A stretch of DNA of 64,000 bases from Dehalococcoidia bacterium (GTDB taxonomy: Bacteria; Chloroflexota; Dehalococcoidia; Lucifugimonadales; VXLM01). Location: assembly GCA_965242665.1 (NCBI GenBank), contig OZ251484.1, positions 1,470,249 through 1,534,248 on the forward strand. The letters are read 5' to 3'. The notes beneath the pieces are model-generated. The model did not search any database and was not told the origin of the DNA. It worked only from the letters and a program-made list of their open reading frames with translations. Both the position numbers and the translations under genes were made by a program. Below, piece after piece: positions 1-64,000 of this stretch; the stretch's first letter is position 1; each line of letters starts with the position of its first letter.

Positions 1-363
1 GAAGTGCGCGGAAAGGCCGCGCTGATCATCGACGAAGAAATCAGCACCGGGGGGACAGTACTCGAAGCATCCAACGTCCTCTTGAAGCATGGAGCGACCG
101 AGGTCTACTGCGGCGCGACGCACGCCGTCTTCGCAGGAGACGCGCACGAGCGCCTCGCCGCCAGCGGAATCAAGGAAATCGTGGTCACCGACACCCTGCC
201 GATCCCCCCGCGGAAACGATTCCCGGGACTCGAGATCATCTCCGTGGCGCCGCTGCTCGGCGAAGCCATCGGACGCATCCACAGCGGCAACTCCATCGGG
301 GCGATGTTCGAGCAAGATTTCGATCTCACCCTCGATCGACAAGTAACGACCGTCGCCGTGTGA
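1..363 (+). CDS. prs: Ribose-phosphate pyrophosphokinase (PRPP synthetase), C-terminal part; the 5' end lies before the window
   Basis: The translation ...ALIIDEEISTGGTVLEASNVLLKHGATEVYCGATHAVFAGDAHERL...VAPLLGEAIGRIHSGNSIGAMF matches the conserved Prs C-terminal PRPP-binding region. The frame is open from base 1. Confidence 0.85.
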   Translation, partial: EVRGKAALIIDEEISTGGTVLEASNVLLKHGATEVYCGATHAVFAGDAHERLAASGIKEIVVTDTLPIPPRKRFPGLEIISVAPLLGEAIGRIHSGNSIGAMFEQDFDLTLDRQVTTVAV

Positions 364-396
364 CACCCGACCGTCCTCGACCGCGCGCCGCCCCGG

Positions 397-1071
397 TCAG
401 TCCTCCACGACCGCATGGAACGCGATCGGACAGACCACGAGGAAGATCGCGTCGAACGCGACGAGGATGGACAGCCATCCGGCGCTGCCGAACGTGCCCT
501 TCCCTGCGATGACCCCGGAGGTGATTTCGACGGCGGCGATGATAACCGGCAACGCCACCGGAAGAAACAACATGGGGAGCATGACTTCCCGCGCGCGGGT
601 ATTGACGGCCATCGACGAGAAGAGTGTCCCCACCGTTACGATGCCCAGAGTGGACGCGAGGGCGGCTGGCGCCAATTCGACGATCTGGAACGAGAAATCG
701 AACAACAGGGTGAAGACAGGCAGAACGAAGACTTCCACGGCCACCATCAACAGGAAGTTGGAGAGGGTCTTGCCAAAGAAGATGACCTCTCGGCTGACCG
801 GAGCGAGCATGAGCGCATGGATGTTTCGGTTTTCCTTCTCGAGGGCGAACGAGCGGTTGAGTCCCAGCGCGCCGCCGAAGACGAAGGCGATCCACAAGAT
901 GCCTGGGGCGACGAGTCCGACGGTCTGCGGCGTCGGATCCATGGCGAAGTTGAAGACTACGATGACGAGCAGAGAGAACGCGAGGACGGCGGCGATGATG
1001 TCCTTCGTCCTCGTCTCGAGGACGATGTCCTTCCAAGCGATCGTGAGAATGGGAGCCAAGTAGCGTTTCAT
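397..1071 (-). CDS. ccmB: Heme exporter protein B / ABC-2 permease (CcmB family)
   Basis: A 224-aa polytopic membrane protein (MKRYLAPILTIAWKDIVLETRTKDII...) resembling CcmB. Its start overlaps the stop of the upstream ABC ATPase by 4 nt (ATGA). Confidence 0.75.
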   Translation of the reverse strand: MKRYLAPILTIAWKDIVLETRTKDIIAAVLAFSLLVIVVFNFAMDPTPQTVGLVAPGILWIAFVFGGALGLNRSFALEKENRNIHALMLAPVSREVIFFGKTLSNFLLMVAVEVFVLPVFTLLFDFSFQIVELAPAALASTLGIVTVGTLFSSMAVNTRAREVMLPMLFLPVALPVIIAAVEITSGVIAGKGTFGSAGWLSILVAFDAIFLVVCPIAFHAVVED

Positions 1072-1802
1072 TTCGTGCTGGCAATGCGCCGCGCGTATAT
1101 CTCGCGCAATGCGTCGGCGTCATGTTCGTCGGAGACCGTCTGACGGTAGACGAGGCGACCCTTGGCCAGAATGGCGATTTGGTCCGCCAGATGCAGGGCG
1201 CGCTCGATGTCGTGAGTCGTCATGACGACCGTCCGGTTTGGACGAGACTCGTCGTCCACGGCGCGCTCGAACGCGGCGATGGCCTGCTGGTCGAGTCCGC
1301 TCTCTGGCTCGTCCATCAAGAGAATCGGGGGGTCGTGGAGGAGGGCGCGGGCGAGAGAGATGCGCTTCTTCCAACCGTGGGAGAGTGTGGCGACGCGGTG
1401 GTCGAGGCGCGCGGAAACGTCGATGCGGTCGGATACGGCGCGGATACGGTCGTCCGCGTCTTCGATATCGAACATTCGCGCGGAGAAACGCAGATTTTCG
1501 CGCCCGGTAAGCTCGTCGTACAGGAGCGGATCATGCGTCACCACTCCGACGAATCTCCTGGCCAACGTCCCATGGCGCGCGAGGTCGAGCCCGGCGATGC
1601 GAGCCGAGCCGGAATCCGGCTTCGATATGGACGCAAGTATCTTGATGAGGGTCGTCTTGCCCGATCCGTTCGGGCCGAGCACGACGAGGGTGCGGCCTCG
1701 ATCCAGGGTGAGGTCGACGTTGTCGAGTGCGGTCGCGCGGCCGTATGCCTTGCTCACGCGCGCAAGCTCGACAGCGGGCCCATGGAAAGCGGCGCTAGTC
1801 AT
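1068..1802 (-). CDS. ccmA: ABC transporter ATP-binding protein (heme exporter CcmA-like)
   Basis: Walker A GPNGSGKTT, ABC signature LSHGWKKRISLARAL and Walker B LLLMDEP are all present. It is translationally coupled to ccmB. Confidence 0.8.
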   Translation of the reverse strand: MTSAAFHGPAVELARVSKAYGRATALDNVDLTLDRGRTLVVLGPNGSGKTTLIKILASISKPDSGSARIAGLDLARHGTLARRFVGVVTHDPLLYDELTGRENLRFSARMFDIEDADDRIRAVSDRIDVSARLDHRVATLSHGWKKRISLARALLHDPPILLMDEPESGLDQQAIAAFERAVDDESRPNRTVVMTTHDIERALHLADQIAILAKGRLVYRQTVSDEHDADALREIYARRIASTK

Positions 1803-1987
1803 CGGCGTCGAGGGCGCAAGCGCGACAGCGGCGCAGCTCTCTCCACGCGCCGGCGACGAGACGCAGCGCCGAGCACACGCCAGAAGCCCAGGACGCCGTA
1901 TGACCCTCCATGCGGGAAAATGCCGCCGTGCGGGTCACGCGCCGCCTTTGGGCCTGTAGAGTTGCAGCCACTGGGGGTTCGGACGTC

Positions 1988-4621
1988 CTATCGTCTCTTG
2001 GCAGCCTTCTTTTCCATGCGTTTGCGTGCGCGGCGCTCCGCGCGGGACATCTGCCCCCCGTTGGATTCCGCGTCCGCGGTCGCAGGCGATGGCTGCGGCG
2101 GCGCAGAACGAGCGACGGCGGAGCGCGAGCCTCTCCGCCTTGCGGACGGACGGTCGTCACGCGGCTCTGTGCTCCGCACCTGGTAGATCATCCGGGCCAC
2201 GTCGGATTGAATGCGCTCCAACAGGGTTTGGAACTGCTCGTATCCCCGTGTCTTGTACATGACGAGGGGATCACGCTGTCCGTAGGAGTAGAGGCCGATA
2301 CCTTGGCGCAAGTTCTCCATGCTGGTCAGGTGCTGCACCCAGTGGGAGTCGATCACGCGCAGCATGATGGCGCGCTCGATATGCCGCATCACGTCCGAAG
2401 AGAACGCTTCTTCCATCTCGGAGTAACGCCGTTTCGCGAGCGCGTGCGTATCGTCGTATATCGCGTCGACCGACATGTCGATCAGTTCGTCCGGGTCGGC
2501 CAGCTTCTCATCGAGAGGAAGTATCTTCCGAAGTTCATCTACCAGTCCATCCACATCCCAGTCATCAGGACGCACGCCCTGAAGGAAGCCGTCGAGTACC
2601 GCAGTAAGCTCCTTCTCCACCATCTCCTCGACATTGCCTCGGATGTCCGAGCCGGAGAGGACCTTGTCGCGCTGCTCGTAGATGACCTGCCGGTGGGTAT
2701 TGACGACGTCGTCGTACTCGACGAGGTGCTTGCGGATGTCGAAATGATGCGACTCGACTTTGACTTGGGCACCCTGAATGGATTTGGTCACCATCTTGTT
2801 CTCTAGGGGGGCGTCATCTTCCAGTCCGGCCCAACCCATGATCGTCTGGATGCGTTCTCCGGCGAAACGCCGCATGAGGTCGTCATCCAGGGCGACGTAG
2901 AAGCGGGACTCGCCTGGGTCGCCTTGGCGTCCGGAGCGCCCGCGCAACTGGTTGTCGATCCGCCGCGCCTCGTGCTTTTCGGATCCGAGGATGAATAGCC
3001 CTCCGAGTTCGATAATCTCTTGATGATCGCGCTCCCACTGTTCTGGGGGGAGTTCGTCGAGGAACTCGGGGTTTCCTCCGAGCACGATGTCGGTTCCCCG
3101 TCCTGCCATATTGGTGGCGACCGTGACCGCGCCCGGCCTTCCCGCCTGGGCGATGACGAGCGCCTCGCGCTCGTGCTGCTTGGCGTTCAATACCTCATGC
3201 TTGATCTTCCGACGAGAGAGCATCTTGCTGATGATCTCCGACTTGGAGATGTCCGTAGTGCCGACGAGGATGGGTTGTCCGCGCGTGTGACGAGCCTCGA
3301 TCTCGTCGCCAATTGCCTTGTACTTGGCCTTCTGGTCCTTGTAGATCAGATCCGGCTGGTCTGCTCGGACCATGGGGAGGTTGGTCGGCACCTCCACGAC
3401 GTCTAGCTTGTATATCTTCCAAAACTCTTCGGCTTCGGTGACGGCGGTGCCCGTCATGCCCGCCAACTTGTCGTACAAGCGGAAGTAGTTTTGCAGAGTG
3501 ATGGTCGCATAGGTTATCGACTCGCGCTGGATGGGTACGCTCTCTTTGGCTTCGATGGCCTGATGCAAGCCGTCGGAGAAGCGGCGGCCTGGAGTCAACC
3601 GGCCGGTGAACTCATCGACGATGACGACTTCACGGTCCTTGACGACGTACTCGCGGTCTCTCTGGAAGATGGCGTGCGCCTTCAATGCGTTTTCCGCGAA
3701 ATGGACGAGCCGGAAATTCTCCGGGGCGTACATATTCTTGACGCGGAGCATCCGCTCCAGCTTGGTCATGCCCTCGGACGTGAGGGATGCGGAGCGCAGC
3801 TTTTCGTCGATGGTGTAGTCGATGTCCGCTTTGAGGGTTGCGACGAACCGCGCGAATTTCACGTAGTCCTTGGCGGACTCCTCGGCCGGGCCGCTGATGA
3901 TGAGCGGAGTTCTGGCCTCGTCGATCAGGATGTTGTCGACTTCGTCGACTATCGCGTAGTTTCGGTCGCGCTGGACGCGCTGAGAAATATCCACCGCCAT
4001 GGCGTCCCGCAAGTAGTCGAACCCAAACTCGCTGTTCGTTCCATAGGTAATGTCCGCCAAGTACGCATCTTGGCGCTCGATTGGACGAAGGTTCTCAAAA
4101 CCCCTCTTTGGATTTTCTACCGTCGGATCGTACAGGTACGCCGATTGGTGCTGGAGGGTGGCGACCGAGGCTCCAAGGGCATGGTACACTCCCCCCATCC
4201 ATTGGGCGTCCCGCTTGGCCAAGTAGTCGTTTACGGTGACGACGTGGACGCCCTTGCCGGTAAGCGCGTTGAGATAGGTCGGGAGAGTTGCCACGAGAGT
4301 CTTGCCTTCTCCCGTCTTCATCTCGGCGATCTTGCCTTGGTGGAGCACGATGCCGCCAATGAGTTGGACGTCGAAGTGACGCATGCCGAGGGTGCGCTTG
4401 GCCGCCTCGCGGACTGCTGCAAACGCCTCCGTCCGGATATCCTCTAGATCGCCGCCGTCCGCGAGAAAGGCCTTGAACTCGTCCGTCTTGGCGCGCAACC
4501 CATCGTCGGACAAGCCCTCGAATTCCGGCTCCAAAGCGTTGATGTCGTCGACATCCGGACGCAGGCGCTTGACGGCTTTGTCGTCTCCTCCGGTGATGAG
4601 CTTCGTCATGGTCTTTAGCAT
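1988..4621 (-). CDS. secA: Preprotein translocase ATPase SecA
   Basis: About 880 aa. The N-terminus MLKTMTKLITGGDDKAVKRLRPDVDDINALEPEFEGLSDD...AFAAVREAAKRTLGMRHFDVQLIGG...EMKTGEGKTL aligns with E. coli SecA from residue 1. The ORF-track start at 4669 is probably a 16-codon upstream extension. Confidence 0.95.
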   Translation of the reverse strand: MLKTMTKLITGGDDKAVKRLRPDVDDINALEPEFEGLSDDGLRAKTDEFKAFLADGGDLEDIRTEAFAAVREAAKRTLGMRHFDVQLIGGIVLHQGKIAEMKTGEGKTLVATLPTYLNALTGKGVHVVTVNDYLAKRDAQWMGGVYHALGASVATLQHQSAYLYDPTVENPKRGFENLRPIERQDAYLADITYGTNSEFGFDYLRDAMAVDISQRVQRDRNYAIVDEVDNILIDEARTPLIISGPAEESAKDYVKFARFVATLKADIDYTIDEKLRSASLTSEGMTKLERMLRVKNMYAPENFRLVHFAENALKAHAIFQRDREYVVKDREVVIVDEFTGRLTPGRRFSDGLHQAIEAKESVPIQRESITYATITLQNYFRLYDKLAGMTGTAVTEAEEFWKIYKLDVVEVPTNLPMVRADQPDLIYKDQKAKYKAIGDEIEARHTRGQPILVGTTDISKSEIISKMLSRRKIKHEVLNAKQHEREALVIAQAGRPGAVTVATNMAGRGTDIVLGGNPEFLDELPPEQWERDHQEIIELGGLFILGSEKHEARRIDNQLRGRSGRQGDPGESRFYVALDDDLMRRFAGERIQTIMGWAGLEDDAPLENKMVTKSIQGAQVKVESHHFDIRKHLVEYDDVVNTHRQVIYEQRDKVLSGSDIRGNVEEMVEKELTAVLDGFLQGVRPDDWDVDGLVDELRKILPLDEKLADPDELIDMSVDAIYDDTHALAKRRYSEMEEAFSSDVMRHIERAIMLRVIDSHWVQHLTSMENLRQGIGLYSYGQRDPLVMYKTRGYEQFQTLLERIQSDVARMIYQVRSTEPRDDRPSARRRGSRSAVARSAPPQPSPATADAESNGGQMSRAERRARKRMEKKAAKRR

Positions 4622-4843
4622 TTCGTCTTCCCTCGACAGTACCCGCTCGACGAGGCGCAGCGCCGGCAACCCCGTGCAAGCGCTCCCCGTCCACTCGATA
4701 CGAATCTCCCTCTTCTATCATACAACGAATCCCGCACGCGCGCAGGGGGTTCGATTGGGCGCCCGTGTTCTCGACTAGCCTCTTGCGCCAGGATTCTGCT
4801 ACAATTCGCATCGATTCCAATTCTCACACAGCGGAGGGAACTC

Positions 4844-5134
4844 GTGTCGCTCACTTCCGACGAAGTACGGCTTATCGCACTGTTGGCGAGAGTCGGCATG
4901 ACCGAAGAAGAGATCGAACTCATGCGGGAGCAGCTCTCGGACATCCTGTCGCACTTTCGCGTGCTTCAGCAAATCGATACCGACGGCGTCGAGCCAACGG
5001 CCTACTCCGTCGAAACGAATTCCGTCATGCGGGACGACGAACCGCGGCCGGGCCTGCCCGCCGAAGACGCCCTGGCGAACGCGCCGCGCCGCGAAGGCGA
5101 CTACGTTCGCGTCCGCCCTGTGCTCGACAACTAG
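4844..5134 (+). CDS. gatC: Asp-tRNA(Asn)/Glu-tRNA(Gln) amidotransferase subunit C
   Basis: A 96-aa protein (MSLTSDEVRLIALLARVGMTEEEIELMREQLSDILSHFRVLQQIDTDGVEPTA) lying immediately upstream of gatA. Confidence 0.9.
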   Translation: MSLTSDEVRLIALLARVGMTEEEIELMREQLSDILSHFRVLQQIDTDGVEPTAYSVETNSVMRDDEPRPGLPAEDALANAPRREGDYVRVRPVLDN

Positions 5135-5137
5135 ACC

Positions 5138-6709
5138 ATGCCATCCATCGAAGTCGAAGCGATGACCGTCCAAAGGGCCAGGCAACTGCTCGATACTGGA
5201 GAAGTCTCCGCGGTCGAGTTGGCAGAAGCATTTCTGGACCGCATCGACGCGATCGACCCCGCGTTGAAGGCGTTCGTCACCGTTACGCCCGAGCGTGCGA
5301 GAGCGCAGGCGCGCAAAGCGGACGAACGCATTGCGGCAGGAGATGCCCACGCACTGACCGGCATCCCAATGCAGTTGAAGGACAACATGGCCACCAAGGG
5401 GGTGCGGACGACGTGCTCCTCGCGGATGCTGGCAGACTTCGTGCCTCCATACGATGCCGCCGTCACGCGCAAGCTGTACGACCAAGGCGCAGTTCTGCTC
5501 GGAAAGGGCAATCTCGACGAGTTCGCAATGGGATCGTCGACGGAGAACTCCGCCTTCTTCCCAACCCGCAACCCGTGGGACACCGCGCGCGTGCCCGGGG
5601 GAAGCAGCGGGGGGCCGGCCGCCGCAGTCGCAGCGGGAGAGTGCGTATACGCCCTGGGCTCCGATACGGGGGGCAGCATCCGCCAACCCGCCTCGTTTTG
5701 CGGCGTCGTCGGCCTGAAGCCAACCTACGGACTCGTGAGCCGATACGGACTGGTCGCCTTCGCCAGCTCCCTCGACCAGATCGGCCCCATCACCAAGAAC
5801 GTCAGCGACGCAGCCATCGTCCTCAACGCCATCGCAGGACACGACCCGCGCGATGCGACGTCGATCGACTCTCCCCCGCACGACTATACTCGATCTCTGA
5901 CCGGAAGCATCGATGGACTCCGGATCGGCATTCCAAAGGAGTACTTCGTCGCCGGGGTGGATCCCGGAGTGGATGCGGCGGTACGGACGGCGGTCGAGAT
6001 GATGGAAAGCTTGGGGGCAATCGTCTCGGAGACATCGCTGCCCAGCACGCCCTACGCAATGGCGGTCTATTACATCGTCGCGCCGTCGGAGGCATCGGCG
6101 AATCTGGCGCGGTACGACGGAGTGAAGTACGGCTACTCGGTGGATTCCCGCCTTCGCGGGAATGACGTGGGAGGGTGCGGGAACGACTGGGGGGCTGGAG
6201 GGAATGACGCGGCGGCTGGCGGGAGCAAGGCGGGGGCTGGAGGGAATGACGTAGCCGGGATGACCACATGGGACGCGCTGGAGAAGACTAGGCAGGATGG
6301 ATTTGGGGCGGAGGTCAAGCGGCGCATCATGCTTGGAACCTATGCGCTCTCGGCCGGATACTACGACGCATGGTACAAGAAGGCGCTTCAGGTGCGTACT
6401 CTCATTCGACGCGAGTTCAATGCTGCATTCGAGGATTTCGACGTGCTGGTATCTCCCACATCTCCAACGACCGCATTCCCATTTGGAGAAAAGACGGAAG
6501 ACCCCTACACGATGTACTTGAACGACGTGTTTACGCAGCCCGCCAATATCGCAGGAATACCCGCCATATCCGTACCAGCGGGAATGTGCGGCGGACTCCC
6601 AGTGGGGCTCCAGTTCATGGCCTCGCACTTCCAGGAAGCCCAGCTCCTCCGGGCAGCCTACGCCTACGAGCAAGCAACGGAGTGGCACACGCTTCGGCCA
6701 GAACTCTAG
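5138..6709 (+). CDS. gatA: Glutamyl-tRNA(Gln) amidotransferase subunit A, carrying an in-frame ~38-aa insertion derived from the repeat element
   Basis: Amidase-signature family with GGSSGG and a TDTGGSIRQP-type motif. The C-terminal region ...GFGAEVKRRIMLGTYALSAGYYDAWYKKALQVRTLI... is canonical GatA. The extra segment [38 protein letters not shown] at nt ~6143-6265 is encoded by the palindromic repeat. Confidence 0.9.
   Translation: MPSIEVEAMTVQRARQLLDTGEVSAVELAEAFLDRIDAIDPALKAFVTVTPERARAQARKADERIAAGDAHALTGIPMQLKDNMATKGVRTTCSSRMLADFVPPYDAAVTRKLYDQGAVLLGKGNLDEFAMGSSTENSAFFPTRNPWDTARVPGGSSGGPAAAVAAGECVYALGSDTGGSIRQPASFCGVVGLKPTYGLVSRYGLVAFASSLDQIGPITKNVSDAAIVLNAIAGHDPRDATSIDSPPHDYTRSLTGSIDGLRIGIPKEYFVAGVDPGVDAAVRTAVEMMESLGAIVSETSLPSTPYAMAVYYIVAPSEASANLARYDGVKYGYSVDSRLRGNDVGGCGNDWGAGGNDAAAGGSKAGAGGNDVAGMTTWDALEKTRQDGFGAEVKRRIMLGTYALSAGYYDAWYKKALQVRTLIRREFNAAFEDFDVLVSPTSPTTAFPFGEKTEDPYTMYLNDVFTQPANIAGIPAISVPAGMCGGLPVGLQFMASHFQEAQLLRAAYAYEQATEWHTLRPEL
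6143..6265 (-). repeat. ATTCCCGC-GAAG-GCGGGAAT palindrome-containing repeat element (reverse orientation) inserted in-frame within gatA
   Basis: The DNA reads ggattcccgccttcgcgggaatgacg...ggagggaatgacg.... The same element recurs at 12 or more intergenic loci. Here it adds ~38 codons with no stop codon. Confidence 0.85.
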
Positions 6710-6749
6710 CCGCCCGCATCCACCTGCCGCAGCGGAAATCTGCCCGCCG

Positions 6750-6846
6750 TGTCATTCCCACACCATCCCATCATTCCCACACCCCTCACGCCATTCCCAT
6801 ACCTCTCCCGTCGTTCCCGCAACCCTTCCGTCATTCCCGCGAAGGC
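6750..6846 (+). repeat. Repeat-element array (tandem cattcccaca-type units plus a terminal gtcattcccgcgaaggcgggaatct palindrome)
   Basis: Read directly from the sequence in the intergenic region downstream of gatA. Confidence 0.85.
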
Positions 6847-6926
6847 GGGAATCTGGCGCCCCCGCGTCCGACGACCCCTCACTCCCGCGCGCCCGGGGCG
6901 AACAACAGCGCCCCCATGAGCCCGCG

Positions 6927-8654
6927 TCACTCCCGCGCGTCTGGGGCGAACTCCACCTCCCAAATGCGGTCGGTGCCGTCGAACTGCCCGGTGACGATCC
7001 GCGCGATGCCGTACTGTGGAAGACCGACCCCGGCCAGACACTTGCCGTCGAACAGCACGCCGCGCACGTCGAAGTCAAAGTCGAGGTTGTCGAACCCATG
7101 CTCCCTACGGCGACTGTCCGGAAGATCGTCGAGAGCCTCGGGAAAGACGTGCAGGAAGAAGGGCACATCAGTATCGGCGCCGCCGCACGGCTCCTTGACG
7201 TAGTACAAATTGCCCCCATCGAGGTACACGTCGAACTCCGAGCGCGCAACGGGTTCGTTGGAAGTGATCGATTGGTACTCGGAGATGAGTTTGGGCCCTT
7301 GCACGACATGCGCTATACTCCAAACCTCCGCCCAATCGAGTCGGACTCGACCTGTGCGAATCCCTGCGATGTCGTACTGCGGGAGATCGACGCTGGCCAG
7401 ACATCTGCCGTCGAATAGCAAGCCGCGGTTGCCGACAGCGAAGTCGAATCTGTCGAACTTATGCTCCCTGCGGCGAATGTCCGGAAGATCGTCGAGGGCC
7501 TCGGGAAAGACGTGCAGGAAGAAGCGCGCATCGAGATCCGATCTGTTGCACGGCTCCTTGAGGAAGTACACCGTGCCGTCAATGAGATACACGTCGAAAT
7601 CCTTCTGAGCCAAGGGCTCGATGGACGTGACCGACCTATACGTGGATCGATGCCATGCCGTCAAGCCGGCCATGTCGTAGAGGAACAATTGCCGGTTCTG
7701 TGGAGTGAGGAGTGCGTCCGTGGCGAATCGTCGGCGAGCGACGAGGAATTTGTGACCCGCAGTAGAAGGGTATCCAAAATCTATGAAGGCCAAGTTTAGA
7801 TAGTACGACACTGCGTGCAGAGGCAGCAGTTCTCGGATGCCGCCGCGATCGGTGACGATGACCGTCCCTCCCGCAGTCGCCTCGCGCATGGCAAGCGCGT
7901 CCCGCTCCGCCGCCTTCGCTGCCTTCGCCGCTCTCTCCTCCGCGTAGTACCCAGCGAAGCCTCTCATCTGGAAGCTGGAGACTGCAAAGAGCGCGGCTGC
8001 GGCCACGGCAACGGCCGCGATGACGCCGTCCCGACCGGCCAGCCTCCTCGCCAACAGCAGGACGATGGTGAAGAAGACCAACGGGAGGCCGATATAGTAG
8101 ATACTCTCGAAGTCATTGAGTGCGGTATTGTGGCGCATTGGCAGCGCCCAGAAGAAGCCGAACGATGCCAGGGTAACGAACAGGATTCTCAGACGAACGA
8201 ACAGAGAGCCGATCAGACACGCCGCAGACAGAACGACGCCGAGTACGACGACCCTGTCTTTCGGCAGCCACGCAGGACCTTGAGCCGTATTGCCCTCCCC
8301 AAGCAAGGCGTAGGGAATGAACATTCGGACGATGTCTCGGAACTGCCCTTCCAGGAAAGAACTCCAGCCTATGTGATCGGCACTTCCGATCCCGCCAGAC
8401 CCGGTGCGCTTCAGCATAGACTTGAAGGACGGCAATTCCGTCAGCGGCGTTTCCCCGCCTAATGCGGCGTACTCCATCGTGAAGTTGAAGGTGAGGATGG
8501 ACAGGCCAAACCCCAGCACAACTGCGCCCAGCAGCAGGTAGCGGCTGCGAAGCAGCGCGGAGGCCGCGCGTTTTACTTGACATAATACGGGGGGGGGGGG
8601 GGGGGGGGGTAGAAGTTGCGGAGGCAGAACGCGCCCGCAACAGGTCGCGCGCAA
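6927..8654 (-). CDS. Large membrane protein, C-terminal portion (TM segments followed by two tandem ~110-aa extracytoplasmic repeat domains). Probably the same gene as 8113..9303, interrupted at the poly-G tract.
   Basis: This ORF begins with a poly-Pro stretch translated from the homopolymer. Hydrophobic helices follow (LLLGAVVLGFGLSILTF...). The segment FDVYLIDGTVYFLKEPC...FFLHVFPEALDDLPD...RRREH... is then duplicated in tandem (nt ~7000-7300 and ~7340-7640). Confidence 0.55.
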   Translation of the reverse strand: MRATCCGRVLPPQLLPPPPPPPVLCQVKRAASALLRSRYLLLGAVVLGFGLSILTFNFTMEYAALGGETPLTELPSFKSMLKRTGSGGIGSADHIGWSSFLEGQFRDIVRMFIPYALLGEGNTAQGPAWLPKDRVVVLGVVLSAACLIGSLFVRLRILFVTLASFGFFWALPMRHNTALNDFESIYYIGLPLVFFTIVLLLARRLAGRDGVIAAVAVAAAALFAVSSFQMRGFAGYYAEERAAKAAKAAERDALAMREATAGGTVIVTDRGGIRELLPLHAVSYYLNLAFIDFGYPSTAGHKFLVARRRFATDALLTPQNRQLFLYDMAGLTAWHRSTYRSVTSIEPLAQKDFDVYLIDGTVYFLKEPCNRSDLDARFFLHVFPEALDDLPDIRRREHKFDRFDFAVGNRGLLFDGRCLASVDLPQYDIAGIRTGRVRLDWAEVWSIAHVVQGPKLISEYQSITSNEPVARSEFDVYLDGGNLYYVKEPCGGADTDVPFFLHVFPEALDDLPDSRRREHGFDNLDFDFDVRGVLFDGKCLAGVGLPQYGIARIVTGQFDGTDRIWEVEFAPDARE

Positions 8655-9303
8655 GCCCGAAGATGACGAACGGCAGCACCAGGGCCAAGACGTGCCATCC
8701 CAACAGCAACGCGATGCACGTCTTGACGAGCAGCTGACGGAAGCGGCCTTCCTGCACGAAGACGACCATGCCGTGGAAGACCAATAACACCCCGAAGAGG
8801 TCGGGCATCCCCTCGTTGGCTGTCATGTCGTTGTGGTAGAGCAGGTGGTACGACGAGAACGCCAGCAGCGTTGCAGTGAGTGCAACCCACCGGTTGGATG
8901 TGAGGCGGCAGAGCGAGAGATATGCGAGGACCGCCGCGACTGCGAAGAACAGCAGCATGAGGATTCTAGCGGCCATGATTTGGGCGGACGGGTTACCGGA
9001 GACTGGCAGGGTGGCCGCCTTCATGGCTGCGTAGCCGGCCGGCGGGAAGCGGTTGTACGGCGCGTAACGGACTGCGCCGTCGTCGTCTATGAACCGACGA
9101 TGAAACCGCTGGAAGCCGTGTTCGGGGGAGAGGTTCACGGCTATCGTCAGGTGTTCCGAGGATGTCCAGTTGTGATAGTCCCCTCGGTAGAAACGCCCTC
9201 GGTCGTCGCCGAACACGAACACCGTCGACAGCGCAAGCAACAGCAGGGCGAGGGGTAGCAACGGGGATCGCAGCGCGGGCGTGATTCTGTCGAGTGATGT
9301 CAT
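8113..9303 (-). CDS. Polytopic membrane protein, N-terminal portion (putative GT-C-like glycosyltransferase). It is truncated by a frameshift at a homopolymeric G/C tract.
   Basis: This 396-aa ORF has multiple TM helices and a first-loop acidic motif (FGDDRGRFYRGDYHNWTSSEHL...). It reads through the poly-G as PPPPPP and ends 160 codons later in what looks like an out-of-frame tail. Confidence 0.55.
   Translation of the reverse strand: MTSLDRITPALRSPLLPLALLLLALSTVFVFGDDRGRFYRGDYHNWTSSEHLTIAVNLSPEHGFQRFHRRFIDDDGAVRYAPYNRFPPAGYAAMKAATLPVSGNPSAQIMAARILMLLFFAVAAVLAYLSLCRLTSNRWVALTATLLAFSSYHLLYHNDMTANEGMPDLFGVLLVFHGMVVFVQEGRFRQLLVKTCIALLLGWHVLALVLPFVIFGLARDLLRARSASATSTPPPPPPRIMSSKTRGLRAASQPLPAAGRSCAGVWPVHPHLQLHDGVRRIRRGNAADGIAVLQVYAEAHRVWRDRKCRSHRLEFFPGRAVPRHRPNVHSLRLAWGGQYGSRSCVAAERQGRRTRRRSVCGVSDRLSVRSSENPVRYPGIVRLLLGAANAPQYRTQ
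8589..8609. repeat. 21-nt homopolymeric G (coding-strand C) tract
   Basis: The run cataatac[g x21]tagaag is visible directly. It lies at the junction of the two membrane-protein ORF fragments. Confidence 0.95.
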
Positions 9304-9367
9304 GCTTGGGAGACGTGCGCGAAGAGAGGCGTATAGGGCATTATACTATACCGACGGCCGGGCGCTG

Positions 9368-9397
9368 TTGACAAGCGCGCGTCGAGTCTGCTAATGT
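9368..9397 (+). promoter_or_regulatory. Candidate sigma70-type promoter upstream of the response regulator gene (TTGACA ... 18 nt ... TAATGT)
   Basis: The -35 element ttgaca lies at 9368-9373 and the -10 element taatgt at 9392-9397. An AAGGAGG ribosome-binding site lies at 9451-9457. Confidence 0.35.
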
Positions 9398-9461
9398 GCG
9401 TTGCGAACGTCCCTGCCCTCGTCGGATCTCATTTCTGCAGCGTCAGAACAAGGAGGCAACC

Positions 9462-9959
9462 ATGGCAACCAACACAGCAAAGGAAGACCCAATCCACATT
9501 CTGCTTGTGGAGGACAACCCGGGTGACGTCGAACTGACGAAGGAAGTCATCGAAGAGTCCGGGCACCAAGCGAACGTCGTCGTCGTCGGAGACGGCGATC
9601 CTGCGATGGCATATCTGCGAAAAGAAGGTGAATACGCCGGGGCGGCCCGTCCTGACCTCATCTTGTTGGATCTGAACCTTCCAATGAAAGACGGTCTCGA
9701 GGTCTTGAAGGAGATGGCGGCCGAAGAGGAGTTGAGCACGATTCCGGTGATGATTCTCACGGGGACCGAAGCGGAGGAGAGCCTACTCGAGGCATACGAC
9801 ATCCCCGTAAGCCGCTTCAGCAGGAAGCCGATCGAGCCGAGTCGATTCAACGACGTGGTCGCCTGGCTCGACAACCCCGCTGCCCACCACCCCATCGTCT
9901 CGCCTCCGGCGCCTCCGCCGCCGCCCGAACCGAAGAAGAAATGGTGGTGGCCGTTCTAA
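9462..9959 (+). CDS. Single-domain response regulator (CheY-like receiver) with a Pro-rich C-terminal tail
   Basis: MATNTAKEDPIHILLVEDNPGDVELTKEVI...PDLILLDLNLPMKDGLEVLKEM... carries the phospho-acceptor Asp context. A strong RBS, AAGGAGG, lies 5 nt upstream of the ATG. Confidence 0.8.
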   Translation: MATNTAKEDPIHILLVEDNPGDVELTKEVIEESGHQANVVVVGDGDPAMAYLRKEGEYAGAARPDLILLDLNLPMKDGLEVLKEMAAEEELSTIPVMILTGTEAEESLLEAYDIPVSRFSRKPIEPSRFNDVVAWLDNPAAHHPIVSPPAPPPPPEPKKKWWWPF

Positions 9960-9989
9960 TGCGGGGAGTCCGCAGAGGGAGCTGTAGCA

Positions 9990-11681
9990 GTGGACGGCGA
10001 AAAGAGCCGCGATGAGCTGATCGCAGAGGTCGCCGAACTGCGCCGTCGCCTTTCGGAACTCGGCGCGCAAGCAGGCGGCAATGCAGAGGGAAGCGCGCGC
10101 GCCGTTCCATCCTTCGCATACTTCAGCCCATCCCCCATCATCCGGTTCGGCATGGATGGAACCGTGCTTGCGATCAACCCCGCGGCGGCAGAGGTGATCG
10201 GCCCGCAAGCAATGGAAGGGTCATCACTCGTCGGCATCCTCCCTGCGCTCGCCAACCTCGACGCAGAGCAGACGATCTCCAACGACGAGCACGTCGACTT
10301 CGAAGCGCAAATCGGAGACCGCTGGTTCCACCTCACAGCAGTGGGGATACACGAATTCGGCGTGGGGCATGTGTACGGCTACGACATCACCGACGGCCAC
10401 CGAGCCCAGAGCGCCCTCAGAACTGGAATGACGGAACAGCGCCGACGCACCCGCCAACAAGAGACGCTGTCCAACATCGCCCGCATCATCGGCTCATCGC
10501 TTGCGATCGACGAAGTCTACGAACGATTCGCCCAAGAAGTCGCGCAACTCATCCCCTTCGACCGTATCGTCATCAACCTCATCACAGACCGGCCAAACTA
10601 CATGGTGGACAGCTACCAGTCGAGCGTCGTCGAAGTTCCCGACCGCGCCCCGGAGCAGGCGTACAGCATCGAAGGCACGCTTTCCCAAGCGGTAATCGAC
10701 TCCCAACGGTGCATAGTCTTTCACCCGGGGAGCGACGAGTCCGCCGCCAGCGAATACGTCGGGCTGATTGGAGCATACGGCATGGGGCTGCGCTCGTTCC
10801 TGTCTGCCCCGCTGGTATACCGTGGAGAGCCGATAGGGTGCCTGAATCTCCACTCACTGGGCGAACGGGCGTACTCGGAACGCCATCGGATTCTGGCGGA
10901 GCGGATCGGGGTCTACATCGCCGGAGCCATCGCCAACGCGGAATTACACGCGCAAGTCACGAACCAAGCGGAAGAGCTCACCCGGTCCAATCGGGAACTC
11001 GAGCAGTTCGCCTACGTCGCATCCCACGACCTGCAGGAGCCGCTCCGCATGGTATCCAGCTACGTATCCCTGCTCGGACGGCGGTACGGCGGTCAACTGG
11101 ACGAACGGGCGGACAAGTACATCCACTTTGCGGTCGACGGCGCGAATCGAATGCAGCGCCTCATCACGGATTTGCTGGCATACTCGCGGGTCGGCACGAG
11201 AGGCGCGGAGATGACGGAGATCGACACCGCCGCCGTCGCGCAACAGGCGTTGATGAACCTCGAAGTCGCCATCCGAGAGAGCGATGCGGAGGTCGTATAC
11301 GCCAACCTCCCCCACGTGACCGGGGACTCCCTGCAGCTAGGCCAGCTCTTTCAGAACATCATCGGCAACGCCTTGAAATTCAAGGCCGAACGCCACCCGC
11401 GCGTCGAAATCGCAGCGGAGCGAACGAACGACCACTGGACATTTTGCATCCGAGACAACGGCATCGGATTCGACCAACGATATGCGGATCGGATATTCGG
11501 AGTATTCAAGAGACTGCACAGAAATACCGACATCCCCGGCACGGGAATAGGTCTTGCCATCTGCCAGCGGATCATCGACCGGCACGGGGGCCGCATCTGG
11601 GCGGAGTCGGAGCCGGACAACGGCGCGCGCTTCTTCTTTACCCTTCCTGCACTACCCGACACGGAGAGCAACGAGCCATGA
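9990..11681 (+). CDS. Sensor histidine kinase with PAS/GAF sensory domains, HisKA and HATPase_c
   Basis: The H-box is ASHDLQEPLRMV. N, G1 and G2 boxes are present (IIGNALKF, IRDNGIGFD, GTGIGLAICQRIIDRHGG). The start codon is GTG. Confidence 0.85.
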   Translation: MDGEKSRDELIAEVAELRRRLSELGAQAGGNAEGSARAVPSFAYFSPSPIIRFGMDGTVLAINPAAAEVIGPQAMEGSSLVGILPALANLDAEQTISNDEHVDFEAQIGDRWFHLTAVGIHEFGVGHVYGYDITDGHRAQSALRTGMTEQRRRTRQQETLSNIARIIGSSLAIDEVYERFAQEVAQLIPFDRIVINLITDRPNYMVDSYQSSVVEVPDRAPEQAYSIEGTLSQAVIDSQRCIVFHPGSDESAASEYVGLIGAYGMGLRSFLSAPLVYRGEPIGCLNLHSLGERAYSERHRILAERIGVYIAGAIANAELHAQVTNQAEELTRSNRELEQFAYVASHDLQEPLRMVSSYVSLLGRRYGGQLDERADKYIHFAVDGANRMQRLITDLLAYSRVGTRGAEMTEIDTAAVAQQALMNLEVAIRESDAEVVYANLPHVTGDSLQLGQLFQNIIGNALKFKAERHPRVEIAAERTNDHWTFCIRDNGIGFDQRYADRIFGVFKRLHRNTDIPGTGIGLAICQRIIDRHGGRIWAESEPDNGARFFFTLPALPDTESNEP

Positions 11682-12148
11682 CTACTACCAAAATGGGCGG
11701 CCCAATCGAAATCCTGATGGTGGAAGACAACCCCGGCGATGTCGAACTAGCGAGAGAGGCCCTCTCCGATTGCGCGCTGCGGAAGAACCTCACGGTCGCG
11801 GAGGACGGGGAGGAGGGCCTCTCGCTCCTGCGCAGAGAAGGACGCTACCATCACGCCGCTCGCCCCGACCTCATCATCCTAGACCTGAACCTCCCGACGA
11901 TCGACGGACGAGAGGTGCTGGCGGAGATCAAGTCCGATCCCAGCCTCTACAGGATCCCAGTCGTGATTCTGACGAGCTCGCAGGACGAAAACGACATCAG
12001 GCAGACCTACGACCTGCACGCGAACGCATACGTCGTCAAACCCGTCGACCTCGACAAGTTCATGGAGGTCATCAGAGCGGTAGAAGTGTTTTGGCTCAAG
12101 TTCGCCCAGCTGCCGACGAGAGGTTCGTTCACGAACGCATCCGAATGA
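11678..12148 (+). CDS. Single-domain response regulator (CheY-like receiver)
   Basis: MTTTKMGGPIEILMVEDNPGDVELAREAL...PDLIILDLNLPTIDGREVLAEIK. Its start overlaps the kinase stop (ATGA). Confidence 0.8.
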   Translation: MTTTKMGGPIEILMVEDNPGDVELAREALSDCALRKNLTVAEDGEEGLSLLRREGRYHHAARPDLIILDLNLPTIDGREVLAEIKSDPSLYRIPVVILTSSQDENDIRQTYDLHANAYVVKPVDLDKFMEVIRAVEVFWLKFAQLPTRGSFTNASE

Positions 12149-12197
12149 GCAAGGCCGGAGTCCGCGGCCGCAGCCTCGCGGCAAGCATTCCCCGCGG

Positions 12198-12896
12198 CTA
12201 TCCCGCGTCGATCGCGTCCTGCGACACCTCCGACCGATCGCCCGGGCAGTACCCGATCCTCTGCCTCCCGTGCTCGACGTCGTAGAGGGGCCAGTTGCTG
12301 TCGGAAACGCCAAAGACCCGCTCATGTCCAATGTCCTTGGCAGTCAACGCCGCTTCGAACACGCGGACGCAGTCGCCGTGGCTCAGCTGGTGCGGATGGA
12401 CGGGCGCCGGGCGGTCTTTGTTGAAATTCCCAATCCGCACGGATACGACGCCGATGCCGTACCGCGCGGAAAACATGTCCCCCATCGCTTCCCCAAAGAC
12501 CTTGGTGATCGTGTAGTAGCTGTCTGGCCGCGTCGGCAGATCCGCCGTCCGCGTGATGCTGCGGGGATAGTACGAAGATGGGTATACCCCCCCGCGGCTG
12601 GCAAAGACGATGCGCCCAACTCCATGCTCCCTCGCAGCCTCGAAGACATGGCGGGTGCCCACCATCGACTGAAGCGCCTGCTCCCATTCTCCCCCCGCGT
12701 TGCTCAAGTGAATGACGGCGTCGACGTCCCTCGACGCATGGCTGACGGCGTCCCAGTCCGTAACGCTCGCGACGACGTAGTCCGCAATTTGCGGCGTCGG
12801 CCTGACGTCGATCCCCCGAAGCTCGTATCTATCCTTGAAGTGAGTGATGAGATGCTGGCCGATCTGTCCGGCCGAGCCCGTAATCAATACTCGCAT
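12198..12896 (-). CDS. NAD-dependent epimerase/dehydratase family protein (short Rossmann-fold protein)
   Basis: The N-terminus MRVLITGSAGQIGQHL is a glycine-rich NAD(P)-binding motif. A YxxxK-like catalytic region is present (YTITK). Confidence 0.7.
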   Translation of the reverse strand: MRVLITGSAGQIGQHLITHFKDRYELRGIDVRPTPQIADYVVASVTDWDAVSHASRDVDAVIHLSNAGGEWEQALQSMVGTRHVFEAAREHGVGRIVFASRGGVYPSSYYPRSITRTADLPTRPDSYYTITKVFGEAMGDMFSARYGIGVVSVRIGNFNKDRPAPVHPHQLSHGDCVRVFEAALTAKDIGHERVFGVSDSNWPLYDVEHGRQRIGYCPGDRSEVSQDAIDAG

Positions 12897-12977
12897 ATCC
12901 GTCTCCTTTCTGGGTTGTGCGAATCACACTGCCGCCGCCTGCGAACGGGTAGACCGGGCGTCGAACCATCGAGGCGC

Positions 12978-14207
12978 TCACTCCTCGACTCGCGACGCGC
13001 GGACGTTCATGCGGTTCGGCGGAGTGTGCCCGGTGAACGAGTAATCTGCGGTCGTAACGTAGTCGCCCGCGGTGACATCTCCGGAGCCGTCGTCGTCGAG
13101 ATGGACTGCGACGGCGTAGTCTCCAAACTGCCTCGGCTCCTGGAAGTCGATGACGTACCTGTACCGGCCTGGGTCGGATTGCTCGGCTGCGAAGTTGGGG
13201 ATAACTCGCTCCGTCACGAGACGAACGCCCATGTCCGGCCTGCTCAGGTCTTCCAACCTTACATAGAGGGTCGCGTCCGAAACCGGGGCCGTTCTTCCGA
13301 CGAACTCAATCGTGCCTCTCAGCGTCCGAAGCGCGGGCGGTTCGGCGTCCGCGGGATCGAGCTTCGGGGAAGCCCCGCGCGTCAACGAGAAGGTCCGGTC
13401 GTTGATGTGGACGTTCGTGCCGGCGTCCGTCTCGGCCTGTGCTCCGATTGCGACGTTCCACTCGACCATACCGAGCACCTCGGCGCATCCCACGTCCGGA
13501 GACGCAGGCACGACGTTGTAGACCTTCACCACGACGCTGTCCTCATCGCGAATGCGGCGGGACAGTTGGTACCCGTTGGGCCGCGCGCAAGCGTTCGGCT
13601 GCAATGAGGTTATGGACAGGACATACGAGTCCGGGTCTTCGGGGTGCTCGGACACGTCGACGGCCTGCAGAGGGGCCTCGACCCGCAGTACGGCCTGCGC
13701 GGCCTCCGGAGGCTCGATCGTTACCGGTTCGACGACCACGTCGACGGCGTTCAAGGTTTCCGTCCCGACCGCCATTGCCGCATGGTAGGAGACCGTGCGC
13801 GCAAAATCCCCCTCGGACACATCGCCGGAGTCGTCGGAGTCGACATGAACGCGGATCCTGTAGGTGTCCTTCGGTTCCAATTCCCGATGCTCGATCAAGT
13901 ATCTGAGCGCGGGAGGGGACGCCGGGTCGACGGACACGCCGCGCATGACCTGTTCCACGATCGTCTTGCCCGCGTCGTCCTGAACGCTTATGTCGTCGAG
14001 CCGCACATACACCGCGGCGCCGCTGATCGGGCTTCCGACGCCCTTGAAGGTGATCTCCCCCTCGATCAGCTTGTTTCCGCGGCGGCTGGGCTGCGGCTTC
14101 GGCGTTGCGGTCGGCTCATCATCTCCGCCGGCGCACGCAAGGAACATCGGCGCCAGCAGCGCAATGAGAACGACTACCAACCCCTTCGTCATCGTCGAGT
14201 CCACCAT
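12978..14207 (-). CDS. Secreted lipoprotein with two internally repeated domains
   Basis: A signal peptide with lipobox (…LLAPMFLAC) is present. The segments ...ITFKGVGSPISGAAVYVRLDDIS...RVHVDSDDSGDVSEGD... and ...IEFVGRTAPVSDATLYVRLEDLS...AVHLDDDGSGDVTAGD... are paralogous halves. Confidence 0.6.
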   Translation of the reverse strand: MVDSTMTKGLVVVLIALLAPMFLACAGGDDEPTATPKPQPSRRGNKLIEGEITFKGVGSPISGAAVYVRLDDISVQDDAGKTIVEQVMRGVSVDPASPPALRYLIEHRELEPKDTYRIRVHVDSDDSGDVSEGDFARTVSYHAAMAVGTETLNAVDVVVEPVTIEPPEAAQAVLRVEAPLQAVDVSEHPEDPDSYVLSITSLQPNACARPNGYQLSRRIRDEDSVVVKVYNVVPASPDVGCAEVLGMVEWNVAIGAQAETDAGTNVHINDRTFSLTRGASPKLDPADAEPPALRTLRGTIEFVGRTAPVSDATLYVRLEDLSRPDMGVRLVTERVIPNFAAEQSDPGRYRYVIDFQEPRQFGDYAVAVHLDDDGSGDVTAGDYVTTADYSFTGHTPPNRMNVRASRVEE

Positions 14208-14418
14208 CCTCCTGGATTCTCTTCTCTAGACAACGGTATCGAGCAGGACTCGTTATCTGCACGCAAAGAACGTATCACTAGCATACCCCCCGCGTCCAGA
14301 GAACCGCAGAGTTCCGCTTGGCTTGTCGCAGCGCACGCATCCCCAATGGATAGGAGGCAGCCGCAGCCGCGCTCTGCCGATGCTACAATGCTACAATAGA
14401 CAGGCATCAATCGAACAT

Positions 14419-15312
14419 ATGGAGACGGCCATGCCCGATTTTGAAGGAGTATACCCCGCGATCGTTACGCCCATGGACGCAGATGGGAACTTGAACGAGG
14501 ATGCGTACCGCACCGTCTACGAGGCCAACGTGCGGGCCGGCGTTCACGGCTTTTGGATTGCGGGCGGGACTGGAGAGAGCGTCTACCTCAGCGAACCCGA
14601 GAACGGCCGCATCGCGGAGGTCTCCGCGGAGCAAAACGGCGGCCGCGTGAGGAACATCATGCACGTCGGAGCCGCCACGACCGCGCAGGCGGCACGCCAG
14701 GCCGAGCGCGCCGCCCGTGCGGGCGTCGATGCCATCTGCGCGGTGCCCCCGTTCTTCTACGGCGTGGGAGACGACGCCATCGTGGAATACTACCGCACCG
14801 TTGCCGGCGCCGCAGACCTGCCCCTCTTCGTCTACAACCTGCCCCACTCCACCGGCGTCGACATCGGCCCAGAACTGATGGAGCGGATTCGAGAACATGT
14901 CCCCCAGCTCCGGGGCCTCAAGCACTCCTCCTACCTGTTTCACAACACCGCCGCATTCGCAGAGATGGGTCTGGATTGCTTCATCGGAAGCGGATTGCTC
15001 ATGGATCCGGCGCTCTCGTACGGCGCCGTCGGGTGCATCGACGGCCCGTTGTGCGTGATACCCGAACTGTGGGTAGACATTTGGAACGCGCATCGGAGCA
15101 GGGATACAGAGGCCGCGCGCGCCGCGCAGAAACGCGCTTCGCAGTTCGTCATGTTCACTCGAACCGTACCGTTTCCCGCAGGGTTCAAAGCCCTTGCGAG
15201 CGCACGCTTCCGCGTCGACTGCGGCGACCCGCGACCGCCGTTTCCGCCCCTAGGGCCCGAACGGAAAGCAGCCTTCACCGCCGAGGCGAAGGCCTTGGGT
15301 TGGTTGGATTGA
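14419..15312 (+). CDS. Dihydrodipicolinate synthase / N-acetylneuraminate lyase family aldolase (paralog 1)
   Basis: Shows the DapA-family motifs (IVTPMDADG, GGTGES, Schiff-base Lys region). The start is taken at METAMPDFEG and an alternative ATG lies 12 nt downstream. A TGCTACAAT extended -10 duplicate lies just upstream. Confidence 0.8.
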   Translation: METAMPDFEGVYPAIVTPMDADGNLNEDAYRTVYEANVRAGVHGFWIAGGTGESVYLSEPENGRIAEVSAEQNGGRVRNIMHVGAATTAQAARQAERAARAGVDAICAVPPFFYGVGDDAIVEYYRTVAGAADLPLFVYNLPHSTGVDIGPELMERIREHVPQLRGLKHSSYLFHNTAAFAEMGLDCFIGSGLLMDPALSYGAVGCIDGPLCVIPELWVDIWNAHRSRDTEAARAAQKRASQFVMFTRTVPFPAGFKALASARFRVDCGDPRPPFPPLGPERKAAFTAEAKALGWLD

Positions 15313-15462
15313 CAACCCCCTTGCCCGGCATCCAGCCGAACCGAAGGCGGGCGGCAGTCCTCTCGATGCGATCCAAAGAGGGAAGAAGCAGGCTGCGCCC
15401 CGATACACGGCGCAGATGGTACAATATGACGCCGAGGTACCGCTAGAATCGAGGAGAACGAC

Positions 15463-16353
15463 GTGTCAGAATTTCATGGAGTAGTCCCTGCTATCATCAC
15501 GCCGATGAACGCCGACGGCGAGGTCGACGAGCGCGCCTTCCGCGCAGTCATGGAGGACAACATCCGCGCGGGCGTACACGGGTTTTGGACGGCCGGGGGC
15601 ACGGGCGAAAGCGTCCTGCTTACCGACGAAGAAAACCAACGGATCGCCAGAGCCGCAGTCGACCAAAACCAGGGTCGGACGAACATCATCATGCACGTGG
15701 GCGCTCAGACCACCCTGCGAGCCGCGCGCAACGCAGAACATGCCGCCCGATCAGGGGTCGACGCGATCTGTGCAGTGCCCCCGTTCTTCGTCCGCCCCGG
15801 AGACGGAGGCATCATCGACTACTACCGCACCGTCGCAACGGCGGCAGACCTCCCGCTCTTCGTCTACAACCTGCCCCAATCGACCGGGGTGGAGATCACC
15901 CCCGACCTGATGCGGCAGCTCAAAGACAGCATCCCCCAGCTCACGGGTTTGAAGCATTCCGCCCCCGACATGAACGACCTCTACCTCTTCGCAAAGATGG
16001 GCCTGCGAGTGTTCACGGGAATGGGCAGGATGATGCTGCCGGCAATGACCGTCGGAGCGGCCGGATGCGTCGACGGCCCTCCCTGCCTCGCTCCAGAACT
16101 ATGGGTGGAGATATGGGACGCATACCAGGCGGGCGATCTGCCGCGCGCAGAGGCCGCCCAGGCAAAGGCGAGCGAGGTCATGGACTCCCTCCTAGACCTC
16201 GGCTATCTTGGAGCGCTCAAGGCGGCGGTCGGAGAGCGGCTTGGCATCGACTGCGGCGACCCGCGCCCCCCGAACGCCAGCGCCGCGCCCGCCCAAAAAG
16301 CGGATGCCCGGAAATTAGTGCACAGACTCGGCCTCGCAAAGGCGAATGCGTAG
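15463..16353 (+). CDS. DapA/NAL-family aldolase (paralog 2)
   Basis: MSEFHGVVPAIITPMNADGEVDERAF...GGTGESVLL... is clearly paralogous to the upstream gene. It has a GTG start with a GAGGAG ribosome-binding site. A TGGTACAAT extended -10 lies upstream. Confidence 0.8.
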   Translation: MSEFHGVVPAIITPMNADGEVDERAFRAVMEDNIRAGVHGFWTAGGTGESVLLTDEENQRIARAAVDQNQGRTNIIMHVGAQTTLRAARNAEHAARSGVDAICAVPPFFVRPGDGGIIDYYRTVATAADLPLFVYNLPQSTGVEITPDLMRQLKDSIPQLTGLKHSAPDMNDLYLFAKMGLRVFTGMGRMMLPAMTVGAAGCVDGPPCLAPELWVEIWDAYQAGDLPRAEAAQAKASEVMDSLLDLGYLGALKAAVGERLGIDCGDPRPPNASAAPAQKADARKLVHRLGLAKANA

Positions 16354-16437
16354 CCGGAGAACCCCGCACGAGTCGGCGCGCAATCGACAGAACCCAAACC
16401 AACCGGCGAAAAGCAATTCAGAAACGGGAGAAGAATC

Positions 16438-17295
16438 TTGACGGCATACACCGAACTCGCGCACCCGCTTGGCATCATGCCAGACGCAGGACTGGACACG
16501 TTGCACCGGCTAGACTTGAACACCGAGGCCTCCATGGGCGACGACATCGACGACATGGCGGAGTTCTCGGACGTCCTCGTCAGCGCCCACGCCCCCTCCA
16601 TGACGGGGGACGCGCGCCTCAACATCGGAGCCACCGACGCGGAATTCCGCAAGACCTCCATCGCAGTAATCGTCGACTACATCGACCGCGCACGCACATA
16701 CCCAAACCTCACGCAGATCAACATGCACTTCGCCCCAAAGCGATGGCGCGACCCCACCCAGAAGACCGGAGGAGAGGGGATATACGACGTGATGATCGAA
16801 GGCATCCGCGAGATCGGAGCGTTCTGCGAGAAGTACGACATCGAACTCGTCCTCGAAAACAGCAACTCCTATTGGACGGACGACATCAGGGGGACGCCCT
16901 ACGACCAGGTCGACTGGTCGGATCGCAACGAGTATTTCGGGATGTCGCCGGAGAATTGGCGAGAGACCGTCATCGACGTCGATATGGACAACGTCGGACT
17001 CTGCCTCGACTCGAGCCACGTCGTCACCTACGCCCACCGCTTCCCGGAAGCACAACGAGAAGAGCGCGTTATGGCCTTCCTAGAACGCCCCGAACTCATC
17101 CGACACGTCCACTGGAACGACAACTACCTCTACGACTACCGCGGACGCACCGACTCCCACGCCGCACTGAACCACGGCTCCCTGCCAACGGAAATGCACC
17201 GCCAGATCAAGTACCTCGACGCCACCCTGCTCATGGAACACTTCCACGGACTCGGCGTCCTCCAAGAAGAACTCGCCTTCATCGACAACCTCTAG
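16438..17295 (+). CDS. Sugar phosphate isomerase/epimerase (xylose isomerase-like TIM barrel) family protein
   Basis: A 285-aa protein with the ...ELVLENSNSYW... and ...HVHWNDN... metal-binding signature of AP-endonuclease-2 / xylose-isomerase-like TIM barrels. The start codon is TTG. Confidence 0.6.
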   Translation: MTAYTELAHPLGIMPDAGLDTLHRLDLNTEASMGDDIDDMAEFSDVLVSAHAPSMTGDARLNIGATDAEFRKTSIAVIVDYIDRARTYPNLTQINMHFAPKRWRDPTQKTGGEGIYDVMIEGIREIGAFCEKYDIELVLENSNSYWTDDIRGTPYDQVDWSDRNEYFGMSPENWRETVIDVDMDNVGLCLDSSHVVTYAHRFPEAQREERVMAFLERPELIRHVHWNDNYLYDYRGRTDSHAALNHGSLPTEMHRQIKYLDATLLMEHFHGLGVLQEELAFIDNL

Positions 17296-17331
17296 GACCG
17301 CAAGTCACCTGTCCGAATCATCCGGCGTTTC

Positions 17332-18366
17332 CTACGGATCCTCATCCTCGTCGGGAGGATCGCGAGGGTACGGCTTCCACGACAGGATTCTGACGTCGTC
17401 GCAGCGGACGTAAGTACGTCCAACATCTAAGTCGTCCGAGGAATCGTCCAGACACCATTGGGGAATCTGACGGATGTACGCCGTGACAGTCACGGCGTCA
17501 GCCTTGGACTCGACGGTGTGGTCCGTTGGCAGCCCAGGTAATGAACCCAACACTTGACCTGCGGGCGTGCCCGGGCTGAGTGAGGAGCCTCCTGGTGCCG
17601 CAATTACACCGAGAGTCCTACTATCTTCGTTCTGGTATGGAGGCGAGCGGCCTAGTTGACGAGTCCACACCCTTTCTGTGCCGGAATCGAAAACGATCCT
17701 AAGGTTTCTGGTGTCTGGCACATTGTAGCAAGCCCGAAGGTTGACTTGAGGGTTATCGCCTTGTGGATTATCGGGACAAGGATCGGTTGTGAGAGCGATA
17801 AGCCCTTTCTCAGATAGCCAGTAAGCCTTGATGGACGGCGGAGTATACGGCGGGTTCTGGAGCCCATCGGATGGCGGATCCTGCGCTGTGGTCGTCGAGT
17901 ATCCCCAACGTATATCTAAGACCGAACCTGCAGGTACATATCGAATGATCTCTTCATAAGGCTCTGCCACCAACGGATTCGGCAACCCGGGACGGATGGC
18001 CTCGGCTGGCATCGGGGTAGCCGTCGGCGGGAGCGTAACCGGCGGGGGGTTGCCGTCAGGAGTGGGAGTAGGAGTAGGAGAGGTGTATGCAGTCACATCC
18101 ACCTTGATGCCGCCGACCATGAGCGGCTCGAGCAGGGTACTTTCCCCCTTTTTGAGCTGCTTCTTCATGGCGGCGATGCCTGCGTCCGCGGCGTAGAGAT
18201 GGAGGAGGGAGTCTGCGTCGTCCGCGCCGGCCTTCAGCAGCGCGGCGGCGTATCCGAGCAGAGCGATCGCAACCATCGCGCCCACTGCTATGACGACGAT
18301 GACTATCGGGAGGGCGTATCCCCCATCGTCTGGCTGGGACTGTCGGCGGTTCGCTTGGAAGGACAT
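17332..18366 (-). CDS. Hypothetical membrane-anchored protein with a Pro/Thr-rich linker
   Basis: An N-terminal TM helix (ALPIVIVVIAVGAMVAIALLGYAA) is followed by a TPTPTP linker. I recognise no catalytic motif. Confidence 0.5.
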   Translation of the reverse strand: MSFQANRRQSQPDDGGYALPIVIVVIAVGAMVAIALLGYAAALLKAGADDADSLLHLYAADAGIAAMKKQLKKGESTLLEPLMVGGIKVDVTAYTSPTPTPTPDGNPPPVTLPPTATPMPAEAIRPGLPNPLVAEPYEEIIRYVPAGSVLDIRWGYSTTTAQDPPSDGLQNPPYTPPSIKAYWLSEKGLIALTTDPCPDNPQGDNPQVNLRACYNVPDTRNLRIVFDSGTERVWTRQLGRSPPYQNEDSRTLGVIAAPGGSSLSPGTPAGQVLGSLPGLPTDHTVESKADAVTVTAYIRQIPQWCLDDSSDDLDVGRTYVRCDDVRILSWKPYPRDPPDEDEDP

Positions 18367-18388
18367 GGCGGGCCCCAGCGCGGAAGCC

Positions 18389-19189
18389 CTACATTTCGAC
18401 CGCGTCGGGCAAGTCGTCCATGCCGTAGTACTGGTGCTCGATGCGGTCGTCGTACATCTTCACGATGCGGATGCCGGACGGATCGTCGCCGAGCGGGAAG
18501 CCGACTGGGCCGGAGATCACCATGAGCATACGCCCATCGGATGCGTAGGCGTTGCGGTGCCAATGGCCGGAGAATACGCCTGATACGCTGCGCCGGCGCA
18601 GGATGTCCAGCAGCGCCATCCTGCGCTCCTTGGGGATGACGCGCACTTCGGGGCCGGGACCGTCAGGCTCGTCCGGATCCTGGGCGAACAACGGGTGGTG
18701 CATGAACACCACGGTGTGAGCGGCGTTCTCGCTGGCGCGGTCGATGTCGCGGCGGAGGAACTCGAGGAGAGACTCCCATTCGTCTTCTACATCCGAGGGA
18801 TCCGCACACACGGAGCTGTTCAAGACGACGAAATGGCTCCCGCCGGCGTCGAACGAGTAGTTGTCGTCCCCAAACTTGTCGCGGTACCGTCGCAGGCTCT
18901 CCGGCGTGGGAGTGTTTCCAACGTCGCAGTTTCCGGGCGCGAGGTAGATGGGGACGTCCTCGCTCAGTTGGTTCGTAATCCGCATCAACTCTTCGTGCTG
19001 CTCCTCGTTGCGCGGATCTTGGACGAGGTCGCCGGTCACGACCACGAATGCGGGTCGCAGACGGTTGGCTGCCGAGACGGCCTTCTCGTACAAGGCCGTC
19101 TCCGGGAACGTCCCGTCGGAAGGCGCTTGCCCGCGCGTCCGAAACATGCCAAACTGCGGATCGCTCAGATGTATGAAGAAAAACGACAC
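18389..19189 (-). CDS. Metallophosphoesterase (calcineurin-like phosphoesterase)
   Basis: Metal-binding motifs HLSDPQFG, VVVTGDLV, GNCD and GHWH are present. Confidence 0.8.
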   Translation of the reverse strand: MSFFFIHLSDPQFGMFRTRGQAPSDGTFPETALYEKAVSAANRLRPAFVVVTGDLVQDPRNEEQHEELMRITNQLSEDVPIYLAPGNCDVGNTPTPESLRRYRDKFGDDNYSFDAGGSHFVVLNSSVCADPSDVEDEWESLLEFLRRDIDRASENAAHTVVFMHHPLFAQDPDEPDGPGPEVRVIPKERRMALLDILRRRSVSGVFSGHWHRNAYASDGRMLMVISGPVGFPLGDDPSGIRIVKMYDDRIEHQYYGMDDLPDAVEM

Positions 19190-19267
19190 GATGCCACGCT
19201 CCTTGAGATTTCGTTTGATTTACGGTGTGCGGGCGCTCCCATGAATAACCGTCCGGTGCCAAGATCT

Positions 19268-19380
19268 GGATTCCCGCCTTCGCGGGAATGACGATGGCGG
19301 GTGCGGGAATGACGATGACGGGTGCGGGAATGACGATGACGGGTGCGGGAATGACGATGACGGGTGCAGGAATGACCGGG
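19268..19380 (-). repeat. Repeat element: palindrome plus four exact 21-bp tandem units (gcgggaatgacgatgacgggt)
   Basis: The sequence reads ggattcccgccttcgcgggaatgacg, then atggcgggtgcgggaatgacg, then three further units. Confidence 0.9.
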
Positions 19381-19511
19381 CCGCCCGCAGAAATGACGGC
19401 AAGCACACTTCCGATATGGGGGGCAACTCACGCTGCCGATACATCGACTAGAACCCTCCATGATGACGCCTCGATTTTCCGAGGCCATCCTAATTCCGTT
19501 GGCGGCTTCTC

Positions 19512-20024
19512 TCAGTACTGCACCAGGGAGAAGACGCCGTAGCCGCTCAGACGCTCTCGTCCGTCCAAGTCGATCAACTCGATCACGGCGGCCAGCCCTG
19601 CAACTACTCCGTCCAGCGACTCGACGAGATCCGCAGCGGCGGCCATCGATCCGCCCGTGGCCAGTACGTCGTCGAGGATGATGGCGCGCTGCCCCTCGGA
19701 GATCGCATCGGTGTGGACTTCGATCACGTTGCTACCATACTCGAGCGCATACCTGACCGATCGCGTCTCGAACGGGAGCTTGCCCTCTTTTCGCACTGGG
19801 ACGAACGGCTTCCGGAGCCGATAGGACAGGGGGGCTCCGATCAAGAACCCGCGCGCCTCGATTGCCAGTATCACATCGATCGACTCGTCCTCGTAGTGTT
19901 CCGCCAGTTGGTCGATGACGTATTGGAACACCGCAGGGTCTTGGAGCAAGGGGGTGATGTCGCGGAACTGGACGCCCTCGACCGGAAAGTCTTGGATTTC
20001 TCGAATGTACTGCTTCAGATCCAT
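19512..20024 (-). CDS. apt: Adenine phosphoribosyltransferase
   Basis: A 170-aa protein (MDLKQYIREIQDFPVEGVQFRDITPLLQDP...VILAIEARGFLIGAPLSY...IILDDVLATGGSMAAAADLV). The ORF-track upstream extension to 20459 is not coding. Confidence 0.9.
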   Translation of the reverse strand: MDLKQYIREIQDFPVEGVQFRDITPLLQDPAVFQYVIDQLAEHYEDESIDVILAIEARGFLIGAPLSYRLRKPFVPVRKEGKLPFETRSVRYALEYGSNVIEVHTDAISEGQRAIILDDVLATGGSMAAAADLVESLDGVVAGLAAVIELIDLDGRERLSGYGVFSLVQY

Positions 20025-20215
20025 GGTTGGTCCCTCCAGGTCGGTAGGATCGATCGGTAGGATCGAGCGGTTGTGCAGAAAATGATAGAACCCCCCTGCG
20101 CCGCGGTCAATACCGTTGGGTTCGCCGGTTCGATCCACAATTACGAAGCGCGGACAATCCACCGCGGTAAATCGAACGGAGCCCGGGGAATATCCGACAC
20201 GCGCGCCGCCTCGCA

Positions 20216-20971
20216 TCAGCCCGCGGCGAGAAGCCGTTCGAGGTTGCCCGAGCATACGGCGCGCAGCTCCGCATCGGAAAGGCCGCTGCGGTGCAGGCTG
20301 TAGAGCATCGGAGCCATGGGCGAGTCCGGAAAACGCGACCCGAACATGACACGCTCGACACCGACGGCGTCTATGAGCGTATTGACACCGTCCGGAATGA
20401 GGAAGCGAGAAATCTCGATGGAGAGGTTGGGCAACCGCTTGAGAAGGGGAAGCGCCCATCCACTATGGGAATAGTGCACCTCGCTCAAGACGATCTGGGT
20501 ATCAGGGAACTGCTTTGCGGAATCATGGAGATCGACAGGGTCGAATTGCGCCGCGTCCAACCAGAGAGGCAGCCCTTCCGAGGCCATCCACTCGAGCCAT
20601 GGACCGACTACCCATTCGCGGAAGGGGTAGTGGTGCTTCTCTGGCGCCATTCGGACCGACCGCACGCCCAGCTCGTGGAGCGTCGCCCCGAACGCGCCCA
20701 TGTCATCGTAGCTAGGATTGACGGCAAACTGCGGAACGAGCCTCGATTGGCCGCGTATCTCCCCCATGAGCAGCGCGTTCCCCTCCTCGGCGTCGAAATC
20801 GATCGAGTGGGGAGAATAGACCAAAGCCTTGTCCACGCCGGCCTTGTCCATGACGGACAACGTGCCCTCGACCGTATCCTCGCGGACGTATCGGTCGTAC
20901 CGTCTACCCAGCGCGACGCACGCGTCGAAAGACGGCACAGACGACTTGAAGTGCAGATCTACCTCTCCCAT
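20216..20971 (-). CDS. Amidohydrolase-2 family metal-dependent hydrolase (TIM barrel)
   Basis: The start MGEVDLHFKSS... follows a GAGGAGG ribosome-binding site. The family is Amidohydro_2-like (HxH-type motif DLHF...; ...LSEVHYSHSG...). The 100-codon upstream part of the ORF (to 21271) has no RBS and is probably non-coding. Confidence 0.65.
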   Translation of the reverse strand: MGEVDLHFKSSVPSFDACVALGRRYDRYVREDTVEGTLSVMDKAGVDKALVYSPHSIDFDAEEGNALLMGEIRGQSRLVPQFAVNPSYDDMGAFGATLHELGVRSVRMAPEKHHYPFREWVVGPWLEWMASEGLPLWLDAAQFDPVDLHDSAKQFPDTQIVLSEVHYSHSGWALPLLKRLPNLSIEISRFLIPDGVNTLIDAVGVERVMFGSRFPDSPMAPMLYSLHRSGLSDAELRAVCSGNLERLLAAG

Positions 20972-21189
20972 ATGTCCTCCTCGCGGATGCCCGCAACACC
21001 GCCGTCGAAGAACGGCCGAGCTCCGTATGCCCCAGCGTATTACGTTGGCAGTCAAAGTGTAGCAACCGCGCGCCAAACAGTCAACACAAGATCCTGGGAG
21101 TTCCCTCTGCTCTATCGGCATCGATCGTTCCCAGACTCCAGCGGAGTGGATACATCGCTTGGAGCCGCCGTGCCCCATGCGCGCCCCTG

Positions 21190-21600
21190 CAAGGTAAACG
21201 GAAACCGGCTTACCGTTTACCTTTGCGGCATGGATTGCGCCCGGGCCGCAAAAGGTTGGACTCTCCGTCATTCCCGCCGGGTCTCGTCATTCCCACACCC
21301 TCCCACGTCATTCCCGCGTAGGCAGGAATCTCCTCAGGCAGCAAGAGGGCGAGACAGGCCGTTGGTGTCATTCCCGCGCAGGCGGGAATCTCCGGTATCT
21401 GCCTATGCCGCCGGATCCGACCCCCCGGTCATTCCCGCGCAGGCGGGAATCTCCGTCTACGTCATTCCCACGAAGGCAGGAATTTCTGTCATTCCCGCGC
21501 AGGCGGGAATCTCCCGTTGCGCGATTGGACGCACCGCTTTGAGAGTTGCCGTCCCCCAGCCGTCATGTCGCAAAACGGAAACCGGCGGGGCATTGACGAA
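21190..21600 (+). repeat. Composite MITE-like element: 5' hairpin, a conserved left flank, an array of gtcattccc units and palindromes, and a conserved ~90-bp right flank
   Basis: The left and right flanks are nearly identical to those of the copy at 40455-40735. They include ...gggccgcaa(a/c)aggttgga(c/t)tctccgtcattcccgccg... and ...ttgcgcgattggacgcaccgc...gccgtcatg(t/c)cgcaaaa. Confidence 0.85.
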
Positions 21601-21657
21601 TGACGTGCGGACATGATATAACCTTTTGCAAAATTCCTGCGGACAGTAGAGGCAGAA

Positions 21658-22407
21658 ATGCGCTTTTCCGGCAAGCTGGTCATCATCATCGCCCTAGCAG
21701 TTACCGTGCTGCTGGTGAGCAACATCATCGCAAGCAAACTTCTGGTGCTCTTCCAACTCCCCTTCGAGTTCTTTGGCAGCAAGAACGTGGTGGTCTCCAT
21801 ATCCGTCATTTGCTTCCCCCTGAGCTACATCATCAGCGACGTGCTTACGGAGGTATACGGTTTCCGCGTCGCCCGCGGAACGATATGGCTGGGATTCGGC
21901 TGCAACCTCGTCATGGTCATCCTGTTCTGGATCGCCATCAATATCCCGCCTGTAGGCTTCTGGGGGAATCAGGAAGCGTACGAGACGATACTCGGCTCGG
22001 CCTTCTGGCTGTTGGCTGGCAGCTTCGCGGCGTACATCGTGGGCGAATTCTCCAACGCTTCCGTCATGGTCGTCCTCAAGAACCGGACGGAAGGCCGCCA
22101 TCTATGGATGCGGACCATAAGCTCCACGATAGTCGGACAGGGAATCGACTCGATCCTGTTCTACTCCATCGCCTTCGGAGTATCGGGCGATCAGCCTTGG
22201 TCCGTAGCGATCGGCGCGGCGATAACCGCATGGATCGTCAAGAGCCTCTACGAAGCAGCCGCGACACCGCTCACGTATGCGGTCGTCGGATGGCTCAAGC
22301 GCACGGAGAAGATGGACATCTACGACGCGCCGCACTCCCTGAACCCGTTCGCCGTATTCGGCGACGATGACGGAACGAGCGTCAACCGGGCGGCCGCAGC
22401 CGCGTAA
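21658..22407 (+). CDS. yhhQ: Queuosine precursor transporter (YhhQ/DUF165 family)
   Basis: A 249-aa, ~6-TM protein with the YhhQ family signature (...IISDVLTEVYGF...NLVMVILFWIAI...). Confidence 0.8.
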   Translation: MRFSGKLVIIIALAVTVLLVSNIIASKLLVLFQLPFEFFGSKNVVVSISVICFPLSYIISDVLTEVYGFRVARGTIWLGFGCNLVMVILFWIAINIPPVGFWGNQEAYETILGSAFWLLAGSFAAYIVGEFSNASVMVVLKNRTEGRHLWMRTISSTIVGQGIDSILFYSIAFGVSGDQPWSVAIGAAITAWIVKSLYEAAATPLTYAVVGWLKRTEKMDIYDAPHSLNPFAVFGDDDGTSVNRAAAAA

Positions 22408-22416
22408 TCACGGTAG

Positions 22417-22459
22417 CAGCCGTGTGGACGGGCGTGAGAAGCGTCCGTTCACACGGCTG
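22417..22459 (+). terminator. Stem-loop (10-bp stem cagccgtgtg/cacacggctg) immediately downstream of yhhQ
   Basis: An inverted repeat is visible and is followed by tagtgttgacttt. It is not a classic U-tract terminator. Confidence 0.3.
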
Positions 22460-22558
22460 TAGTGTTGACTTTGGGTTGATTGGCATAGTGGTTCAGTCAA
22501 GTTGACCATGCAACACAACCGGTCGGCAGTCGCATAGACAAAGAAAGGGAGCAAACCA

Positions 22559-22744
22559 ATGGGCAAGAACATACAACTCGGAATCCTAGGGCTTGCGCTG
22601 GTCGCAGTGTTCTGTGCGCTCGTAGCATTCGGTGCAGTACGCAGCGGCTCGACCGGCGAGTGCGAAGATGTACAAGTCACATATGCGGACGGCAGGGTCA
22701 TTGACGAGCAGCTCTGCGGTGCTTGGATTCGCATCGACAACTAG
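22559..22744 (+). CDS. Small (61-aa) membrane/secreted protein
   Basis: An AAGGGAG ribosome-binding site lies 8 nt upstream. An N-terminal hydrophobic helix (LGILGLALVAVFCALVAFGAV) is followed by a Cys-containing tail. Confidence 0.45.
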   Translation: MGKNIQLGILGLALVAVFCALVAFGAVRSGSTGECEDVQVTYADGRVIDEQLCGAWIRIDN

Positions 22745-22946
22745 GCGAACAGGTGGCGGGGTTGCACCCGCCAATCGACCCAAAGTCAACACAACCCACG
22801 CAACCAGGCTCACCCGTTACGACGCCGGGAAGGGAAGCGGCAGACAGGTTGCCTCCCCCTGCCTTGCCTAGGGACACCGTCCAATTGGGGAAGGCAACTT
22901 CTCTCGCGGAATAGAAAAGCACCCCCGGTGCCCGCTAATGCGCGCG

Positions 22947-24698
22947 CTACCCGTGCGTCGCGGAGCGCGTCCAGTTCTCGCCGGTCTCTGCGACCCACTC
23001 CGGCCGCTTGCCGGAGGCCTCCTTGGTGATACTGGCCCCAAAGAGGAAGATGAGTCCTCCCACGAATGCCCAGGTCAGCAGGAGCACGACAGAGGAGAAC
23101 GGCAGATAGAGGAGATTTTGCTGTCCGGTCACGCTGACGAACCAGAAGAAGGTATGTTTGACGATCTCGAATAGGACGACTGCGACGATGGCTCCGAAAG
23201 TCGCGTCTCGCCAACGAACGTAGGTAGTGGGCAGCGTTCGATAGACGACCCCAAACACCACGGCGGTCAAGAACAACGGCAAGACAGCCGAGGCCACCCC
23301 GGTTACGCTGACGACCACTTGGTTTATGGGGCCGCCGACGATGGGCAGCGCCGCGCTGATGCTCATGACCAGTTGGAACACAACGGTCAACCCAATCGAC
23401 ACGAGGAAGATCAACACAACGCAGATCGCCATTATGATTTCAAAGAGCGTGGCGCTGAGGATCTTGCGGTGCGGCACGCCGAATATGCGGTTGATCGCTC
23501 GGTTCGCCGCCATGTTGAGTCCGTTGGCGCCAATGACGATTCCAACGACGGCGACGACTCCGACGGCGAGGCTGGCGTCGAAGAGGTGGTCGACGGCGGC
23601 GTCGAAGAAGTCCGACGACGCAGGAAAGAAGAAGAGGAAGATGTCCGCAAGTTCCATCTTGATGGTGGGGGGATCTACGAACGCGGAGAACATCAAGATG
23701 ACGATCGCGACGAGGGGGAAGAACGACAGCAGCGTGAAGAAGGCCAACGACGCAGCGAGGTCGATCCCGCCCGCATTCACCAAAGTCCGGACCGCGCGCC
23801 ATAGGGCCTTGGCTCTCCACACGCCCGGCCCCTGAGGATGGTACGCAGCGATACGCGGCGCAAGGTCGAACACCAGGGGAGCCGCGGGGTGCAGGGCGCT
23901 GGATGGAGAGGTTCTTCCGAGCATATCTGCAATGGATCCGCGGGTGTGGTCCCCCGCCCGCTCACTCACCGCATATGCAGCGTCGATAGATCCTCTCGCA
24001 GCAGCGGCGACGCACTCGACCGCGCTGGCGTGATCGACGTTCTGCACCTCGAGCGCCCCCTCGACCACGTTTCTCGACACATGCGACAAACGCTCCGGCT
24101 CCCGGCCCACGCTGCCCACGAGGAGCCTGGCCGTGTCCTGGGTGAGCTGGGGAACATTCCCTCCGGTTGCAGAGACGCCGGTAATGACTCCGACGATAGC
24201 CGCCTTCGCCGCGCCGCCCTCATCGACCCCAGCGTCCAAGATGGCCTCGAACGCGCCAAACGACGCCTCGGAAACCGCTTTGCCCCGCTCAACCCCGACG
24301 GATACCGCGCCCTCGATCGCCCCCTCCACCGCGTCCGCCCCCGCAACCCCAATCTCCAACCCGACCTCGTTCGATCCGCGTATCGCCCCTTCCACCGCCT
24401 CCCGAATGAGCGGCCGAGTAGATTTCGATGCCCCGGACGTGCCCTGCACGACCCCAAGCACGACGTCTCTGGCCAAGCCCGTAGCCTCGTTCCGTATCTC
24501 GGTCAAGGCCCCTATTGCGCCTCGCGCCGCCTCGCGCGCGAGAAATCCCGCCCCCCTTCCGTCGCCGTCCGACCCCTTGATCGCAAGCTGCGACGCGATC
24601 CGCACCCTGTCGCCCCAACGTCCGTTCGCGCGTCCGCCCTCGGAGGCAGAGTCGACGAGCAGTTCGTGGACTAGCCGTCCCAGTCTCCCCAGTTTCAT
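22947..24698 (-). CDS. YihY/BrkB (ribonuclease BN-like) family membrane protein, fused to an N-terminal ~270-aa Ala/Gly/Glu-rich repeat domain
   Basis: The C-terminal half (…GIDLAASLAFFTLLSFFPLVAIV…) is a typical ~6-TM YihY protein. The N-terminus has degenerate AVEGAIxG repeats. Confidence 0.65.
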   Translation of the reverse strand: MKLGRLGRLVHELLVDSASEGGRANGRWGDRVRIASQLAIKGSDGDGRGAGFLAREAARGAIGALTEIRNEATGLARDVVLGVVQGTSGASKSTRPLIREAVEGAIRGSNEVGLEIGVAGADAVEGAIEGAVSVGVERGKAVSEASFGAFEAILDAGVDEGGAAKAAIVGVITGVSATGGNVPQLTQDTARLLVGSVGREPERLSHVSRNVVEGALEVQNVDHASAVECVAAAARGSIDAAYAVSERAGDHTRGSIADMLGRTSPSSALHPAAPLVFDLAPRIAAYHPQGPGVWRAKALWRAVRTLVNAGGIDLAASLAFFTLLSFFPLVAIVILMFSAFVDPPTIKMELADIFLFFFPASSDFFDAAVDHLFDASLAVGVVAVVGIVIGANGLNMAANRAINRIFGVPHRKILSATLFEIIMAICVVLIFLVSIGLTVVFQLVMSISAALPIVGGPINQVVVSVTGVASAVLPLFLTAVVFGVVYRTLPTTYVRWRDATFGAIVAVVLFEIVKHTFFWFVSVTGQQNLLYLPFSSVVLLLTWAFVGGLIFLFGASITKEASGKRPEWVAETGENWTRSATHG

Positions 24699-25244
24699 TC
24701 CTTATCGACTCCGCAGACCGGATGCCGTCAATCCGATCGATCACAACTCCGCGGTACGCTCCAACCCTTCCTATGCAGTCACCGCCGAGGGGGCATTAAA
24801 GGCATAGAAGGGAACAGCCTCCACGCGTGCAGCGGCGACGCGCCGGCACACGCAGTCTCGCAGCGCCCCGCTTCCGATGCTACGAGCGGCGGCCGTGCTT
24901 CCTCGCAGGGGCGAATATCGAATCATCGGGGAACGCGGCGGCGCGGCGGCGCATGGCAGACGGCAACCACCTGCCTCCGATACCAGCCAACACGACCATT
25001 CCGCCCCCGACGCCAATCAGAGCCCTCTTCAAGAACCCTCTTCTAGAAACGCCGTCTACGCCCTCGTAACGTTTGCCCATACTTCAAGAACACTCCACAG
25101 GTGTCTCAGTACACTCCCGGCCATTATAGCGCAAGGCGCGCATGTTGGGAAGGGCGCTGGGGCTATCGTTCCGTTCGATCTATCGCCGCGGATCGACCCC
25201 AGTTCGCCGGTATGAACCGCCCCTAGACCATAAATCCACCTGTC

Positions 25245-25507
25245 CACGTCATTCCCACACCCTACCCACGTCTTCCCGCGAAGGCGGAAATCTCCCCCGG
25301 CTGTACCGCAAGCCAGGTCAAGTCCGCCCGTCATTCCCGCGAAGGCAGGAATCTCCCCCCGGCTGTACCGCAAGCAGGTCAAGTCCGCCCGTCATTCCCG
25401 CGAAGGCGGAAATCTCCCCGTCTGTACCGCAAGCAGGTCAAGCCCGCCCGTCTGTACCGCAAGCCAGGTCAAGTCCGCCCGTCATTCCCGCGAAGGCGGG
25501 AATCTCC
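25245..25507 (+). repeat. Repeat-element array with a ~60-bp period (four palindromes, each preceded by ccggctgtaccgcaagc(c)aggtcaagtccgccc)
   Basis: Four tandem copies of ...ctgtaccgcaagcaggtcaagtccgcccgtcattcccgcgaaggcgg(g/a)aatctcc... are visible. Confidence 0.9.
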
Positions 25508-25576
25508 CGTTGCCCCCATGCCAATAGATCGAACCGATCCCCGGGGTCGACAGCGACTCGACGAAGAGAGCCTCCG

Positions 25577-26812
25577 CTACAACTCGAACGCCCCCTCCGC
25601 GGCGTCGACCACATGCCGCGCGATCTGCAAGCTCGACGTCGCAGCCGGCGACGGCGCGTTGAGGACGTGCACAGCACGAGCGCCGCGCACGATCCGAAAG
25701 TCCTGCAAGAGATTCCCACCATCGTCGACGGCCTGCGCCCGCACTCCAGCATTGGGGCGCCACAAATCCTCGCCCCGAATCTCCGGCAGCAACTTCTGCA
25801 GCGACCGAACGAAAGAACGCTTGAACAACGAACGGTACTGCTCCCGCAACCCAGTCGACCAATGCCCCATCGCCATGCGCCAAAATCCCCCATACGCCGC
25901 AGTCTCCACCGCGTCCCGCACATCGAACGACGCCTTCCCGTACCCCTCGCGCGCCAGCGCCAACACCGCGTTCGGACCTGCCTCCACGCTCCCATCGATC
26001 CGCTTCGTGAAATGCACACCCAAGAACGGCAACCGTGGATCAGGCACAGGATAGATCAAACCATTTACGAGATGCCCCCGCTCCGGCCGCAAAGAATAAT
26101 ACTCCCCCCGAAACGGTATGATACGCAGACCCTCCCCCGCGCCCATCCACCGAGCCGCCCTGTCCGCGTGAAGCCCGGCGCAGTTGATGACGTTCCCCGC
26201 CCTGAACACGCCGCCCGTCGTTTCGAGATACACCCCGTCGCCGCGCGCCTCCACGCCCAACACCCCCGTGCCAAGCCGAATCTCTCCCCCGTCCGCCGTG
26301 AAATCGTCGGCATACGCCCCGCAAACCCGCGCATAGTCCACGATCCCCGTCTCCGGCGACCATAGAGCCTTGATCCCCGCGGCGTGCGGCTCGATCTCCC
26401 GCAGACGCTCCTTGCCAATCAACTCCAACCCCTCTACCCCGTTGGCCGCCCCGCGCTCGAACAACCCATCCAGACGAGACGCCTCCTCCTCATCCGTCGC
26501 CGCAATCACCTTCCCGCACATCTCATAGTCGATGCCCCGCTCGTCGCAGTACCGACGCAGCGCCCGGTTCCCCGCATAGCAGAAATTCGCCTTCTGCGAA
26601 CCCGGCGCGTAGTATATCCCCGCATGGATGACCCCGCTGTTATGCCCCGTCTGATGCGACGCAAGCGCACCCTCCTTCTCCAAGACGACGAACCGCCGGC
26701 CAGGATGCCTCCGCGCCAGAGTCATCGCAGTCGCAAGACCGATGATCCCCCCTCCGATCACCGCAGCATCATATCGAGTCCCACTCTCACTCATTCGCAG
26801 CATCCGTGCCAA
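25577..26812 (-). CDS. lhgO: L-2-hydroxyglutarate oxidase (FAD-dependent)
   Basis: YDAAVIGGGIIGLATAM...LEKE...ASHQTGHNSGVIHAGIYYAPGS.KA.FC..GNRA aligns closely with E. coli LhgO. The start may instead be the internal M at 26794. Confidence 0.8.
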   Translation of the reverse strand: MARMLRMSESGTRYDAAVIGGGIIGLATAMTLARRHPGRRFVVLEKEGALASHQTGHNSGVIHAGIYYAPGSQKANFCYAGNRALRRYCDERGIDYEMCGKVIAATDEEEASRLDGLFERGAANGVEGLELIGKERLREIEPHAAGIKALWSPETGIVDYARVCGAYADDFTADGGEIRLGTGVLGVEARGDGVYLETTGGVFRAGNVINCAGLHADRAARWMGAGEGLRIIPFRGEYYSLRPERGHLVNGLIYPVPDPRLPFLGVHFTKRIDGSVEAGPNAVLALAREGYGKASFDVRDAVETAAYGGFWRMAMGHWSTGLREQYRSLFKRSFVRSLQKLLPEIRGEDLWRPNAGVRAQAVDDGGNLLQDFRIVRGARAVHVLNAPSPAATSSLQIARHVVDAAEGAFEL

Positions 26813-26942
26813 GTCGAAACGAATATGCCGCTATGATACCCCATGACAGATCCTCACACCGCGGCGGGTTGCCCGCACACCGGAAATCCCCCTCCCCGTC
26901 ACTCCAGCCATGCAACAGTCTCCAAATGCGGAAACCTCCCCG

Positions 26943-27569
26943 TCACTCCACCCAGCGGTACAGCGCATCCAACCCGTAATACGCCGCATACGACACCGCG
27001 AAATACTTCACCATCTTCCCCAACAAGCAAGCGCCCACGAACCTCCAGAGAGAGTAGCGCAGAGACCCCGCCGCAAATCCAGCCGCATCGAAGAACGGAT
27101 TCGGAGTCGCCGCAAACGCGAATATCGTCACCGCCCCACGCCTCTCGATCCACCCCTGAACTCGCCGATACCACCGATTCCTCCCCAACGCACGCTCCAC
27201 CGCGCCATGAGAACCCCGCCCAGCCAAATACCCCGAAACCTCCCCAATCGTCGACCCTGCAGCTCCAGACGCAGCAACCATATACGGCGCCCACCCAGGA
27301 ATCGTCGCCCCCAAAATCGCCGCCCCAAGACCAGGCACAGGCAGCACGAACGTCCCGCTGCCAACCACATTCACCAAGAATATCCCCGCATACCCCCACT
27401 CATCCAACGACGCCAACCGATCCCGAAAGACCAACGCCGCCACAGTAACCGCCGCTATCGGCAAGAACGGCGCCGCAACCCACACCCACCGCACAAACCC
27501 CCGACCCGCGCGCCCCGACGCCGATTCACTCCGACCCTCCAACTCCTCCCCCGCACAGCCCCCGCTCAT
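26943..27569 (-). CDS. DedA / SNARE-associated (VTT-domain) family membrane protein
   Basis: The segment ...GYAGIFLVNVVGSGTFVLPVPG...GAVTIFAFAATPNPFFDAAGFAAG... is the DedA signature. The ORF-track N-terminus (to 27647) overlaps the upstream gene and is Arg/Trp-rich junk, so the start is placed at MSGG... Confidence 0.65.
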   Translation of the reverse strand: MSGGCAGEELEGRSESASGRAGRGFVRWVWVAAPFLPIAAVTVAALVFRDRLASLDEWGYAGIFLVNVVGSGTFVLPVPGLGAAILGATIPGWAPYMVAASGAAGSTIGEVSGYLAGRGSHGAVERALGRNRWYRRVQGWIERRGAVTIFAFAATPNPFFDAAGFAAGSLRYSLWRFVGACLLGKMVKYFAVSYAAYYGLDALYRWVE

Positions 27570-27570
27570 C

Positions 27571-28914
27571 TCACCGCACCAACCTCCGAAACGGCTCCCG
27601 ACCAATCTCCGCCTCCAACAACGTATCCAACTCCCCCTCCAACGCACGCATGATCACACGCATCGACGCCTCCGCAGCATCCGCCGTAACCGCAATATCC
27701 TCATCCGTATGCGCCAACGTCGCCTTGAACGACGTCGGACAAAACACCCCCCGCTTCGACATCTCCTGAATGAACAGCGTATCGATCCCCTTCTTCATCG
27801 ACGGATCCGGAACCTCGAACGACAACGTCGGCGCAGTATGAAGCCCCGTAACCTCCGCAGCTATCCCCACCGAATCCACCGCACCCTGCAGCGCCGCCGC
27901 CATCTTCTCCCCAATCTCTCGAAACCGCTCCGTCGAATTCCGACGCTTCAACTCAGTGATCGTCGACACAGACGCCGCAAGACCAATGTTGTCGCTCCAA
28001 TACGAACTCGATATGAACATCCGGTCCGCAGGCTCCATCGCCTCACGCGAACCCACCACACAACCCATCGCATACCCATTCGACATCGCCTTCGCAAACA
28101 CCGACATATCCGGCGTCACCCCAAGCCACTCCTGAACGCTCCCCAACGATATCCGCCACCCAGACGAAACCTCATCGAAGATCAGCAGCGCCCCATTCGC
28201 ATGACACAACGCCTTCACCTCCTCCAAATACCCCTCCCTCGGACGCTCCGAACGCATCGGCTCCATCATCACCGCCGCCACCTCCCCCTCATGCTCACCG
28301 AACAACCCCCGCAAATTCTCGATGTCCCCATAGATGAACGGAACCGCCGTCCCCGCCAACGCACGAGGAACCCCAATCGGCTCAATCCCCGCAAACGGAA
28401 ACTCCCCAGACTCCGGATCCACCAAATAGTTCGCAGACTGATACCAATCATGCCAACCGTGATACCCCGAAAACAACACCTTGTCCCTCCCAGTCGCCCC
28501 CCGCGCTATCCGCACAGCCACCGCGCAAGACTCCCCTCCACCCTTCGTATACCGCACCATCTCCGCGCTCGGAATCGTATCCACCAACAACTCCGCAAGC
28601 TCGATCTCCAACGGACTGTTCAACGTAAACAAACTCCCCCGACCCACCTGCTCCCGCACAGCGCCATCCACCACATCATCCGCATGACCCAAGATGATCG
28701 CCGTCACCGCGTTCACCCAGTCGATATACTCGTTCCCATCCACATCCACGAACCGCGACCCCTTCGCACGCTCCGCATAGATCGGACTAATCGGATGAGC
28801 AAAACTGCTCGCCCTCCGACTAATCAACTGCGTCTTCCCCGGTATCAGCGTCTCCGCCCGCTCATACAACTCCAACGACCGTCCAACCCGACTCTCTCCC
28901 GATGCCATACCCAC
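27571..28914 (-). CDS. Class-III (PLP-dependent) aminotransferase, glutamate-1-semialdehyde aminomutase-like
   Basis: A 447-aa protein with ...GYHGWHDWY... and a PLP-Lys region ...VFAKAMSNGYAMG.... It lies in an operon with dedA and lhgO. Confidence 0.75.
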   Translation of the reverse strand: MGMASGESRVGRSLELYERAETLIPGKTQLISRRASSFAHPISPIYAERAKGSRFVDVDGNEYIDWVNAVTAIILGHADDVVDGAVREQVGRGSLFTLNSPLEIELAELLVDTIPSAEMVRYTKGGGESCAVAVRIARGATGRDKVLFSGYHGWHDWYQSANYLVDPESGEFPFAGIEPIGVPRALAGTAVPFIYGDIENLRGLFGEHEGEVAAVMMEPMRSERPREGYLEEVKALCHANGALLIFDEVSSGWRISLGSVQEWLGVTPDMSVFAKAMSNGYAMGCVVGSREAMEPADRMFISSSYWSDNIGLAASVSTITELKRRNSTERFREIGEKMAAALQGAVDSVGIAAEVTGLHTAPTLSFEVPDPSMKKGIDTLFIQEMSKRGVFCPTSFKATLAHTDEDIAVTADAAEASMRVIMRALEGELDTLLEAEIGREPFRRLVR

Positions 28915-29040
28915 TCCCTCCTTACAAGAAATCTCCCTCGCCCCTCATCCACCACACACCCCATCACCCCCACATTCTACCACACCCCGCACAACAGCGC
29001 CCAAGCTCCCTGCTCCAATGTAAAAAGCGACGATGTGTCT

Positions 29041-29300
29041 CCCGTCATTCCCACCCACGTCTACGTCACTCCCGCACCGCCTACGTCATTCCCACCCATG
29101 TCTACGTCATTCCCGCGAAGGCGGGAATCTCCCCCTCATACCACACAACCCCCACGTCCGGCACATCCTGCACCGCCTCCCGTCATTCCCACACCCTCCA
29201 CGTCACTCCTGCACCGCCCACGTCATTCCCACAACACACCCACGTCATTCCCGCGAAGGCGGGAATCTCCCCAATCGACAATCAGAAATCACAAATCATC
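29041..29300 (+). repeat. Repeat-element array (two palindromes plus about eight gtcattccc units), followed by the secondary caatc(g/a)acaatc repeat
   Basis: Read directly from the intergenic region. Confidence 0.9.
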
Positions 29301-29760
29301 AATCCCCCTCCACCGCCTCATACACCCTCACCCCCCTCCTGCTCACAGCCCGCAGCCGTCCCTCCCTCTCCAACGACCGCATCGCCCCCTGAACCGCCGG
29401 CGCGCCATGCCTCCGAAACTTCCCCATGATCTTCCCCTGCGCCTTCGGACGCTCGCAATACTCCAACACCTGCTCCGCAAGCAAATCATCCACCTCAGGA
29501 AGCGCCGAACGCGGCACGACCAACGTAACCCCCGCGTTCCCATCCACATCCTCCCCAAACATGTACTCCAACCGACCCTCATGCCTCCGCAAGAACGCCC
29601 GCAAACGCTTCCGCAGCACGCCCCCCACCCCGCTCGCGCCGTACCCATGCACCACCTCCAATCCTCCCCCAGACCGACGCAGCGCCCCGTTATACGCCTC
29701 AATGAACGCAGGCAGCGCCTCCGACCACGTCTGCCCATGCAAATCCAACGTCTCCATCAC
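29299..29760 (-). CDS. Smr-domain protein
   Basis: METLDLHGQTWSEAL carries the LDLHG motif that is diagnostic of Smr (MutS2 C-terminal-like) nicking-nuclease domains. Confidence 0.7.
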   Translation of the reverse strand: MMETLDLHGQTWSEALPAFIEAYNGALRRSGGGLEVVHGYGASGVGGVLRKRLRAFLRRHEGRLEYMFGEDVDGNAGVTLVVPRSALPEVDDLLAEQVLEYCERPKAQGKIMGKFRRHGAPAVQGAMRSLEREGRLRAVSRRGVRVYEAVEGD

Positions 29761-29825
29761 TCCCTACCCCCGCAAAACTACTCCGCCCCTACGCATCCAC
29801 CCATCACTGCCCCAAATCTGCCCAC

Positions 29826-29893
29826 GCCACTCCCGCACCGCCTACGTCATTCCCACAACACTCACGTCATTCCCGCGAAGGCGGGAATCTCCC
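29826..29893 (+). repeat. Repeat element (units plus a palindrome)
   Basis: The sequence reads cactcccgcaccgcctacgtcattcccacaacactcacgtcattcccgcgaaggcgggaatctcc. Confidence 0.9.
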
Positions 29894-29912
29894 CCCCATA
29901 CTACCACCCCCC

Positions 29913-30626
29913 TCACGGCCTGCACACCTTGCAACCCACAACATCCCGCCCCGTCTCCCCAGCCCGCCCAAAAGCATCCTCCCGAGAACCAAACGGCCCA
30001 TGCCACTCATTCTCATGGACATTGATAGGACCGCGCTTCCTACCTTGCCAGTACGTGCAAGTCTCCCTGTGAACCCGCGCATAGTTGTATATCTTCTCCT
30101 CGTACACCCCGTAACCCACGGCACTCCCATCCGGTGCCGGTTGCCGCGGCGGAACGCCCGGCTGCAGATTATCCCGTATCCTCTCCACCTCCCGCTTCTC
30201 CTCCTCCGCACCAATCCGCCCAAGCACCTCGGCAAAGTCTGTCAACCGACTCTCCACGTACCGCACGGACAAGTCTTTCCCACCCGGGTGCGAGGACTCG
30301 TTTCGCGCGTCCACGATCACGCGAACCAAGTTCAAAGACGACCGGTCGTGCTCAAACGCAGATCCGAAAACATCCTTCCAATAGAGGTCGACGATGTGGG
30401 GAATGGCGTTGAGGTCTATCGCCCCCTCGACCCCTTCTCCGCGCCGGCGGCGCCGTTGGAACGCCTTCCGCCCAGCATCATTCAAAGACGACCGTATCGC
30501 CTCCTCCGCCCCATCGCCGAAAACACACCGCATATGCCGCACGACGAACGCACGCATCGCATCCCGAAAGATATCCACCGCCCGATTCAGCGCATCCCTA
30601 TTCGGTCGCTCCCTCATCGTACTCAC
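29913..30626 (-). CDS. Swt1-like HEPN-domain protein with a conserved Cys/His-containing C-terminal domain that is shared with the SPFH protein downstream
   Basis: The N-terminal half contains ...VRVIVDARNESSHPG..., an Rx4H HEPN motif in a Swt1-like context. The C-terminal ~65 aa, YGVYEEKIYNYARVHRETCTYWQG...EWHGPFGSREDAFGRAGETGRDVVGCKVCRP, is paralogous to residues ~270-340 of the 562-aa neighbour. A GTG start follows a GGAGG ribosome-binding site. Confidence 0.6.
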   Translation of the reverse strand: MSTMRERPNRDALNRAVDIFRDAMRAFVVRHMRCVFGDGAEEAIRSSLNDAGRKAFQRRRRRGEGVEGAIDLNAIPHIVDLYWKDVFGSAFEHDRSSLNLVRVIVDARNESSHPGGKDLSVRYVESRLTDFAEVLGRIGAEEEKREVERIRDNLQPGVPPRQPAPDGSAVGYGVYEEKIYNYARVHRETCTYWQGRKRGPINVHENEWHGPFGSREDAFGRAGETGRDVVGCKVCRP

Positions 30627-30649
30627 CAGCCGAACGCCTCCAACGAATA

Positions 30650-30697
30650 CTCACTCCCGCACCCTCCCCGTCATTCCCGCGTAGGCGGGAATCTCCC
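30650..30697 (+). repeat. Repeat element (single palindrome copy)
   Basis: The sequence reads ccgtcattcccgcgtaggcgggaatctcc. Confidence 0.9.
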
Positions 30698-30764
30698 CAC
30701 GGCCGGCACGCCCCTCACCCAACGCGCCGTCTCCGGCAACTACCCAAATATAAACGAGGCTGAC

Positions 30765-30908
30765 TCAGGACATCATGACACCGACGATACCAAACACGAT
30801 GGCCAAGGCCCCTATTATGAGAAAAGCACCGCGGCCCCAGATCCTCCAACCAATGGCAGCGATAAAAAGCCCCCCAACTATGGACAGTGCGAATGTGTCG
30901 TATCCCAT
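30765..30908 (-). CDS. Small (47-aa) hydrophobic membrane peptide
   Basis: The minus strand reads AAAGGAGGATCAA-ATG GGA TAC GAC ACA ..., giving MGYDTFALSIVGGLFIAAIGWRIWGRGAFLIIGALAIVFGIVGVMMS. It has a near-perfect ribosome-binding site and lies in the lower-GC patch. It is below the 60-aa cutoff of the ORF track. Confidence 0.45.
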   Translation of the reverse strand: MGYDTFALSIVGGLFIAAIGWRIWGRGAFLIIGALAIVFGIVGVMMS

Positions 30909-31156
30909 TTGATCCTCCTTTCCGATTTCAAGAATTTCTCCTGAACATTAGTAAGGAATTATATACCAGCGCATCACAATAGTCAACCACGCAAGCATTG
31001 ATCCATTTAATGTATTGGCGTAGGTTACCCCTACAAAACTCGCGGTACCTACCCCCTTCCCTGACACATTCTCCAATAGAAAGGCTTTGAACTGTATAAC
31101 ATCTGCTTCCCTCTTTCAGAAAAGTAGAGCCCTACTCACCATAAACGCAATGCCTA

Positions 31157-32845
31157 CTATGGCAAGTAAGACGCAATCCGGGCTAGCGCGAACGGCATCG
31201 TCAATATGCAAATCAATAGAAGGAGTGCTGCTATCTTCAGAAATGCGTCTTTCTCTGTGGACACCCCGACTGACGCGGCGATTAAACTCAGAACGAATAT
31301 CCCAGCGTATATCTGCAGCGGAAGAAGGGCCACAACAATGACCACAACAATGACCACCCCCACCAGCACCCCGCAACCAGCGATATAATAACCTAGACTT
31401 AGTCCCTTATGGCCAGAATCCGAGACTTCATCCGTGGCGCTCGGACTCCTCTTCCAACTGCGAGGTGGGTTATTGCGTGAGATGACTTCATCCGTACCGC
31501 TTGGATTCCTCGGTCTCATGTCCGAGGAACTGCGGCGGCGCAAATGTTCCTGCCTGCGCGGCGGCGTATAGTACGACGCATTGGCCTGACCGCCGTGGTC
31601 TGGCGGCGGCTCGTTAGAAACCGCCCCCGAGTTCTCCCTCAATGTTCGAGAAATCCGCACGTCAGCGCCCCCGTGCACACGTGCGAAAGAAATCCGATAG
31701 GTGACGTTTCTTCCGTCCAAATAATAAGACGTCCTACGCGAATGCGGATCGGTCGTATGAAACATGCGGTTGTATTTGGGTATCTGTTTCCTCACCCAAT
31801 CCGGCACATTCTGCATAGATTTCCTTCCATTCTTGAACGAGTAACCAATCTCTTCCCACTCTCCATCGACGCTATGCGGCCTACATACCTTGCACCCTCG
31901 AACATCCTTTTGCCCCGTCGCCTCCGCCCTCCGAAACGCCTCCTCCAGAGACCCATACGGCCCGTACCACTCGCTATCGCCCGGAATCCGCCCGCGCCCC
32001 ATACCCGCGCCGTGATTGCAGTAACGACACCCCCCATCATGAACCTTCGCCTGACTGGTCACCCGATCCTCATACACCCAGTAACTGGAGCCAAGTGTCG
32101 GCGGTGTTGCGGGAGGTATCACAGGCGGGGCGGGCGAATCACGCCGCGGCTTGCGCTCGGTAACTTCGTCAACCTCATGCCGCCGCTTGATCTCCCGCAA
32201 CTCCTCCTCATGCCGCCGCTCCCTAATCCGCTCCCGCTCCTCCGACGTCAACCCCCAGTTCACCGTGAAATTGTCCAACCGCAGACCGTAGAACCGAATC
32301 GTCGACGCCAGCTCGATGTTCACCGACTCGTAGATCCCCCGAAACAACTCCCGATTCCCCCGCAACTCCTCCGCCGTGTACCTGTGAATATCCAACGCCA
32401 GCACCTTGTCCAACAACTCGTCCTTGATCACATCCGAAACGTCCCGCCTCGTGACGACACCGCTCCCCGGCCGCAGCTTCATCAGATGCTCCACGTTCTC
32501 CCGCACGACCCGCATCGTAAGGACAAGCCTCCCAGTCACCGCCTCGTCGTCCGACGTCAGCACCGGCTGCCCCAGCACGACGCCGTCATCAGGCTCCTCC
32601 CGATCCATCGGATCCATCAGCCAAAACGTCAGGGTAAACGGCGCAGTAGAAGCCACATACGTCCGAACCTCCCCCTTCCCAGGCAGATTTCGCTTCCCCG
32701 ACTCGAACACGTCCACCACTTCCCCGTCCTGGATCACGATCCCAATCTGAAAGGGCATGACCGTCAGCGACCATCGCACGCCAAGGAACCCAGCGCTCGG
32801 CCACGCCTCCCGCAATATCGCATCGTCTCGCATTCCCTCGTTCAT
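31157..32845 (-). CDS. SPFH/band-7-like domain membrane protein with a coiled coil, the shared Cys/His C-terminal-type domain, a disordered segment and two C-terminal TM helices
   Basis: The start is placed at MNEGMRDD, which has a GGAGAGG ribosome-binding site. The ORF-track start at 32884 lacks one. The N-terminal ~230 aa look SPFH-like (...VSDVIKDELLDKVLALDIHRYTAEELRGNRELFRGIYESVNIELASTIRFYGLRLDNFTVNW + EERERIRERRHEEELREIKRRHE). The mid domain SYWVYEDRVTSQAKVHDGGCRYC...EWYGPYGSLEEAFRRAEATGQKDVRGCKVCRP matches the HEPN protein's C-terminus. The C-terminal TM helices are hydrophobic. Confidence 0.6.
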   Translation of the reverse strand: MNEGMRDDAILREAWPSAGFLGVRWSLTVMPFQIGIVIQDGEVVDVFESGKRNLPGKGEVRTYVASTAPFTLTFWLMDPMDREEPDDGVVLGQPVLTSDDEAVTGRLVLTMRVVRENVEHLMKLRPGSGVVTRRDVSDVIKDELLDKVLALDIHRYTAEELRGNRELFRGIYESVNIELASTIRFYGLRLDNFTVNWGLTSEERERIRERRHEEELREIKRRHEVDEVTERKPRRDSPAPPVIPPATPPTLGSSYWVYEDRVTSQAKVHDGGCRYCNHGAGMGRGRIPGDSEWYGPYGSLEEAFRRAEATGQKDVRGCKVCRPHSVDGEWEEIGYSFKNGRKSMQNVPDWVRKQIPKYNRMFHTTDPHSRRTSYYLDGRNVTYRISFARVHGGADVRISRTLRENSGAVSNEPPPDHGGQANASYYTPPRRQEHLRRRSSSDMRPRNPSGTDEVISRNNPPRSWKRSPSATDEVSDSGHKGLSLGYYIAGCGVLVGVVIVVVIVVALLPLQIYAGIFVLSLIAASVGVSTEKDAFLKIAALLLLICILTMPFALARIASYLP

Positions 32846-33003
32846 ATCGCCTCTCCAGTCATTCCTACCACTTGCCTGCCCCAACCCTCCCCCCAGTCAC
32901 ACGGCCCGGCCATCCCACCGCCCCGGCACAGGCCGGAGCCCGGCCCCCGCCGAACTCCCACGCACGCCAGAGCGGCGAAACACCGATCCCTGCCGTCATT
33001 CCC

Positions 33004-33567
33004 TCAAACGCGCGAACCTACCCCATCGCCCTCCGCCTTCTCCCGCGCCGCAAGCTCGATCTCCGCCCGCGCACGGTCGAACTCCGCGCCCCGCTCGAAC
33101 TTCACATCGTCCGCGTCCGGCTCCAACATGCGCACGATAGTCTCCAGCTTGTTACCCGACTCCTTCGTGCTGACCGCGATCGCATCCAACTGATCCTCCA
33201 GCGCCTCCTCGTCCAACTCGTTGATCCGCTTCCAAACCCCACGCTTCTCCAACTCCCGCTTCATCCGAAGCACGTCCATCGCAGCATCCAACGCCGCCAT
33301 CCGCGTAATCGTCCGCTGCAAATCCGCCTCCGACCTCGTCTTCCGCTTGGACGCGATCGACATCTGGTACGCATGAACATCACGCTCCGCACTGCCCACG
33401 CCCGGATCCGAAGCCAACCCCAACCGCCGGTCGTACTCCTCCTGCAGCCGCTTGATACCCCGCAACTGCTTGTCCTGCTCCACCTCCTGAACAGCCCGCT
33501 CCTTCCGCAACTCCCCCATCTTCAGATCCTCCAACCTCTTCGCCCTGCCAAATCCCAGTATCCCCAT
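33004..33567 (-). CDS. PspA/IM30/ESCRT-III (Snf7)-superfamily-like coiled-coil protein
   Basis: A 187-aa, charged and heptad-rich protein. The N-terminus MGILGFGRAKRLEDLKMGELRKERA resembles the PspA (MGIFSRF...) and Snf7 N-termini. An AGGAGG ribosome-binding site lies upstream of the ATG. Confidence 0.45.
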   Translation of the reverse strand: MGILGFGRAKRLEDLKMGELRKERAVQEVEQDKQLRGIKRLQEEYDRRLGLASDPGVGSAERDVHAYQMSIASKRKTRSEADLQRTITRMAALDAAMDVLRMKRELEKRGVWKRINELDEEALEDQLDAIAVSTKESGNKLETIVRMLEPDADDVKFERGAEFDRARAEIELAAREKAEGDGVGSRV

Positions 33568-33636
33568 GTCATCTCCTCCTTTTCTCGTTCTTCGTCCTAC
33601 GTTCTCGCCGCGTTCGCGCTATGTTCTCGCCCCCCA

Positions 33637-33797
33637 TCATTCCCACACCCGTCTACGTCATTCCCGCGTAGGCGGGAATCCACACCCCCCGTCATTCCCT
33701 TCGCCATCCCGGTCGTCCCCTTTCTCCAACGTCATTCCCACACCCGTCTACGTTATTCCCGCACCCACCCCCGTCATTCCCGCGCAGGCGGGAATCC
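33637..33797 (+). repeat. Repeat-element array (two palindromes plus gtcattccc units)
   Basis: Read directly. It lies between the helix-turn-helix gene and the PspA-like gene. Confidence 0.9.
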
Positions 33798-33806
33798 ACG
33801 CCCCCA

Positions 33807-34328
33807 TCACCACACACCCTTGTCTGTCCGCTTGATGATCTTCATCTTCTGACCATCCCGATCCTTCATATCCGACTCGATGATCCGCTTCTCCTTCCGC
33901 AGCAACTCCACAGCCTCCCGCACCGCGTCCTCCCCAAAATCCTCGTTGAGATGAGCGATCAAGAGCACTGTCCGCCCCCCCCGGGTCAACATATCATTGA
34001 TAGCGTTCTTGCACGACTTCACCAACGCCGCGCGCTCCTCCTCGTCCATCTCCCGCACCCGCCACCGCGTCGGCTCCAAATCCACATCCGGCGTAATCGG
34101 CACCTTTGACCCTCCCCCCGACCGATGCCCCTCCAACCACTCATCCACCTCCGACCGCCGAAACCTCCACGCCGAACCCAACTTGAACGCAGGAATCTTG
34201 CCCTCCTGCGCCCAACCATATATCGTACGCTCGGACATGCCCAAATACCGCGACACCTCCGCCAACGACATCAACCCAGGCACGCCCGCGCTCCCTCCGC
34301 TATCTCCCACGATCACTCCTGCCAACAC
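33807..34328 (-). CDS. Excisionase-family helix-turn-helix (HTH_17-type) DNA-binding protein with a ~110-aa C-terminal domain of unknown function
   Basis: LMSLAEVSRYLGMSERTIYGWAQEGKIPAFKLGSAWRFRRSEVDEWL is a canonical HTH_17/excisionase-type helix-turn-helix. The start is uncertain: GTG at 34328, or the internal M at 34271. Confidence 0.6.
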   Translation of the reverse strand: MLAGVIVGDSGGSAGVPGLMSLAEVSRYLGMSERTIYGWAQEGKIPAFKLGSAWRFRRSEVDEWLEGHRSGGGSKVPITPDVDLEPTRWRVREMDEEERAALVKSCKNAINDMLTRGGRTVLLIAHLNEDFGEDAVREAVELLRKEKRIIESDMKDRDGQKMKIIKRTDKGVW

Positions 34329-34514
34329 CAGATTTCCCGCAGCTCATGTCACCCCGCAGCCAACTATGACACCATACAACAACCAATATCATACATCTCA
34401 ACCTCATGTCAAGCTATGTCAAGAAATAGCAAACCCCCAAAATCTCCACTCCCCAAGAAATCCCCGAACCACCCCACCTCCAACCCAACCCCCGTCTACC
34501 TACCGCCACCTCCC

Positions 34515-34668
34515 CCATCATTCCTGCACCCCGTCTACGTCATTCCCGCACCCCGTCTACGTCATTCCCGCACCCGTCTACGTCATTCCCGCGTAGGCGG
34601 GAATCCCCAACTCCCACCCACCTACCGCCTCCACTCACCCACGTCATTCCCGCGTAGGCGGGAATCCC
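34515..34668 (+). repeat. Repeat-element array (two palindromes plus four units)
   Basis: Read directly from the intergenic region. Confidence 0.9.
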
Positions 34669-34682
34669 CAACCCCCACCCAT

Positions 34683-35768
34683 CTACCGCCTCCGCAGCAA
34701 GTAGATACTCGGCGCGATATACCCCCGATGAAACGACACCCGCAGCGGAACCTCCGCCGCACGCCTCCACAACCCGCCATGCCGCGCAAGCGCCGCCTCG
34801 AACAGCCGCCGACGCGCAGTGTACGCCGCAAAAGCCCCCCCAGAACGCACCAACCGCCCAGCCTCCTGCAGCGCAGCGTCATACAGCTCATCCAACCCTT
34901 CTCCCCTGTTCCTCGCCATCCCAAACGGAAGATCCGACGACGCCGTGTCGAACGACCCATCCCGCAGCGGCGCCCGCCGCATATCCCCGCGCAGAAGCTC
35001 CACCTCTCCCAACACGCCCGCAGCAGCCACATTCTCCCGCGCGCACGCCAACGCCCCCGCATCCGCATCCACCCCAACGATCCGTCCCGCCCCGCCAACC
35101 GCCGCCCGCTCGATCGGCAGCGTCCCAGAACCGCACCCCAAGTTCACGAACCGCTCCCCCATACCATCCCCGGGCAGCATCACCATCGCGTGCGCAATCG
35201 TAGCATTCATCGCATCCGACCGATTGCACACCCGCCAAGCCCGCGCAGACAGCGGCATCGGCGTCAACCGAATCAGCGCCTCCCATCCAACTCCGCCCCC
35301 CGCCCTGCGAATCGACACATTCAAGTGACCCGCATCCTCTCGATCCTCCAACCCAAAGACCGACGCAATCTCGCCCCGCAACCGCCGCAGCACACTCGAG
35401 TTCGAACCCGCCGCCCGAACGCGGAGCGTCCGAAACGACCCAGCCGGATGCATCCCCATCACCCGCTCGATCGACGCCGCCAACCGCGTGAAACTCTCAT
35501 GCCCCAGCAGAGCCCTCGGACGCGGCGCGTCGAACCGCTCCACCGCATGAACCGCCGCCGCGCTCCGCAGACCCAGCAGCGAACCCGCAGGCCCCCCGTA
35601 CCTGATCGACAAACGCCCCTCTCGATGGATCCCCAGCGAGCGGTACCCCCGCCTGCCCAGCTCCCTCGACAACTCGTCGTCGACGAACCGCTCCAACCCG
35701 CTAACGAGCTCGATCTCATACCGATCGAAGACGTCGGACGAAGCGCTGTCGATTCCGCGGCGAGACAT
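34683..35768 (-). CDS. THUMP-domain class I SAM-dependent RNA methyltransferase
   Basis: An N-terminal THUMP-like region is followed by the methyltransferase motif I VNLGCGSGTLPIE and the (D/N)PPF-like motif SDLPFG. Confidence 0.7.
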   Translation of the reverse strand: MSRRGIDSASSDVFDRYEIELVSGLERFVDDELSRELGRRGYRSLGIHREGRLSIRYGGPAGSLLGLRSAAAVHAVERFDAPRPRALLGHESFTRLAASIERVMGMHPAGSFRTLRVRAAGSNSSVLRRLRGEIASVFGLEDREDAGHLNVSIRRAGGGVGWEALIRLTPMPLSARAWRVCNRSDAMNATIAHAMVMLPGDGMGERFVNLGCGSGTLPIERAAVGGAGRIVGVDADAGALACARENVAAAGVLGEVELLRGDMRRAPLRDGSFDTASSDLPFGMARNRGEGLDELYDAALQEAGRLVRSGGAFAAYTARRRLFEAALARHGGLWRRAAEVPLRVSFHRGYIAPSIYLLRRR

Positions 35769-35880
35769 GACCCGTACTATCCTACCCTACCCACGCCACA
35801 TGCGCTCGACCGCTCGATACGCTATAATACAGACCCAGCCTCCGCGGTAGCCCCGGAGAGTCCCGCATTGAGAGCGTGAG

Positions 35881-36315
35881 ATGCCAACGGTTTTCGTCCC
35901 CCCATTGATGCAAAAACTCACGGACGGCAAGCCCACCGTCCCAGTACAAGGCAAATCCGTCCGCGAAGTGATCGACAACCTCGACCACGCGTACCCGGGC
36001 GTGAAAGCCCGCCTCGTCGACGGCTTCAAACTCAAACCAAACATATCCGTCGCCGTAGACGGAGAAGTCAGCCCCATAGGAATGCTCCAAAGAGTCCAGG
36101 AAGATAGCGAAGTCCACTTCCTGCCCGCGATCGGAGGCGGAAGCCAGACGAAGCCGCCGCGCGCGAAAAGTTCCCCAACGCCCACTCCTGCACCGCAGGA
36201 CAAGCAAGCAGCCTCCTCGACCGCATCCTCGCAAAGAACACGGTGTAGCGCGCTGAACCCCGCCCTCCTCGAAACCGACCGACGCGCATCCATGGAAATA
36301 CCTCCGCCGCGATAA
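35881..36315 (+). CDS. MoaD/ThiS-family ubiquitin-like sulfur-carrier protein with a ~55-aa extension beyond the Gly-Gly
   Basis: The β-grasp pattern ...VAVDGEVSP...SEVHFLPAIGGG is followed by an S/P/T/Q-rich tail up to the stop. Confidence 0.55.
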   Translation: MPTVFVPPLMQKLTDGKPTVPVQGKSVREVIDNLDHAYPGVKARLVDGFKLKPNISVAVDGEVSPIGMLQRVQEDSEVHFLPAIGGGSQTKPPRAKSSPTPTPAPQDKQAASSTASSQRTRCSALNPALLETDRRASMEIPPPR

Positions 36316-36434
36316 GCCATACCGAATATGACCCCCTGGCAAGCTCCCACCAGTCCCGTTGTATGCGCTATAATGAGACCGCGCAGCCGAGCAGCGCAAG
36401 CGCCAAAGAAACCATCCCCGTCCGGAGAAGATAC

Positions 36435-37358
36435 ATGACAGGCCTACACTTCCAAGGAGTCATCGCACCAATAGTCACGCCTCTAACCCCAGACGAGCGC
36501 GTCGACGCATCATCCCTGCGCCGCCTGGTCAACTACCTGATCGATTCAGGCGTGCACGGAATATGGGCCGCGGGGACGAACGGCGAATTCGCCGCACTCC
36601 GAGACGACCAACGCCTCCTCGCCATCGAAACCATAGCCGAAGAAGCCGACAGACGCGTCCCCGTCATCGGCAACGTCTCCGCCCCAGGCACGGCCGCAGC
36701 CATCGACCTCGCCCGCTCCCTGGCCGGATCCAAACTCGACGGCATCGCAGCCACTCCCCCCTACTACTACCACTACGACCAAGCAGAACTCTCCAACCAC
36801 TTTCGCGCAATCAACGCCGCATCCGAACACCCCCTCTGGATATACAATTTCCCGGCCATGACCAAACTCACCGTGGAGCCCCCAACGATCGCCGACCTGG
36901 CAGCCGACGGCGCTGTCGTCGGCGTGAAAGACTCGTCCGGCGCAGGAGAAGCCCTGGCCGAACTCGTCACCATCTGCGACCGGCGCTGCATCGACCTCTA
37001 CCGCTTCCTCGGCTCAGTCTACCGCGCCCCCGCCGCCAAGCGAGTCGGAGCCCACGGCGTAATACCAGGTATCGGAAACCTCGCCGCAACCTCCATCTCC
37101 AGCGCATGGGAAGCAGGAGAAGCAGGCGACAGCGCGAAAGCGGCCAAACACCTCGACGCAGCCATCGAAGCCCAACGAGTCACCCGCCTCGCACAATCCG
37201 GCGGAAGAAACGCCGCCGCCGCTTCCGGAATCAAGGCCAGCCTCAAGATCATGGGCATCATCGAACACGACACGGTAACGTCCCCAATGCGCTCCCTCAC
37301 CAAAGAAGAGAAAGCGTTGATACCCCCCATCCTTCGACGCGCAGGACTGATGAACTAA
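36435..37358 (+). CDS. DapA/NAL-family aldolase (paralog 3)
   Basis: MTGLHFQGVIAPIVTPLTPDERVD...GTNGEFAAL...YNFPAMT... A TATAAT -10 element lies at 36381-36386. Confidence 0.75.
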   Translation: MTGLHFQGVIAPIVTPLTPDERVDASSLRRLVNYLIDSGVHGIWAAGTNGEFAALRDDQRLLAIETIAEEADRRVPVIGNVSAPGTAAAIDLARSLAGSKLDGIAATPPYYYHYDQAELSNHFRAINAASEHPLWIYNFPAMTKLTVEPPTIADLAADGAVVGVKDSSGAGEALAELVTICDRRCIDLYRFLGSVYRAPAAKRVGAHGVIPGIGNLAATSISSAWEAGEAGDSAKAAKHLDAAIEAQRVTRLAQSGGRNAAAASGIKASLKIMGIIEHDTVTSPMRSLTKEEKALIPPILRRAGLMN

Positions 37359-37406
37359 CCCCAAAAACGACTCTGCCCCCAAACTTGCCGTCGACGGCTC
37401 CAGAAG

Positions 37407-37415
37407 TGGTATAAT
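37407..37415 (+). promoter_or_regulatory. Extended -10 promoter element TGGTATAAT upstream of rpsU
   Basis: tggtataat lies ~50 nt upstream of the TTG start. A possible -35 element ttgccg lies at 37385-37390. Confidence 0.45.
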
Positions 37416-37467
37416 GGAACTCGACGCGGCCTACCAACCGCACGATTCGCATTGGAGAAGAAAGAAT

Positions 37468-37656
37468 TTGGCACATGTAACACTCCGTGACGGAGAAGAC
37501 GGCGATCAGCTTCTGAAACGCTTCCAAACCCAGATGCAGCGGTCCGGAATCCTCCGTGAACTGCGGAACAGAAAGTTCTTCAGATCGAGAGGAGAACAAA
37601 AACGCCTCGACAAGGCACGGAGCCTCCGGAGAATTCGCAGACGACGCAGCCGGTAG
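37468..37656 (+). CDS. rpsU: 30S ribosomal protein S21
   Basis: A 62-aa basic protein (AHVTLRDGEDGDQLLKRFQTQMQRSGILRELRNRKFFRS..KRL.KAR). It has a TTG start with a GGAGAAG ribosome-binding site. Confidence 0.85.
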   Translation: MAHVTLRDGEDGDQLLKRFQTQMQRSGILRELRNRKFFRSRGEQKRLDKARSLRRIRRRRSR

Positions 37657-37813
37657 ACCGACAGCGTCCGGCGCTCCCACGCGCACCGAATTCCGCACGC
37701 GCCAACGTCGTCACTGCTACCATGCAGAGCGTTCCGAACGTGTAGCCGCGGTCAGGCAACGAAACATCCCGCGGGATTAGCTGCATTCCCAGCGGAGAGA
37801 AAGGGGATTTGAA

Positions 37814-39454
37814 GTGGCCAGACGCCGGCTAACCGCACTCTGCGCTTGCGCGCTGGCAGGCGCACTAAGCGCCGCCTGTTGGTCCGCCCCTGCATCACCC
37901 GACCCGGCCCCCAATACCCCAGCTCACCGAACCGCAGAACCCGCCGCTGCCGTCCTCACGCCCCCGCGCCCAACGAACACGCCCAACCCCCTTCCCCCCA
38001 CCGCAACCCCCATCGTGATCTACGTCGGCCCCTCCGTGGCCACCATGGTCGTCCTCCTGTCCGATACTCCCACCCCAACCCTCACCCCAACACCCACCCA
38101 AACCCCAACCCGCACTCCGTCCCCCACACGGACGCCCGCACCGACGCACACGCCAACACCCATCATCCCCACACCCACGCCTACCCCCACTCCGACTACT
38201 GCTCCGAGCGCCTCCACGGTCGATACCCCAACCTCGCAACTCCCATCGACCGACACGACGCCTACGCCCATTCCCACGCAGACACCCACTCCAGAACCCA
38301 CCCCAACACCTTCACCGTCCCCCACACAGACGCCCACACCAGAACCTACCCCAACACCTTCACCGTCCCCCACGCAGACACCCACCGCCACACCGTCTCC
38401 CGTCATAGTCCACAGTCCAACGGCAACCCCAACACCATCGCCGTCCCCAACCCCCACTCCCACCCCCGCCACTCCGCAGCCAACCCCTGACGGATCCGAC
38501 GACCCCAGCTTGACCCCCGCAGAAATCTTCTCCATCGTCAGACCATCCATCGTCCACATAGCAGTCGCCAAGGAACCGGAAGTCGGGCAAAACGCGGGAA
38601 CGCAGAGAAGCGACGCCGTCGGTACAGGCATCGTCTGGAACGATGAAGGCCACATCCTGACCAGCGCCCACCTCGTCGAAAACGCCCAATCCATTACCGT
38701 CACCCTCCACGACGGCAGAAGCTTCTTCGCAGAACTCAAAGGCAGCGACACCAACTCCGATACCGCCGTAATCGAACTGCCCCCCCTGAACTTCGACCTC
38801 CAACCAGCAACCCTAGGCGACTCCTCCACACTCACCGTCGGACAACCCATCTTCGCAATCGGTCACGCCCTAGCCATCCCCGGAGACCCCATCTTCACCG
38901 ACGGCATCGTAAGCAGAACCGGAGTCACCATATCCGCAAACGCCCAACTATCCCTCATCGACCTCATCCTCCATACCGCACCCATCAACGAAGGCAACAG
39001 CGGCGGACCCATCGTCGACGCAAACGCCCTCGTCGTCGGAATCAACACCGCCGTCCTCGACCAAGCACGCGGCATCGGATTCGCCATCAACGTAAACGTC
39101 GCAACAACCGTCGCACGCCAACTCATCGAATTCACCGAAGTCCGACGCGGCTCCATCGGCATAACCCCCATCGACCTATCACCGCAACTAATCGCACAAC
39201 TCGGCATTACAGGCCTCCCAGACGACCTCCAAACCGGCGTCTACGTCGTCCGCGTCCGCGAAGGCTCCCCCGCACACGACGCAGACATGCGAAGAGGCGA
39301 CGTCATCGTGCGCATCGACCAAACCCCCATCCAAAACACCCAAGACCTCTCGAACTTCCTCCTAGAACACCAACCCGGCGAACCCGTCCAAATCTTCTAC
39401 TACCGCGGATCCACCGAACGCTCCGCCTTCATCACCCTAGCAGAACAACCCTAA
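37814..39454 (+). CDS. HtrA/DegP-family trypsin-like serine protease with a C-terminal PDZ domain and a ~170-aa Pro/Thr-rich N-terminal linker
   Basis: A signal/lipobox-like N-terminus is present. The catalytic triad context is HILTSAH…DTAVIEL…GNSGGPIV. The PDZ region reads ...[31 protein letters not shown].... The start codon is GTG. Confidence 0.85.
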
Positions 39455-39790
39455 CCCCCCACGTCATTCCCGCGCAGGCGGGAATCCAACCCCCCACGTC
39501 ATTCCCGCGCAGGCGGGAACCCACCGCACCGAATTTGACACAACAGAACCCACGTACTACCATAGACCCATGACCACTCCAACAAAACCACAGCCCAAGG
39601 AGCCACCTTGCAACCCCCAATCATCAATCTGCAACCTGCAATCATCAATCGACAATCTGCAATCACAGATTCCACGCCCCCGTCATTCCCGCACCCTCCC
39701 ACGTCATTCCCGCGCAGGCGGGAATCTAGCACTCTGCAACCCCCAATCATCAATCGACAATCATCAATCATCAATTCCCCCCTCTCGCCC
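39455..39790 (+). repeat. Cluster of palindrome elements plus the secondary repeat tgcaacccccaatcatcaatcgacaatc
   Basis: Three ...gtcattcccgcgcaggcgggaa... copies are present. The 28-bp motif is repeated twice. Confidence 0.9.
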
Positions 39791-39986
39791 TCGGCAAAAA
39801 TCGACAAAATACTACAGAATACGACAAAATACTACAGAAACTCGTGCGCGCGCGTGGAACTTCCGGGCCTCAGTTCCCTCTCACAGAACAGGAATACCGG
39901 CCTTGCACACGCCAGCGCCCTCATATAGAATACCCAGACCCAAATGAGACATACCATCCGAAACTCACCACCGCGGAGAAACAACC

Positions 39987-40439
39987 ATGGACATGCTCAA
40001 AAAAGCCCTCGCCCTCATCCTCGGACTGACAGCCCTCGCAGTCCTCGCCCACTTCGTGCTCGAGCCGTTCTACGAAGACTCCATAGACACCGTCCGAGTA
40101 TGGGGTATCCTCAACGTGTTCATGGCTTTCGGCGCCGTCGTAGCCCTTGCCGCAACCTTCATCGACAAGCGAAGAATCGGATCAGGCGAAAACTCCACCA
40201 CCAAAGAATACATCGCCGTCAACACCGCCTTCTACGCCGCCGCACTCCTCGCCATCTGGTTCTTCTGGAACTGGGTATACGCAACGCCCCTATTCGCACC
40301 CGTGGCATCTGATGATATAGGCTCCGACCTATTCAACATCCATCTACTCTACTGGGCCTTCATCGACCCCCTCTACATCATCATCACCACCGTCGTCAGC
40401 ATCCACCTCTGGCACGACGAACCATCGAAACAGGAGTAG
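39987..40439 (+). CDS. Hypothetical 4-TM small membrane protein
   Basis: A GGAGAAAC ribosome-binding site is present. The 150-aa protein has four hydrophobic helices. Confidence 0.55.
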   Translation: MDMLKKALALILGLTALAVLAHFVLEPFYEDSIDTVRVWGILNVFMAFGAVVALAATFIDKRRIGSGENSTTKEYIAVNTAFYAAALLAIWFFWNWVYATPLFAPVASDDIGSDLFNIHLLYWAFIDPLYIIITTVVSIHLWHDEPSKQE

Positions 40440-40454
40440 CCAGACACGAGCGCG

Positions 40455-40735
40455 CGGCTTACCGTTCACTGTTGCGGCCCGGGCGCAATCCGGGCCGCAA
40501 CAGGTTGGATTCTCCGTCATTCCCGCCGAGTCTCGTCACTCCCGCACCCTCCCACGTCATTCCCGCACCCTCCCACGTCATTCCCGCACCCTCCCACGTC
40601 ATTCCCGCACCCTCCTACGTCATTCCCGCGTAGGCGGGAATCTCCCATTGCGCGATTGGACGCACCGCCTTGGAGAGTCGCCGTCCTCCAGCCGTCATGC
40701 CGCAAAAGGAAACGGAACCGGGCGCGGCATTGCCA
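40455..40735 (+). repeat. Composite MITE-like element (second copy): hairpin ttgcggcccgg-gcgcaat-ccgggccgcaa, the left flank, four cgtcattcccgcaccctcccac units and a palindrome, and the conserved right flank
   Basis: Its flanks match the 21190-21600 copy. Confidence 0.85.
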
Positions 40736-40796
40736 CTCTGGGCGCTGTTCGTGTATGCTATGGCATCGCAGTCATCATCGGTCGGAGGTCGTCAGT

Positions 40797-41303
40797 ATGA
40801 AATTCGCTTGGATTTTCGTCATCGCGCTCACCGCGTTCGCATCCGTGGCGTGCGATGCGATCGACAACCTAACGGCTACTGCAACTCCGAAGGCGCTGAC
40901 CTTCCCAGACGGTTGGGAAGACCTGCCCCCCAGAGAGAAGGCTGAAGCATCTTTCGACCACTACATCAATACGACGCCGGGATGCGACAAGGAGACCATA
41001 GCCCGAAAGAGATTGCAGGCTGGCGTTATGGAAGGGTATACACTGAAAGTCAGAGAACAACTGAAGTGCGTTGAAGAGTACGCCGCACTGGGAGGGGCAG
41101 AAATCATCTGCGAGTATGGGTTTATCCCAGATGAAGTCGTGCGGTATACGAACTTCGAACCGTCATACAACTGGATTTATTTCTGCGGCTTGGTGCCCCC
41201 GACGCCGACGCCCATTCCGCCCACTCCCACACCACTCCCCCCCAACTGGTCGGACGATGACATCGCCCCAGAGATACCAGTGGAAGCGCAAACCTACAAA
41301 TGA
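40797..41303 (+). CDS. Lipoprotein of unknown function
   Basis: A signal peptide with lipobox (MKFAWIFVIALTAFASVAC) is present and a GGAGG ribosome-binding site lies upstream. A Pro/Thr-rich tail is present. The ORF-track start at 40656 lies inside the repeat element. Confidence 0.6.
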   Translation: MKFAWIFVIALTAFASVACDAIDNLTATATPKALTFPDGWEDLPPREKAEASFDHYINTTPGCDKETIARKRLQAGVMEGYTLKVREQLKCVEEYAALGGAEIICEYGFIPDEVVRYTNFEPSYNWIYFCGLVPPTPTPIPPTPTPLPPNWSDDDIAPEIPVEAQTYK

Positions 41304-41402
41304 AGAGGCATCATGGTACAACCAAACGTCCCATCGGACGATGAACTGGCAGGCGACCGAGGACAGTATCTTCCCGGCTGCCGGGTATGGGATGTAGGAC
41401 GA

Positions 41403-42533
41403 TCAAGGTCCTCCGCGCCGCCGACGCCCCATAATCCTGTTGCGCTTGGCCCCTTCCGACCGGTTCTTCGCTAGTTCCGCGACTGACGGGTAGCGTCGTT
41501 TGGCGCGCTTACTCCCTGCCGACCGCTTCCCCCCAAGTGGATAAGGTTGTTTGAACGACTTGTTCCGCTCTCCGTCTTTTGTGAGCCTCCACCTGTAGGC
41601 GTCCAGGAAAAGTCCATCCACAATTCGTACAGTGTTCGGTGGACAAGGTATCTTGAAGTCCAGGTCAAGCTTGCCATCAAAAGTGAGAACCCAGCGATCC
41701 TTGTCCAAGGGGCGTCTGTCCACGATATACATCGTGTTAGGCGGATATGGCTGCTCGTACTGCTTGTCGCGTTTGCCGTTGGAGTCAAGTAGTCGGCCGG
41801 CGGCATCCAGGGAATGTCCATCCACAACCCACTTCGTGCCGCGCGGGCGCCCCCCGTACCCCTTGTGGCGCTTGCCGCTCTTGGTAAGTACATACCCAGC
41901 GGCGTCCACACGCATCCCATGTACAAACTCACGGGTTTGATTCTTGGGGGGTTGCACAGGAGGTTTTTTACCAGGTTCCCTCCCCTTGTCTACTAGATTG
42001 ACGCCTTGCCTCCATAGAACCGTTGCCCGCAGGCAATCATCAACCGCGGATTCTGCCATCAGATCGAAGGAGGTTTTCAGTTTCTTGTCCATGAACCCCT
42101 TTTCGCACGCGTCGTAGATGTACCAGTGACGACCGTTTGTCACAGCGAGATACTGCACTTCGGCTGCGAGGCAATAGCCGATACCCTGTATCGCCGCGTC
42201 TCGAAGGCGAAGGGTTTTCGATGGATTCCCAGTTTCTGGCATACCCTCTAGGGGTGTGCTTTCCACGGGGTCTGAGATCCTCTTTGCCTCTATCAGAACC
42301 GCAGGCTTCTGCTCACCGTCCTTGAAGAGGGCGTAGTCTACTTTACCGCGTCCTACCGAGTACTGGCGTCTCACCTGTGACAAGTCATCGGTAGCCCATC
42401 CCAACTCTCGAAGCAACGGGTCGATCAGAACGGAGCAGGTATTCGCCTCGTCCCACGTCCGCCCGTCGGGGTTAGCATTGATTTGCTCCCTGAGCTTCTC
42501 GATCTGTAACCACAGATTCTCCTCAACCGACAT
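41403..42533 (-). CDS. PD-(D/E)xK (HsdR-N-like) nuclease-domain protein with C-terminal ~33-aa repeats (paralog C)
   Basis: The segments ...CSVLIDPLLRELGW..., ...VDYALF... and ...AVLIEAKR... form the type I restriction enzyme R-subunit N-terminal (HSDR_N-like) PD-(D/E)xK core. A conserved promoter/leader shared with the two paralogs lies upstream. Confidence 0.6.
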   Translation of the reverse strand: MSVEENLWLQIEKLREQINANPDGRTWDEANTCSVLIDPLLRELGWATDDLSQVRRQYSVGRGKVDYALFKDGEQKPAVLIEAKRISDPVESTPLEGMPETGNPSKTLRLRDAAIQGIGYCLAAEVQYLAVTNGRHWYIYDACEKGFMDKKLKTSFDLMAESAVDDCLRATVLWRQGVNLVDKGREPGKKPPVQPPKNQTREFVHGMRVDAAGYVLTKSGKRHKGYGGRPRGTKWVVDGHSLDAAGRLLDSNGKRDKQYEQPYPPNTMYIVDRRPLDKDRWVLTFDGKLDLDFKIPCPPNTVRIVDGLFLDAYRWRLTKDGERNKSFKQPYPLGGKRSAGSKRAKRRYPSVAELAKNRSEGAKRNRIMGRRRRGGP

Positions 42534-42605
42534 TCCCGCAGACCCCCTTCTCATCTCCTGCGCATTCTACCACAGCCGCCCTCGCCGCTCCCGACTCACA
42601 CAGTC

Positions 42606-43652
42606 TTATCGCCGCGGGCGTGGTGAGGGTTCATCTGTGGTGGAAGGATATATCTTCCACGGATGAGTAGCTGGTTTGGAGTAAGGCTCAGGATAGCCAC
42701 GAGCGCGCTGATGGCGCGTGTTCTGTTTGGTGAGTATGTAGCCGTCGGCATCCAGATAGTGTCCATCCTCAATCCGCACGGCACTAGGCGGATAGGGATT
42801 AGGTCTGCGTTTGTGGATCCGTTGGTCCGGCTCGCCACTGGCTGTGAGTACGAAGCCGTCGGCGTTCAGGAAACGCCCATCCACGATTCGCTTGGTGTTC
42901 GGCGGCAAGGGGTTCTTGAATTTCCCGTCTCGTCTGCCTTTGGGTGTGATTACCCTCCCATCCTCGTTCACGGGATATCCATCCACGATTCGCTTCGTGC
43001 TCGGCGGGTACGGCTTCTTGTAGTTCTCGTCTCGTTCGCCGTCGGGGTTGAGAACGAAGCCGTCGGCGTCTAGATGATGTCCATCTACAACCCGTTTCGT
43101 GCCGGGAGGTTGTCCACGGTTCTCGTCCTTGGGCTTACTGTCTGGCTGTATCGTCCCCCTGGTTGCTGGGCCGCGCGGTTGCAACTCACGCGCCCTTAGA
43201 CAATCCACAGCTGCAGTCGGAGACTTCAGATCAAATTCTACGACCCGCTTTTCGCTGAGCGGAACCTGCTTGTGCGTATCGTAGACTTCCCACCGCTGTC
43301 CGTCCGTCACAGCGAAGTGTGATATTGCCTGTGGAGCGCAGTACTCTAGTCCTTGGGCGGCCGCACGTTGGAGGTCTTCCGATAGTTTCTTGGCTTCGAT
43401 TACCACAGCAGGCCTCTCTCGACCGTCGTTGAAGAGTGCATAATCTCCCCATCTATCACTCCTACCAGGCACCTCCAGCTTATACTCGGGTTTCACCTGG
43501 GCCCGGTCCCCGGTGTCCCAACCCATCCCCTGCAACAACGGATCGATGAGCGCGTACCTGGTTGCCCACTCGCTTTTCGCAAGTTCCTCCCCATGATCAT
43601 CGATACGCTTCTTGAGCGTCTCGATCAGTCCCTGTAGCTCCTTGACGTTCAT
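42606..43652 (-). CDS. PD-(D/E)xK (HsdR-N-like) nuclease-domain protein with four C-terminal ~33-aa repeats (paralog A)
   Basis: MNVKELQGLIETLKKRIDD...TRYALIDPLLQGMGWDT...DYALF...AVVIEAKK. The repeats read KRIVDGxxLDADGFVLTxxGxxDxxYKKPYPP. Confidence 0.6.
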   Translation of the reverse strand: MNVKELQGLIETLKKRIDDHGEELAKSEWATRYALIDPLLQGMGWDTGDRAQVKPEYKLEVPGRSDRWGDYALFNDGRERPAVVIEAKKLSEDLQRAAAQGLEYCAPQAISHFAVTDGQRWEVYDTHKQVPLSEKRVVEFDLKSPTAAVDCLRARELQPRGPATRGTIQPDSKPKDENRGQPPGTKRVVDGHHLDADGFVLNPDGERDENYKKPYPPSTKRIVDGYPVNEDGRVITPKGRRDGKFKNPLPPNTKRIVDGRFLNADGFVLTASGEPDQRIHKRRPNPYPPSAVRIEDGHYLDADGYILTKQNTRHQRARGYPEPYSKPATHPWKIYPSTTDEPSPRPRR

Positions 43653-43752
43653 TCCCGCAGAACCCCCTTGTCATCTCCCGCGCATTGTACCACGCCGCTT
43701 CCGCAACCGCTACATCCTCCTCGCTCCCGCGCACATTCTACCACAGCCGCCC

Positions 43753-44571
43753 TCAGCGACGGCGGCCCCTCGGTCTGATTTCCTTGCCGTTGGCGTCAAA
43801 GAATTTTCCGTCCACGATTCGCGCCGTGCCAGGCGGGCAGGGGTACTCGAAATTCGAGGATCGATTGCCCTTGTCTGTGAGCACCCAGCCTGCGGCGTTC
43901 AGGAACCTTCCATCTAGAATCCATCTCGTGCCGCGCGGACGGAGTTTCCTGAAGCCTTTGTTTTCCTTGCCGTTTTCTGGGGAGCGTACTTTGCCGTCAG
44001 CGTCCACGCGCCATCCATGCACAAACTCTATGTGCCAGGTGCTCCTCCACAGCTCCTTCGCTTGCATACAGTCTTTGATTGCCTTCTTGCCCTCCATCAG
44101 ATCGAAGGATCTGATCTGTCTCTCTGCAGGTCCATATCCAAGCTTTCTGTCGTAAACATACCAGCGCAAGCCATCCGTCGCCGCGAAGTATCGTACTCCG
44201 TCGGTGCTGGAATAGTTCTCAGCCTGCAAAGCCGCTGCTAGTTCTTTTTTCACATCGCGTTTCCCAGCCCCAAATAGGCTCTTGGCCTCTATCAGGAGGA
44301 CCGGCTTCGTCTCTAGGAAGAATCCACGCCCATCGAGGTCGTCCCCGAAGAGAGCGTAGTCCGCTCTACCGTCCTTGGACTTGAGCGGATACTCTGGTCG
44401 TACTTGCGCCGGGTCCTCAGTGTCCCACCCCAGCTCCCGTAGCAATGGGTTGACGAGTGCATACCGCGTCAAAGCCTCGCTCTCCTCAAGTCTGCTCCCA
44501 TGATTGAGGATGCGCGCCTTGAGCGTCTCGATCAGTTCCCGCAGAGATTCGACTTTAGCCTTCTTCAACAT
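43753..44571 (-). CDS. PD-(D/E)xK (HsdR-N-like) nuclease-domain protein with C-terminal repeats (paralog B)
   Basis: MLKKAKVESLRELIETLKARI...TRYALVNPLLRELGWDT...DYALF...VLLIEAKS. Confidence 0.6.
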   Translation of the reverse strand: MLKKAKVESLRELIETLKARILNHGSRLEESEALTRYALVNPLLRELGWDTEDPAQVRPEYPLKSKDGRADYALFGDDLDGRGFFLETKPVLLIEAKSLFGAGKRDVKKELAAALQAENYSSTDGVRYFAATDGLRWYVYDRKLGYGPAERQIRSFDLMEGKKAIKDCMQAKELWRSTWHIEFVHGWRVDADGKVRSPENGKENKGFRKLRPRGTRWILDGRFLNAAGWVLTDKGNRSSNFEYPCPPGTARIVDGKFFDANGKEIRPRGRRR

Positions 44572-44658
44572 TCCCGCAGCACCCCTCTGTATCTTGCGCG
44601 CATTGTACCACCACGCTTCCGCATCCGCTACATCCCCTTCGCCCCCGCGCGCATTCTA

Positions 44659-44850
44659 TCACGGCCGGCCTCGCCGCTCCTGATCCTCGTAATCCCCCGA
44701 CGTGGGAATGAACAGCCCGCGAAACAGGTACAATAGGAAGACGATGATCACCCCAATGCCGCCGATGGTAACGTTCAGTGTGAACACCCCAACGCAGAAC
44801 ATCGCGATTGCGAGTACGAACAACCCCACGAAGACCCAATAGCGCTTCAT
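44659..44850 (-). CDS. Small (63-aa) 2-TM membrane protein
   Basis: A GGAGGGACGGC-ATG ribosome-binding site is present. The sequence MKRYWVFVGLFVLAIAMFCVGVFTLNVTIGGIGVIIVFLLYLF... is hydrophobic. Confidence 0.45.
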   Translation of the reverse strand: MKRYWVFVGLFVLAIAMFCVGVFTLNVTIGGIGVIIVFLLYLFRGLFIPTSGDYEDQERRGRP

Positions 44851-44981
44851 GCCGTCCCTCCATGCCAAAGACATGCTGGAATCATACACCCTTGCGCGCC
44901 AAATGCGCCGCCTGCGGGGTAGCAAGCGGCCGCGAAATAGCATAGAGTAAACCCTGCAACCCCCAGGAGCGTGAAACGCCG

Positions 44982-46382
44982 ATGGACGATACCGCCAGAA
45001 TCCAAGAAGAGATCGACCGGCTGAACGAAGAGACCGGCGGCGCAATCCGCCGCTACGGATTCGACTTCGACCGCCCGCAGATAGAAGCCTTCCTCCGCAG
45101 CCGCACGGTCGACGAGACCATCGACGCACTCCGCCAGCTGGCGGAGTGGCAGCAAGTCGTCAACCGCCAAAACCACGACGGCGTAACCCTCACTCCCGCC
45201 CTCGCGGACTTCCTCGCAGGCCCCGGCGCCGTTGGTGAAAAGCTGGCGCACCTCGAACGACTGCGCCAACGCACGCGCAACGGCGAATTCGACCGCGCCA
45301 ACACCATCCAACGCGACCTCGAATACCACCGCTACAACTGGGCCTACCGCGAAGAAATCTCGGACGCATCCACCCGTCCCGCAAACGGCCCCTACGACGA
45401 GTTCGCGGCCCTGCCCACCCTTCCCCCGCAAACCTGCGAACCATTCGTCCTCGATGGGCAGCATCTGGTCGAGGCTCGCCGCGCGGCATTCGAGGCATAC
45501 ACCCTCCTGCGATTCCTCCAAGAATTCGCATCCTGCACGTCCCGCCCCATCCTCCTCGTCGGAAACGACCGATACGGACGACAATGGGGCGTCGAACCCC
45601 TAGAAGACCGCCTGAGCCGCAGCTTCACCATCCTCTATCCCCGCGTCCCCTCTCACAAATCGACCCGCCTGACCGTCCCCAACCAAATCGAAAACACCGG
45701 CGTCCGCTCCGGATTCGACCGCCAAACGATTCGCCTCCTCAGCGAACGAATGCCGCACGTCATCATCGTCGACGCCAGGAACGTGGGACAAGGAAAAGAC
45801 CGCGCACTCATGCGGATGTCCCGCGGATGCCGCGACTACGCAAACTGGTTCATCGCCTTCAACGACCTGCGCGCAGACGGCGACGCCTCGAAATACGAAC
45901 ACAAGATGCCGCACCCCCCAAATCACTACCCCGAACTAAAGCGATGGTTCGAGTTCGTCCAAGTACAACGAAAGATACGCCCATGGATCCAGCCGGGCGA
46001 CACATACTCCATGACGATGTGGGCCCCAAAGTTCACCGACGAGACCGTCCTCGGAGACTTCAAGGTGAAGACCAGACCCGTCGAGTACGGCTCCGACGAT
46101 CCCCAGGTCGTCCTAGCCAACCCGCTCGTCTACCGCACAGACCAAGACGAGCCCAACCTCCATGAGAACTTGCGCGGCAACCGCCCGTACTACTTCGACG
46201 GGCCCGAGCGCCACGTCCGCGCAAAGTTGCAGTTCGGGTTCGGAGAGCACGGCCTGGAGTCCAGGGTAGAGGGGAACACCACGGACGAGTTCGTCGAGGC
46301 CGTCCAACAGTTCATTCGGCAAGAGGTCGCGCGGTTGGCGGAAATGGAACCGCAGCTTATTGAGGATGCAGCCGTCCAATGA
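44982..46382 (+). CDS. Hypothetical cytoplasmic protein (466 aa). It is the first gene of the ABC permease/ATPase operon.
   Basis: A long ORF with ordinary codon usage and no recognisable motif. It is on the same strand as the downstream ABC genes, though a ~200-nt gap with its own extended -10 separates them. Confidence 0.55.
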   Translation: MDDTARIQEEIDRLNEETGGAIRRYGFDFDRPQIEAFLRSRTVDETIDALRQLAEWQQVVNRQNHDGVTLTPALADFLAGPGAVGEKLAHLERLRQRTRNGEFDRANTIQRDLEYHRYNWAYREEISDASTRPANGPYDEFAALPTLPPQTCEPFVLDGQHLVEARRAAFEAYTLLRFLQEFASCTSRPILLVGNDRYGRQWGVEPLEDRLSRSFTILYPRVPSHKSTRLTVPNQIENTGVRSGFDRQTIRLLSERMPHVIIVDARNVGQGKDRALMRMSRGCRDYANWFIAFNDLRADGDASKYEHKMPHPPNHYPELKRWFEFVQVQRKIRPWIQPGDTYSMTMWAPKFTDETVLGDFKVKTRPVEYGSDDPQVVLANPLVYRTDQDEPNLHENLRGNRPYYFDGPERHVRAKLQFGFGEHGLESRVEGNTTDEFVEAVQQFIRQEVARLAEMEPQLIEDAAVQ

Positions 46383-46400
46383 TGCCAGTCCGTTCCCTGT

Positions 46401-46410
46401 TTTGGGTATA
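46401..46410 (+). promoter_or_regulatory. Extended -10 element TGGGTATAAT upstream of the ABC permease genes
   Basis: ttttgggtataatgagg lies within the 200-nt leader. Confidence 0.35.
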
Positions 46411-46587
46411 ATGAGGCGAGACAATACAGCCTGCACCCAGAAACCATCGTCCGCGTGCGGACGCGCACTCTCTCGCAAGGGCATTCCCCACGCCGTCTCG
46501 CAAGGAACGCGCGGCGAGAGCCTGCCCCCGCCCACTCCCGCTGCAGGACACTCCCAAAATCTCCGAACGGCCGCCCCGCTGCAATAG

Positions 46588-49500
46588 ATGCGCAAACTAA
46601 CGAACGCACGCCTCGTATCCAATCGCCTCCTGGACGAGTGGAAGCTGCTCTCGAGCGTCTTCATCGGCATCCTCGTCGCCGTCGCAATCAGCGTCGCATC
46701 CACCGCATACCTCACCGCCCTCGAACAACTCGCGTTCCGCGTATCCCTCAACCAAATATCGGCCCCCCTCCTCAACCTCACGGTATTCACCAAGCGCATC
46801 CCCCTAACCCGCAGCGCCATCGAACGCATGGACGACGTCATGACATCGTCCTCCACAACCCATATCGAAGACCTCTACGTCGGCCACGAAACCTACATCA
46901 AGGGCGCCTCCTCGATCGTCGGCATGGACGGCGCGCCCCTCCCCCCCGTCGGCGGCGCGGAGTCGACCACGCAGGTACTCGAAGGCTTCTTCCACTCACT
47001 CAGCAGCGTCGAAGACCACGCAGAATTCGTCGACGGACGCGCCCCCAGCTCATCCCCCGTCGAAACGCCGTCCGGCGCCGCCGTCGAAGCAATGATATCC
47101 GAGCAAGTGGCCGAGGAGTCGAAACTCGGACCGGGAGACTCCGTCGTGGTCGCTCGGGACGTGTTCACACAGACGAGGATCACCGCCAACATCGTCGGCG
47201 TCTTTCGAGCGGACGACCTCCGAGACGACTACTGGAGCACCGCCGCCATCGTCCTAACGTCCCAATCAGCCGCCGCACAGGGCGGCGCAGAAGCAGGATT
47301 CCCCCCGCCAGACGGCGTCGTATGGGACCCAAACCAAGACCTCGCCATCGGCCTATTCGTCCACACGGACATCCTGACAGACGTCGTCGGCCCAGCTGCC
47401 TCCCGATCCCTAACCAACCCCATCATCTTCGGCAAGATCGACAAGGCAAGACTCGGCTCCTGGACTGCGTCTACCTTCGTAGAACGCCTCGACCTCCTCG
47501 AAAATGACATCCTCGACGCAATGCCAGGATCCACCGTGAGCTCCGGCGCGCTGCGCGGCCTGATAGACAACGTCGGACGACGCGCGTTCTTCTCCAGGAT
47601 ACCCCTCCTGCTATTGCAAACCGTCATGGTCGTAACCGTCATGTTCTACATGACCATGATGATCTCCTACCTCGCCAGAAGCCGAGAACGCGACGCCGCG
47701 CTGATGCGAACCCGCGGCGTTGGAATCGCAGACCTCATCAGACTCTACGCAATAGAAGGCGCAGTGATGGCGGCGGCCGCACTCGTCATCGGCTCCCCAA
47801 TCGCCCTCGGGGCGATCGCCCTGCTCGGACTCGTCCCTCCCTTCCGAGCAACCACAGGCGGCGAGCTCCTCCTCGTCAGTCCAGACCCGCTCGCCTTCGG
47901 CATCGGCGCGTCCGTCGCCCTCGCCTGCCTGCTGCTGTACGTCCTGTTCGGAGCGGCCGGCGCCCGAAGCGGCCTGCTGGCGCAAAAGATGCGAGCCGCC
48001 CGGCCGGCAACCATGTCCTTCTTCCATCGCCGCTATCTGGACATAGGACTCGTCAGCATCGGAGGACTCGTGTTTTGGGAGCTCCAAAACAGAGAACAGA
48101 TCGTGTCGAGCGGTCTATTCACCGAGCTCCAGGTAAACGAAATTCTCCTGTTCGGCCCCATCCTGTTCTTGGTCGTCGTAGCCCTGTTCTTCATGCGCTT
48201 CTTCCCCCTCCTCGTCCGCTACATCGCCGGCGAATCCACCGCACTCACCCACATCCTCGCGGCCCTGTCAGTCTGCGGACTCACAGTCGGCATCCTCTAC
48301 CTCGCGTTCTGGGACAGCCAAGAATCCGCCTCCTACCTGCCCGCGGTCGTCGTGTTGGCTGTAGGCTGTGCATACTACCTAACGAACCGCTTCCGAAGCA
48401 GCGCATGGTGGTGGCTCGGCATCGCCGCCCAAACGGCATTGGTCGCCGCTTACGTCCTCACCGCGGACGGCATCCACCCCGACCGCGGCCTCCTGTTCGC
48501 CGCAGAGGCAGGCCTCCTCTCCATCGTGCCCGCCCAAATGCTATACCGCCTCCTATCTCTCGTCACCCGATCCGCCCCGGTATGGCTCTCCATCAGCCTT
48601 TGGCACATGGCGCGCAACCCCCTCCAATACACATGGCTCGTCCTCCTCCTAGTCCTGGTAACCGGACTCTGCATCTTCGCCACCACCGTGGGAGGAACCC
48701 TCACTCGCAGCCAAGAAGACCAGGTGCAGTTCGACACCCCGACCGACATGCGCATCCAAGGCCGCCCGCTGTTCATGAGCGATGGACTCCGCGAAATGCG
48801 CGATCGTTTCGTCGATACCCCGGCGGTCTCGCATGGCGCGTTGGGGCACCGCGCCGGCGCATCGATCGGCTCCACCTCCGTGCAGCTGCTCGCGCTCGAA
48901 CCCGACAGATTCGCAGAAGTCGGGTGGTTCAGAGAAGACTTCGCAGACACGACACTCGAAGAGCTCATGGCCCGAATAACCGTGCGCCCCCCAGACGATT
49001 CGATAACCCTCCCTCCAGAAGCGCAAAGCATCGGCCTCTGGCTGAAGCCCCTGGAGTTTCAGCCCCTCATCTCCGTATGGGTCGTCGTTCGAGACGCCAA
49101 CGGTGAAGTGCGCACCATCTCGCTTGGCGAAGCCGGAGAAACCAACTGGCACAAGGCAAGCAACTCATTGCCCGAAGACTTGGCACGCCCTCTGGACTTG
49201 CTGGCAGTCACCCTCTACGAGCCCGGCGCTGCGACGCAGAACGAAGGCGGCGGAACCCCCGGCACCATCATATTCGACGACATCCACGTCACCCTCCCAG
49301 ACGGCTCCGACCGACTCCTCGAAGGCTTCGAAGGCGAAAACGTCTGGTCGCCAATTCCCACAAGCGCCCTGGGGTCCGACGTCCTGTACCCCACCCCGGA
49401 CAATCCGTTCTCCGGCGCCCGCTCCGGCCAATTCACCTTTGGAACGGACAGAAACCGCTCCATACGCGGGATATACTACACCAAGGGCGGCGGCGTGATA

Positions 49501-50286
49501 CCCGTCATCATCAGCCAAGGAGCCGCCGACGTTACCGGACTCCGCCAAGGTATGGCCCAGGTCGTCAACGTATCCGGCTGGCAGGTGCCCATCGAAATCG
49601 CCGCAGTGATCGACCTATTCCCTACTCTCGACACCACGAGCTCCGGATTCCTGATAGCCGACATGGAAGCCCTACTCACGTTCATGAACATCATGAGCCA
49701 GCTGTCCACCGTCGAGCCCAACGAACTACACCTCCAAAAGTCCGGCCTCGCCCCAGGCATCATCGAAGATATCTCCAAAGACCTCTCAGCCATTCTCCTA
49801 AAGGTCAGCGACCGCACAGCGCAACTCGAAGAAATACGCCTCGACCCGCTCCAAAACACCGGGTGGAGGGCGCTCGTCCTCGTTGCCCTAGTAGTCGCCG
49901 CGCTCTCCGCAGTATTCGGCTACGTCGCATACATGCTCCTAGTCGGAGAGCAGAGCCAGCACGAGACGGGGTTCCTACAGTCCCTCGGGCTTTCGCGGCT
50001 TCAGCTGCTCGGACTGCTCTGCTTCGAGCACCTGACGGTCGTCGCACTGGGACTGGGCGTCGGAACGTGGGCGGGTTTCCAAATGAGCCGGCTCATGGTC
50101 GCCCCATTGGCAGTCTCCGACATCGGACAGCCCATCGTCCCCCCGTTCATCCTCATCACCGACTGGTCGATGATGATCCCAACATATGCCGCCATCCTCG
50201 CCGTCTTCGTCTCCACGCTGTTCGTTCTCTACCGTTCCATCGGAAGGACGAATCTGTTCGAGCTGGCAAGGGGCGTCGAGGCCTAA
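46588..50286 (+). CDS. Giant ABC transporter permease with two FtsX (MacB-like) transmembrane modules and large extracytoplasmic domains
   Basis: A 1232-aa protein. FtsX-type 4-TM modules occur twice, and the second ends ...LQSLGLSRLQLLGLL.... Confidence 0.8.
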   Translation: MRKLTNARLVSNRLLDEWKLLSSVFIGILVAVAISVASTAYLTALEQLAFRVSLNQISAPLLNLTVFTKRIPLTRSAIERMDDVMTSSSTTHIEDLYVGHETYIKGASSIVGMDGAPLPPVGGAESTTQVLEGFFHSLSSVEDHAEFVDGRAPSSSPVETPSGAAVEAMISEQVAEESKLGPGDSVVVARDVFTQTRITANIVGVFRADDLRDDYWSTAAIVLTSQSAAAQGGAEAGFPPPDGVVWDPNQDLAIGLFVHTDILTDVVGPAASRSLTNPIIFGKIDKARLGSWTASTFVERLDLLENDILDAMPGSTVSSGALRGLIDNVGRRAFFSRIPLLLLQTVMVVTVMFYMTMMISYLARSRERDAALMRTRGVGIADLIRLYAIEGAVMAAAALVIGSPIALGAIALLGLVPPFRATTGGELLLVSPDPLAFGIGASVALACLLLYVLFGAAGARSGLLAQKMRAARPATMSFFHRRYLDIGLVSIGGLVFWELQNREQIVSSGLFTELQVNEILLFGPILFLVVVALFFMRFFPLLVRYIAGESTALTHILAALSVCGLTVGILYLAFWDSQESASYLPAVVVLAVGCAYYLTNRFRSSAWWWLGIAAQTALVAAYVLTADGIHPDRGLLFAAEAGLLSIVPAQMLYRLLSLVTRSAPVWLSISLWHMARNPLQYTWLVLLLVLVTGLCIFATTVGGTLTRSQEDQVQFDTPTDMRIQGRPLFMSDGLREMRDRFVDTPAVSHGALGHRAGASIGSTSVQLLALEPDRFAEVGWFREDFADTTLEELMARITVRPPDDSITLPPEAQSIGLWLKPLEFQPLISVWVVVRDANGEVRTISLGEAGETNWHKASNSLPEDLARPLDLLAVTLYEPGAATQNEGGGTPGTIIFDDIHVTLPDGSDRLLEGFEGENVWSPIPTSALGSDVLYPTPDNPFSGARSGQFTFGTDRNRSIRGIYYTKGGGVIPVIISQGAADVTGLRQGMAQVVNVSGWQVPIEIAAVIDLFPTLDTTSSGFLIADMEALLTFMNIMSQLSTVEPNELHLQKSGLAPGIIEDISKDLSAILLKVSDRTAQLEEIRLDPLQNTGWRALVLVALVVAALSAVFGYVAYMLLVGEQSQHETGFLQSLGLSRLQLLGLLCFEHLTVVALGLGVGTWAGFQMSRLMVAPLAVSDIGQPIVPPFILITDWSMMIPTYAAILAVFVSTLFVLYRSIGRTNLFELARGVEA

Positions 50287-50370
50287 CCCCAGGGACGAAG
50301 AGCAACCAACGGAGCCAAGCAACGTTCTTTATATCCATGGAGAGTTTGGGCTACAATTCAAAGTACGGAG

Positions 50371-53300
50371 GTGGCCCGCATTGAGGAATCTGGAATGATA
50401 TCCGCCGTCCAGCGGTTCGCAGCAGCCTGGCAGTTCGTAATCAAGCGCAGCCTTGCGCATTGGCGGCTGCTATCCTCCGTGGTGTTGGGCGTCCTGCTCG
50501 CGTCCGCCATCATGTCCGGAACCGTCGTCTACTTCGACGCCCTCCGCGAAATCGCCCTCCGCAGCGCCCTTTCCCAGCACTCTCAGCCCGACCTGAACAT
50601 CATCATGCAAGGGCAGCGGGGGCCCGTCAATGCGGAAGAGGCCGCGCGGGTAGAGCGCGTCGTCGACAACGCCGTCGACAGCAGGCTGGAGTGGCTCATC
50701 GACGGCGTCCGCACCGCCGCGAAGACTCCGACCATGTTCCTCACCGCCGCGGGCGAGGAAGAGGGCGCCGGCGACGACAACGCCCGCGCCTACTTCACCT
50801 ACTCCCCGGACATCGCAGAGGAGATCGTCATCCGCGGAGGCAGCCTGCCCCGACCCGAACCAGTCAACGCACCGGGAGAGCCCTTCGCCATCGAAGCCAT
50901 GATCCCAATCGAAGCATCCGAAACCTTCGGCGCCCGCATTGGAGACCGGATGTCCGCCGTCCTACCTTGGTCGGACGACCTCTCACGCGTCGAGGTCGTC
51001 ATCAGCGCCATCTTCCAGCGGAAGAACCCCAACGCCGATATCTGGCGCCTCGATGAAACCGTCCTCCAAGCCGCAACCGGACAAAGCTTCCGAACCATGC
51101 CCCTGCACGTATCGCGCGAGGCGTTCCTAGAAACCCTGGGCCCGCGCCTCCGCAGAATGCAGGCCACCTACGCATGGCTGCTCATAACCGACACCAGCCG
51201 CATCCACGCCAGAAACAGCGCCGACACCCTCGCAGACATCAGACAAACGAACGCCGCCCTCAACGCCACCCTGGGCAGCTTCCGACAGACCACATCCCTG
51301 GACAACGCCCTCGCAGAGTACGACCGCCGATTGTTCTTCAGCAAGCTGCCCATGTTCGTCGTCCTCGTACTCATCGCAATCGTCATCCTCTACTACGTGG
51401 CCACCCTGTCATCCCTCATCGTCGAAGACCGGCGCAGCGAAGTCGCCCTGCTCAGAAGCCGAGGAGCCACATCCTCGCAAATCCTCATGGTATTCGTCAT
51501 GGAAGGGTTGACCATCGCCGTCCTGTCTGTCCTCTTGGGGCCCATCCTCGCCGCGGGAGTAGTAAGCGTACTTGGACTAACGCCCGCATTCTCCGGGCTG
51601 ACCGCAGGCGGCGTCTTGACGGTCAGCCTGTCGAGCGGCGCGTACCTCATGGCCGCCCTCGGCGGCCTACTGAGCTTCGCCGCGCTCATCTTCCCGGCAT
51701 TCCGCGCCTCCCGAATCAACGTCACCCAAGAACGACAACGCTCCGCAAGACCCACCGACCTCCCGATCTTCCAACGTTACTACCTCGACGTACTCTTGCT
51801 CATCGTCGGCATATTCCTGTTTCGTCAACTGACCGAGCAAGGCTCCGTCGTCGCCCGAAACCTATTCGGCGAAATCGCCGTCAACCAAATGCTCCTGGCC
51901 GTCCCAGGCATCATCCTGATCGCCTCCGCAATGGTGCTTCTGCGCCTCTTCCCCATTGCCATGAATATCGTCAGCCGCACTCTCTCCTCCTGGCTCCCCG
52001 CAGGAATGGTCATGGGCGTCTGGCAGATGGCGCGCAACCCCGCACACTACGCCCGCTTGTCTCTCCTGCTCATACTCACCGCAGGACTCGGAATCTTCGC
52101 ATCCAGCTTCAGCGCCACTCTCGACCGCAGCTTCGTGGAGAGAGTCCTCTTCTTCACCGGCAGCGATGTGCGCCTCAACGGAAACGTCCCCGTCTCCTCA
52201 TACCGACGCAGCCCGTCCGCAGACACCCAGTTCGAATCGACCAGCAGCCTAACCGAGCGGTACGAACGAATCCCAGGCGTGGACAACGTCAGCCTAGTAC
52301 GCAGAAGCTCCGGCCACGACCTCTCGAAACTGTTTGGCGGAACCTACGACATGCTGGCGGTCGACCCACAGAGCTTCCTCGAAGTCGCCTGGTTCCGAAG
52401 CGACTTCGCAGACCAACCAATGCGCGGCCTCCTCTCCTCCCTGCAATCCCAAGGCGGACCCCAGGGAATCCCTCTCCCGAACGGATCGAAACGCTTGAGC
52501 GTGCGTGTCAAACCCGACCGACCCCATCCGTCGATCCGCATGACCGCGCGCGTAACCGACGCGAACGGACGATACCACAGCTACTGGTTGGGCAGCATCA
52601 ACTTCGGCAGCTGGGAAACCTTGGACGTCGACCTCTCCGAACGGCGAGGAAGAGGCCAACCCCCCTCCCCTCCGACCGAACCCCTCACCCTCACCTCCCT
52701 GTGGATCCAGGAGTTCAGAGGCGACCGCAACCTCCAACCCGGCTCCGTCCTAATCAACGAAATCCGTGTGACCGACGACCAGGGAACAACGACCGTCATA
52801 GAACCGTTCGATTCCGTAGACCAGTGGAGCCTATTGCGCACATCCGACAGCGCAGTCGTGGACGTCCTGCGACCCTCCGACGTCGGGTTCGACGGGGAGT
52901 CCGGCTCTGCCCTCTATTCATGGGGCGAAGGTGCAGCGCTATCCCCCCGCGGTATCTTCCACGGACAACTTACGCCCTTGCCAGTGATCGCAAGCAAAGG
53001 CTTCAACAAGAACACCGGACACAAGATAGGCGAAGAATTCGACGTCTCATTCTCCGGACACCGCGTCCCCATCCGCATCGTCGACGAAGTATCTCTGTTC
53101 CCAACCATGAACATCCGCGACAAGAGCTTCCTGGTCTCGGACGTGGATTCCATAGTCAAGTACGCCAGCATCGGATCGATCACCGGAGAAGTCCTGCCGA
53201 ACGAACTATGGATATCCTCCAGCTCCACAGGAACGCAACGAGAAGCCCTAATCGAGAGATTGAATCTCGACGGCGCGTTCCTCATCGACTCCTTCCAAGA

Positions 53301-53778
53301 CCGGGACGCCCTCCTCGCAGAATCGGAAGTCGATCCCCTCGTCAAGGCAGGATGGCGCTCGCTCCTCTTCATCGCCTTCTCATCCGTGCTGGCCCTGAGC
53401 TGCCTCGGATTCCTCGTCCACGCATACGTATCGTTCAGAAACAGGCAACTCCAATTCGCCCTACTCAGAACAGTAGGATTTTCGATGCGCCAACTCGTCA
53501 CCATGGTCTGGCTCGAGCAGATCCTGGTCATCCTCGTCGGACTCGCGCTCGGAACATGGATGGGCGGGCGCTTGGGCGCGGTCATCATGCCGTTCCTCGG
53601 CCACGACGACTTCGGTTCGCAGGTCATGCCCCCCTTCGTCATGCAGACCAACTGGAGCATACTACTAATCACCTACGGGATCATGTTCGTCGTATTCGCC
53701 GTGATAATACTCGGACTGATATGGCTCGTGAACCGCATCTCGTTGCAGCGTGTCCTACGCCTGGGCGAAATCGGGTAG
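50371..53778 (+). CDS. Second giant FtsX-domain ABC transporter permease
   Basis: A 1135-aa protein with the same architecture as the upstream gene (…LRSRGATSSQILMVFVMEGL… / …LLRTVGFSMRQLVTMVWLEQ…). The start is either 50371 or the M at 50395. Confidence 0.8.
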   Translation: MARIEESGMISAVQRFAAAWQFVIKRSLAHWRLLSSVVLGVLLASAIMSGTVVYFDALREIALRSALSQHSQPDLNIIMQGQRGPVNAEEAARVERVVDNAVDSRLEWLIDGVRTAAKTPTMFLTAAGEEEGAGDDNARAYFTYSPDIAEEIVIRGGSLPRPEPVNAPGEPFAIEAMIPIEASETFGARIGDRMSAVLPWSDDLSRVEVVISAIFQRKNPNADIWRLDETVLQAATGQSFRTMPLHVSREAFLETLGPRLRRMQATYAWLLITDTSRIHARNSADTLADIRQTNAALNATLGSFRQTTSLDNALAEYDRRLFFSKLPMFVVLVLIAIVILYYVATLSSLIVEDRRSEVALLRSRGATSSQILMVFVMEGLTIAVLSVLLGPILAAGVVSVLGLTPAFSGLTAGGVLTVSLSSGAYLMAALGGLLSFAALIFPAFRASRINVTQERQRSARPTDLPIFQRYYLDVLLLIVGIFLFRQLTEQGSVVARNLFGEIAVNQMLLAVPGIILIASAMVLLRLFPIAMNIVSRTLSSWLPAGMVMGVWQMARNPAHYARLSLLLILTAGLGIFASSFSATLDRSFVERVLFFTGSDVRLNGNVPVSSYRRSPSADTQFESTSSLTERYERIPGVDNVSLVRRSSGHDLSKLFGGTYDMLAVDPQSFLEVAWFRSDFADQPMRGLLSSLQSQGGPQGIPLPNGSKRLSVRVKPDRPHPSIRMTARVTDANGRYHSYWLGSINFGSWETLDVDLSERRGRGQPPSPPTEPLTLTSLWIQEFRGDRNLQPGSVLINEIRVTDDQGTTTVIEPFDSVDQWSLLRTSDSAVVDVLRPSDVGFDGESGSALYSWGEGAALSPRGIFHGQLTPLPVIASKGFNKNTGHKIGEEFDVSFSGHRVPIRIVDEVSLFPTMNIRDKSFLVSDVDSIVKYASIGSITGEVLPNELWISSSSTGTQREALIERLNLDGAFLIDSFQDRDALLAESEVDPLVKAGWRSLLFIAFSSVLALSCLGFLVHAYVSFRNRQLQFALLRTVGFSMRQLVTMVWLEQILVILVGLALGTWMGGRLGAVIMPFLGHDDFGSQVMPPFVMQTNWSILLITYGIMFVVFAVIILGLIWLVNRISLQRVLRLGEIG

Positions 53779-53800
53779 AATGAATTTCGGAGGAAACGCC

Positions 53801-54685
53801 ATGCGAACGGAAGAATATATCGTCTGCGGAGACCTCTTCAAGATATACAAGATCGCCGACCTCGAGGTCGTAGCGCTGAGAGGACTCGATCTCGTCGTCG
53901 CACATGGAGAAGTCATCGCCATCGTCGGCGCCAGCGGCAGCGGAAAAACTACCCTGTTGAACATCCTCGCAGGATACGACACCCCCTCTGCAGGCAAAGT
54001 CCGCGTCGGCGACCGCGACCTCCTCCGCATGAGAGGACGAGAAGTCGAAGAATACCGCCGACGCGAAGTAGGCTTCGTCTGGCAGCAAACAAGCCGCAAC
54101 CTCTTCCCCTACCTCACCGCGATCGAAAACGTCGCCCTCCCCATGATGCTCACCAACCTCTCCCCCAAAGAACGGCAGGAAAGGTCCCAAGACCTCCTCA
54201 ATCTCGTAGGACTCGGACACCGCCTCGACCACATCCCAGAACGACTCTCCGGCGGCGAGCAACAGCGCGTCGCAATCGCCGTCGCCCTTGCCAACCATCC
54301 CCCCCTCCTCCTAGCAGACGAACCCACAGGCGAACTCGACGACACCACCGCCAGCGAAATACTCGACCTGTTCGGATCCGTCAATACCGAACTCGGCACC
54401 ACCATCGTCGTCGTCACCCACGACCGAGACATCGCCTACAAGGTCGGGCGCGTCGTCCTCATCCGCGACGGCAAGACATCCACCGAAATACGCCGCACGC
54501 ACAGCTACGAACGGCAAATCAGCGGCGAACTCGACGTCCAAACCCCCTTGGAAGAGTACACCCTCGTCGACGGCGCAGGACGAGTCCAACTGCCGCGAGA
54601 GTTCCTGGAAGAAGTGAAAATCCGAGACCGAGCCCGCGTCAAGGTAGAGGATGGCAAAGTAACGATAGTGTCTGGAGAAGAATAA
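53801..54685 (+). CDS. ABC transporter ATP-binding protein (MacB/LolD-type) with a C-terminal extension
   Basis: Walker A GASGSGKTT, signature LSGGEQQRVAIA, Walker B LLLADEPTGELD and H-loop VVVTHD are present. A GGAGGA ribosome-binding site lies upstream. Confidence 0.9.
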   Translation: MRTEEYIVCGDLFKIYKIADLEVVALRGLDLVVAHGEVIAIVGASGSGKTTLLNILAGYDTPSAGKVRVGDRDLLRMRGREVEEYRRREVGFVWQQTSRNLFPYLTAIENVALPMMLTNLSPKERQERSQDLLNLVGLGHRLDHIPERLSGGEQQRVAIAVALANHPPLLLADEPTGELDDTTASEILDLFGSVNTELGTTIVVVTHDRDIAYKVGRVVLIRDGKTSTEIRRTHSYERQISGELDVQTPLEEYTLVDGAGRVQLPREFLEEVKIRDRARVKVEDGKVTIVSGEE

Positions 54686-54686
54686 C

Positions 54687-55592
54687 ATGACCGCATCCCA
54701 GATCATCATCGACATCGAAAACCTCACCCGCGTATACGACGTCGGCGCGGAACAAGTGACCGCAGTCGACGACGTAACCCTGCAAGTCCCACCAGGTCAG
54801 TTCATCGCCCTCATCGGAAGATCCGGATCGGGCAAGACGACCCTCCTGAACCTCATGGCGGGCCTCGACAAGCCAACATCAGGCAAGATCCTGTTCGAAG
54901 GCGAAGACCTAACCCAAATGGGCGAAAAGGCGCTCACGAACATCCGACGCCACAAAATCGGATTCGTCTTCCAAGCATTCGGACTCCTCCCCCTCCTATC
55001 GGCGTTCGAAAACGTCGAACTCCCACTCAGAATCTCCGGATACCGAGCCCGAGAACGCGACGAACGCACGAAAGAAGCGCTCGAAATCGTCGGCCTCCTC
55101 CCCCGCTCCAACCACCGACCCTACGAGCTCTCCGGCGGAGAACAGCAGCGAGTCGCCATCGCACGCGCCATCGTCACCAAGCCCCCCCTCATCCTCGCCG
55201 ACGAGCCCACTGGCGAACTCGACTCTACCAACGCCCAATCGATCTTCGGGCTATTCCGCGAAATGGTCGAAACACGCGGCATCACCGTCGTCGCAGCTAC
55301 CCACGACTCGACCCTCCTCGCCATGGCAGACCAAGTGAACGAAATGCGAGACGGACGCATCGTCGGGCACCTAGAGGGCGAAGACCTTCAACACCGACTG
55401 GAAGAAATCCACGCAAGCCGCTACAGGGACACCCCGCAAGACAGCGCCACACCCAAGCCCGACGATCAGCCAAGACGCGGCGTCGCCCCGGCGGATTCCC
55501 CCGCCCCAAGCAGAGAGCCCGATCAGCCCGAAGCGACGCCTCCATCCGACGAGGACTACATCAGCCGCTTCCGTCGACCATCCGACCGTTAG
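54687..55592 (+). CDS. ABC transporter ATP-binding protein (second ATPase of the system)
   Basis: Walker A GRSGSGKTT, signature LSGGEQQRVAIARA, Walker B LILADEPTGELD and H-loop AATHD are present. Confidence 0.9.
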   Translation: MTASQIIIDIENLTRVYDVGAEQVTAVDDVTLQVPPGQFIALIGRSGSGKTTLLNLMAGLDKPTSGKILFEGEDLTQMGEKALTNIRRHKIGFVFQAFGLLPLLSAFENVELPLRISGYRARERDERTKEALEIVGLLPRSNHRPYELSGGEQQRVAIARAIVTKPPLILADEPTGELDSTNAQSIFGLFREMVETRGITVVAATHDSTLLAMADQVNEMRDGRIVGHLEGEDLQHRLEEIHASRYRDTPQDSATPKPDDQPRRGVAPADSPAPSREPDQPEATPPSDEDYISRFRRPSDR

Positions 55593-57352
55593 ACCGCCGG
55601 CCGAGACGATGCCCGCGTCCCATAGTTCGCACGGGGCCGATACTGCGGTGGCTCGGAATACGACGCAGGATCGCAGTAACGAAGGTCCGGCGTCCGATAA
55701 TCGAGCGTCAATTCTCCCCCGGCAGACTGCCGGTACAAGATATTCCTCAACCAGTTGACATTGTCCGTATCGGGATAATCGTCCCGGAAGAACGCCCCCC
55801 TGCTTTCCTTGCGCTCCAGAGAGCCAATGAACAGCAGCTCCGCAGAGAGGAACAGGTTGCGCACCTCGAGCGCCCGCGCCCAATCGTATCCATTCCTCGC
55901 CCGAATCTTCCCCGTCTCCTCACGAACCCGCCTGATGCGCGACAACCCCCGCATCAGGCCATCCTCATCCTTGATGACCCATGCGTACCGCCGCGTCGCC
56001 CCCTTCACCTTGCGCTTGACATCACTGGCCTTCACACCCTCGGAGTCGCTCACCGCGTCCGCCGCTTCGTCGAAGATCGCCGCCGCACAAGCCGGATCGA
56101 CCTCAGCCGCGCAGGACTGCTTCGCCGCTTCCGCCGCATACTCCCCAGCTCGCTTCCCAAACACCACCGTTATCATCGACGTATACCCCTCCGGACGCGC
56201 GTGCCCATAGACTCCGCCCGCAACCGCCCCCGCAGCGTACAGACCAGGCACAGTCGTCTCGCACCGTTCGTTGATCGCCACCCCCCCAATGGTCGTATGC
56301 GCGCGCGGCTCCGATGCTACCGGCTTGACCCGAAGGTCGATCCCCCGCTTCTCGGTCTGCTCACGCACCAGGTCCATGAACCACCAAGGCAAGTTGCCCC
56401 TCTCGAACACCCCGCTCATGTCCAACAAGATCTTCTCGCCCTTGAACCCACGCCCTTCCTTGACCTCGTTCCATACCGCATACGTCAACGGCTCCTTGGC
56501 GAAACTCCGCGGGTCGTCGATGCCGTACCGATGCAAGAACTCCTCATGCTCGGAGTTGAGAAACCGAGTCCCAGGAGGAAACCCGATCGACGTCGCCACG
56601 AACTGGGACGCCTCCATGTCGATCAGATCGGCCCCCGCGCGGTAGGCCGCCGCTTGTCCGTCCCCCGTCTCGAATGGAGACACCGTCGTCGGCGCAAATA
56701 TGTGACTGTATGTGCCAGTGGCCAGAATCGTAGATTTTGCCTGCACGAGAACCAGCGCAGACCGGCGGCAGTCCAGAACCGCCGCCCCAACGACACGCCC
56801 CTCGTTCGTCAACAAGTCGATGAGTACAGCGTCGTCCATCACCTCGACGCCCCGCTTCTCGACCTGATCCATCAACGCGTCCATCATCGCAATGCCCGGA
56901 GGAGCCCCATACGAGTGCTTCCTCGAACTGCCCCCAGGCTTCAACGTGAAATTCCTCGCGTGGGTATGCGCCGCCGAGCGGTACAGCGTGATCCCCCCGT
57001 CCTCCCCCCGCTGGAAGTCCACCCCCCAATCGACCAACTCCTCCACCCGCTCCATCGTCTCATCCACCAATATCTTGGACAGCGTCTGATCCCCCAAGAA
57101 TCCCCCAAAGGAAATCAGGTCGCACATCGATGAAGCGTTGGAATCGCCGTTCCGACCGTCGAGACCAACCACCGCGCTCGTCCCCACGTTCAGCGTACAT
57201 CCACTGTCGCCGAACTTCCCCTTGACGACCATCAGCGCATCCACCCCCATATCCCGCGCCCCAATAGCCGCCCGACAGCCAGCGCCCCCTCCCCCAATGA
57301 TGAGAACGTCAGTCGACAAGACCTCGTGCATCGCAACACTGCCCCTATGCAA
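55589..57352 (-). CDS. FAD-dependent oxidoreductase of the succinate dehydrogenase/fumarate reductase flavoprotein / L-aspartate oxidase family
   Basis: VLIIGGGGAGCRAAIGA is a dinucleotide-binding motif. Later motifs (...HTTIGGVAI..., ...YAAGAVAGGVYGHARPEG...) fit this family. The likely real start is MHEVL at 57331. Confidence 0.75.
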   Translation of the reverse strand: MHRGSVAMHEVLSTDVLIIGGGGAGCRAAIGARDMGVDALMVVKGKFGDSGCTLNVGTSAVVGLDGRNGDSNASSMCDLISFGGFLGDQTLSKILVDETMERVEELVDWGVDFQRGEDGGITLYRSAAHTHARNFTLKPGGSSRKHSYGAPPGIAMMDALMDQVEKRGVEVMDDAVLIDLLTNEGRVVGAAVLDCRRSALVLVQAKSTILATGTYSHIFAPTTVSPFETGDGQAAAYRAGADLIDMEASQFVATSIGFPPGTRFLNSEHEEFLHRYGIDDPRSFAKEPLTYAVWNEVKEGRGFKGEKILLDMSGVFERGNLPWWFMDLVREQTEKRGIDLRVKPVASEPRAHTTIGGVAINERCETTVPGLYAAGAVAGGVYGHARPEGYTSMITVVFGKRAGEYAAEAAKQSCAAEVDPACAAAIFDEAADAVSDSEGVKASDVKRKVKGATRRYAWVIKDEDGLMRGLSRIRRVREETGKIRARNGYDWARALEVRNLFLSAELLFIGSLERKESRGAFFRDDYPDTDNVNWLRNILYRQSAGGELTLDYRTPDLRYCDPASYSEPPQYRPRANYGTRASSRPAV

Positions 57353-57387
57353 GAATGACCACCCGAAAATATGCTACACCAACCGAA

Positions 57388-58041
57388 TCAAACGTGGTAG
57401 ACATAGATGGCCGTCGATGTAGAAAACCACGCCCCGCTCAGACGCCGCGTCTCGGACGCCCGCCACGTAGGAACCTCGAACGTGTTCGACAAAACCAAGC
57501 ACCCAGGACGCAGCTCCCGCTCGAACTTCTCCCGCAGCCTCCGCATCGCCGCCGGATGCAAGAACACGACGACCACATCGACATCCCTCAAGTCCGCGTC
57601 GAAGACGTTCCGCCGGTGCAACGCCAAATTCCCCCTCCGAACCAACACCCCCTTCAACCGCGAGTACAACCACGGAATAGGCGACAACTCGTACCCCACG
57701 ACTTCCGAGCCAGAAAACCGCGCGGATATCGGGTACGCCAAAGAACCCCACCCAGACCCCAAATCGACGATCTTCCCCTCCGTCAACTCCGGAATTAACC
57801 CAACGATCGCACGCACCGCACTCGGCGAACTCGGCATCGGCGTAATCCCAAGCCGTATCCCATAGTACACAATGGAAACGGCCGACAAGACCAGCGCCCC
57901 ATTCAATACATATGCCGCCCAATCGGGCATCTCGACCGACATCCTACCCCACCCCAGCAATCCCCAGTTGGTGCATCGACGCAGCCTGCTCGCCGCCAGG
58001 ATCGCGCCGCGCCACGACCAGCAGCAACAACGCAGCCGCAA
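57388..58041 (-). CDS. Small class I SAM-dependent methyltransferase
   Basis: Motif I VDLGSGWGSL and an acidic motif II are present. The start probably lies at the internal M (MSVEMPDW). Confidence 0.55.
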   Translation of the reverse strand: MRLRCCCWSWRGAILAASRLRRCTNWGLLGWGRMSVEMPDWAAYVLNGALVLSAVSIVYYGIRLGITPMPSSPSAVRAIVGLIPELTEGKIVDLGSGWGSLAYPISARFSGSEVVGYELSPIPWLYSRLKGVLVRRGNLALHRRNVFDADLRDVDVVVVFLHPAAMRRLREKFERELRPGCLVLSNTFEVPTWRASETRRLSGAWFSTSTAIYVYHV

Positions 58042-58162
58042 TCAGAGCCAAGAACAACGCCGCACCGATCATCTGTCTCCGATCCATCATGCTACGCCCC
58101 TATACTCTCTCGTTTCCCAACTCTACTCCGTTCGACATTCTTCCTGACCAATACAACTTATA

Positions 58163-60319
58163 TCAGTACACACTCTCCCCCGTAGGAGGCATAAGCGAAG
58201 TTCCCTGAATATGTATAGAATTCACAGAATGCCATACTTCCGATGGAACCCTCCCCGTAAGACCAGAATTGCCGTCGACATATATATTAAGATACTTGCT
58301 GATACCCCCTAACTCCAATGGAATGTTTCCCATAAGATCATTGTTCGAGAGAACCAACCCCCTAAGATTCCGCAGATTCCCCAACTCAGACGGGATCTCA
58401 CCCGCAAGACCGTTATTAGAGAGGTCCAGGGCCCGAAGCTTGGACAGATTCCCCAACTCAGACGGGATCTCACCCGCAAGAGATTGATGAGTAATGAACA
58501 CCATCTCCAGTTCATCGAGTTCCCCTAACTCCGCAGGAAGAATCCCAGTGAGTCTGGGGTATCCCGTAAAATCTTGATAATTCAATCCTCGAACGCGGAG
58601 TGGGAATGAAGTAGATGGATAGGACGGGTGAAAAACAAGGCCTTGCCATTCTGTTATGGGGACATCAAAACTCCAGTTCAGCGCAGCGTCTCCCGCCAAA
58701 ACATCTCGAATACGGAGAAGCGCTTCACAGTCCCGCACCAACCCAGGATTGTCCTGCGGATCAGGAACCACATACCCATCCGAGCACACCTCTACGTTCT
58801 TCCATTCAGACGCCGCCGCCAACTTCTCACTCGGCGTCCTTCTCACTAGAATGCGCTTGTCGGATCCATTTGACGACAACGTGTATAGCACAACTCCAAA
58901 GTCAGGATCGCTAGAGAAGATAGTCTCGAGCATGATCCGAACCGCGACCCGCGAACCATCCGGAGACCACGACACCAACGACGGCCACTCGATCTCCTCA
59001 ATTATCCGCATATCGGATCCATCTATCCCGACCGAGAATATCCCAGCATAGACAGGCGCCCCATCGTCCGACCCCATAGACTCAGGAACCCCGACGAACC
59101 GTATCTCAGAGCCATCTGGAGACCACGCTATGGATGTGGCTACAAGATTCGCTGCAACCCGCTGTTCCCCAGAATCCGTCGACTCAGGAATCGCGCTAAA
59201 CCGTACATCAGAACCATCCGACGTCCACAGCGAAATCCCCTTGAGACCCGCTATCGCCCGTTGATCCGAACCATCAGGCGACGAGACCACGATGTCCGAT
59301 ATGTCTTCGCTCGACCTCGCAAACGCTACCAAACCCCCATCTGGAGACCACACAGGCGACTCCAATACCATATCAATCAGTCGTGTCAAGTTCGATCCGT
59401 CCTCACCAACTGTGTACGCATGTCCACGTGCAAAGAACGCCAACCTCCTCCCATCTGGAGACCACGCAGGCGGACTCAACGCAATATGACGAGGCCCGAT
59501 GTCGTCTCGCAAGCCCGATCCATCAGGAGCAATTATAGACAGCCTGCCACTGCCCACGAACGCTATACGACTCCCATCTGGAGACCACACAGGAAAATGG
59601 TCAACACCAACGTTCTCGGTTAGCCGACGCGGGTCAGTCCCGTCTATCTTCCGCGTGACTATCTCGTAGTTATACCGCTTTCGATCCCATACATGGTGAT
59701 ACCCTGCACCGTAATACCTATACCCAGCAGTGGTGGTATCCACTTCCGGTCCCGTAGGATACTCGCATGAGGCATACACCACCTGTGTCCCGTCCGGTGA
59801 AACGTCCGCGTACGTGCCATGGAGAGAAACATAGCCCGGATTCGCGTCAACTATCATCCGAAGGCGCGTTCCTCCCGCATCCACCAAGTAAATGTTCGAG
59901 CCATCGGTCGGGTCTCCTCTACCAGAGAGTGGATTACCTCGAGGTTGGTCGAGTATGATGTCAGTTCCATCTTGTGTCCATCTGAGAAGGTCAGGGATCA
60001 CATCTCCTATGTCTCCAAAGAAAATATGCCCAGTCCTCGGTCCACAGTTAGGATTCGAACTTACTGCATCAGCAGGAGGAGCAGGAGGAGGAGTTGTAGG
60101 ATATACTGCAGGAGTATAGTTTGGGTTGGGGATATAGCTTTGAGGTGTAGGAGCAGACGTAGGAGTTGGTCTAGGAAGGGAGACTTCAGGCGTAGGAGAT
60201 GGGTCATACGGAAGGGGCGGATCATCACCGCAGGCCAACGTGAGTATCCCTCCACCCAACGCGAGGGTGAACGATATCCAAACCCACTTGCTCAACGTCC
60301 GCAGCAACATCTTTCTCAC
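58163..60319 (-). CDS. Lipoprotein with a TolB-like WD40 β-propeller (WSPDG repeats) and C-terminal plant-type leucine-rich repeats
   Basis: A signal peptide with lipobox (...TLAC) and a PT linker are present. The motif (V/A)WSPDG(S/T)xIAF occurs at least 8 times. The C-terminal LRRs read LxGxIPxELGNLxxLxxLxLSNNxLxGxIP. Confidence 0.75.
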   Translation of the reverse strand: MRKMLLRTLSKWVWISFTLALGGGILTLACGDDPPLPYDPSPTPEVSLPRPTPTSAPTPQSYIPNPNYTPAVYPTTPPPAPPADAVSSNPNCGPRTGHIFFGDIGDVIPDLLRWTQDGTDIILDQPRGNPLSGRGDPTDGSNIYLVDAGGTRLRMIVDANPGYVSLHGTYADVSPDGTQVVYASCEYPTGPEVDTTTAGYRYYGAGYHHVWDRKRYNYEIVTRKIDGTDPRRLTENVGVDHFPVWSPDGSRIAFVGSGRLSIIAPDGSGLRDDIGPRHIALSPPAWSPDGRRLAFFARGHAYTVGEDGSNLTRLIDMVLESPVWSPDGGLVAFARSSEDISDIVVSSPDGSDQRAIAGLKGISLWTSDGSDVRFSAIPESTDSGEQRVAANLVATSIAWSPDGSEIRFVGVPESMGSDDGAPVYAGIFSVGIDGSDMRIIEEIEWPSLVSWSPDGSRVAVRIMLETIFSSDPDFGVVLYTLSSNGSDKRILVRRTPSEKLAAASEWKNVEVCSDGYVVPDPQDNPGLVRDCEALLRIRDVLAGDAALNWSFDVPITEWQGLVFHPSYPSTSFPLRVRGLNYQDFTGYPRLTGILPAELGELDELEMVFITHQSLAGEIPSELGNLSKLRALDLSNNGLAGEIPSELGNLRNLRGLVLSNNDLMGNIPLELGGISKYLNIYVDGNSGLTGRVPSEVWHSVNSIHIQGTSLMPPTGESVY

Positions 60320-60469
60320 CTCCTCGATTTGTCGTCTATCACCACCGCTGCACTCGAGCAGCGCCCCCGTATCGTCTACTGATTTGTCTTCCGTACAACC
60401 CCGGATGGAATGCGCGGCGGCATTTCTGCGCGTGGACGGGCGTCCGCGCCGCCGCGCATTCCCCGCGCG

Positions 60470-62539
60470 CTACCTCTGCGGCTCCGAATCATCCTGCGCT
60501 TCCCGATCCTCGCCCGGATCGGCGGGCCTCCGAGGTTTCGAGGCCGCGCGGCGTCGGGAGGACATCCGTCCAAGCACGACAGCGATTGCGATGCAGCCGC
60601 CCCAGAACGGGCTGAACACGATCAACCAAATGGCCGCAGTCGTCGCCGCACGTACCAGAGCCGATAGCGCGCGGACGGCCTCCTTGCTAGTGCCGGTCAG
60701 ATCGTACCCGCCCACAATCCAACCCTCGCCCTGTATCACTCTGACGGTGACCTCGCTGGACGCCTCGACGAGCCCGCCCTCGCTGTCCCCGGTTACCGTA
60801 AGCTTGGCCGTGTACTGCGACGAATCCTCCCTGATGAGGATGTACGTGTGCTCGACCTCAATCGAGTTGCCCTCGTCGAGCGCGCCCTCCACCGGAGACG
60901 TGCCGTCCCCAAAGTCCCAGCGGTAGCGCATGTTGCCAACCCCGTCCGGACGGTTGAGCGTCCCCCGCAGCCGAACCGCCGACCCAGCCTCGACAGTCAT
61001 CCACTCGCCCGCAGACACGTTTATCACAGGAACCTCGGTAACCGTAACCACGATCTTGTCCGACCCGCGCACGCTCCCAGCTTCTCCCGTCCCCACCATC
61101 TTGATCTGCACGATGTACGGCGACTCCTCCGCGCTCTGATAGGCGTGGCTCGCGACCGCCGTCACCATGCGGCTGGCATCCTCCGTCAAGATAACGCGGG
61201 TGTTCTCCACCAAGTACGAACCGTCCCCAAAGTCCCACGTGTATGTGAACTCGTCGATACCCTCCGGCGGCTCGAAGAACGCGCGAAACCGCATATCCCG
61301 CCCGACCGCGCCAGTCTGGTCATCGCCCGCATCAACACGCATCTGCTCCGTATCGACGACGGTCACCTGCACCGTGTCCCGCCCAAACAGCGGGCTCGAT
61401 TCGGATGCCCCGCTGATCCGCACCTCCACGAAATACGGGGAGTCCCGATGATCCCCAAATACGTGCTGCACAGCCGCGGTCACGCGCGTCCCAGGCTCGG
61501 ACGTCGGCGCGGTGAACGTCGAAGAGACCGGCGCCGAATTGTCCCCGAAGTTCCACTCCACTAGGTACTCGGACGACTCGTCCGTCGTCTGGAAGGTCGC
61601 CTTGAAGCGCACCGTCTGCCCAACGTTCACGGTCAAGTCGGGCCCCGCGTTCACGGAAAGATCGACGCGTTGAAGCTGCAGACGTATCCTCATCAGCGAG
61701 AACGCCGCTGTCTCCTCCAAACGCTTCAGCGTACCAAGCAGCCGCTCGATATCCTCCTGCACATTGAACAACTCCCTCTGTATCTCCAATGCATCGCGCG
61801 CGTTCTGGGCCTGCTCCAAGAGATTGAGCATCGCCGTCTCCGTCGCCCGGTAGTTGTTCAACCGCGCCTGCGCGTCGAAGTACTCGTCCGTTACATCCTT
61901 GCTCGTCGTAACTTCCGACTCAACCGCAGCCGCCAGCATTCTCATCCGCGAAATCGCCTCGTCCAGACGAGCCGCAGGAACCCGCACGGCAATGTCTCCA
62001 ACGAACTCGCTGCCCCGGCTGGATGACACCGTCCAACCCCCCATATTGGCGGCAACGGACGCCACGCCGTCCATGGACGACTGGATGTCCTCGACCACGA
62101 GGCTCATGTCCACCGTCCGCACGACGATGCGCTGCTGCTGGACGAGCGTCGCCTGCTCTCCCCCGTCGGCTGCATCCGACGCGGTATCCCCGGCTTCGCC
62201 CCCAGCCGCCGCGGACTGTGCAGCCGTATCATCGGCTGCGGACTCCTCCGCAACTGCAGCGTCCGACGCGCTCGTGACCATGGGCGCCGGCGTTGCTGCC
62301 GGCGCTGCAAAGGCGGCAGGGGCCGGCGTCGGAGCCACAGACGCGGGCGCGGACATAGCGGCCGGTGCGTCCGCGGCAGCTTCGCCAGATCCGTGGCTCT
62401 CCAAGTAGGAGATGGATTCACCGCTGTCGTCGCTTCCACCGCACGCCAACAACGCCGCGCTCATCAGCGCGACCCCAACGAGCAATACCGCCGTCCATAG
62501 ATTCATGCTAACGTTCTTCATATGTCCATCTCCTCTCAC
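60470..62539 (-). CDS. DUF4349-like domain lipoprotein with three PKD domains and a C-terminal membrane anchor
   Basis: A signal peptide with lipobox (LLAC) and an Ala-rich linker are present. The DUF4349-like region reads ...VVRTVDMSLVVEDIQSSMDGVASVA...YRATETAMLNLLEQAQ.... Three WxFGDG(S/T) PKD motifs and a C-terminal TM helix follow. Confidence 0.65.
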   Translation of the reverse strand: MRGDGHMKNVSMNLWTAVLLVGVALMSAALLACGGSDDSGESISYLESHGSGEAAADAPAAMSAPASVAPTPAPAAFAAPAATPAPMVTSASDAAVAEESAADDTAAQSAAAGGEAGDTASDAADGGEQATLVQQQRIVVRTVDMSLVVEDIQSSMDGVASVAANMGGWTVSSSRGSEFVGDIAVRVPAARLDEAISRMRMLAAAVESEVTTSKDVTDEYFDAQARLNNYRATETAMLNLLEQAQNARDALEIQRELFNVQEDIERLLGTLKRLEETAAFSLMRIRLQLQRVDLSVNAGPDLTVNVGQTVRFKATFQTTDESSEYLVEWNFGDNSAPVSSTFTAPTSEPGTRVTAAVQHVFGDHRDSPYFVEVRISGASESSPLFGRDTVQVTVVDTEQMRVDAGDDQTGAVGRDMRFRAFFEPPEGIDEFTYTWDFGDGSYLVENTRVILTEDASRMVTAVASHAYQSAEESPYIVQIKMVGTGEAGSVRGSDKIVVTVTEVPVINVSAGEWMTVEAGSAVRLRGTLNRPDGVGNMRYRWDFGDGTSPVEGALDEGNSIEVEHTYILIREDSSQYTAKLTVTGDSEGGLVEASSEVTVRVIQGEGWIVGGYDLTGTSKEAVRALSALVRAATTAAIWLIVFSPFWGGCIAIAVVLGRMSSRRRAASKPRRPADPGEDREAQDDSEPQR

Positions 62540-62606
62540 TCTCGCCTCTTGTCTCTAACGATAGCATATATCGCCGCTGGGCCCGCGGGCCCAGCGGCGT
62601 CTGGCG

Positions 62607-64000
62607 CTACCAGCGCGAAAGTCCGGCCGCCATGCCGACGAGCCGCGCAAACTCCGTCACGTCCGGATCGTCTTGCAGCATCCCCCCGACGCGGTCGGCG
62701 TGGTACTGCACATCTCCCATGCTCGTATGCTGCGCCCAGTAGCTCTCGCGAAGCACCTCCGCATACTGTGCGACGGTCGCCGCAAGCTGGAAGCGAGGAG
62801 ACGCATCCTCGAACCGTCCCCGAAGGTCGCGGCGGTTGAAGTTCTCGCTCGCCTCGTGAATCCGCAGCGAGTCCGGATCCTGGTATCGGACGCTCACCTT
62901 TGCGATAGGACCGTCTGCGTATTCGTGCAGGCGCAGCTCGTACAAAGCCGTAACGCTGTGCCCGGCCCCAACCTCTCCAGCGTCCACCCGGTCGTTGCGA
63001 AAGTCACGGTCGGCCACGTCGCGGTTCTCGTACCCAATCAGACGGTAACTCCGAACCACCTCGGGATTGAAGGAAACCTGCACCTTTGCATCCTTGGCGA
63101 TTACCTGCAGAGTGGCGGCCAGGTTGTCCACGAATGAACGCCACGCCTCGGTCAAGTTGTCGATGTAGATGTAGTTGCCGTTGCCGTCGTTCGCCAACTG
63201 CTCCATCAGCACGTCGTTGTAGTTCCCCATGCCGACCCCGACGGTCGACAGCGTCACTCCCTCGTTGACGTAGTAGCGCACCTGCTGCAAGATTGCCTCC
63301 GGCCCGGTTTGCCCCACGTTCGCTACGCCGTCCGACAGCAGCACGACCCGAGTGATCCGCTCCGGATCCAACCACCGATCCGCCATCTCGTACCCAAGCC
63401 GCAATCCCTCCTCGGCGTTGGTAGAACCGCCCGGCTGCAGACCGTCGATGACCTCCAAGATGTAGTCGTCGTGCCGAGCCTCCGTGGGATTCAACACCGA
63501 GTAACCCCGGTCCCCATAAGTGACGATTCCGATGAGGTCGGTAGGGCGAAGCTCGCGCACCAGCAAGCGCAGGGCCCGCTTGACCAATTCGAGTCGGCTC
63601 TCCCTCGACATCGAGCCGGACGTATCGATCACGAAGACCAACGTCGCATCCTTCCGCCGATGGTCCGGAACATCGCGCCCCTGAATGCCCACCCGCGCGA
63701 TCCACGTATCGGACGTGAAGGGCGAACGCGAGCCGTCGATCTGAATACCGAACGCCCCGCTCCGCGGCTGACGGTACCCCTGATCGAAGTAGTTGACGAA
63801 CTCCTCCACGCGCACAGAGTCCGGATCGGGGCGGTTGCCGTCCAACACGAAGCGGCGGGCCACCGAATAGGACGCCGTATCGACATCCATGGCGAACGTC
63901 GAGAGATGGTCGGCGCGCGCGTCGATGAACGGATTCACCCCATAGTTCTGGAAGAACGTCGTGTCGTATGCAGGGGGCGGCGCCGGCACGTACCCAGTGT
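62607..64000 (-). CDS. von Willebrand factor type A (vWA) domain protein, YfbK-like; the 5' end lies beyond the window
   Basis: The vWA MIDAS motif VIDTSGSMS and ...LLSDGVANVG... are present. The frame stays open to the window edge upstream of the GTG at 63989. Confidence 0.7.
   Translation of the reverse strand, partial: TGYVPAPPPAYDTTFFQNYGVNPFIDARADHLSTFAMDVDTASYSVARRFVLDGNRPDPDSVRVEEFVNYFDQGYRQPRSGAFGIQIDGSRSPFTSDTWIARVGIQGRDVPDHRRKDATLVFVIDTSGSMSRESRLELVKRALRLLVRELRPTDLIGIVTYGDRGYSVLNPTEARHDDYILEVIDGLQPGGSTNAEEGLRLGYEMADRWLDPERITRVVLLSDGVANVGQTGPEAILQQVRYYVNEGVTLSTVGVGMGNYNDVLMEQLANDGNGNYIYIDNLTEAWRSFVDNLAATLQVIAKDAKVQVSFNPEVVRSYRLIGYENRDVADRDFRNDRVDAGEVGAGHSVTALYELRLHEYADGPIAKVSVRYQDPDSLRIHEASENFNRRDLRGRFEDASPRFQLAATVAQYAEVLRESYWAQHTSMGDVQYHADRVGGMLQDDPDVTEFARLVGMAAGLSRW

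Follow-up and report, generated by a model that had tools for sequence, protein, structure and literature searches.

The window, a stretch of 64 kb from a sponge-symbiont Dehalococcoidia (SAR202-related) genome and part of a contig of 3.48 Mb, contains three adjacent genes, A, B and C, all on the minus strand. Gene A (41403–42533, 376 aa; ORF and Pfam evidence) encodes a predicted HsdR-N-type nuclease domain, a linker, four copies of a repeat and a highly basic tail of 40 aa. Gene B (42606–43652, 348 aa; ORF, Pfam, AlphaFold2 and Foldseek) encodes a nuclease domain of the same predicted type, a linker and four repeats. In gene C (43753–44571, 272 aa; ORF, Pfam and the orthologues P0014, P0035 and P0124) the predicted HsdR-N-type domain is followed by approximately 2.5 repeats and a basic RPRGRRR end. 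The three ORFs were thus present at the positions and with the lengths claimed in the first-pass annotation. The longest ORF for gene A reaches 42554 (383 aa), but the start was set at 42533 because of the alignment of the conserved leader and of the orthologue P0121. An exact-sequence look-up of protein B returned no record.

The motifs TRYALIDPLL..GW, DYALF and (V/L)IEAK, which had been described as shared by the N-terminal domains, were seen in all three proteins. These domains comprise residues 1–170 of A (42024–42533, minus strand) and 1–178 of C (44038–44571, minus strand), both delimited by Pfam, paralogue comparison and a 62-sequence alignment, and residues 1–160 of B (43173–43652, minus strand), delimited by alignment, AlphaFold2 and a profile comparison with the HsdR structure 3h1t. 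Scores against PF04313 (HSDR_N) were 28.2 bits for A, 27.3 for B and 30.2 for C, exceeding the gathering cutoff of 25.1 by a narrow margin. The putative catalytic residues are D70, E86-x-K88 and Q100xxxY104 in B. Of these, E86, K88 and Q100 were invariant and D70 and Y104 at least 90 % conserved in the 62-sequence alignment (A4), and Y104 was invariant in 22 repeat-bearing sequences (alignment A7). The AlphaFold2 model of B had a pLDDT of 84 overall and above 90 across residues 1–160; Foldseek matched it to DrdV (E 8e-5), HsdR 3h1t (6e-4) and BpuSI (7e-4), pointing to a restriction-endonuclease-like alpha/beta fold. The family profile also matched HsdR 3h1t (E 6e-4) with DYAL, EAK, QxxxY and T(D/N)G aligned, and the head motifs align to RADYLL, VEAK and QQAKDY of that protein. 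The heads are acidic, with a pI of 5–6. Sequence and modelling together identify the N-domain of A, B and C as a predicted HsdR-N-type PD-(D/E)xK nuclease domain with intact catalytic motifs, in agreement with the first-pass annotation. An Mrr-type assignment was not obtained, as Mrr_cat (PF04471) reached 15.3 bits against a cutoff of 21 and did so in gene A only. Likewise, NCBIfam HsdR equivalogs scored 9–18 bits against cutoffs of 550–729, and no ResIII, DEAD or Helicase_C match indicative of an SF2 ATPase/translocase was found in A, B or C with Pfam. Identity as a type I R subunit (HsdR) was rejected on the lack of SF2 domains, the size of only 272–376 aa and the lack of adjacent hsdM or hsdS.

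The C-terminal repeat, previously put at about 33 aa, was measured to have a period of 34 aa (102 nt). The array of A (residues 202–336; 41526–41930, minus strand) has four units, the first being a degenerate FVHG variant. That of B (residues 187–326; 42675–43094, minus strand) has four units of 34 aa, of which the third is extended to 38 aa by a 4-aa insertion, and that of C (residues 182–272; 43756–44028, minus strand) has a degenerate first, one full and one truncated unit. Each unit has a conserved scaffold (V3, D4, G5, L8, G12, L15, G19, R21, P28 and P30), and roughly twelve positions vary (1, 6, 7, 13, 17, 18, 20, 23, 26, 27, 29 and 32). The repeat region was modelled by AlphaFold2 with a pLDDT of 82.7 (C-terminus alone) to about 90 and a pTM of 0.70, and each unit is predicted to fold into a beta hairpin of short, paired strands. 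The full repeat was present in approximately 10 of 1.84 billion protein cluster representatives. No significant match was found in Pfam, NCBIfam, PADLOC or PDB by phmmer and profile searches, and no significant structural analogue by Foldseek (best E 0.098), so that the repeat, which the first-pass annotation had not recognised, is to judge from sequence libraries and the predicted fold previously undescribed and lacks a structural analogue. Choline-binding hairpin repeats and DUF3659 were rejected as neither family model nor fold matched (Choline_bind_2 15.1 bits against a cutoff of 27; DUF3659 22.2 against 24.8), and TAL-effector repeats were rejected because the units are predicted beta strands rather than two-helix units of 33–35 aa and showed no sequence match.

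The C-terminal regions are basic (pI 9.7–10.9, net charge +8 to +24), with that of gene A at pI 10.6 and +24. The basic tail of A (41406–41525, minus strand; GGKRSAGSKRAKRR...MGRRRRGGP) is conserved in orthologues, being kept in P0005, P0006, P0012 and P0123. Sister proteins have helix-hairpin-helix (HHH) DNA-binding domains (PF12836 and PF00633) at the position of the repeat tail. From charge and domain position, we infer that the repeats may bind DNA. In two related loci, L085 and L087, the array includes a gene that joins the same repeats to a Cys-rich head of non-nuclease type, so that the repeat module is not tied to nuclease function. Two functions suggested earlier for the repeats did not hold up. 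With a period of 102 nt and DNA copies just 61–75 % identical, contingency through slippage of the repeats is unlikely, and a contingency locus was rejected for want of near-identical short tandem DNA repeats. Surface variation or cell-wall binding is unlikely because the proteins have no signal peptide or transmembrane segment and their N-termini form the first helix of the predicted nuclease fold.

A conserved cassette precedes each gene, as had been claimed for the upstream regions. The cassette of C (44572–44683, minus strand) contains two TGnTAnAAT boxes (44592–44607 and 44643–44658), a GGGG Shine-Dalgarno sequence and ATG; that of B (43653–43752, minus strand) contains two boxes (43674–43689 and 43725–43740) and that of A (42534–42594, minus strand) one (42554–42569). 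The sequence TANAATGCGCGNNAGA occurs five times in the window, with about one occurrence expected, and all five lie immediately 5′ of A, B or C; C and B have two boxes apiece, and A has one. The upstream regions of B and C are 82 % identical over 91 nt. In 18 cassette copies from eight loci, TG-n-TA-n-AAT, GGGG and ATG were invariant and mean column identity was 83 %. A strict sigma-70 -35/-10 scan of the cassettes found no site, so that the evidence for a promoter is the extended -10 (TGnTAnAAT) together with the conservation of the element. With no Rfam match and folding z-scores of -0.8 to +0.4, a riboswitch or structured leader was rejected.

The array occupies a slot in otherwise conserved synteny, between a conserved 63-aa ORF with two transmembrane segments (44659–44850, minus strand), which always precedes the array in the syntenic loci and serves as a landmark, and the HtrA-side flank. 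Neighbouring genes in the window and the syntenic loci encode FtsX/ABC transporter components, a 466-aa ORF, the 63-aa ORF, small membrane proteins and HtrA. LRR/PD40 and PKD proteins are among the other products encoded in the window. There, the array has no methyltransferase, helicase or known defence gene next to it, and no secretion-system genes were found near the array in syntenic loci. A DNA methyltransferase gene (fragment) lies beside the slot in L086, the sole exception among the syntenic loci. The best PADLOC match, PDC-M54B, was weak (20.7 bits, E 3.5e-5), covered only about 70 N-domain residues and came with no partner genes. Integron cassettes were rejected, as no integrase was found within 10 kb either side in the syntenic loci and the conserved element is 5′, promoter-like and forms no significant hairpin. 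A polymorphic toxin was also rejected: the nuclease is N-terminal, neither a domain nor a signal for secretion is present, and the intervals between cassettes contain no small immunity ORF.

Pairwise identity among the N-domains of A, B and C is 39–47 %. The first-pass annotation had read the array as a tandem triplication; a recent amplification is rejected because the paralogues are this divergent, and their sequences place A, B and C as anciently diverged members of different old allele classes swapped between strains. In related strains from Agelas sponges, the slot holds one to four genes from at least five allele classes. A copy number fixed among relatives, which would have counted against the first-pass annotation, was not observed, as these hold one to four genes at a single site. 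Slot content was C-B-A in the window, D-B-A′ in L001 and C-D-A in L002; L085 has four genes, L087 has two plus others, and a single gene is present in each of L004, L086 and L088. L001, L002 and L085–L088 are short-read metagenome contigs in which chimeric assembly across the repeated promoter cassettes may have occurred, a concern that spares the window and L004, which lie on contigs of 3.48 and 2.09 Mb, respectively. Flanks were 96–100 % identical to the window in L001 and L002 and 86 % in L004, and the turnover of the slot takes place within genomes that are roughly 95 % identical. Identity rises abruptly at 43663 (53 to 98 %) and again at 42577 (38 to 96 %), and both points lie in promoter cassettes. 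Heads and tails were also found in different combinations: P0010 and P0011 are 50 % identical in the N-domain and 90 % in the C-region, P0012 and gene A of the window 43 and 68 %, and P0012 and P0007 80 and 52 %. Exchange of alleles takes place in blocks with edges at the promoter cassettes, and heads recombine independently of tails. Synonymous divergence of gene C (dS 0.42) compared with flanking genes (0.06–0.14) indicates alleles far older than the flanks. The dN/dS ratio was 0.11–0.87 for array genes and 0.09–0.20 for flanking genes, with no value above 1 at whole-region resolution.

All repeat-bearing members that were found came from symbionts in the tissue of Agelas sponges. A wider family of approximately 320 aa, annotated as 'HsdR N-terminal domain-containing protein', is patchily distributed at about 50 % identity in Dehalococcoidia/Chloroflexota, Latescibacterota and Binatia, and also occurs in non-sponge metagenome contigs. 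This patchy spread across phyla, like the methyltransferase gene beside the slot in L086, suggests an accessory character. Its members were single-copy at 79 of 80 loci, among metabolic genes, with no conserved neighbours or operon partner and no defence context. Scans of a genome-contig collection and of JGI metagenomes returned the wider family and no repeat-bearing relative. No relatives were found in 2.9 million viral contigs, and phage and plasmid collections yielded only distant N-domain relatives (26–36 % identity), some of them annotated 'endonuclease' in phage genomes. Profile searches with the C-domain of the wider family returned only shortened members of the same family, and nothing from PDB.

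These observations are best explained, in a reading to which we give an even chance of being correct, by a hypervariable cassette array of solitary, methylase-independent HsdR-N-type nucleases whose repeat tails bind the target and which act in DNA conflict or defence. Each cassette consists of an extended -10 promoter with a short leader, an acidic, predicted nuclease head in which the D...ExK...QxxxY site is intact, and a basic tail of two to five copies of the lineage-specific repeat. The head would cut DNA, and the tail, in place of the globular or helix-hairpin-helix C-module of the wider family, would supply substrate or target binding. The proteins may act like type IV-like or solitary methylase-independent restriction or defence nucleases, with the diversity of heads and tails reflecting an arms race with foreign DNA and the conserved promoter cassette doubling as a homology tract for cassette exchange. 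A defence role is plausible. Sponge symbionts invest heavily in defence against foreign DNA. Several observations weigh against this reading: the array of the window has no methyltransferase, helicase or known defence gene beside it, the wider family lies among metabolic genes with no conserved neighbours, the PADLOC match is weak and partial, dN/dS stays below 1, the repeats lack a structural analogue and also occur on a non-nuclease head, and several of the compared loci come from short-read contigs.

The replacement of alleles as cassettes, with sharp edges at the conserved flanking element, would also be expected of homing-endonuclease-like units of promoter and gene that spread via their own cleavage and gene conversion and give the host no protection. 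The autonomy of every gene, with its own promoter and no partner genes, the location of the slot within conserved synteny and the phage 'endonuclease' annotation of distant relatives fit such selfish cassettes. We nevertheless regard them as unlikely, since several divergent cassettes stand in tandem rather than one element at a target site, the viral contigs contain no member of the family, signatures of an intron, an intein or a target-site duplication were not seen and the non-nuclease head of L085 and L087 uses the same cassette. Housekeeping nucleases that process DNA or RNA in repair, in recombination or by structure-specific cleavage, with a C-module that drifted and was duplicated under relaxed constraint, would agree with dN/dS below 1 and with a wider family that is almost always single-copy among metabolic genes and outside defence contexts. 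This too is improbable, as patchy spread across phyla, turnover of gene content between close genomes, the old alleles evident from the dS of gene C and the shuffling of heads and tails are atypical of a housekeeping role.

Two further explanations are given even less weight. Delivery to sponge cells as host-directed symbiosis factors, with basic tails as nuclear-localisation-like signals, is suggested by analogy to eukaryotic-like repeat proteins that sponge symbionts possess, by the restriction of the repeat-bearing subfamily to Agelas tissue symbionts, by array content that varies with host species, by KRAKRR-like basic clusters in the gene A tail and by the LRR/PD40 and PKD proteins encoded in the window. 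It is very unlikely given the lack of a signal peptide or nearby secretion-system gene, an N-terminal helix that forms part of the nuclease fold itself and the occurrence of the wider family in contigs not derived from sponges. An envelope location, with the repeats as cell-wall- or carbohydrate-binding hairpins of the choline-binding or CROP-like kind, is extremely improbable; it draws on the non-significant Foldseek matches, which were to dextransucrase glucan-binding repeats and TcdB CROPs, and on the sub-threshold Choline_bind_2 and DUF3659 scores.

If the reading as an array of solitary defence nucleases is correct, the repeat fold would be a new binding module among solitary restriction-like nucleases, and the locus would represent a distinctive form of diversification, a fixed slot where self-promoted cassettes, heads and tails swap between symbiont strains. 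It would also provide a compact strain-resolving marker of an arms race in an obligate-looking sponge symbiont. The practical scope is limited, since repeat-bearing members come from a single narrow lineage and their nuclease activity is predicted. The repeat is itself attractive for structural and binding studies, being short, modelled with confidence and joined to more than one type of head. A bolder proposal, which we regard as a long shot, is that the hairpin units form a modular nucleic-acid-recognition array. The nuclease target would be set by how many units there are, by their order and by their variable residues, and would be reprogrammed by shuffling heads, tails and cassettes at the conserved promoter tracts; the Cys-rich domain and a phage ADP-ribosyltransferase would be further effector heads that use the same repeat. 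Were this true, the array would be a natural recombination-programmable nuclease system built on a new repeat fold.

Among known systems, TALE/TALEN proteins offer an analogy only: there, as here, tandem units of about 34 aa combine a conserved scaffold with few variable positions, and in the present proteins they are fused to a nuclease. TALE units, however, are two-helix and present in many copies, whereas the units here are predicted beta hairpins in two to five copies with no similarity in sequence or fold. The nuclease domains of the type IIL/IIG enzymes DrdV (7lo5) and BpuSI (3s1s) gave the best structural matches to the head (E 8e-5 to 7e-4), and Pfam MmeI_N and PADLOC REase_MTase_IIG matched the heads weakly; DrdV, BpuSI and MmeI are nevertheless proteins of about 1000 aa with fused methyltransferase and target-recognition domains, both of which are absent here. 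The N-domain of type I R subunits (PF04313 and PF13588, HSDR_N_2; Vibrio vulnificus HsdR, 3h1t) shares the predicted fold, D...ExK, QxxxY and T(D/N)G, but in contrast to type I HsdR the present genes have no SF2 translocase/helicase and no hsdM or hsdS, and encode 272–376 aa with a repeat tail instead. The wider HsdR-N family, with heads approximately 50 % identical to those described here, has a globular, unannotated C-domain of about 130 aa (...FPDGS...RWL...GQDPAQFKVRF) or HHH where these genes have repeats, and it has no promoter-cassette array. Compared with Mrr, the domain order is reversed, the binding module is unrelated and Mrr_cat is below threshold; as a solitary, modification-dependent type IV enzyme that analogously combines a PD-(D/E)xK domain with a separate binding module and has no cognate methylase, Mrr may nonetheless provide the model for how these proteins act.

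The array locus is clearly real and unusual, and is confined to one sponge-symbiont lineage. Three neighbouring ORFs occupy positions 41403–44571, all on the minus strand: gene C (43753–44571, 272 aa), gene B (42606–43652, 348 aa) and gene A (41403–42533, 376 aa). The mechanical ORF of gene A reaches 42554; its start was set at 42533 because the conserved leader and the orthologous protein P0121 both place it there. The paralogues share an N-terminal domain of ~160–178 residues (39–47 % pairwise identity) and can also be aligned across their repetitive C-termini. No tRNA, Rfam family or integrase was detected near the array.

The N-terminal head is solidly assigned as an HSDR_N-type nuclease domain with intact motifs, on the combined basis of Pfam scores, motif conservation, a profile match and structural modelling. 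Pfam HSDR_N matched A, B and C narrowly above its gathering score (27.3–30.2 versus 25.1 bits), with lesser matches to HSDR_N_2, MmeI_N and Mrr_cat. In a 62-sequence family alignment (B numbering), E86, K88 and Q100 were invariant and D70 and Y104 were at least 90 % conserved; these residues make up the D...ExK core and the QxxxY motif, the latter being typical of the nuclease domains of type I R subunits. The family profile matched the Vibrio vulnificus HsdR fragment 3h1t (E 6e-4) with paired motifs raDYaL/RADYLL, vEAK/VEAK, sQGiqY/QQAKDY and TDG/TNG. Residues 1–160 were modelled by AlphaFold2 at pLDDT >90, and Foldseek searches with this model returned the nuclease domains of DrdV (8e-5), HsdR 3h1t (6e-4) and BpuSI (7e-4).

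The C-terminal repeat unit spans 34 aa (102 nt), with the consensus x(I/F)VDGxxLDxxGxVLTxxGxRDxx(F/Y)xxP(Y/C)PPxTK, conserved positions V3, D4, G5, L8, G12, L15, G19, R21, P28 and P30, and about a dozen highly variable positions. Genes A and B carry four units each and gene C ~2.5 (2–5 in homologues). These C-terminal regions are basic (pI 9.7–10.9, net charge +8 to +24) and the heads acidic. The repeats reached pLDDT ~90 in the full-length AlphaFold2 model and 82.7 when modelled alone (pTM 0.70), and each unit appears in these predictions as short paired beta strands. Pfam gave only sub-threshold matches to the repeat (DUF3659, 22.2 versus 24.8; Choline_bind_2, 15.1 versus 27), searches of the PDB by sequence and by profile gave no significant match, and the best Foldseek hit of the repeat model had an E value of 0.098, with no known match. 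Only 30 proteins among 1.84 billion cluster representatives matched the 34-position profile at E ≤0.001. The complete unit was restricted to the array subfamily, a 226-aa protein with a Cys-rich head (P0123) and a few single-copy small proteins. Three dispersed, related half-units (VDxxGWALTxKGxRDPRFKKP) were present in P0126, a phage-like protein of 675 aa (locus L169, 1237–3264) that ends in an ADP-ribosyltransferase exoenzyme domain (PF03496, E 7e-24) and whose gene adjoins a ChaB-domain gene. The repeat is thus genuinely a new module of very narrow distribution, able to serve different effector heads, as indicated by the lack of library matches, the few carriers, and the Cys-rich and ADP-ribosyltransferase proteins among them.

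Each array gene is preceded by a conserved cassette. Five copies of the box TANAATGCGCGNNAGA were counted in the window against ~1 expected, all of them upstream of array genes; C and B have two boxes apiece and A has one. When the 50-nt upstream stretches of 18 gene copies (eight loci) were aligned, mean column identity was 83 %, and the extended −10 TG-n-TA-n-AAT, the GGGG Shine–Dalgarno sequence and the start context GAATG were invariant or nearly so. Unlike these conserved leaders, the N-domains behind them were only 36–60 % identical between allele classes. Interpretation of the element as a predicted promoter is well supported by this upstream conservation, while a strict −35/−10 scan of the array upstream regions found no site. 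No significant RNA structure was detected in the leader. A REP-like palindrome, TCATTCCCGCG-N-AGGCGGGAAT, was also found in 23 copies in the window (0 expected), nearly all in the same orientation, for example at 6144, 21308–21510, 25331–25503, 29107–29888, 33658–34665, 39464–39725 and 40620. The start-codon context of A, B and C, CTGCGGGAATG, is identical to one arm of the palindrome, and an intergenic 21-nt tandem repeat downstream of the array (CCCACGTCATTCCCGCACCCT, 4–5 copies, 40530–40643) includes a REP half-site.

The array site was bounded in all relatives by the same flanks. On one side lie a conserved ORF of 63 aa (44659–44850, minus strand) for which two hydrophobic helices are predicted, which is directly upstream of the array in eight of eight loci and on its strand and whose stop codon abuts gene C's distal promoter box, and a conserved, divergently transcribed 466-aa protein (44982–46382, plus strand; 26 members at ≥90 % identity), which had no match in Pfam, NCBIfam or PADLOC. 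On the other side lie small membrane proteins and an HtrA-like protease (37814–39454, plus strand) with a Pro/Thr-rich N-terminal low-complexity region of ~200 aa. Flank identity to the window was 96–100 % for loci L001 and L002 and 86 % for L004.

Between these flanks, gene content differed. The window carries C-B-A, L001 carries D-B-A′ (A′ combining a different head with an A-like tail) and L002 carries C-D-A, D being a further allele class. L085 has C, D and a gene of the P0007 type, followed by a fourth gene with a Cys-rich head (6878–7594); in L087, two nuclease genes are accompanied by a lipoprotein gene that follows a copy of the promoter cassette and by a Cys-rich-head gene (about 7886–8509). 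L004, L086 and L088 have one gene each. In L086, a DNA methyltransferase with a DPPF motif begins immediately downstream of that gene; only its start (7245–7382) lies on this Agelas dispar contig, which ends there. The Cys-rich-head genes match P0123 and combine an MSVEE start, the array promoter cassette, 34-aa repeats and a basic tail with a head of ~110 aa (..YCG..x20..WCKRC..) that replaces the nuclease and had no Pfam match. Alleles at the slot are replaced block-wise: in a sliding comparison, identity rises abruptly at two promoter cassettes, at 43663 (53 to 98 %) and at 42577 (38 to 96 %). Head and tail similarities are incongruent across array proteins, with N-domain and C-region identities of 50 and 90 % for P0010/P0011, 43 and 68 % for P0012 and window gene A, and 80 and 52 % for P0012/P0007. 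Synonymous divergence of gene C from its L002 counterpart (dS 0.42) exceeded that of flanking genes (0.06–0.14), which indicates that the array alleles predate divergence of the genomes; dN/dS was 0.11–0.87 for array genes versus 0.09–0.20 for flanks. L001, L002 and L085–L088 are short-read contigs in which chimerism is possible at the repeated promoter tracts, a caveat that does not touch the window (3.48-Mb contig) or L004 (2.09-Mb contig).

Six of the seven syntenic relatives came from assemblies labelled PANK22-1, the remaining one being L004 (sample ERZ25068301). PANK22-1 corresponds to PRJNA555077 (Pankey et al. 2022), derived from tissue of Caribbean Agelas sponges (supplement of PMC13083261), with A. 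sventres, A. clathrodes, A. dispar, A. citrina and A. tubulata as the hosts. The window SecA was 81 % identical to a Dehalococcoidia bacterium protein and 65–70 % identical to SAR202 cluster proteins. Other genes in the window (58163–60319 and 60470–62539, minus strand) code for PD40+LRR and DUF4349+PKD proteins, repeat proteins of a kind typical of sponge symbionts. GC skew of the plus strand was strongly and persistently negative over 24000–64000 (cumulative skew to −10), and the long, Arg/Pro-rich plus-strand ORFs at 25–36 kb, which lack Pfam matches, are probably spurious antisense of minus-strand genes.

Relatives of the head (~50 % identity) were found in proteins of roughly 320 aa from assorted metagenome contigs and from MAGs of Dehalococcoidia/Chloroflexota, Latescibacterota and Binatia, many of which bear names derived from sponges. 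Their C-terminus is usually an unannotated globular domain of ~130 aa (...FPDGS...W...RWL...CPI...GQDPAQFKVRF in loci L006–L084; no Pfam or PDB match), which is duplicated in P0078, P0099 and L063 and stands alone in P0290, and otherwise a ComEA-like HHH domain. This wider family was single-copy at 79 of 80 loci, and its neighbourhoods showed no conserved neighbour, methyltransferase or defence context. The head family was absent from 2.9 million viral contigs, and phage and plasmid records held only distant N-domain relatives.

The array consists of self-promoted cassettes in a hypervariable, recombining slot. The head may cleave DNA, and the tail may supply binding, as suggested by its charge and by its position, equivalent to that of the HHH and globular modules of sister proteins. 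Array diversity may reflect conflict with foreign DNA, so that the proteins would act like solitary, methylase-independent restriction nucleases, and the conserved promoter cassette could double as a homology tract for exchange. We give this combined reading, of restriction-like nucleases with a binding tail in foreign-DNA conflict with exchange at promoter tracts, about an even chance.

Two other explanations are unlikely, to a similar degree: that the genes are selfish, homing-like cassettes, or that they are housekeeping nucleases under relaxed constraint. It is less probable still that a modular beta-hairpin recognition code, reshuffled from strain to strain, programs the fused nuclease, and slightly less so again that the proteins are symbiosis factors directed at the host; binding to the envelope or to carbohydrate is very improbable. 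The first-pass annotation had named contingency and surface variation among its options. Neither was borne out, because the DNA repeats differ too much from one another for contingency slippage and an export signal is absent.

Compared with known systems, the head domain of the restriction-like nucleases favoured here is already known; novelty lies in the repeat, in its fusion to nuclease and other heads, and in the promoter-delimited cassette slot. Identity as type I HsdR proper was rejected for A, B and C: HsdR has a translocase module and hsdM/hsdS partners, whereas the array proteins have neither.
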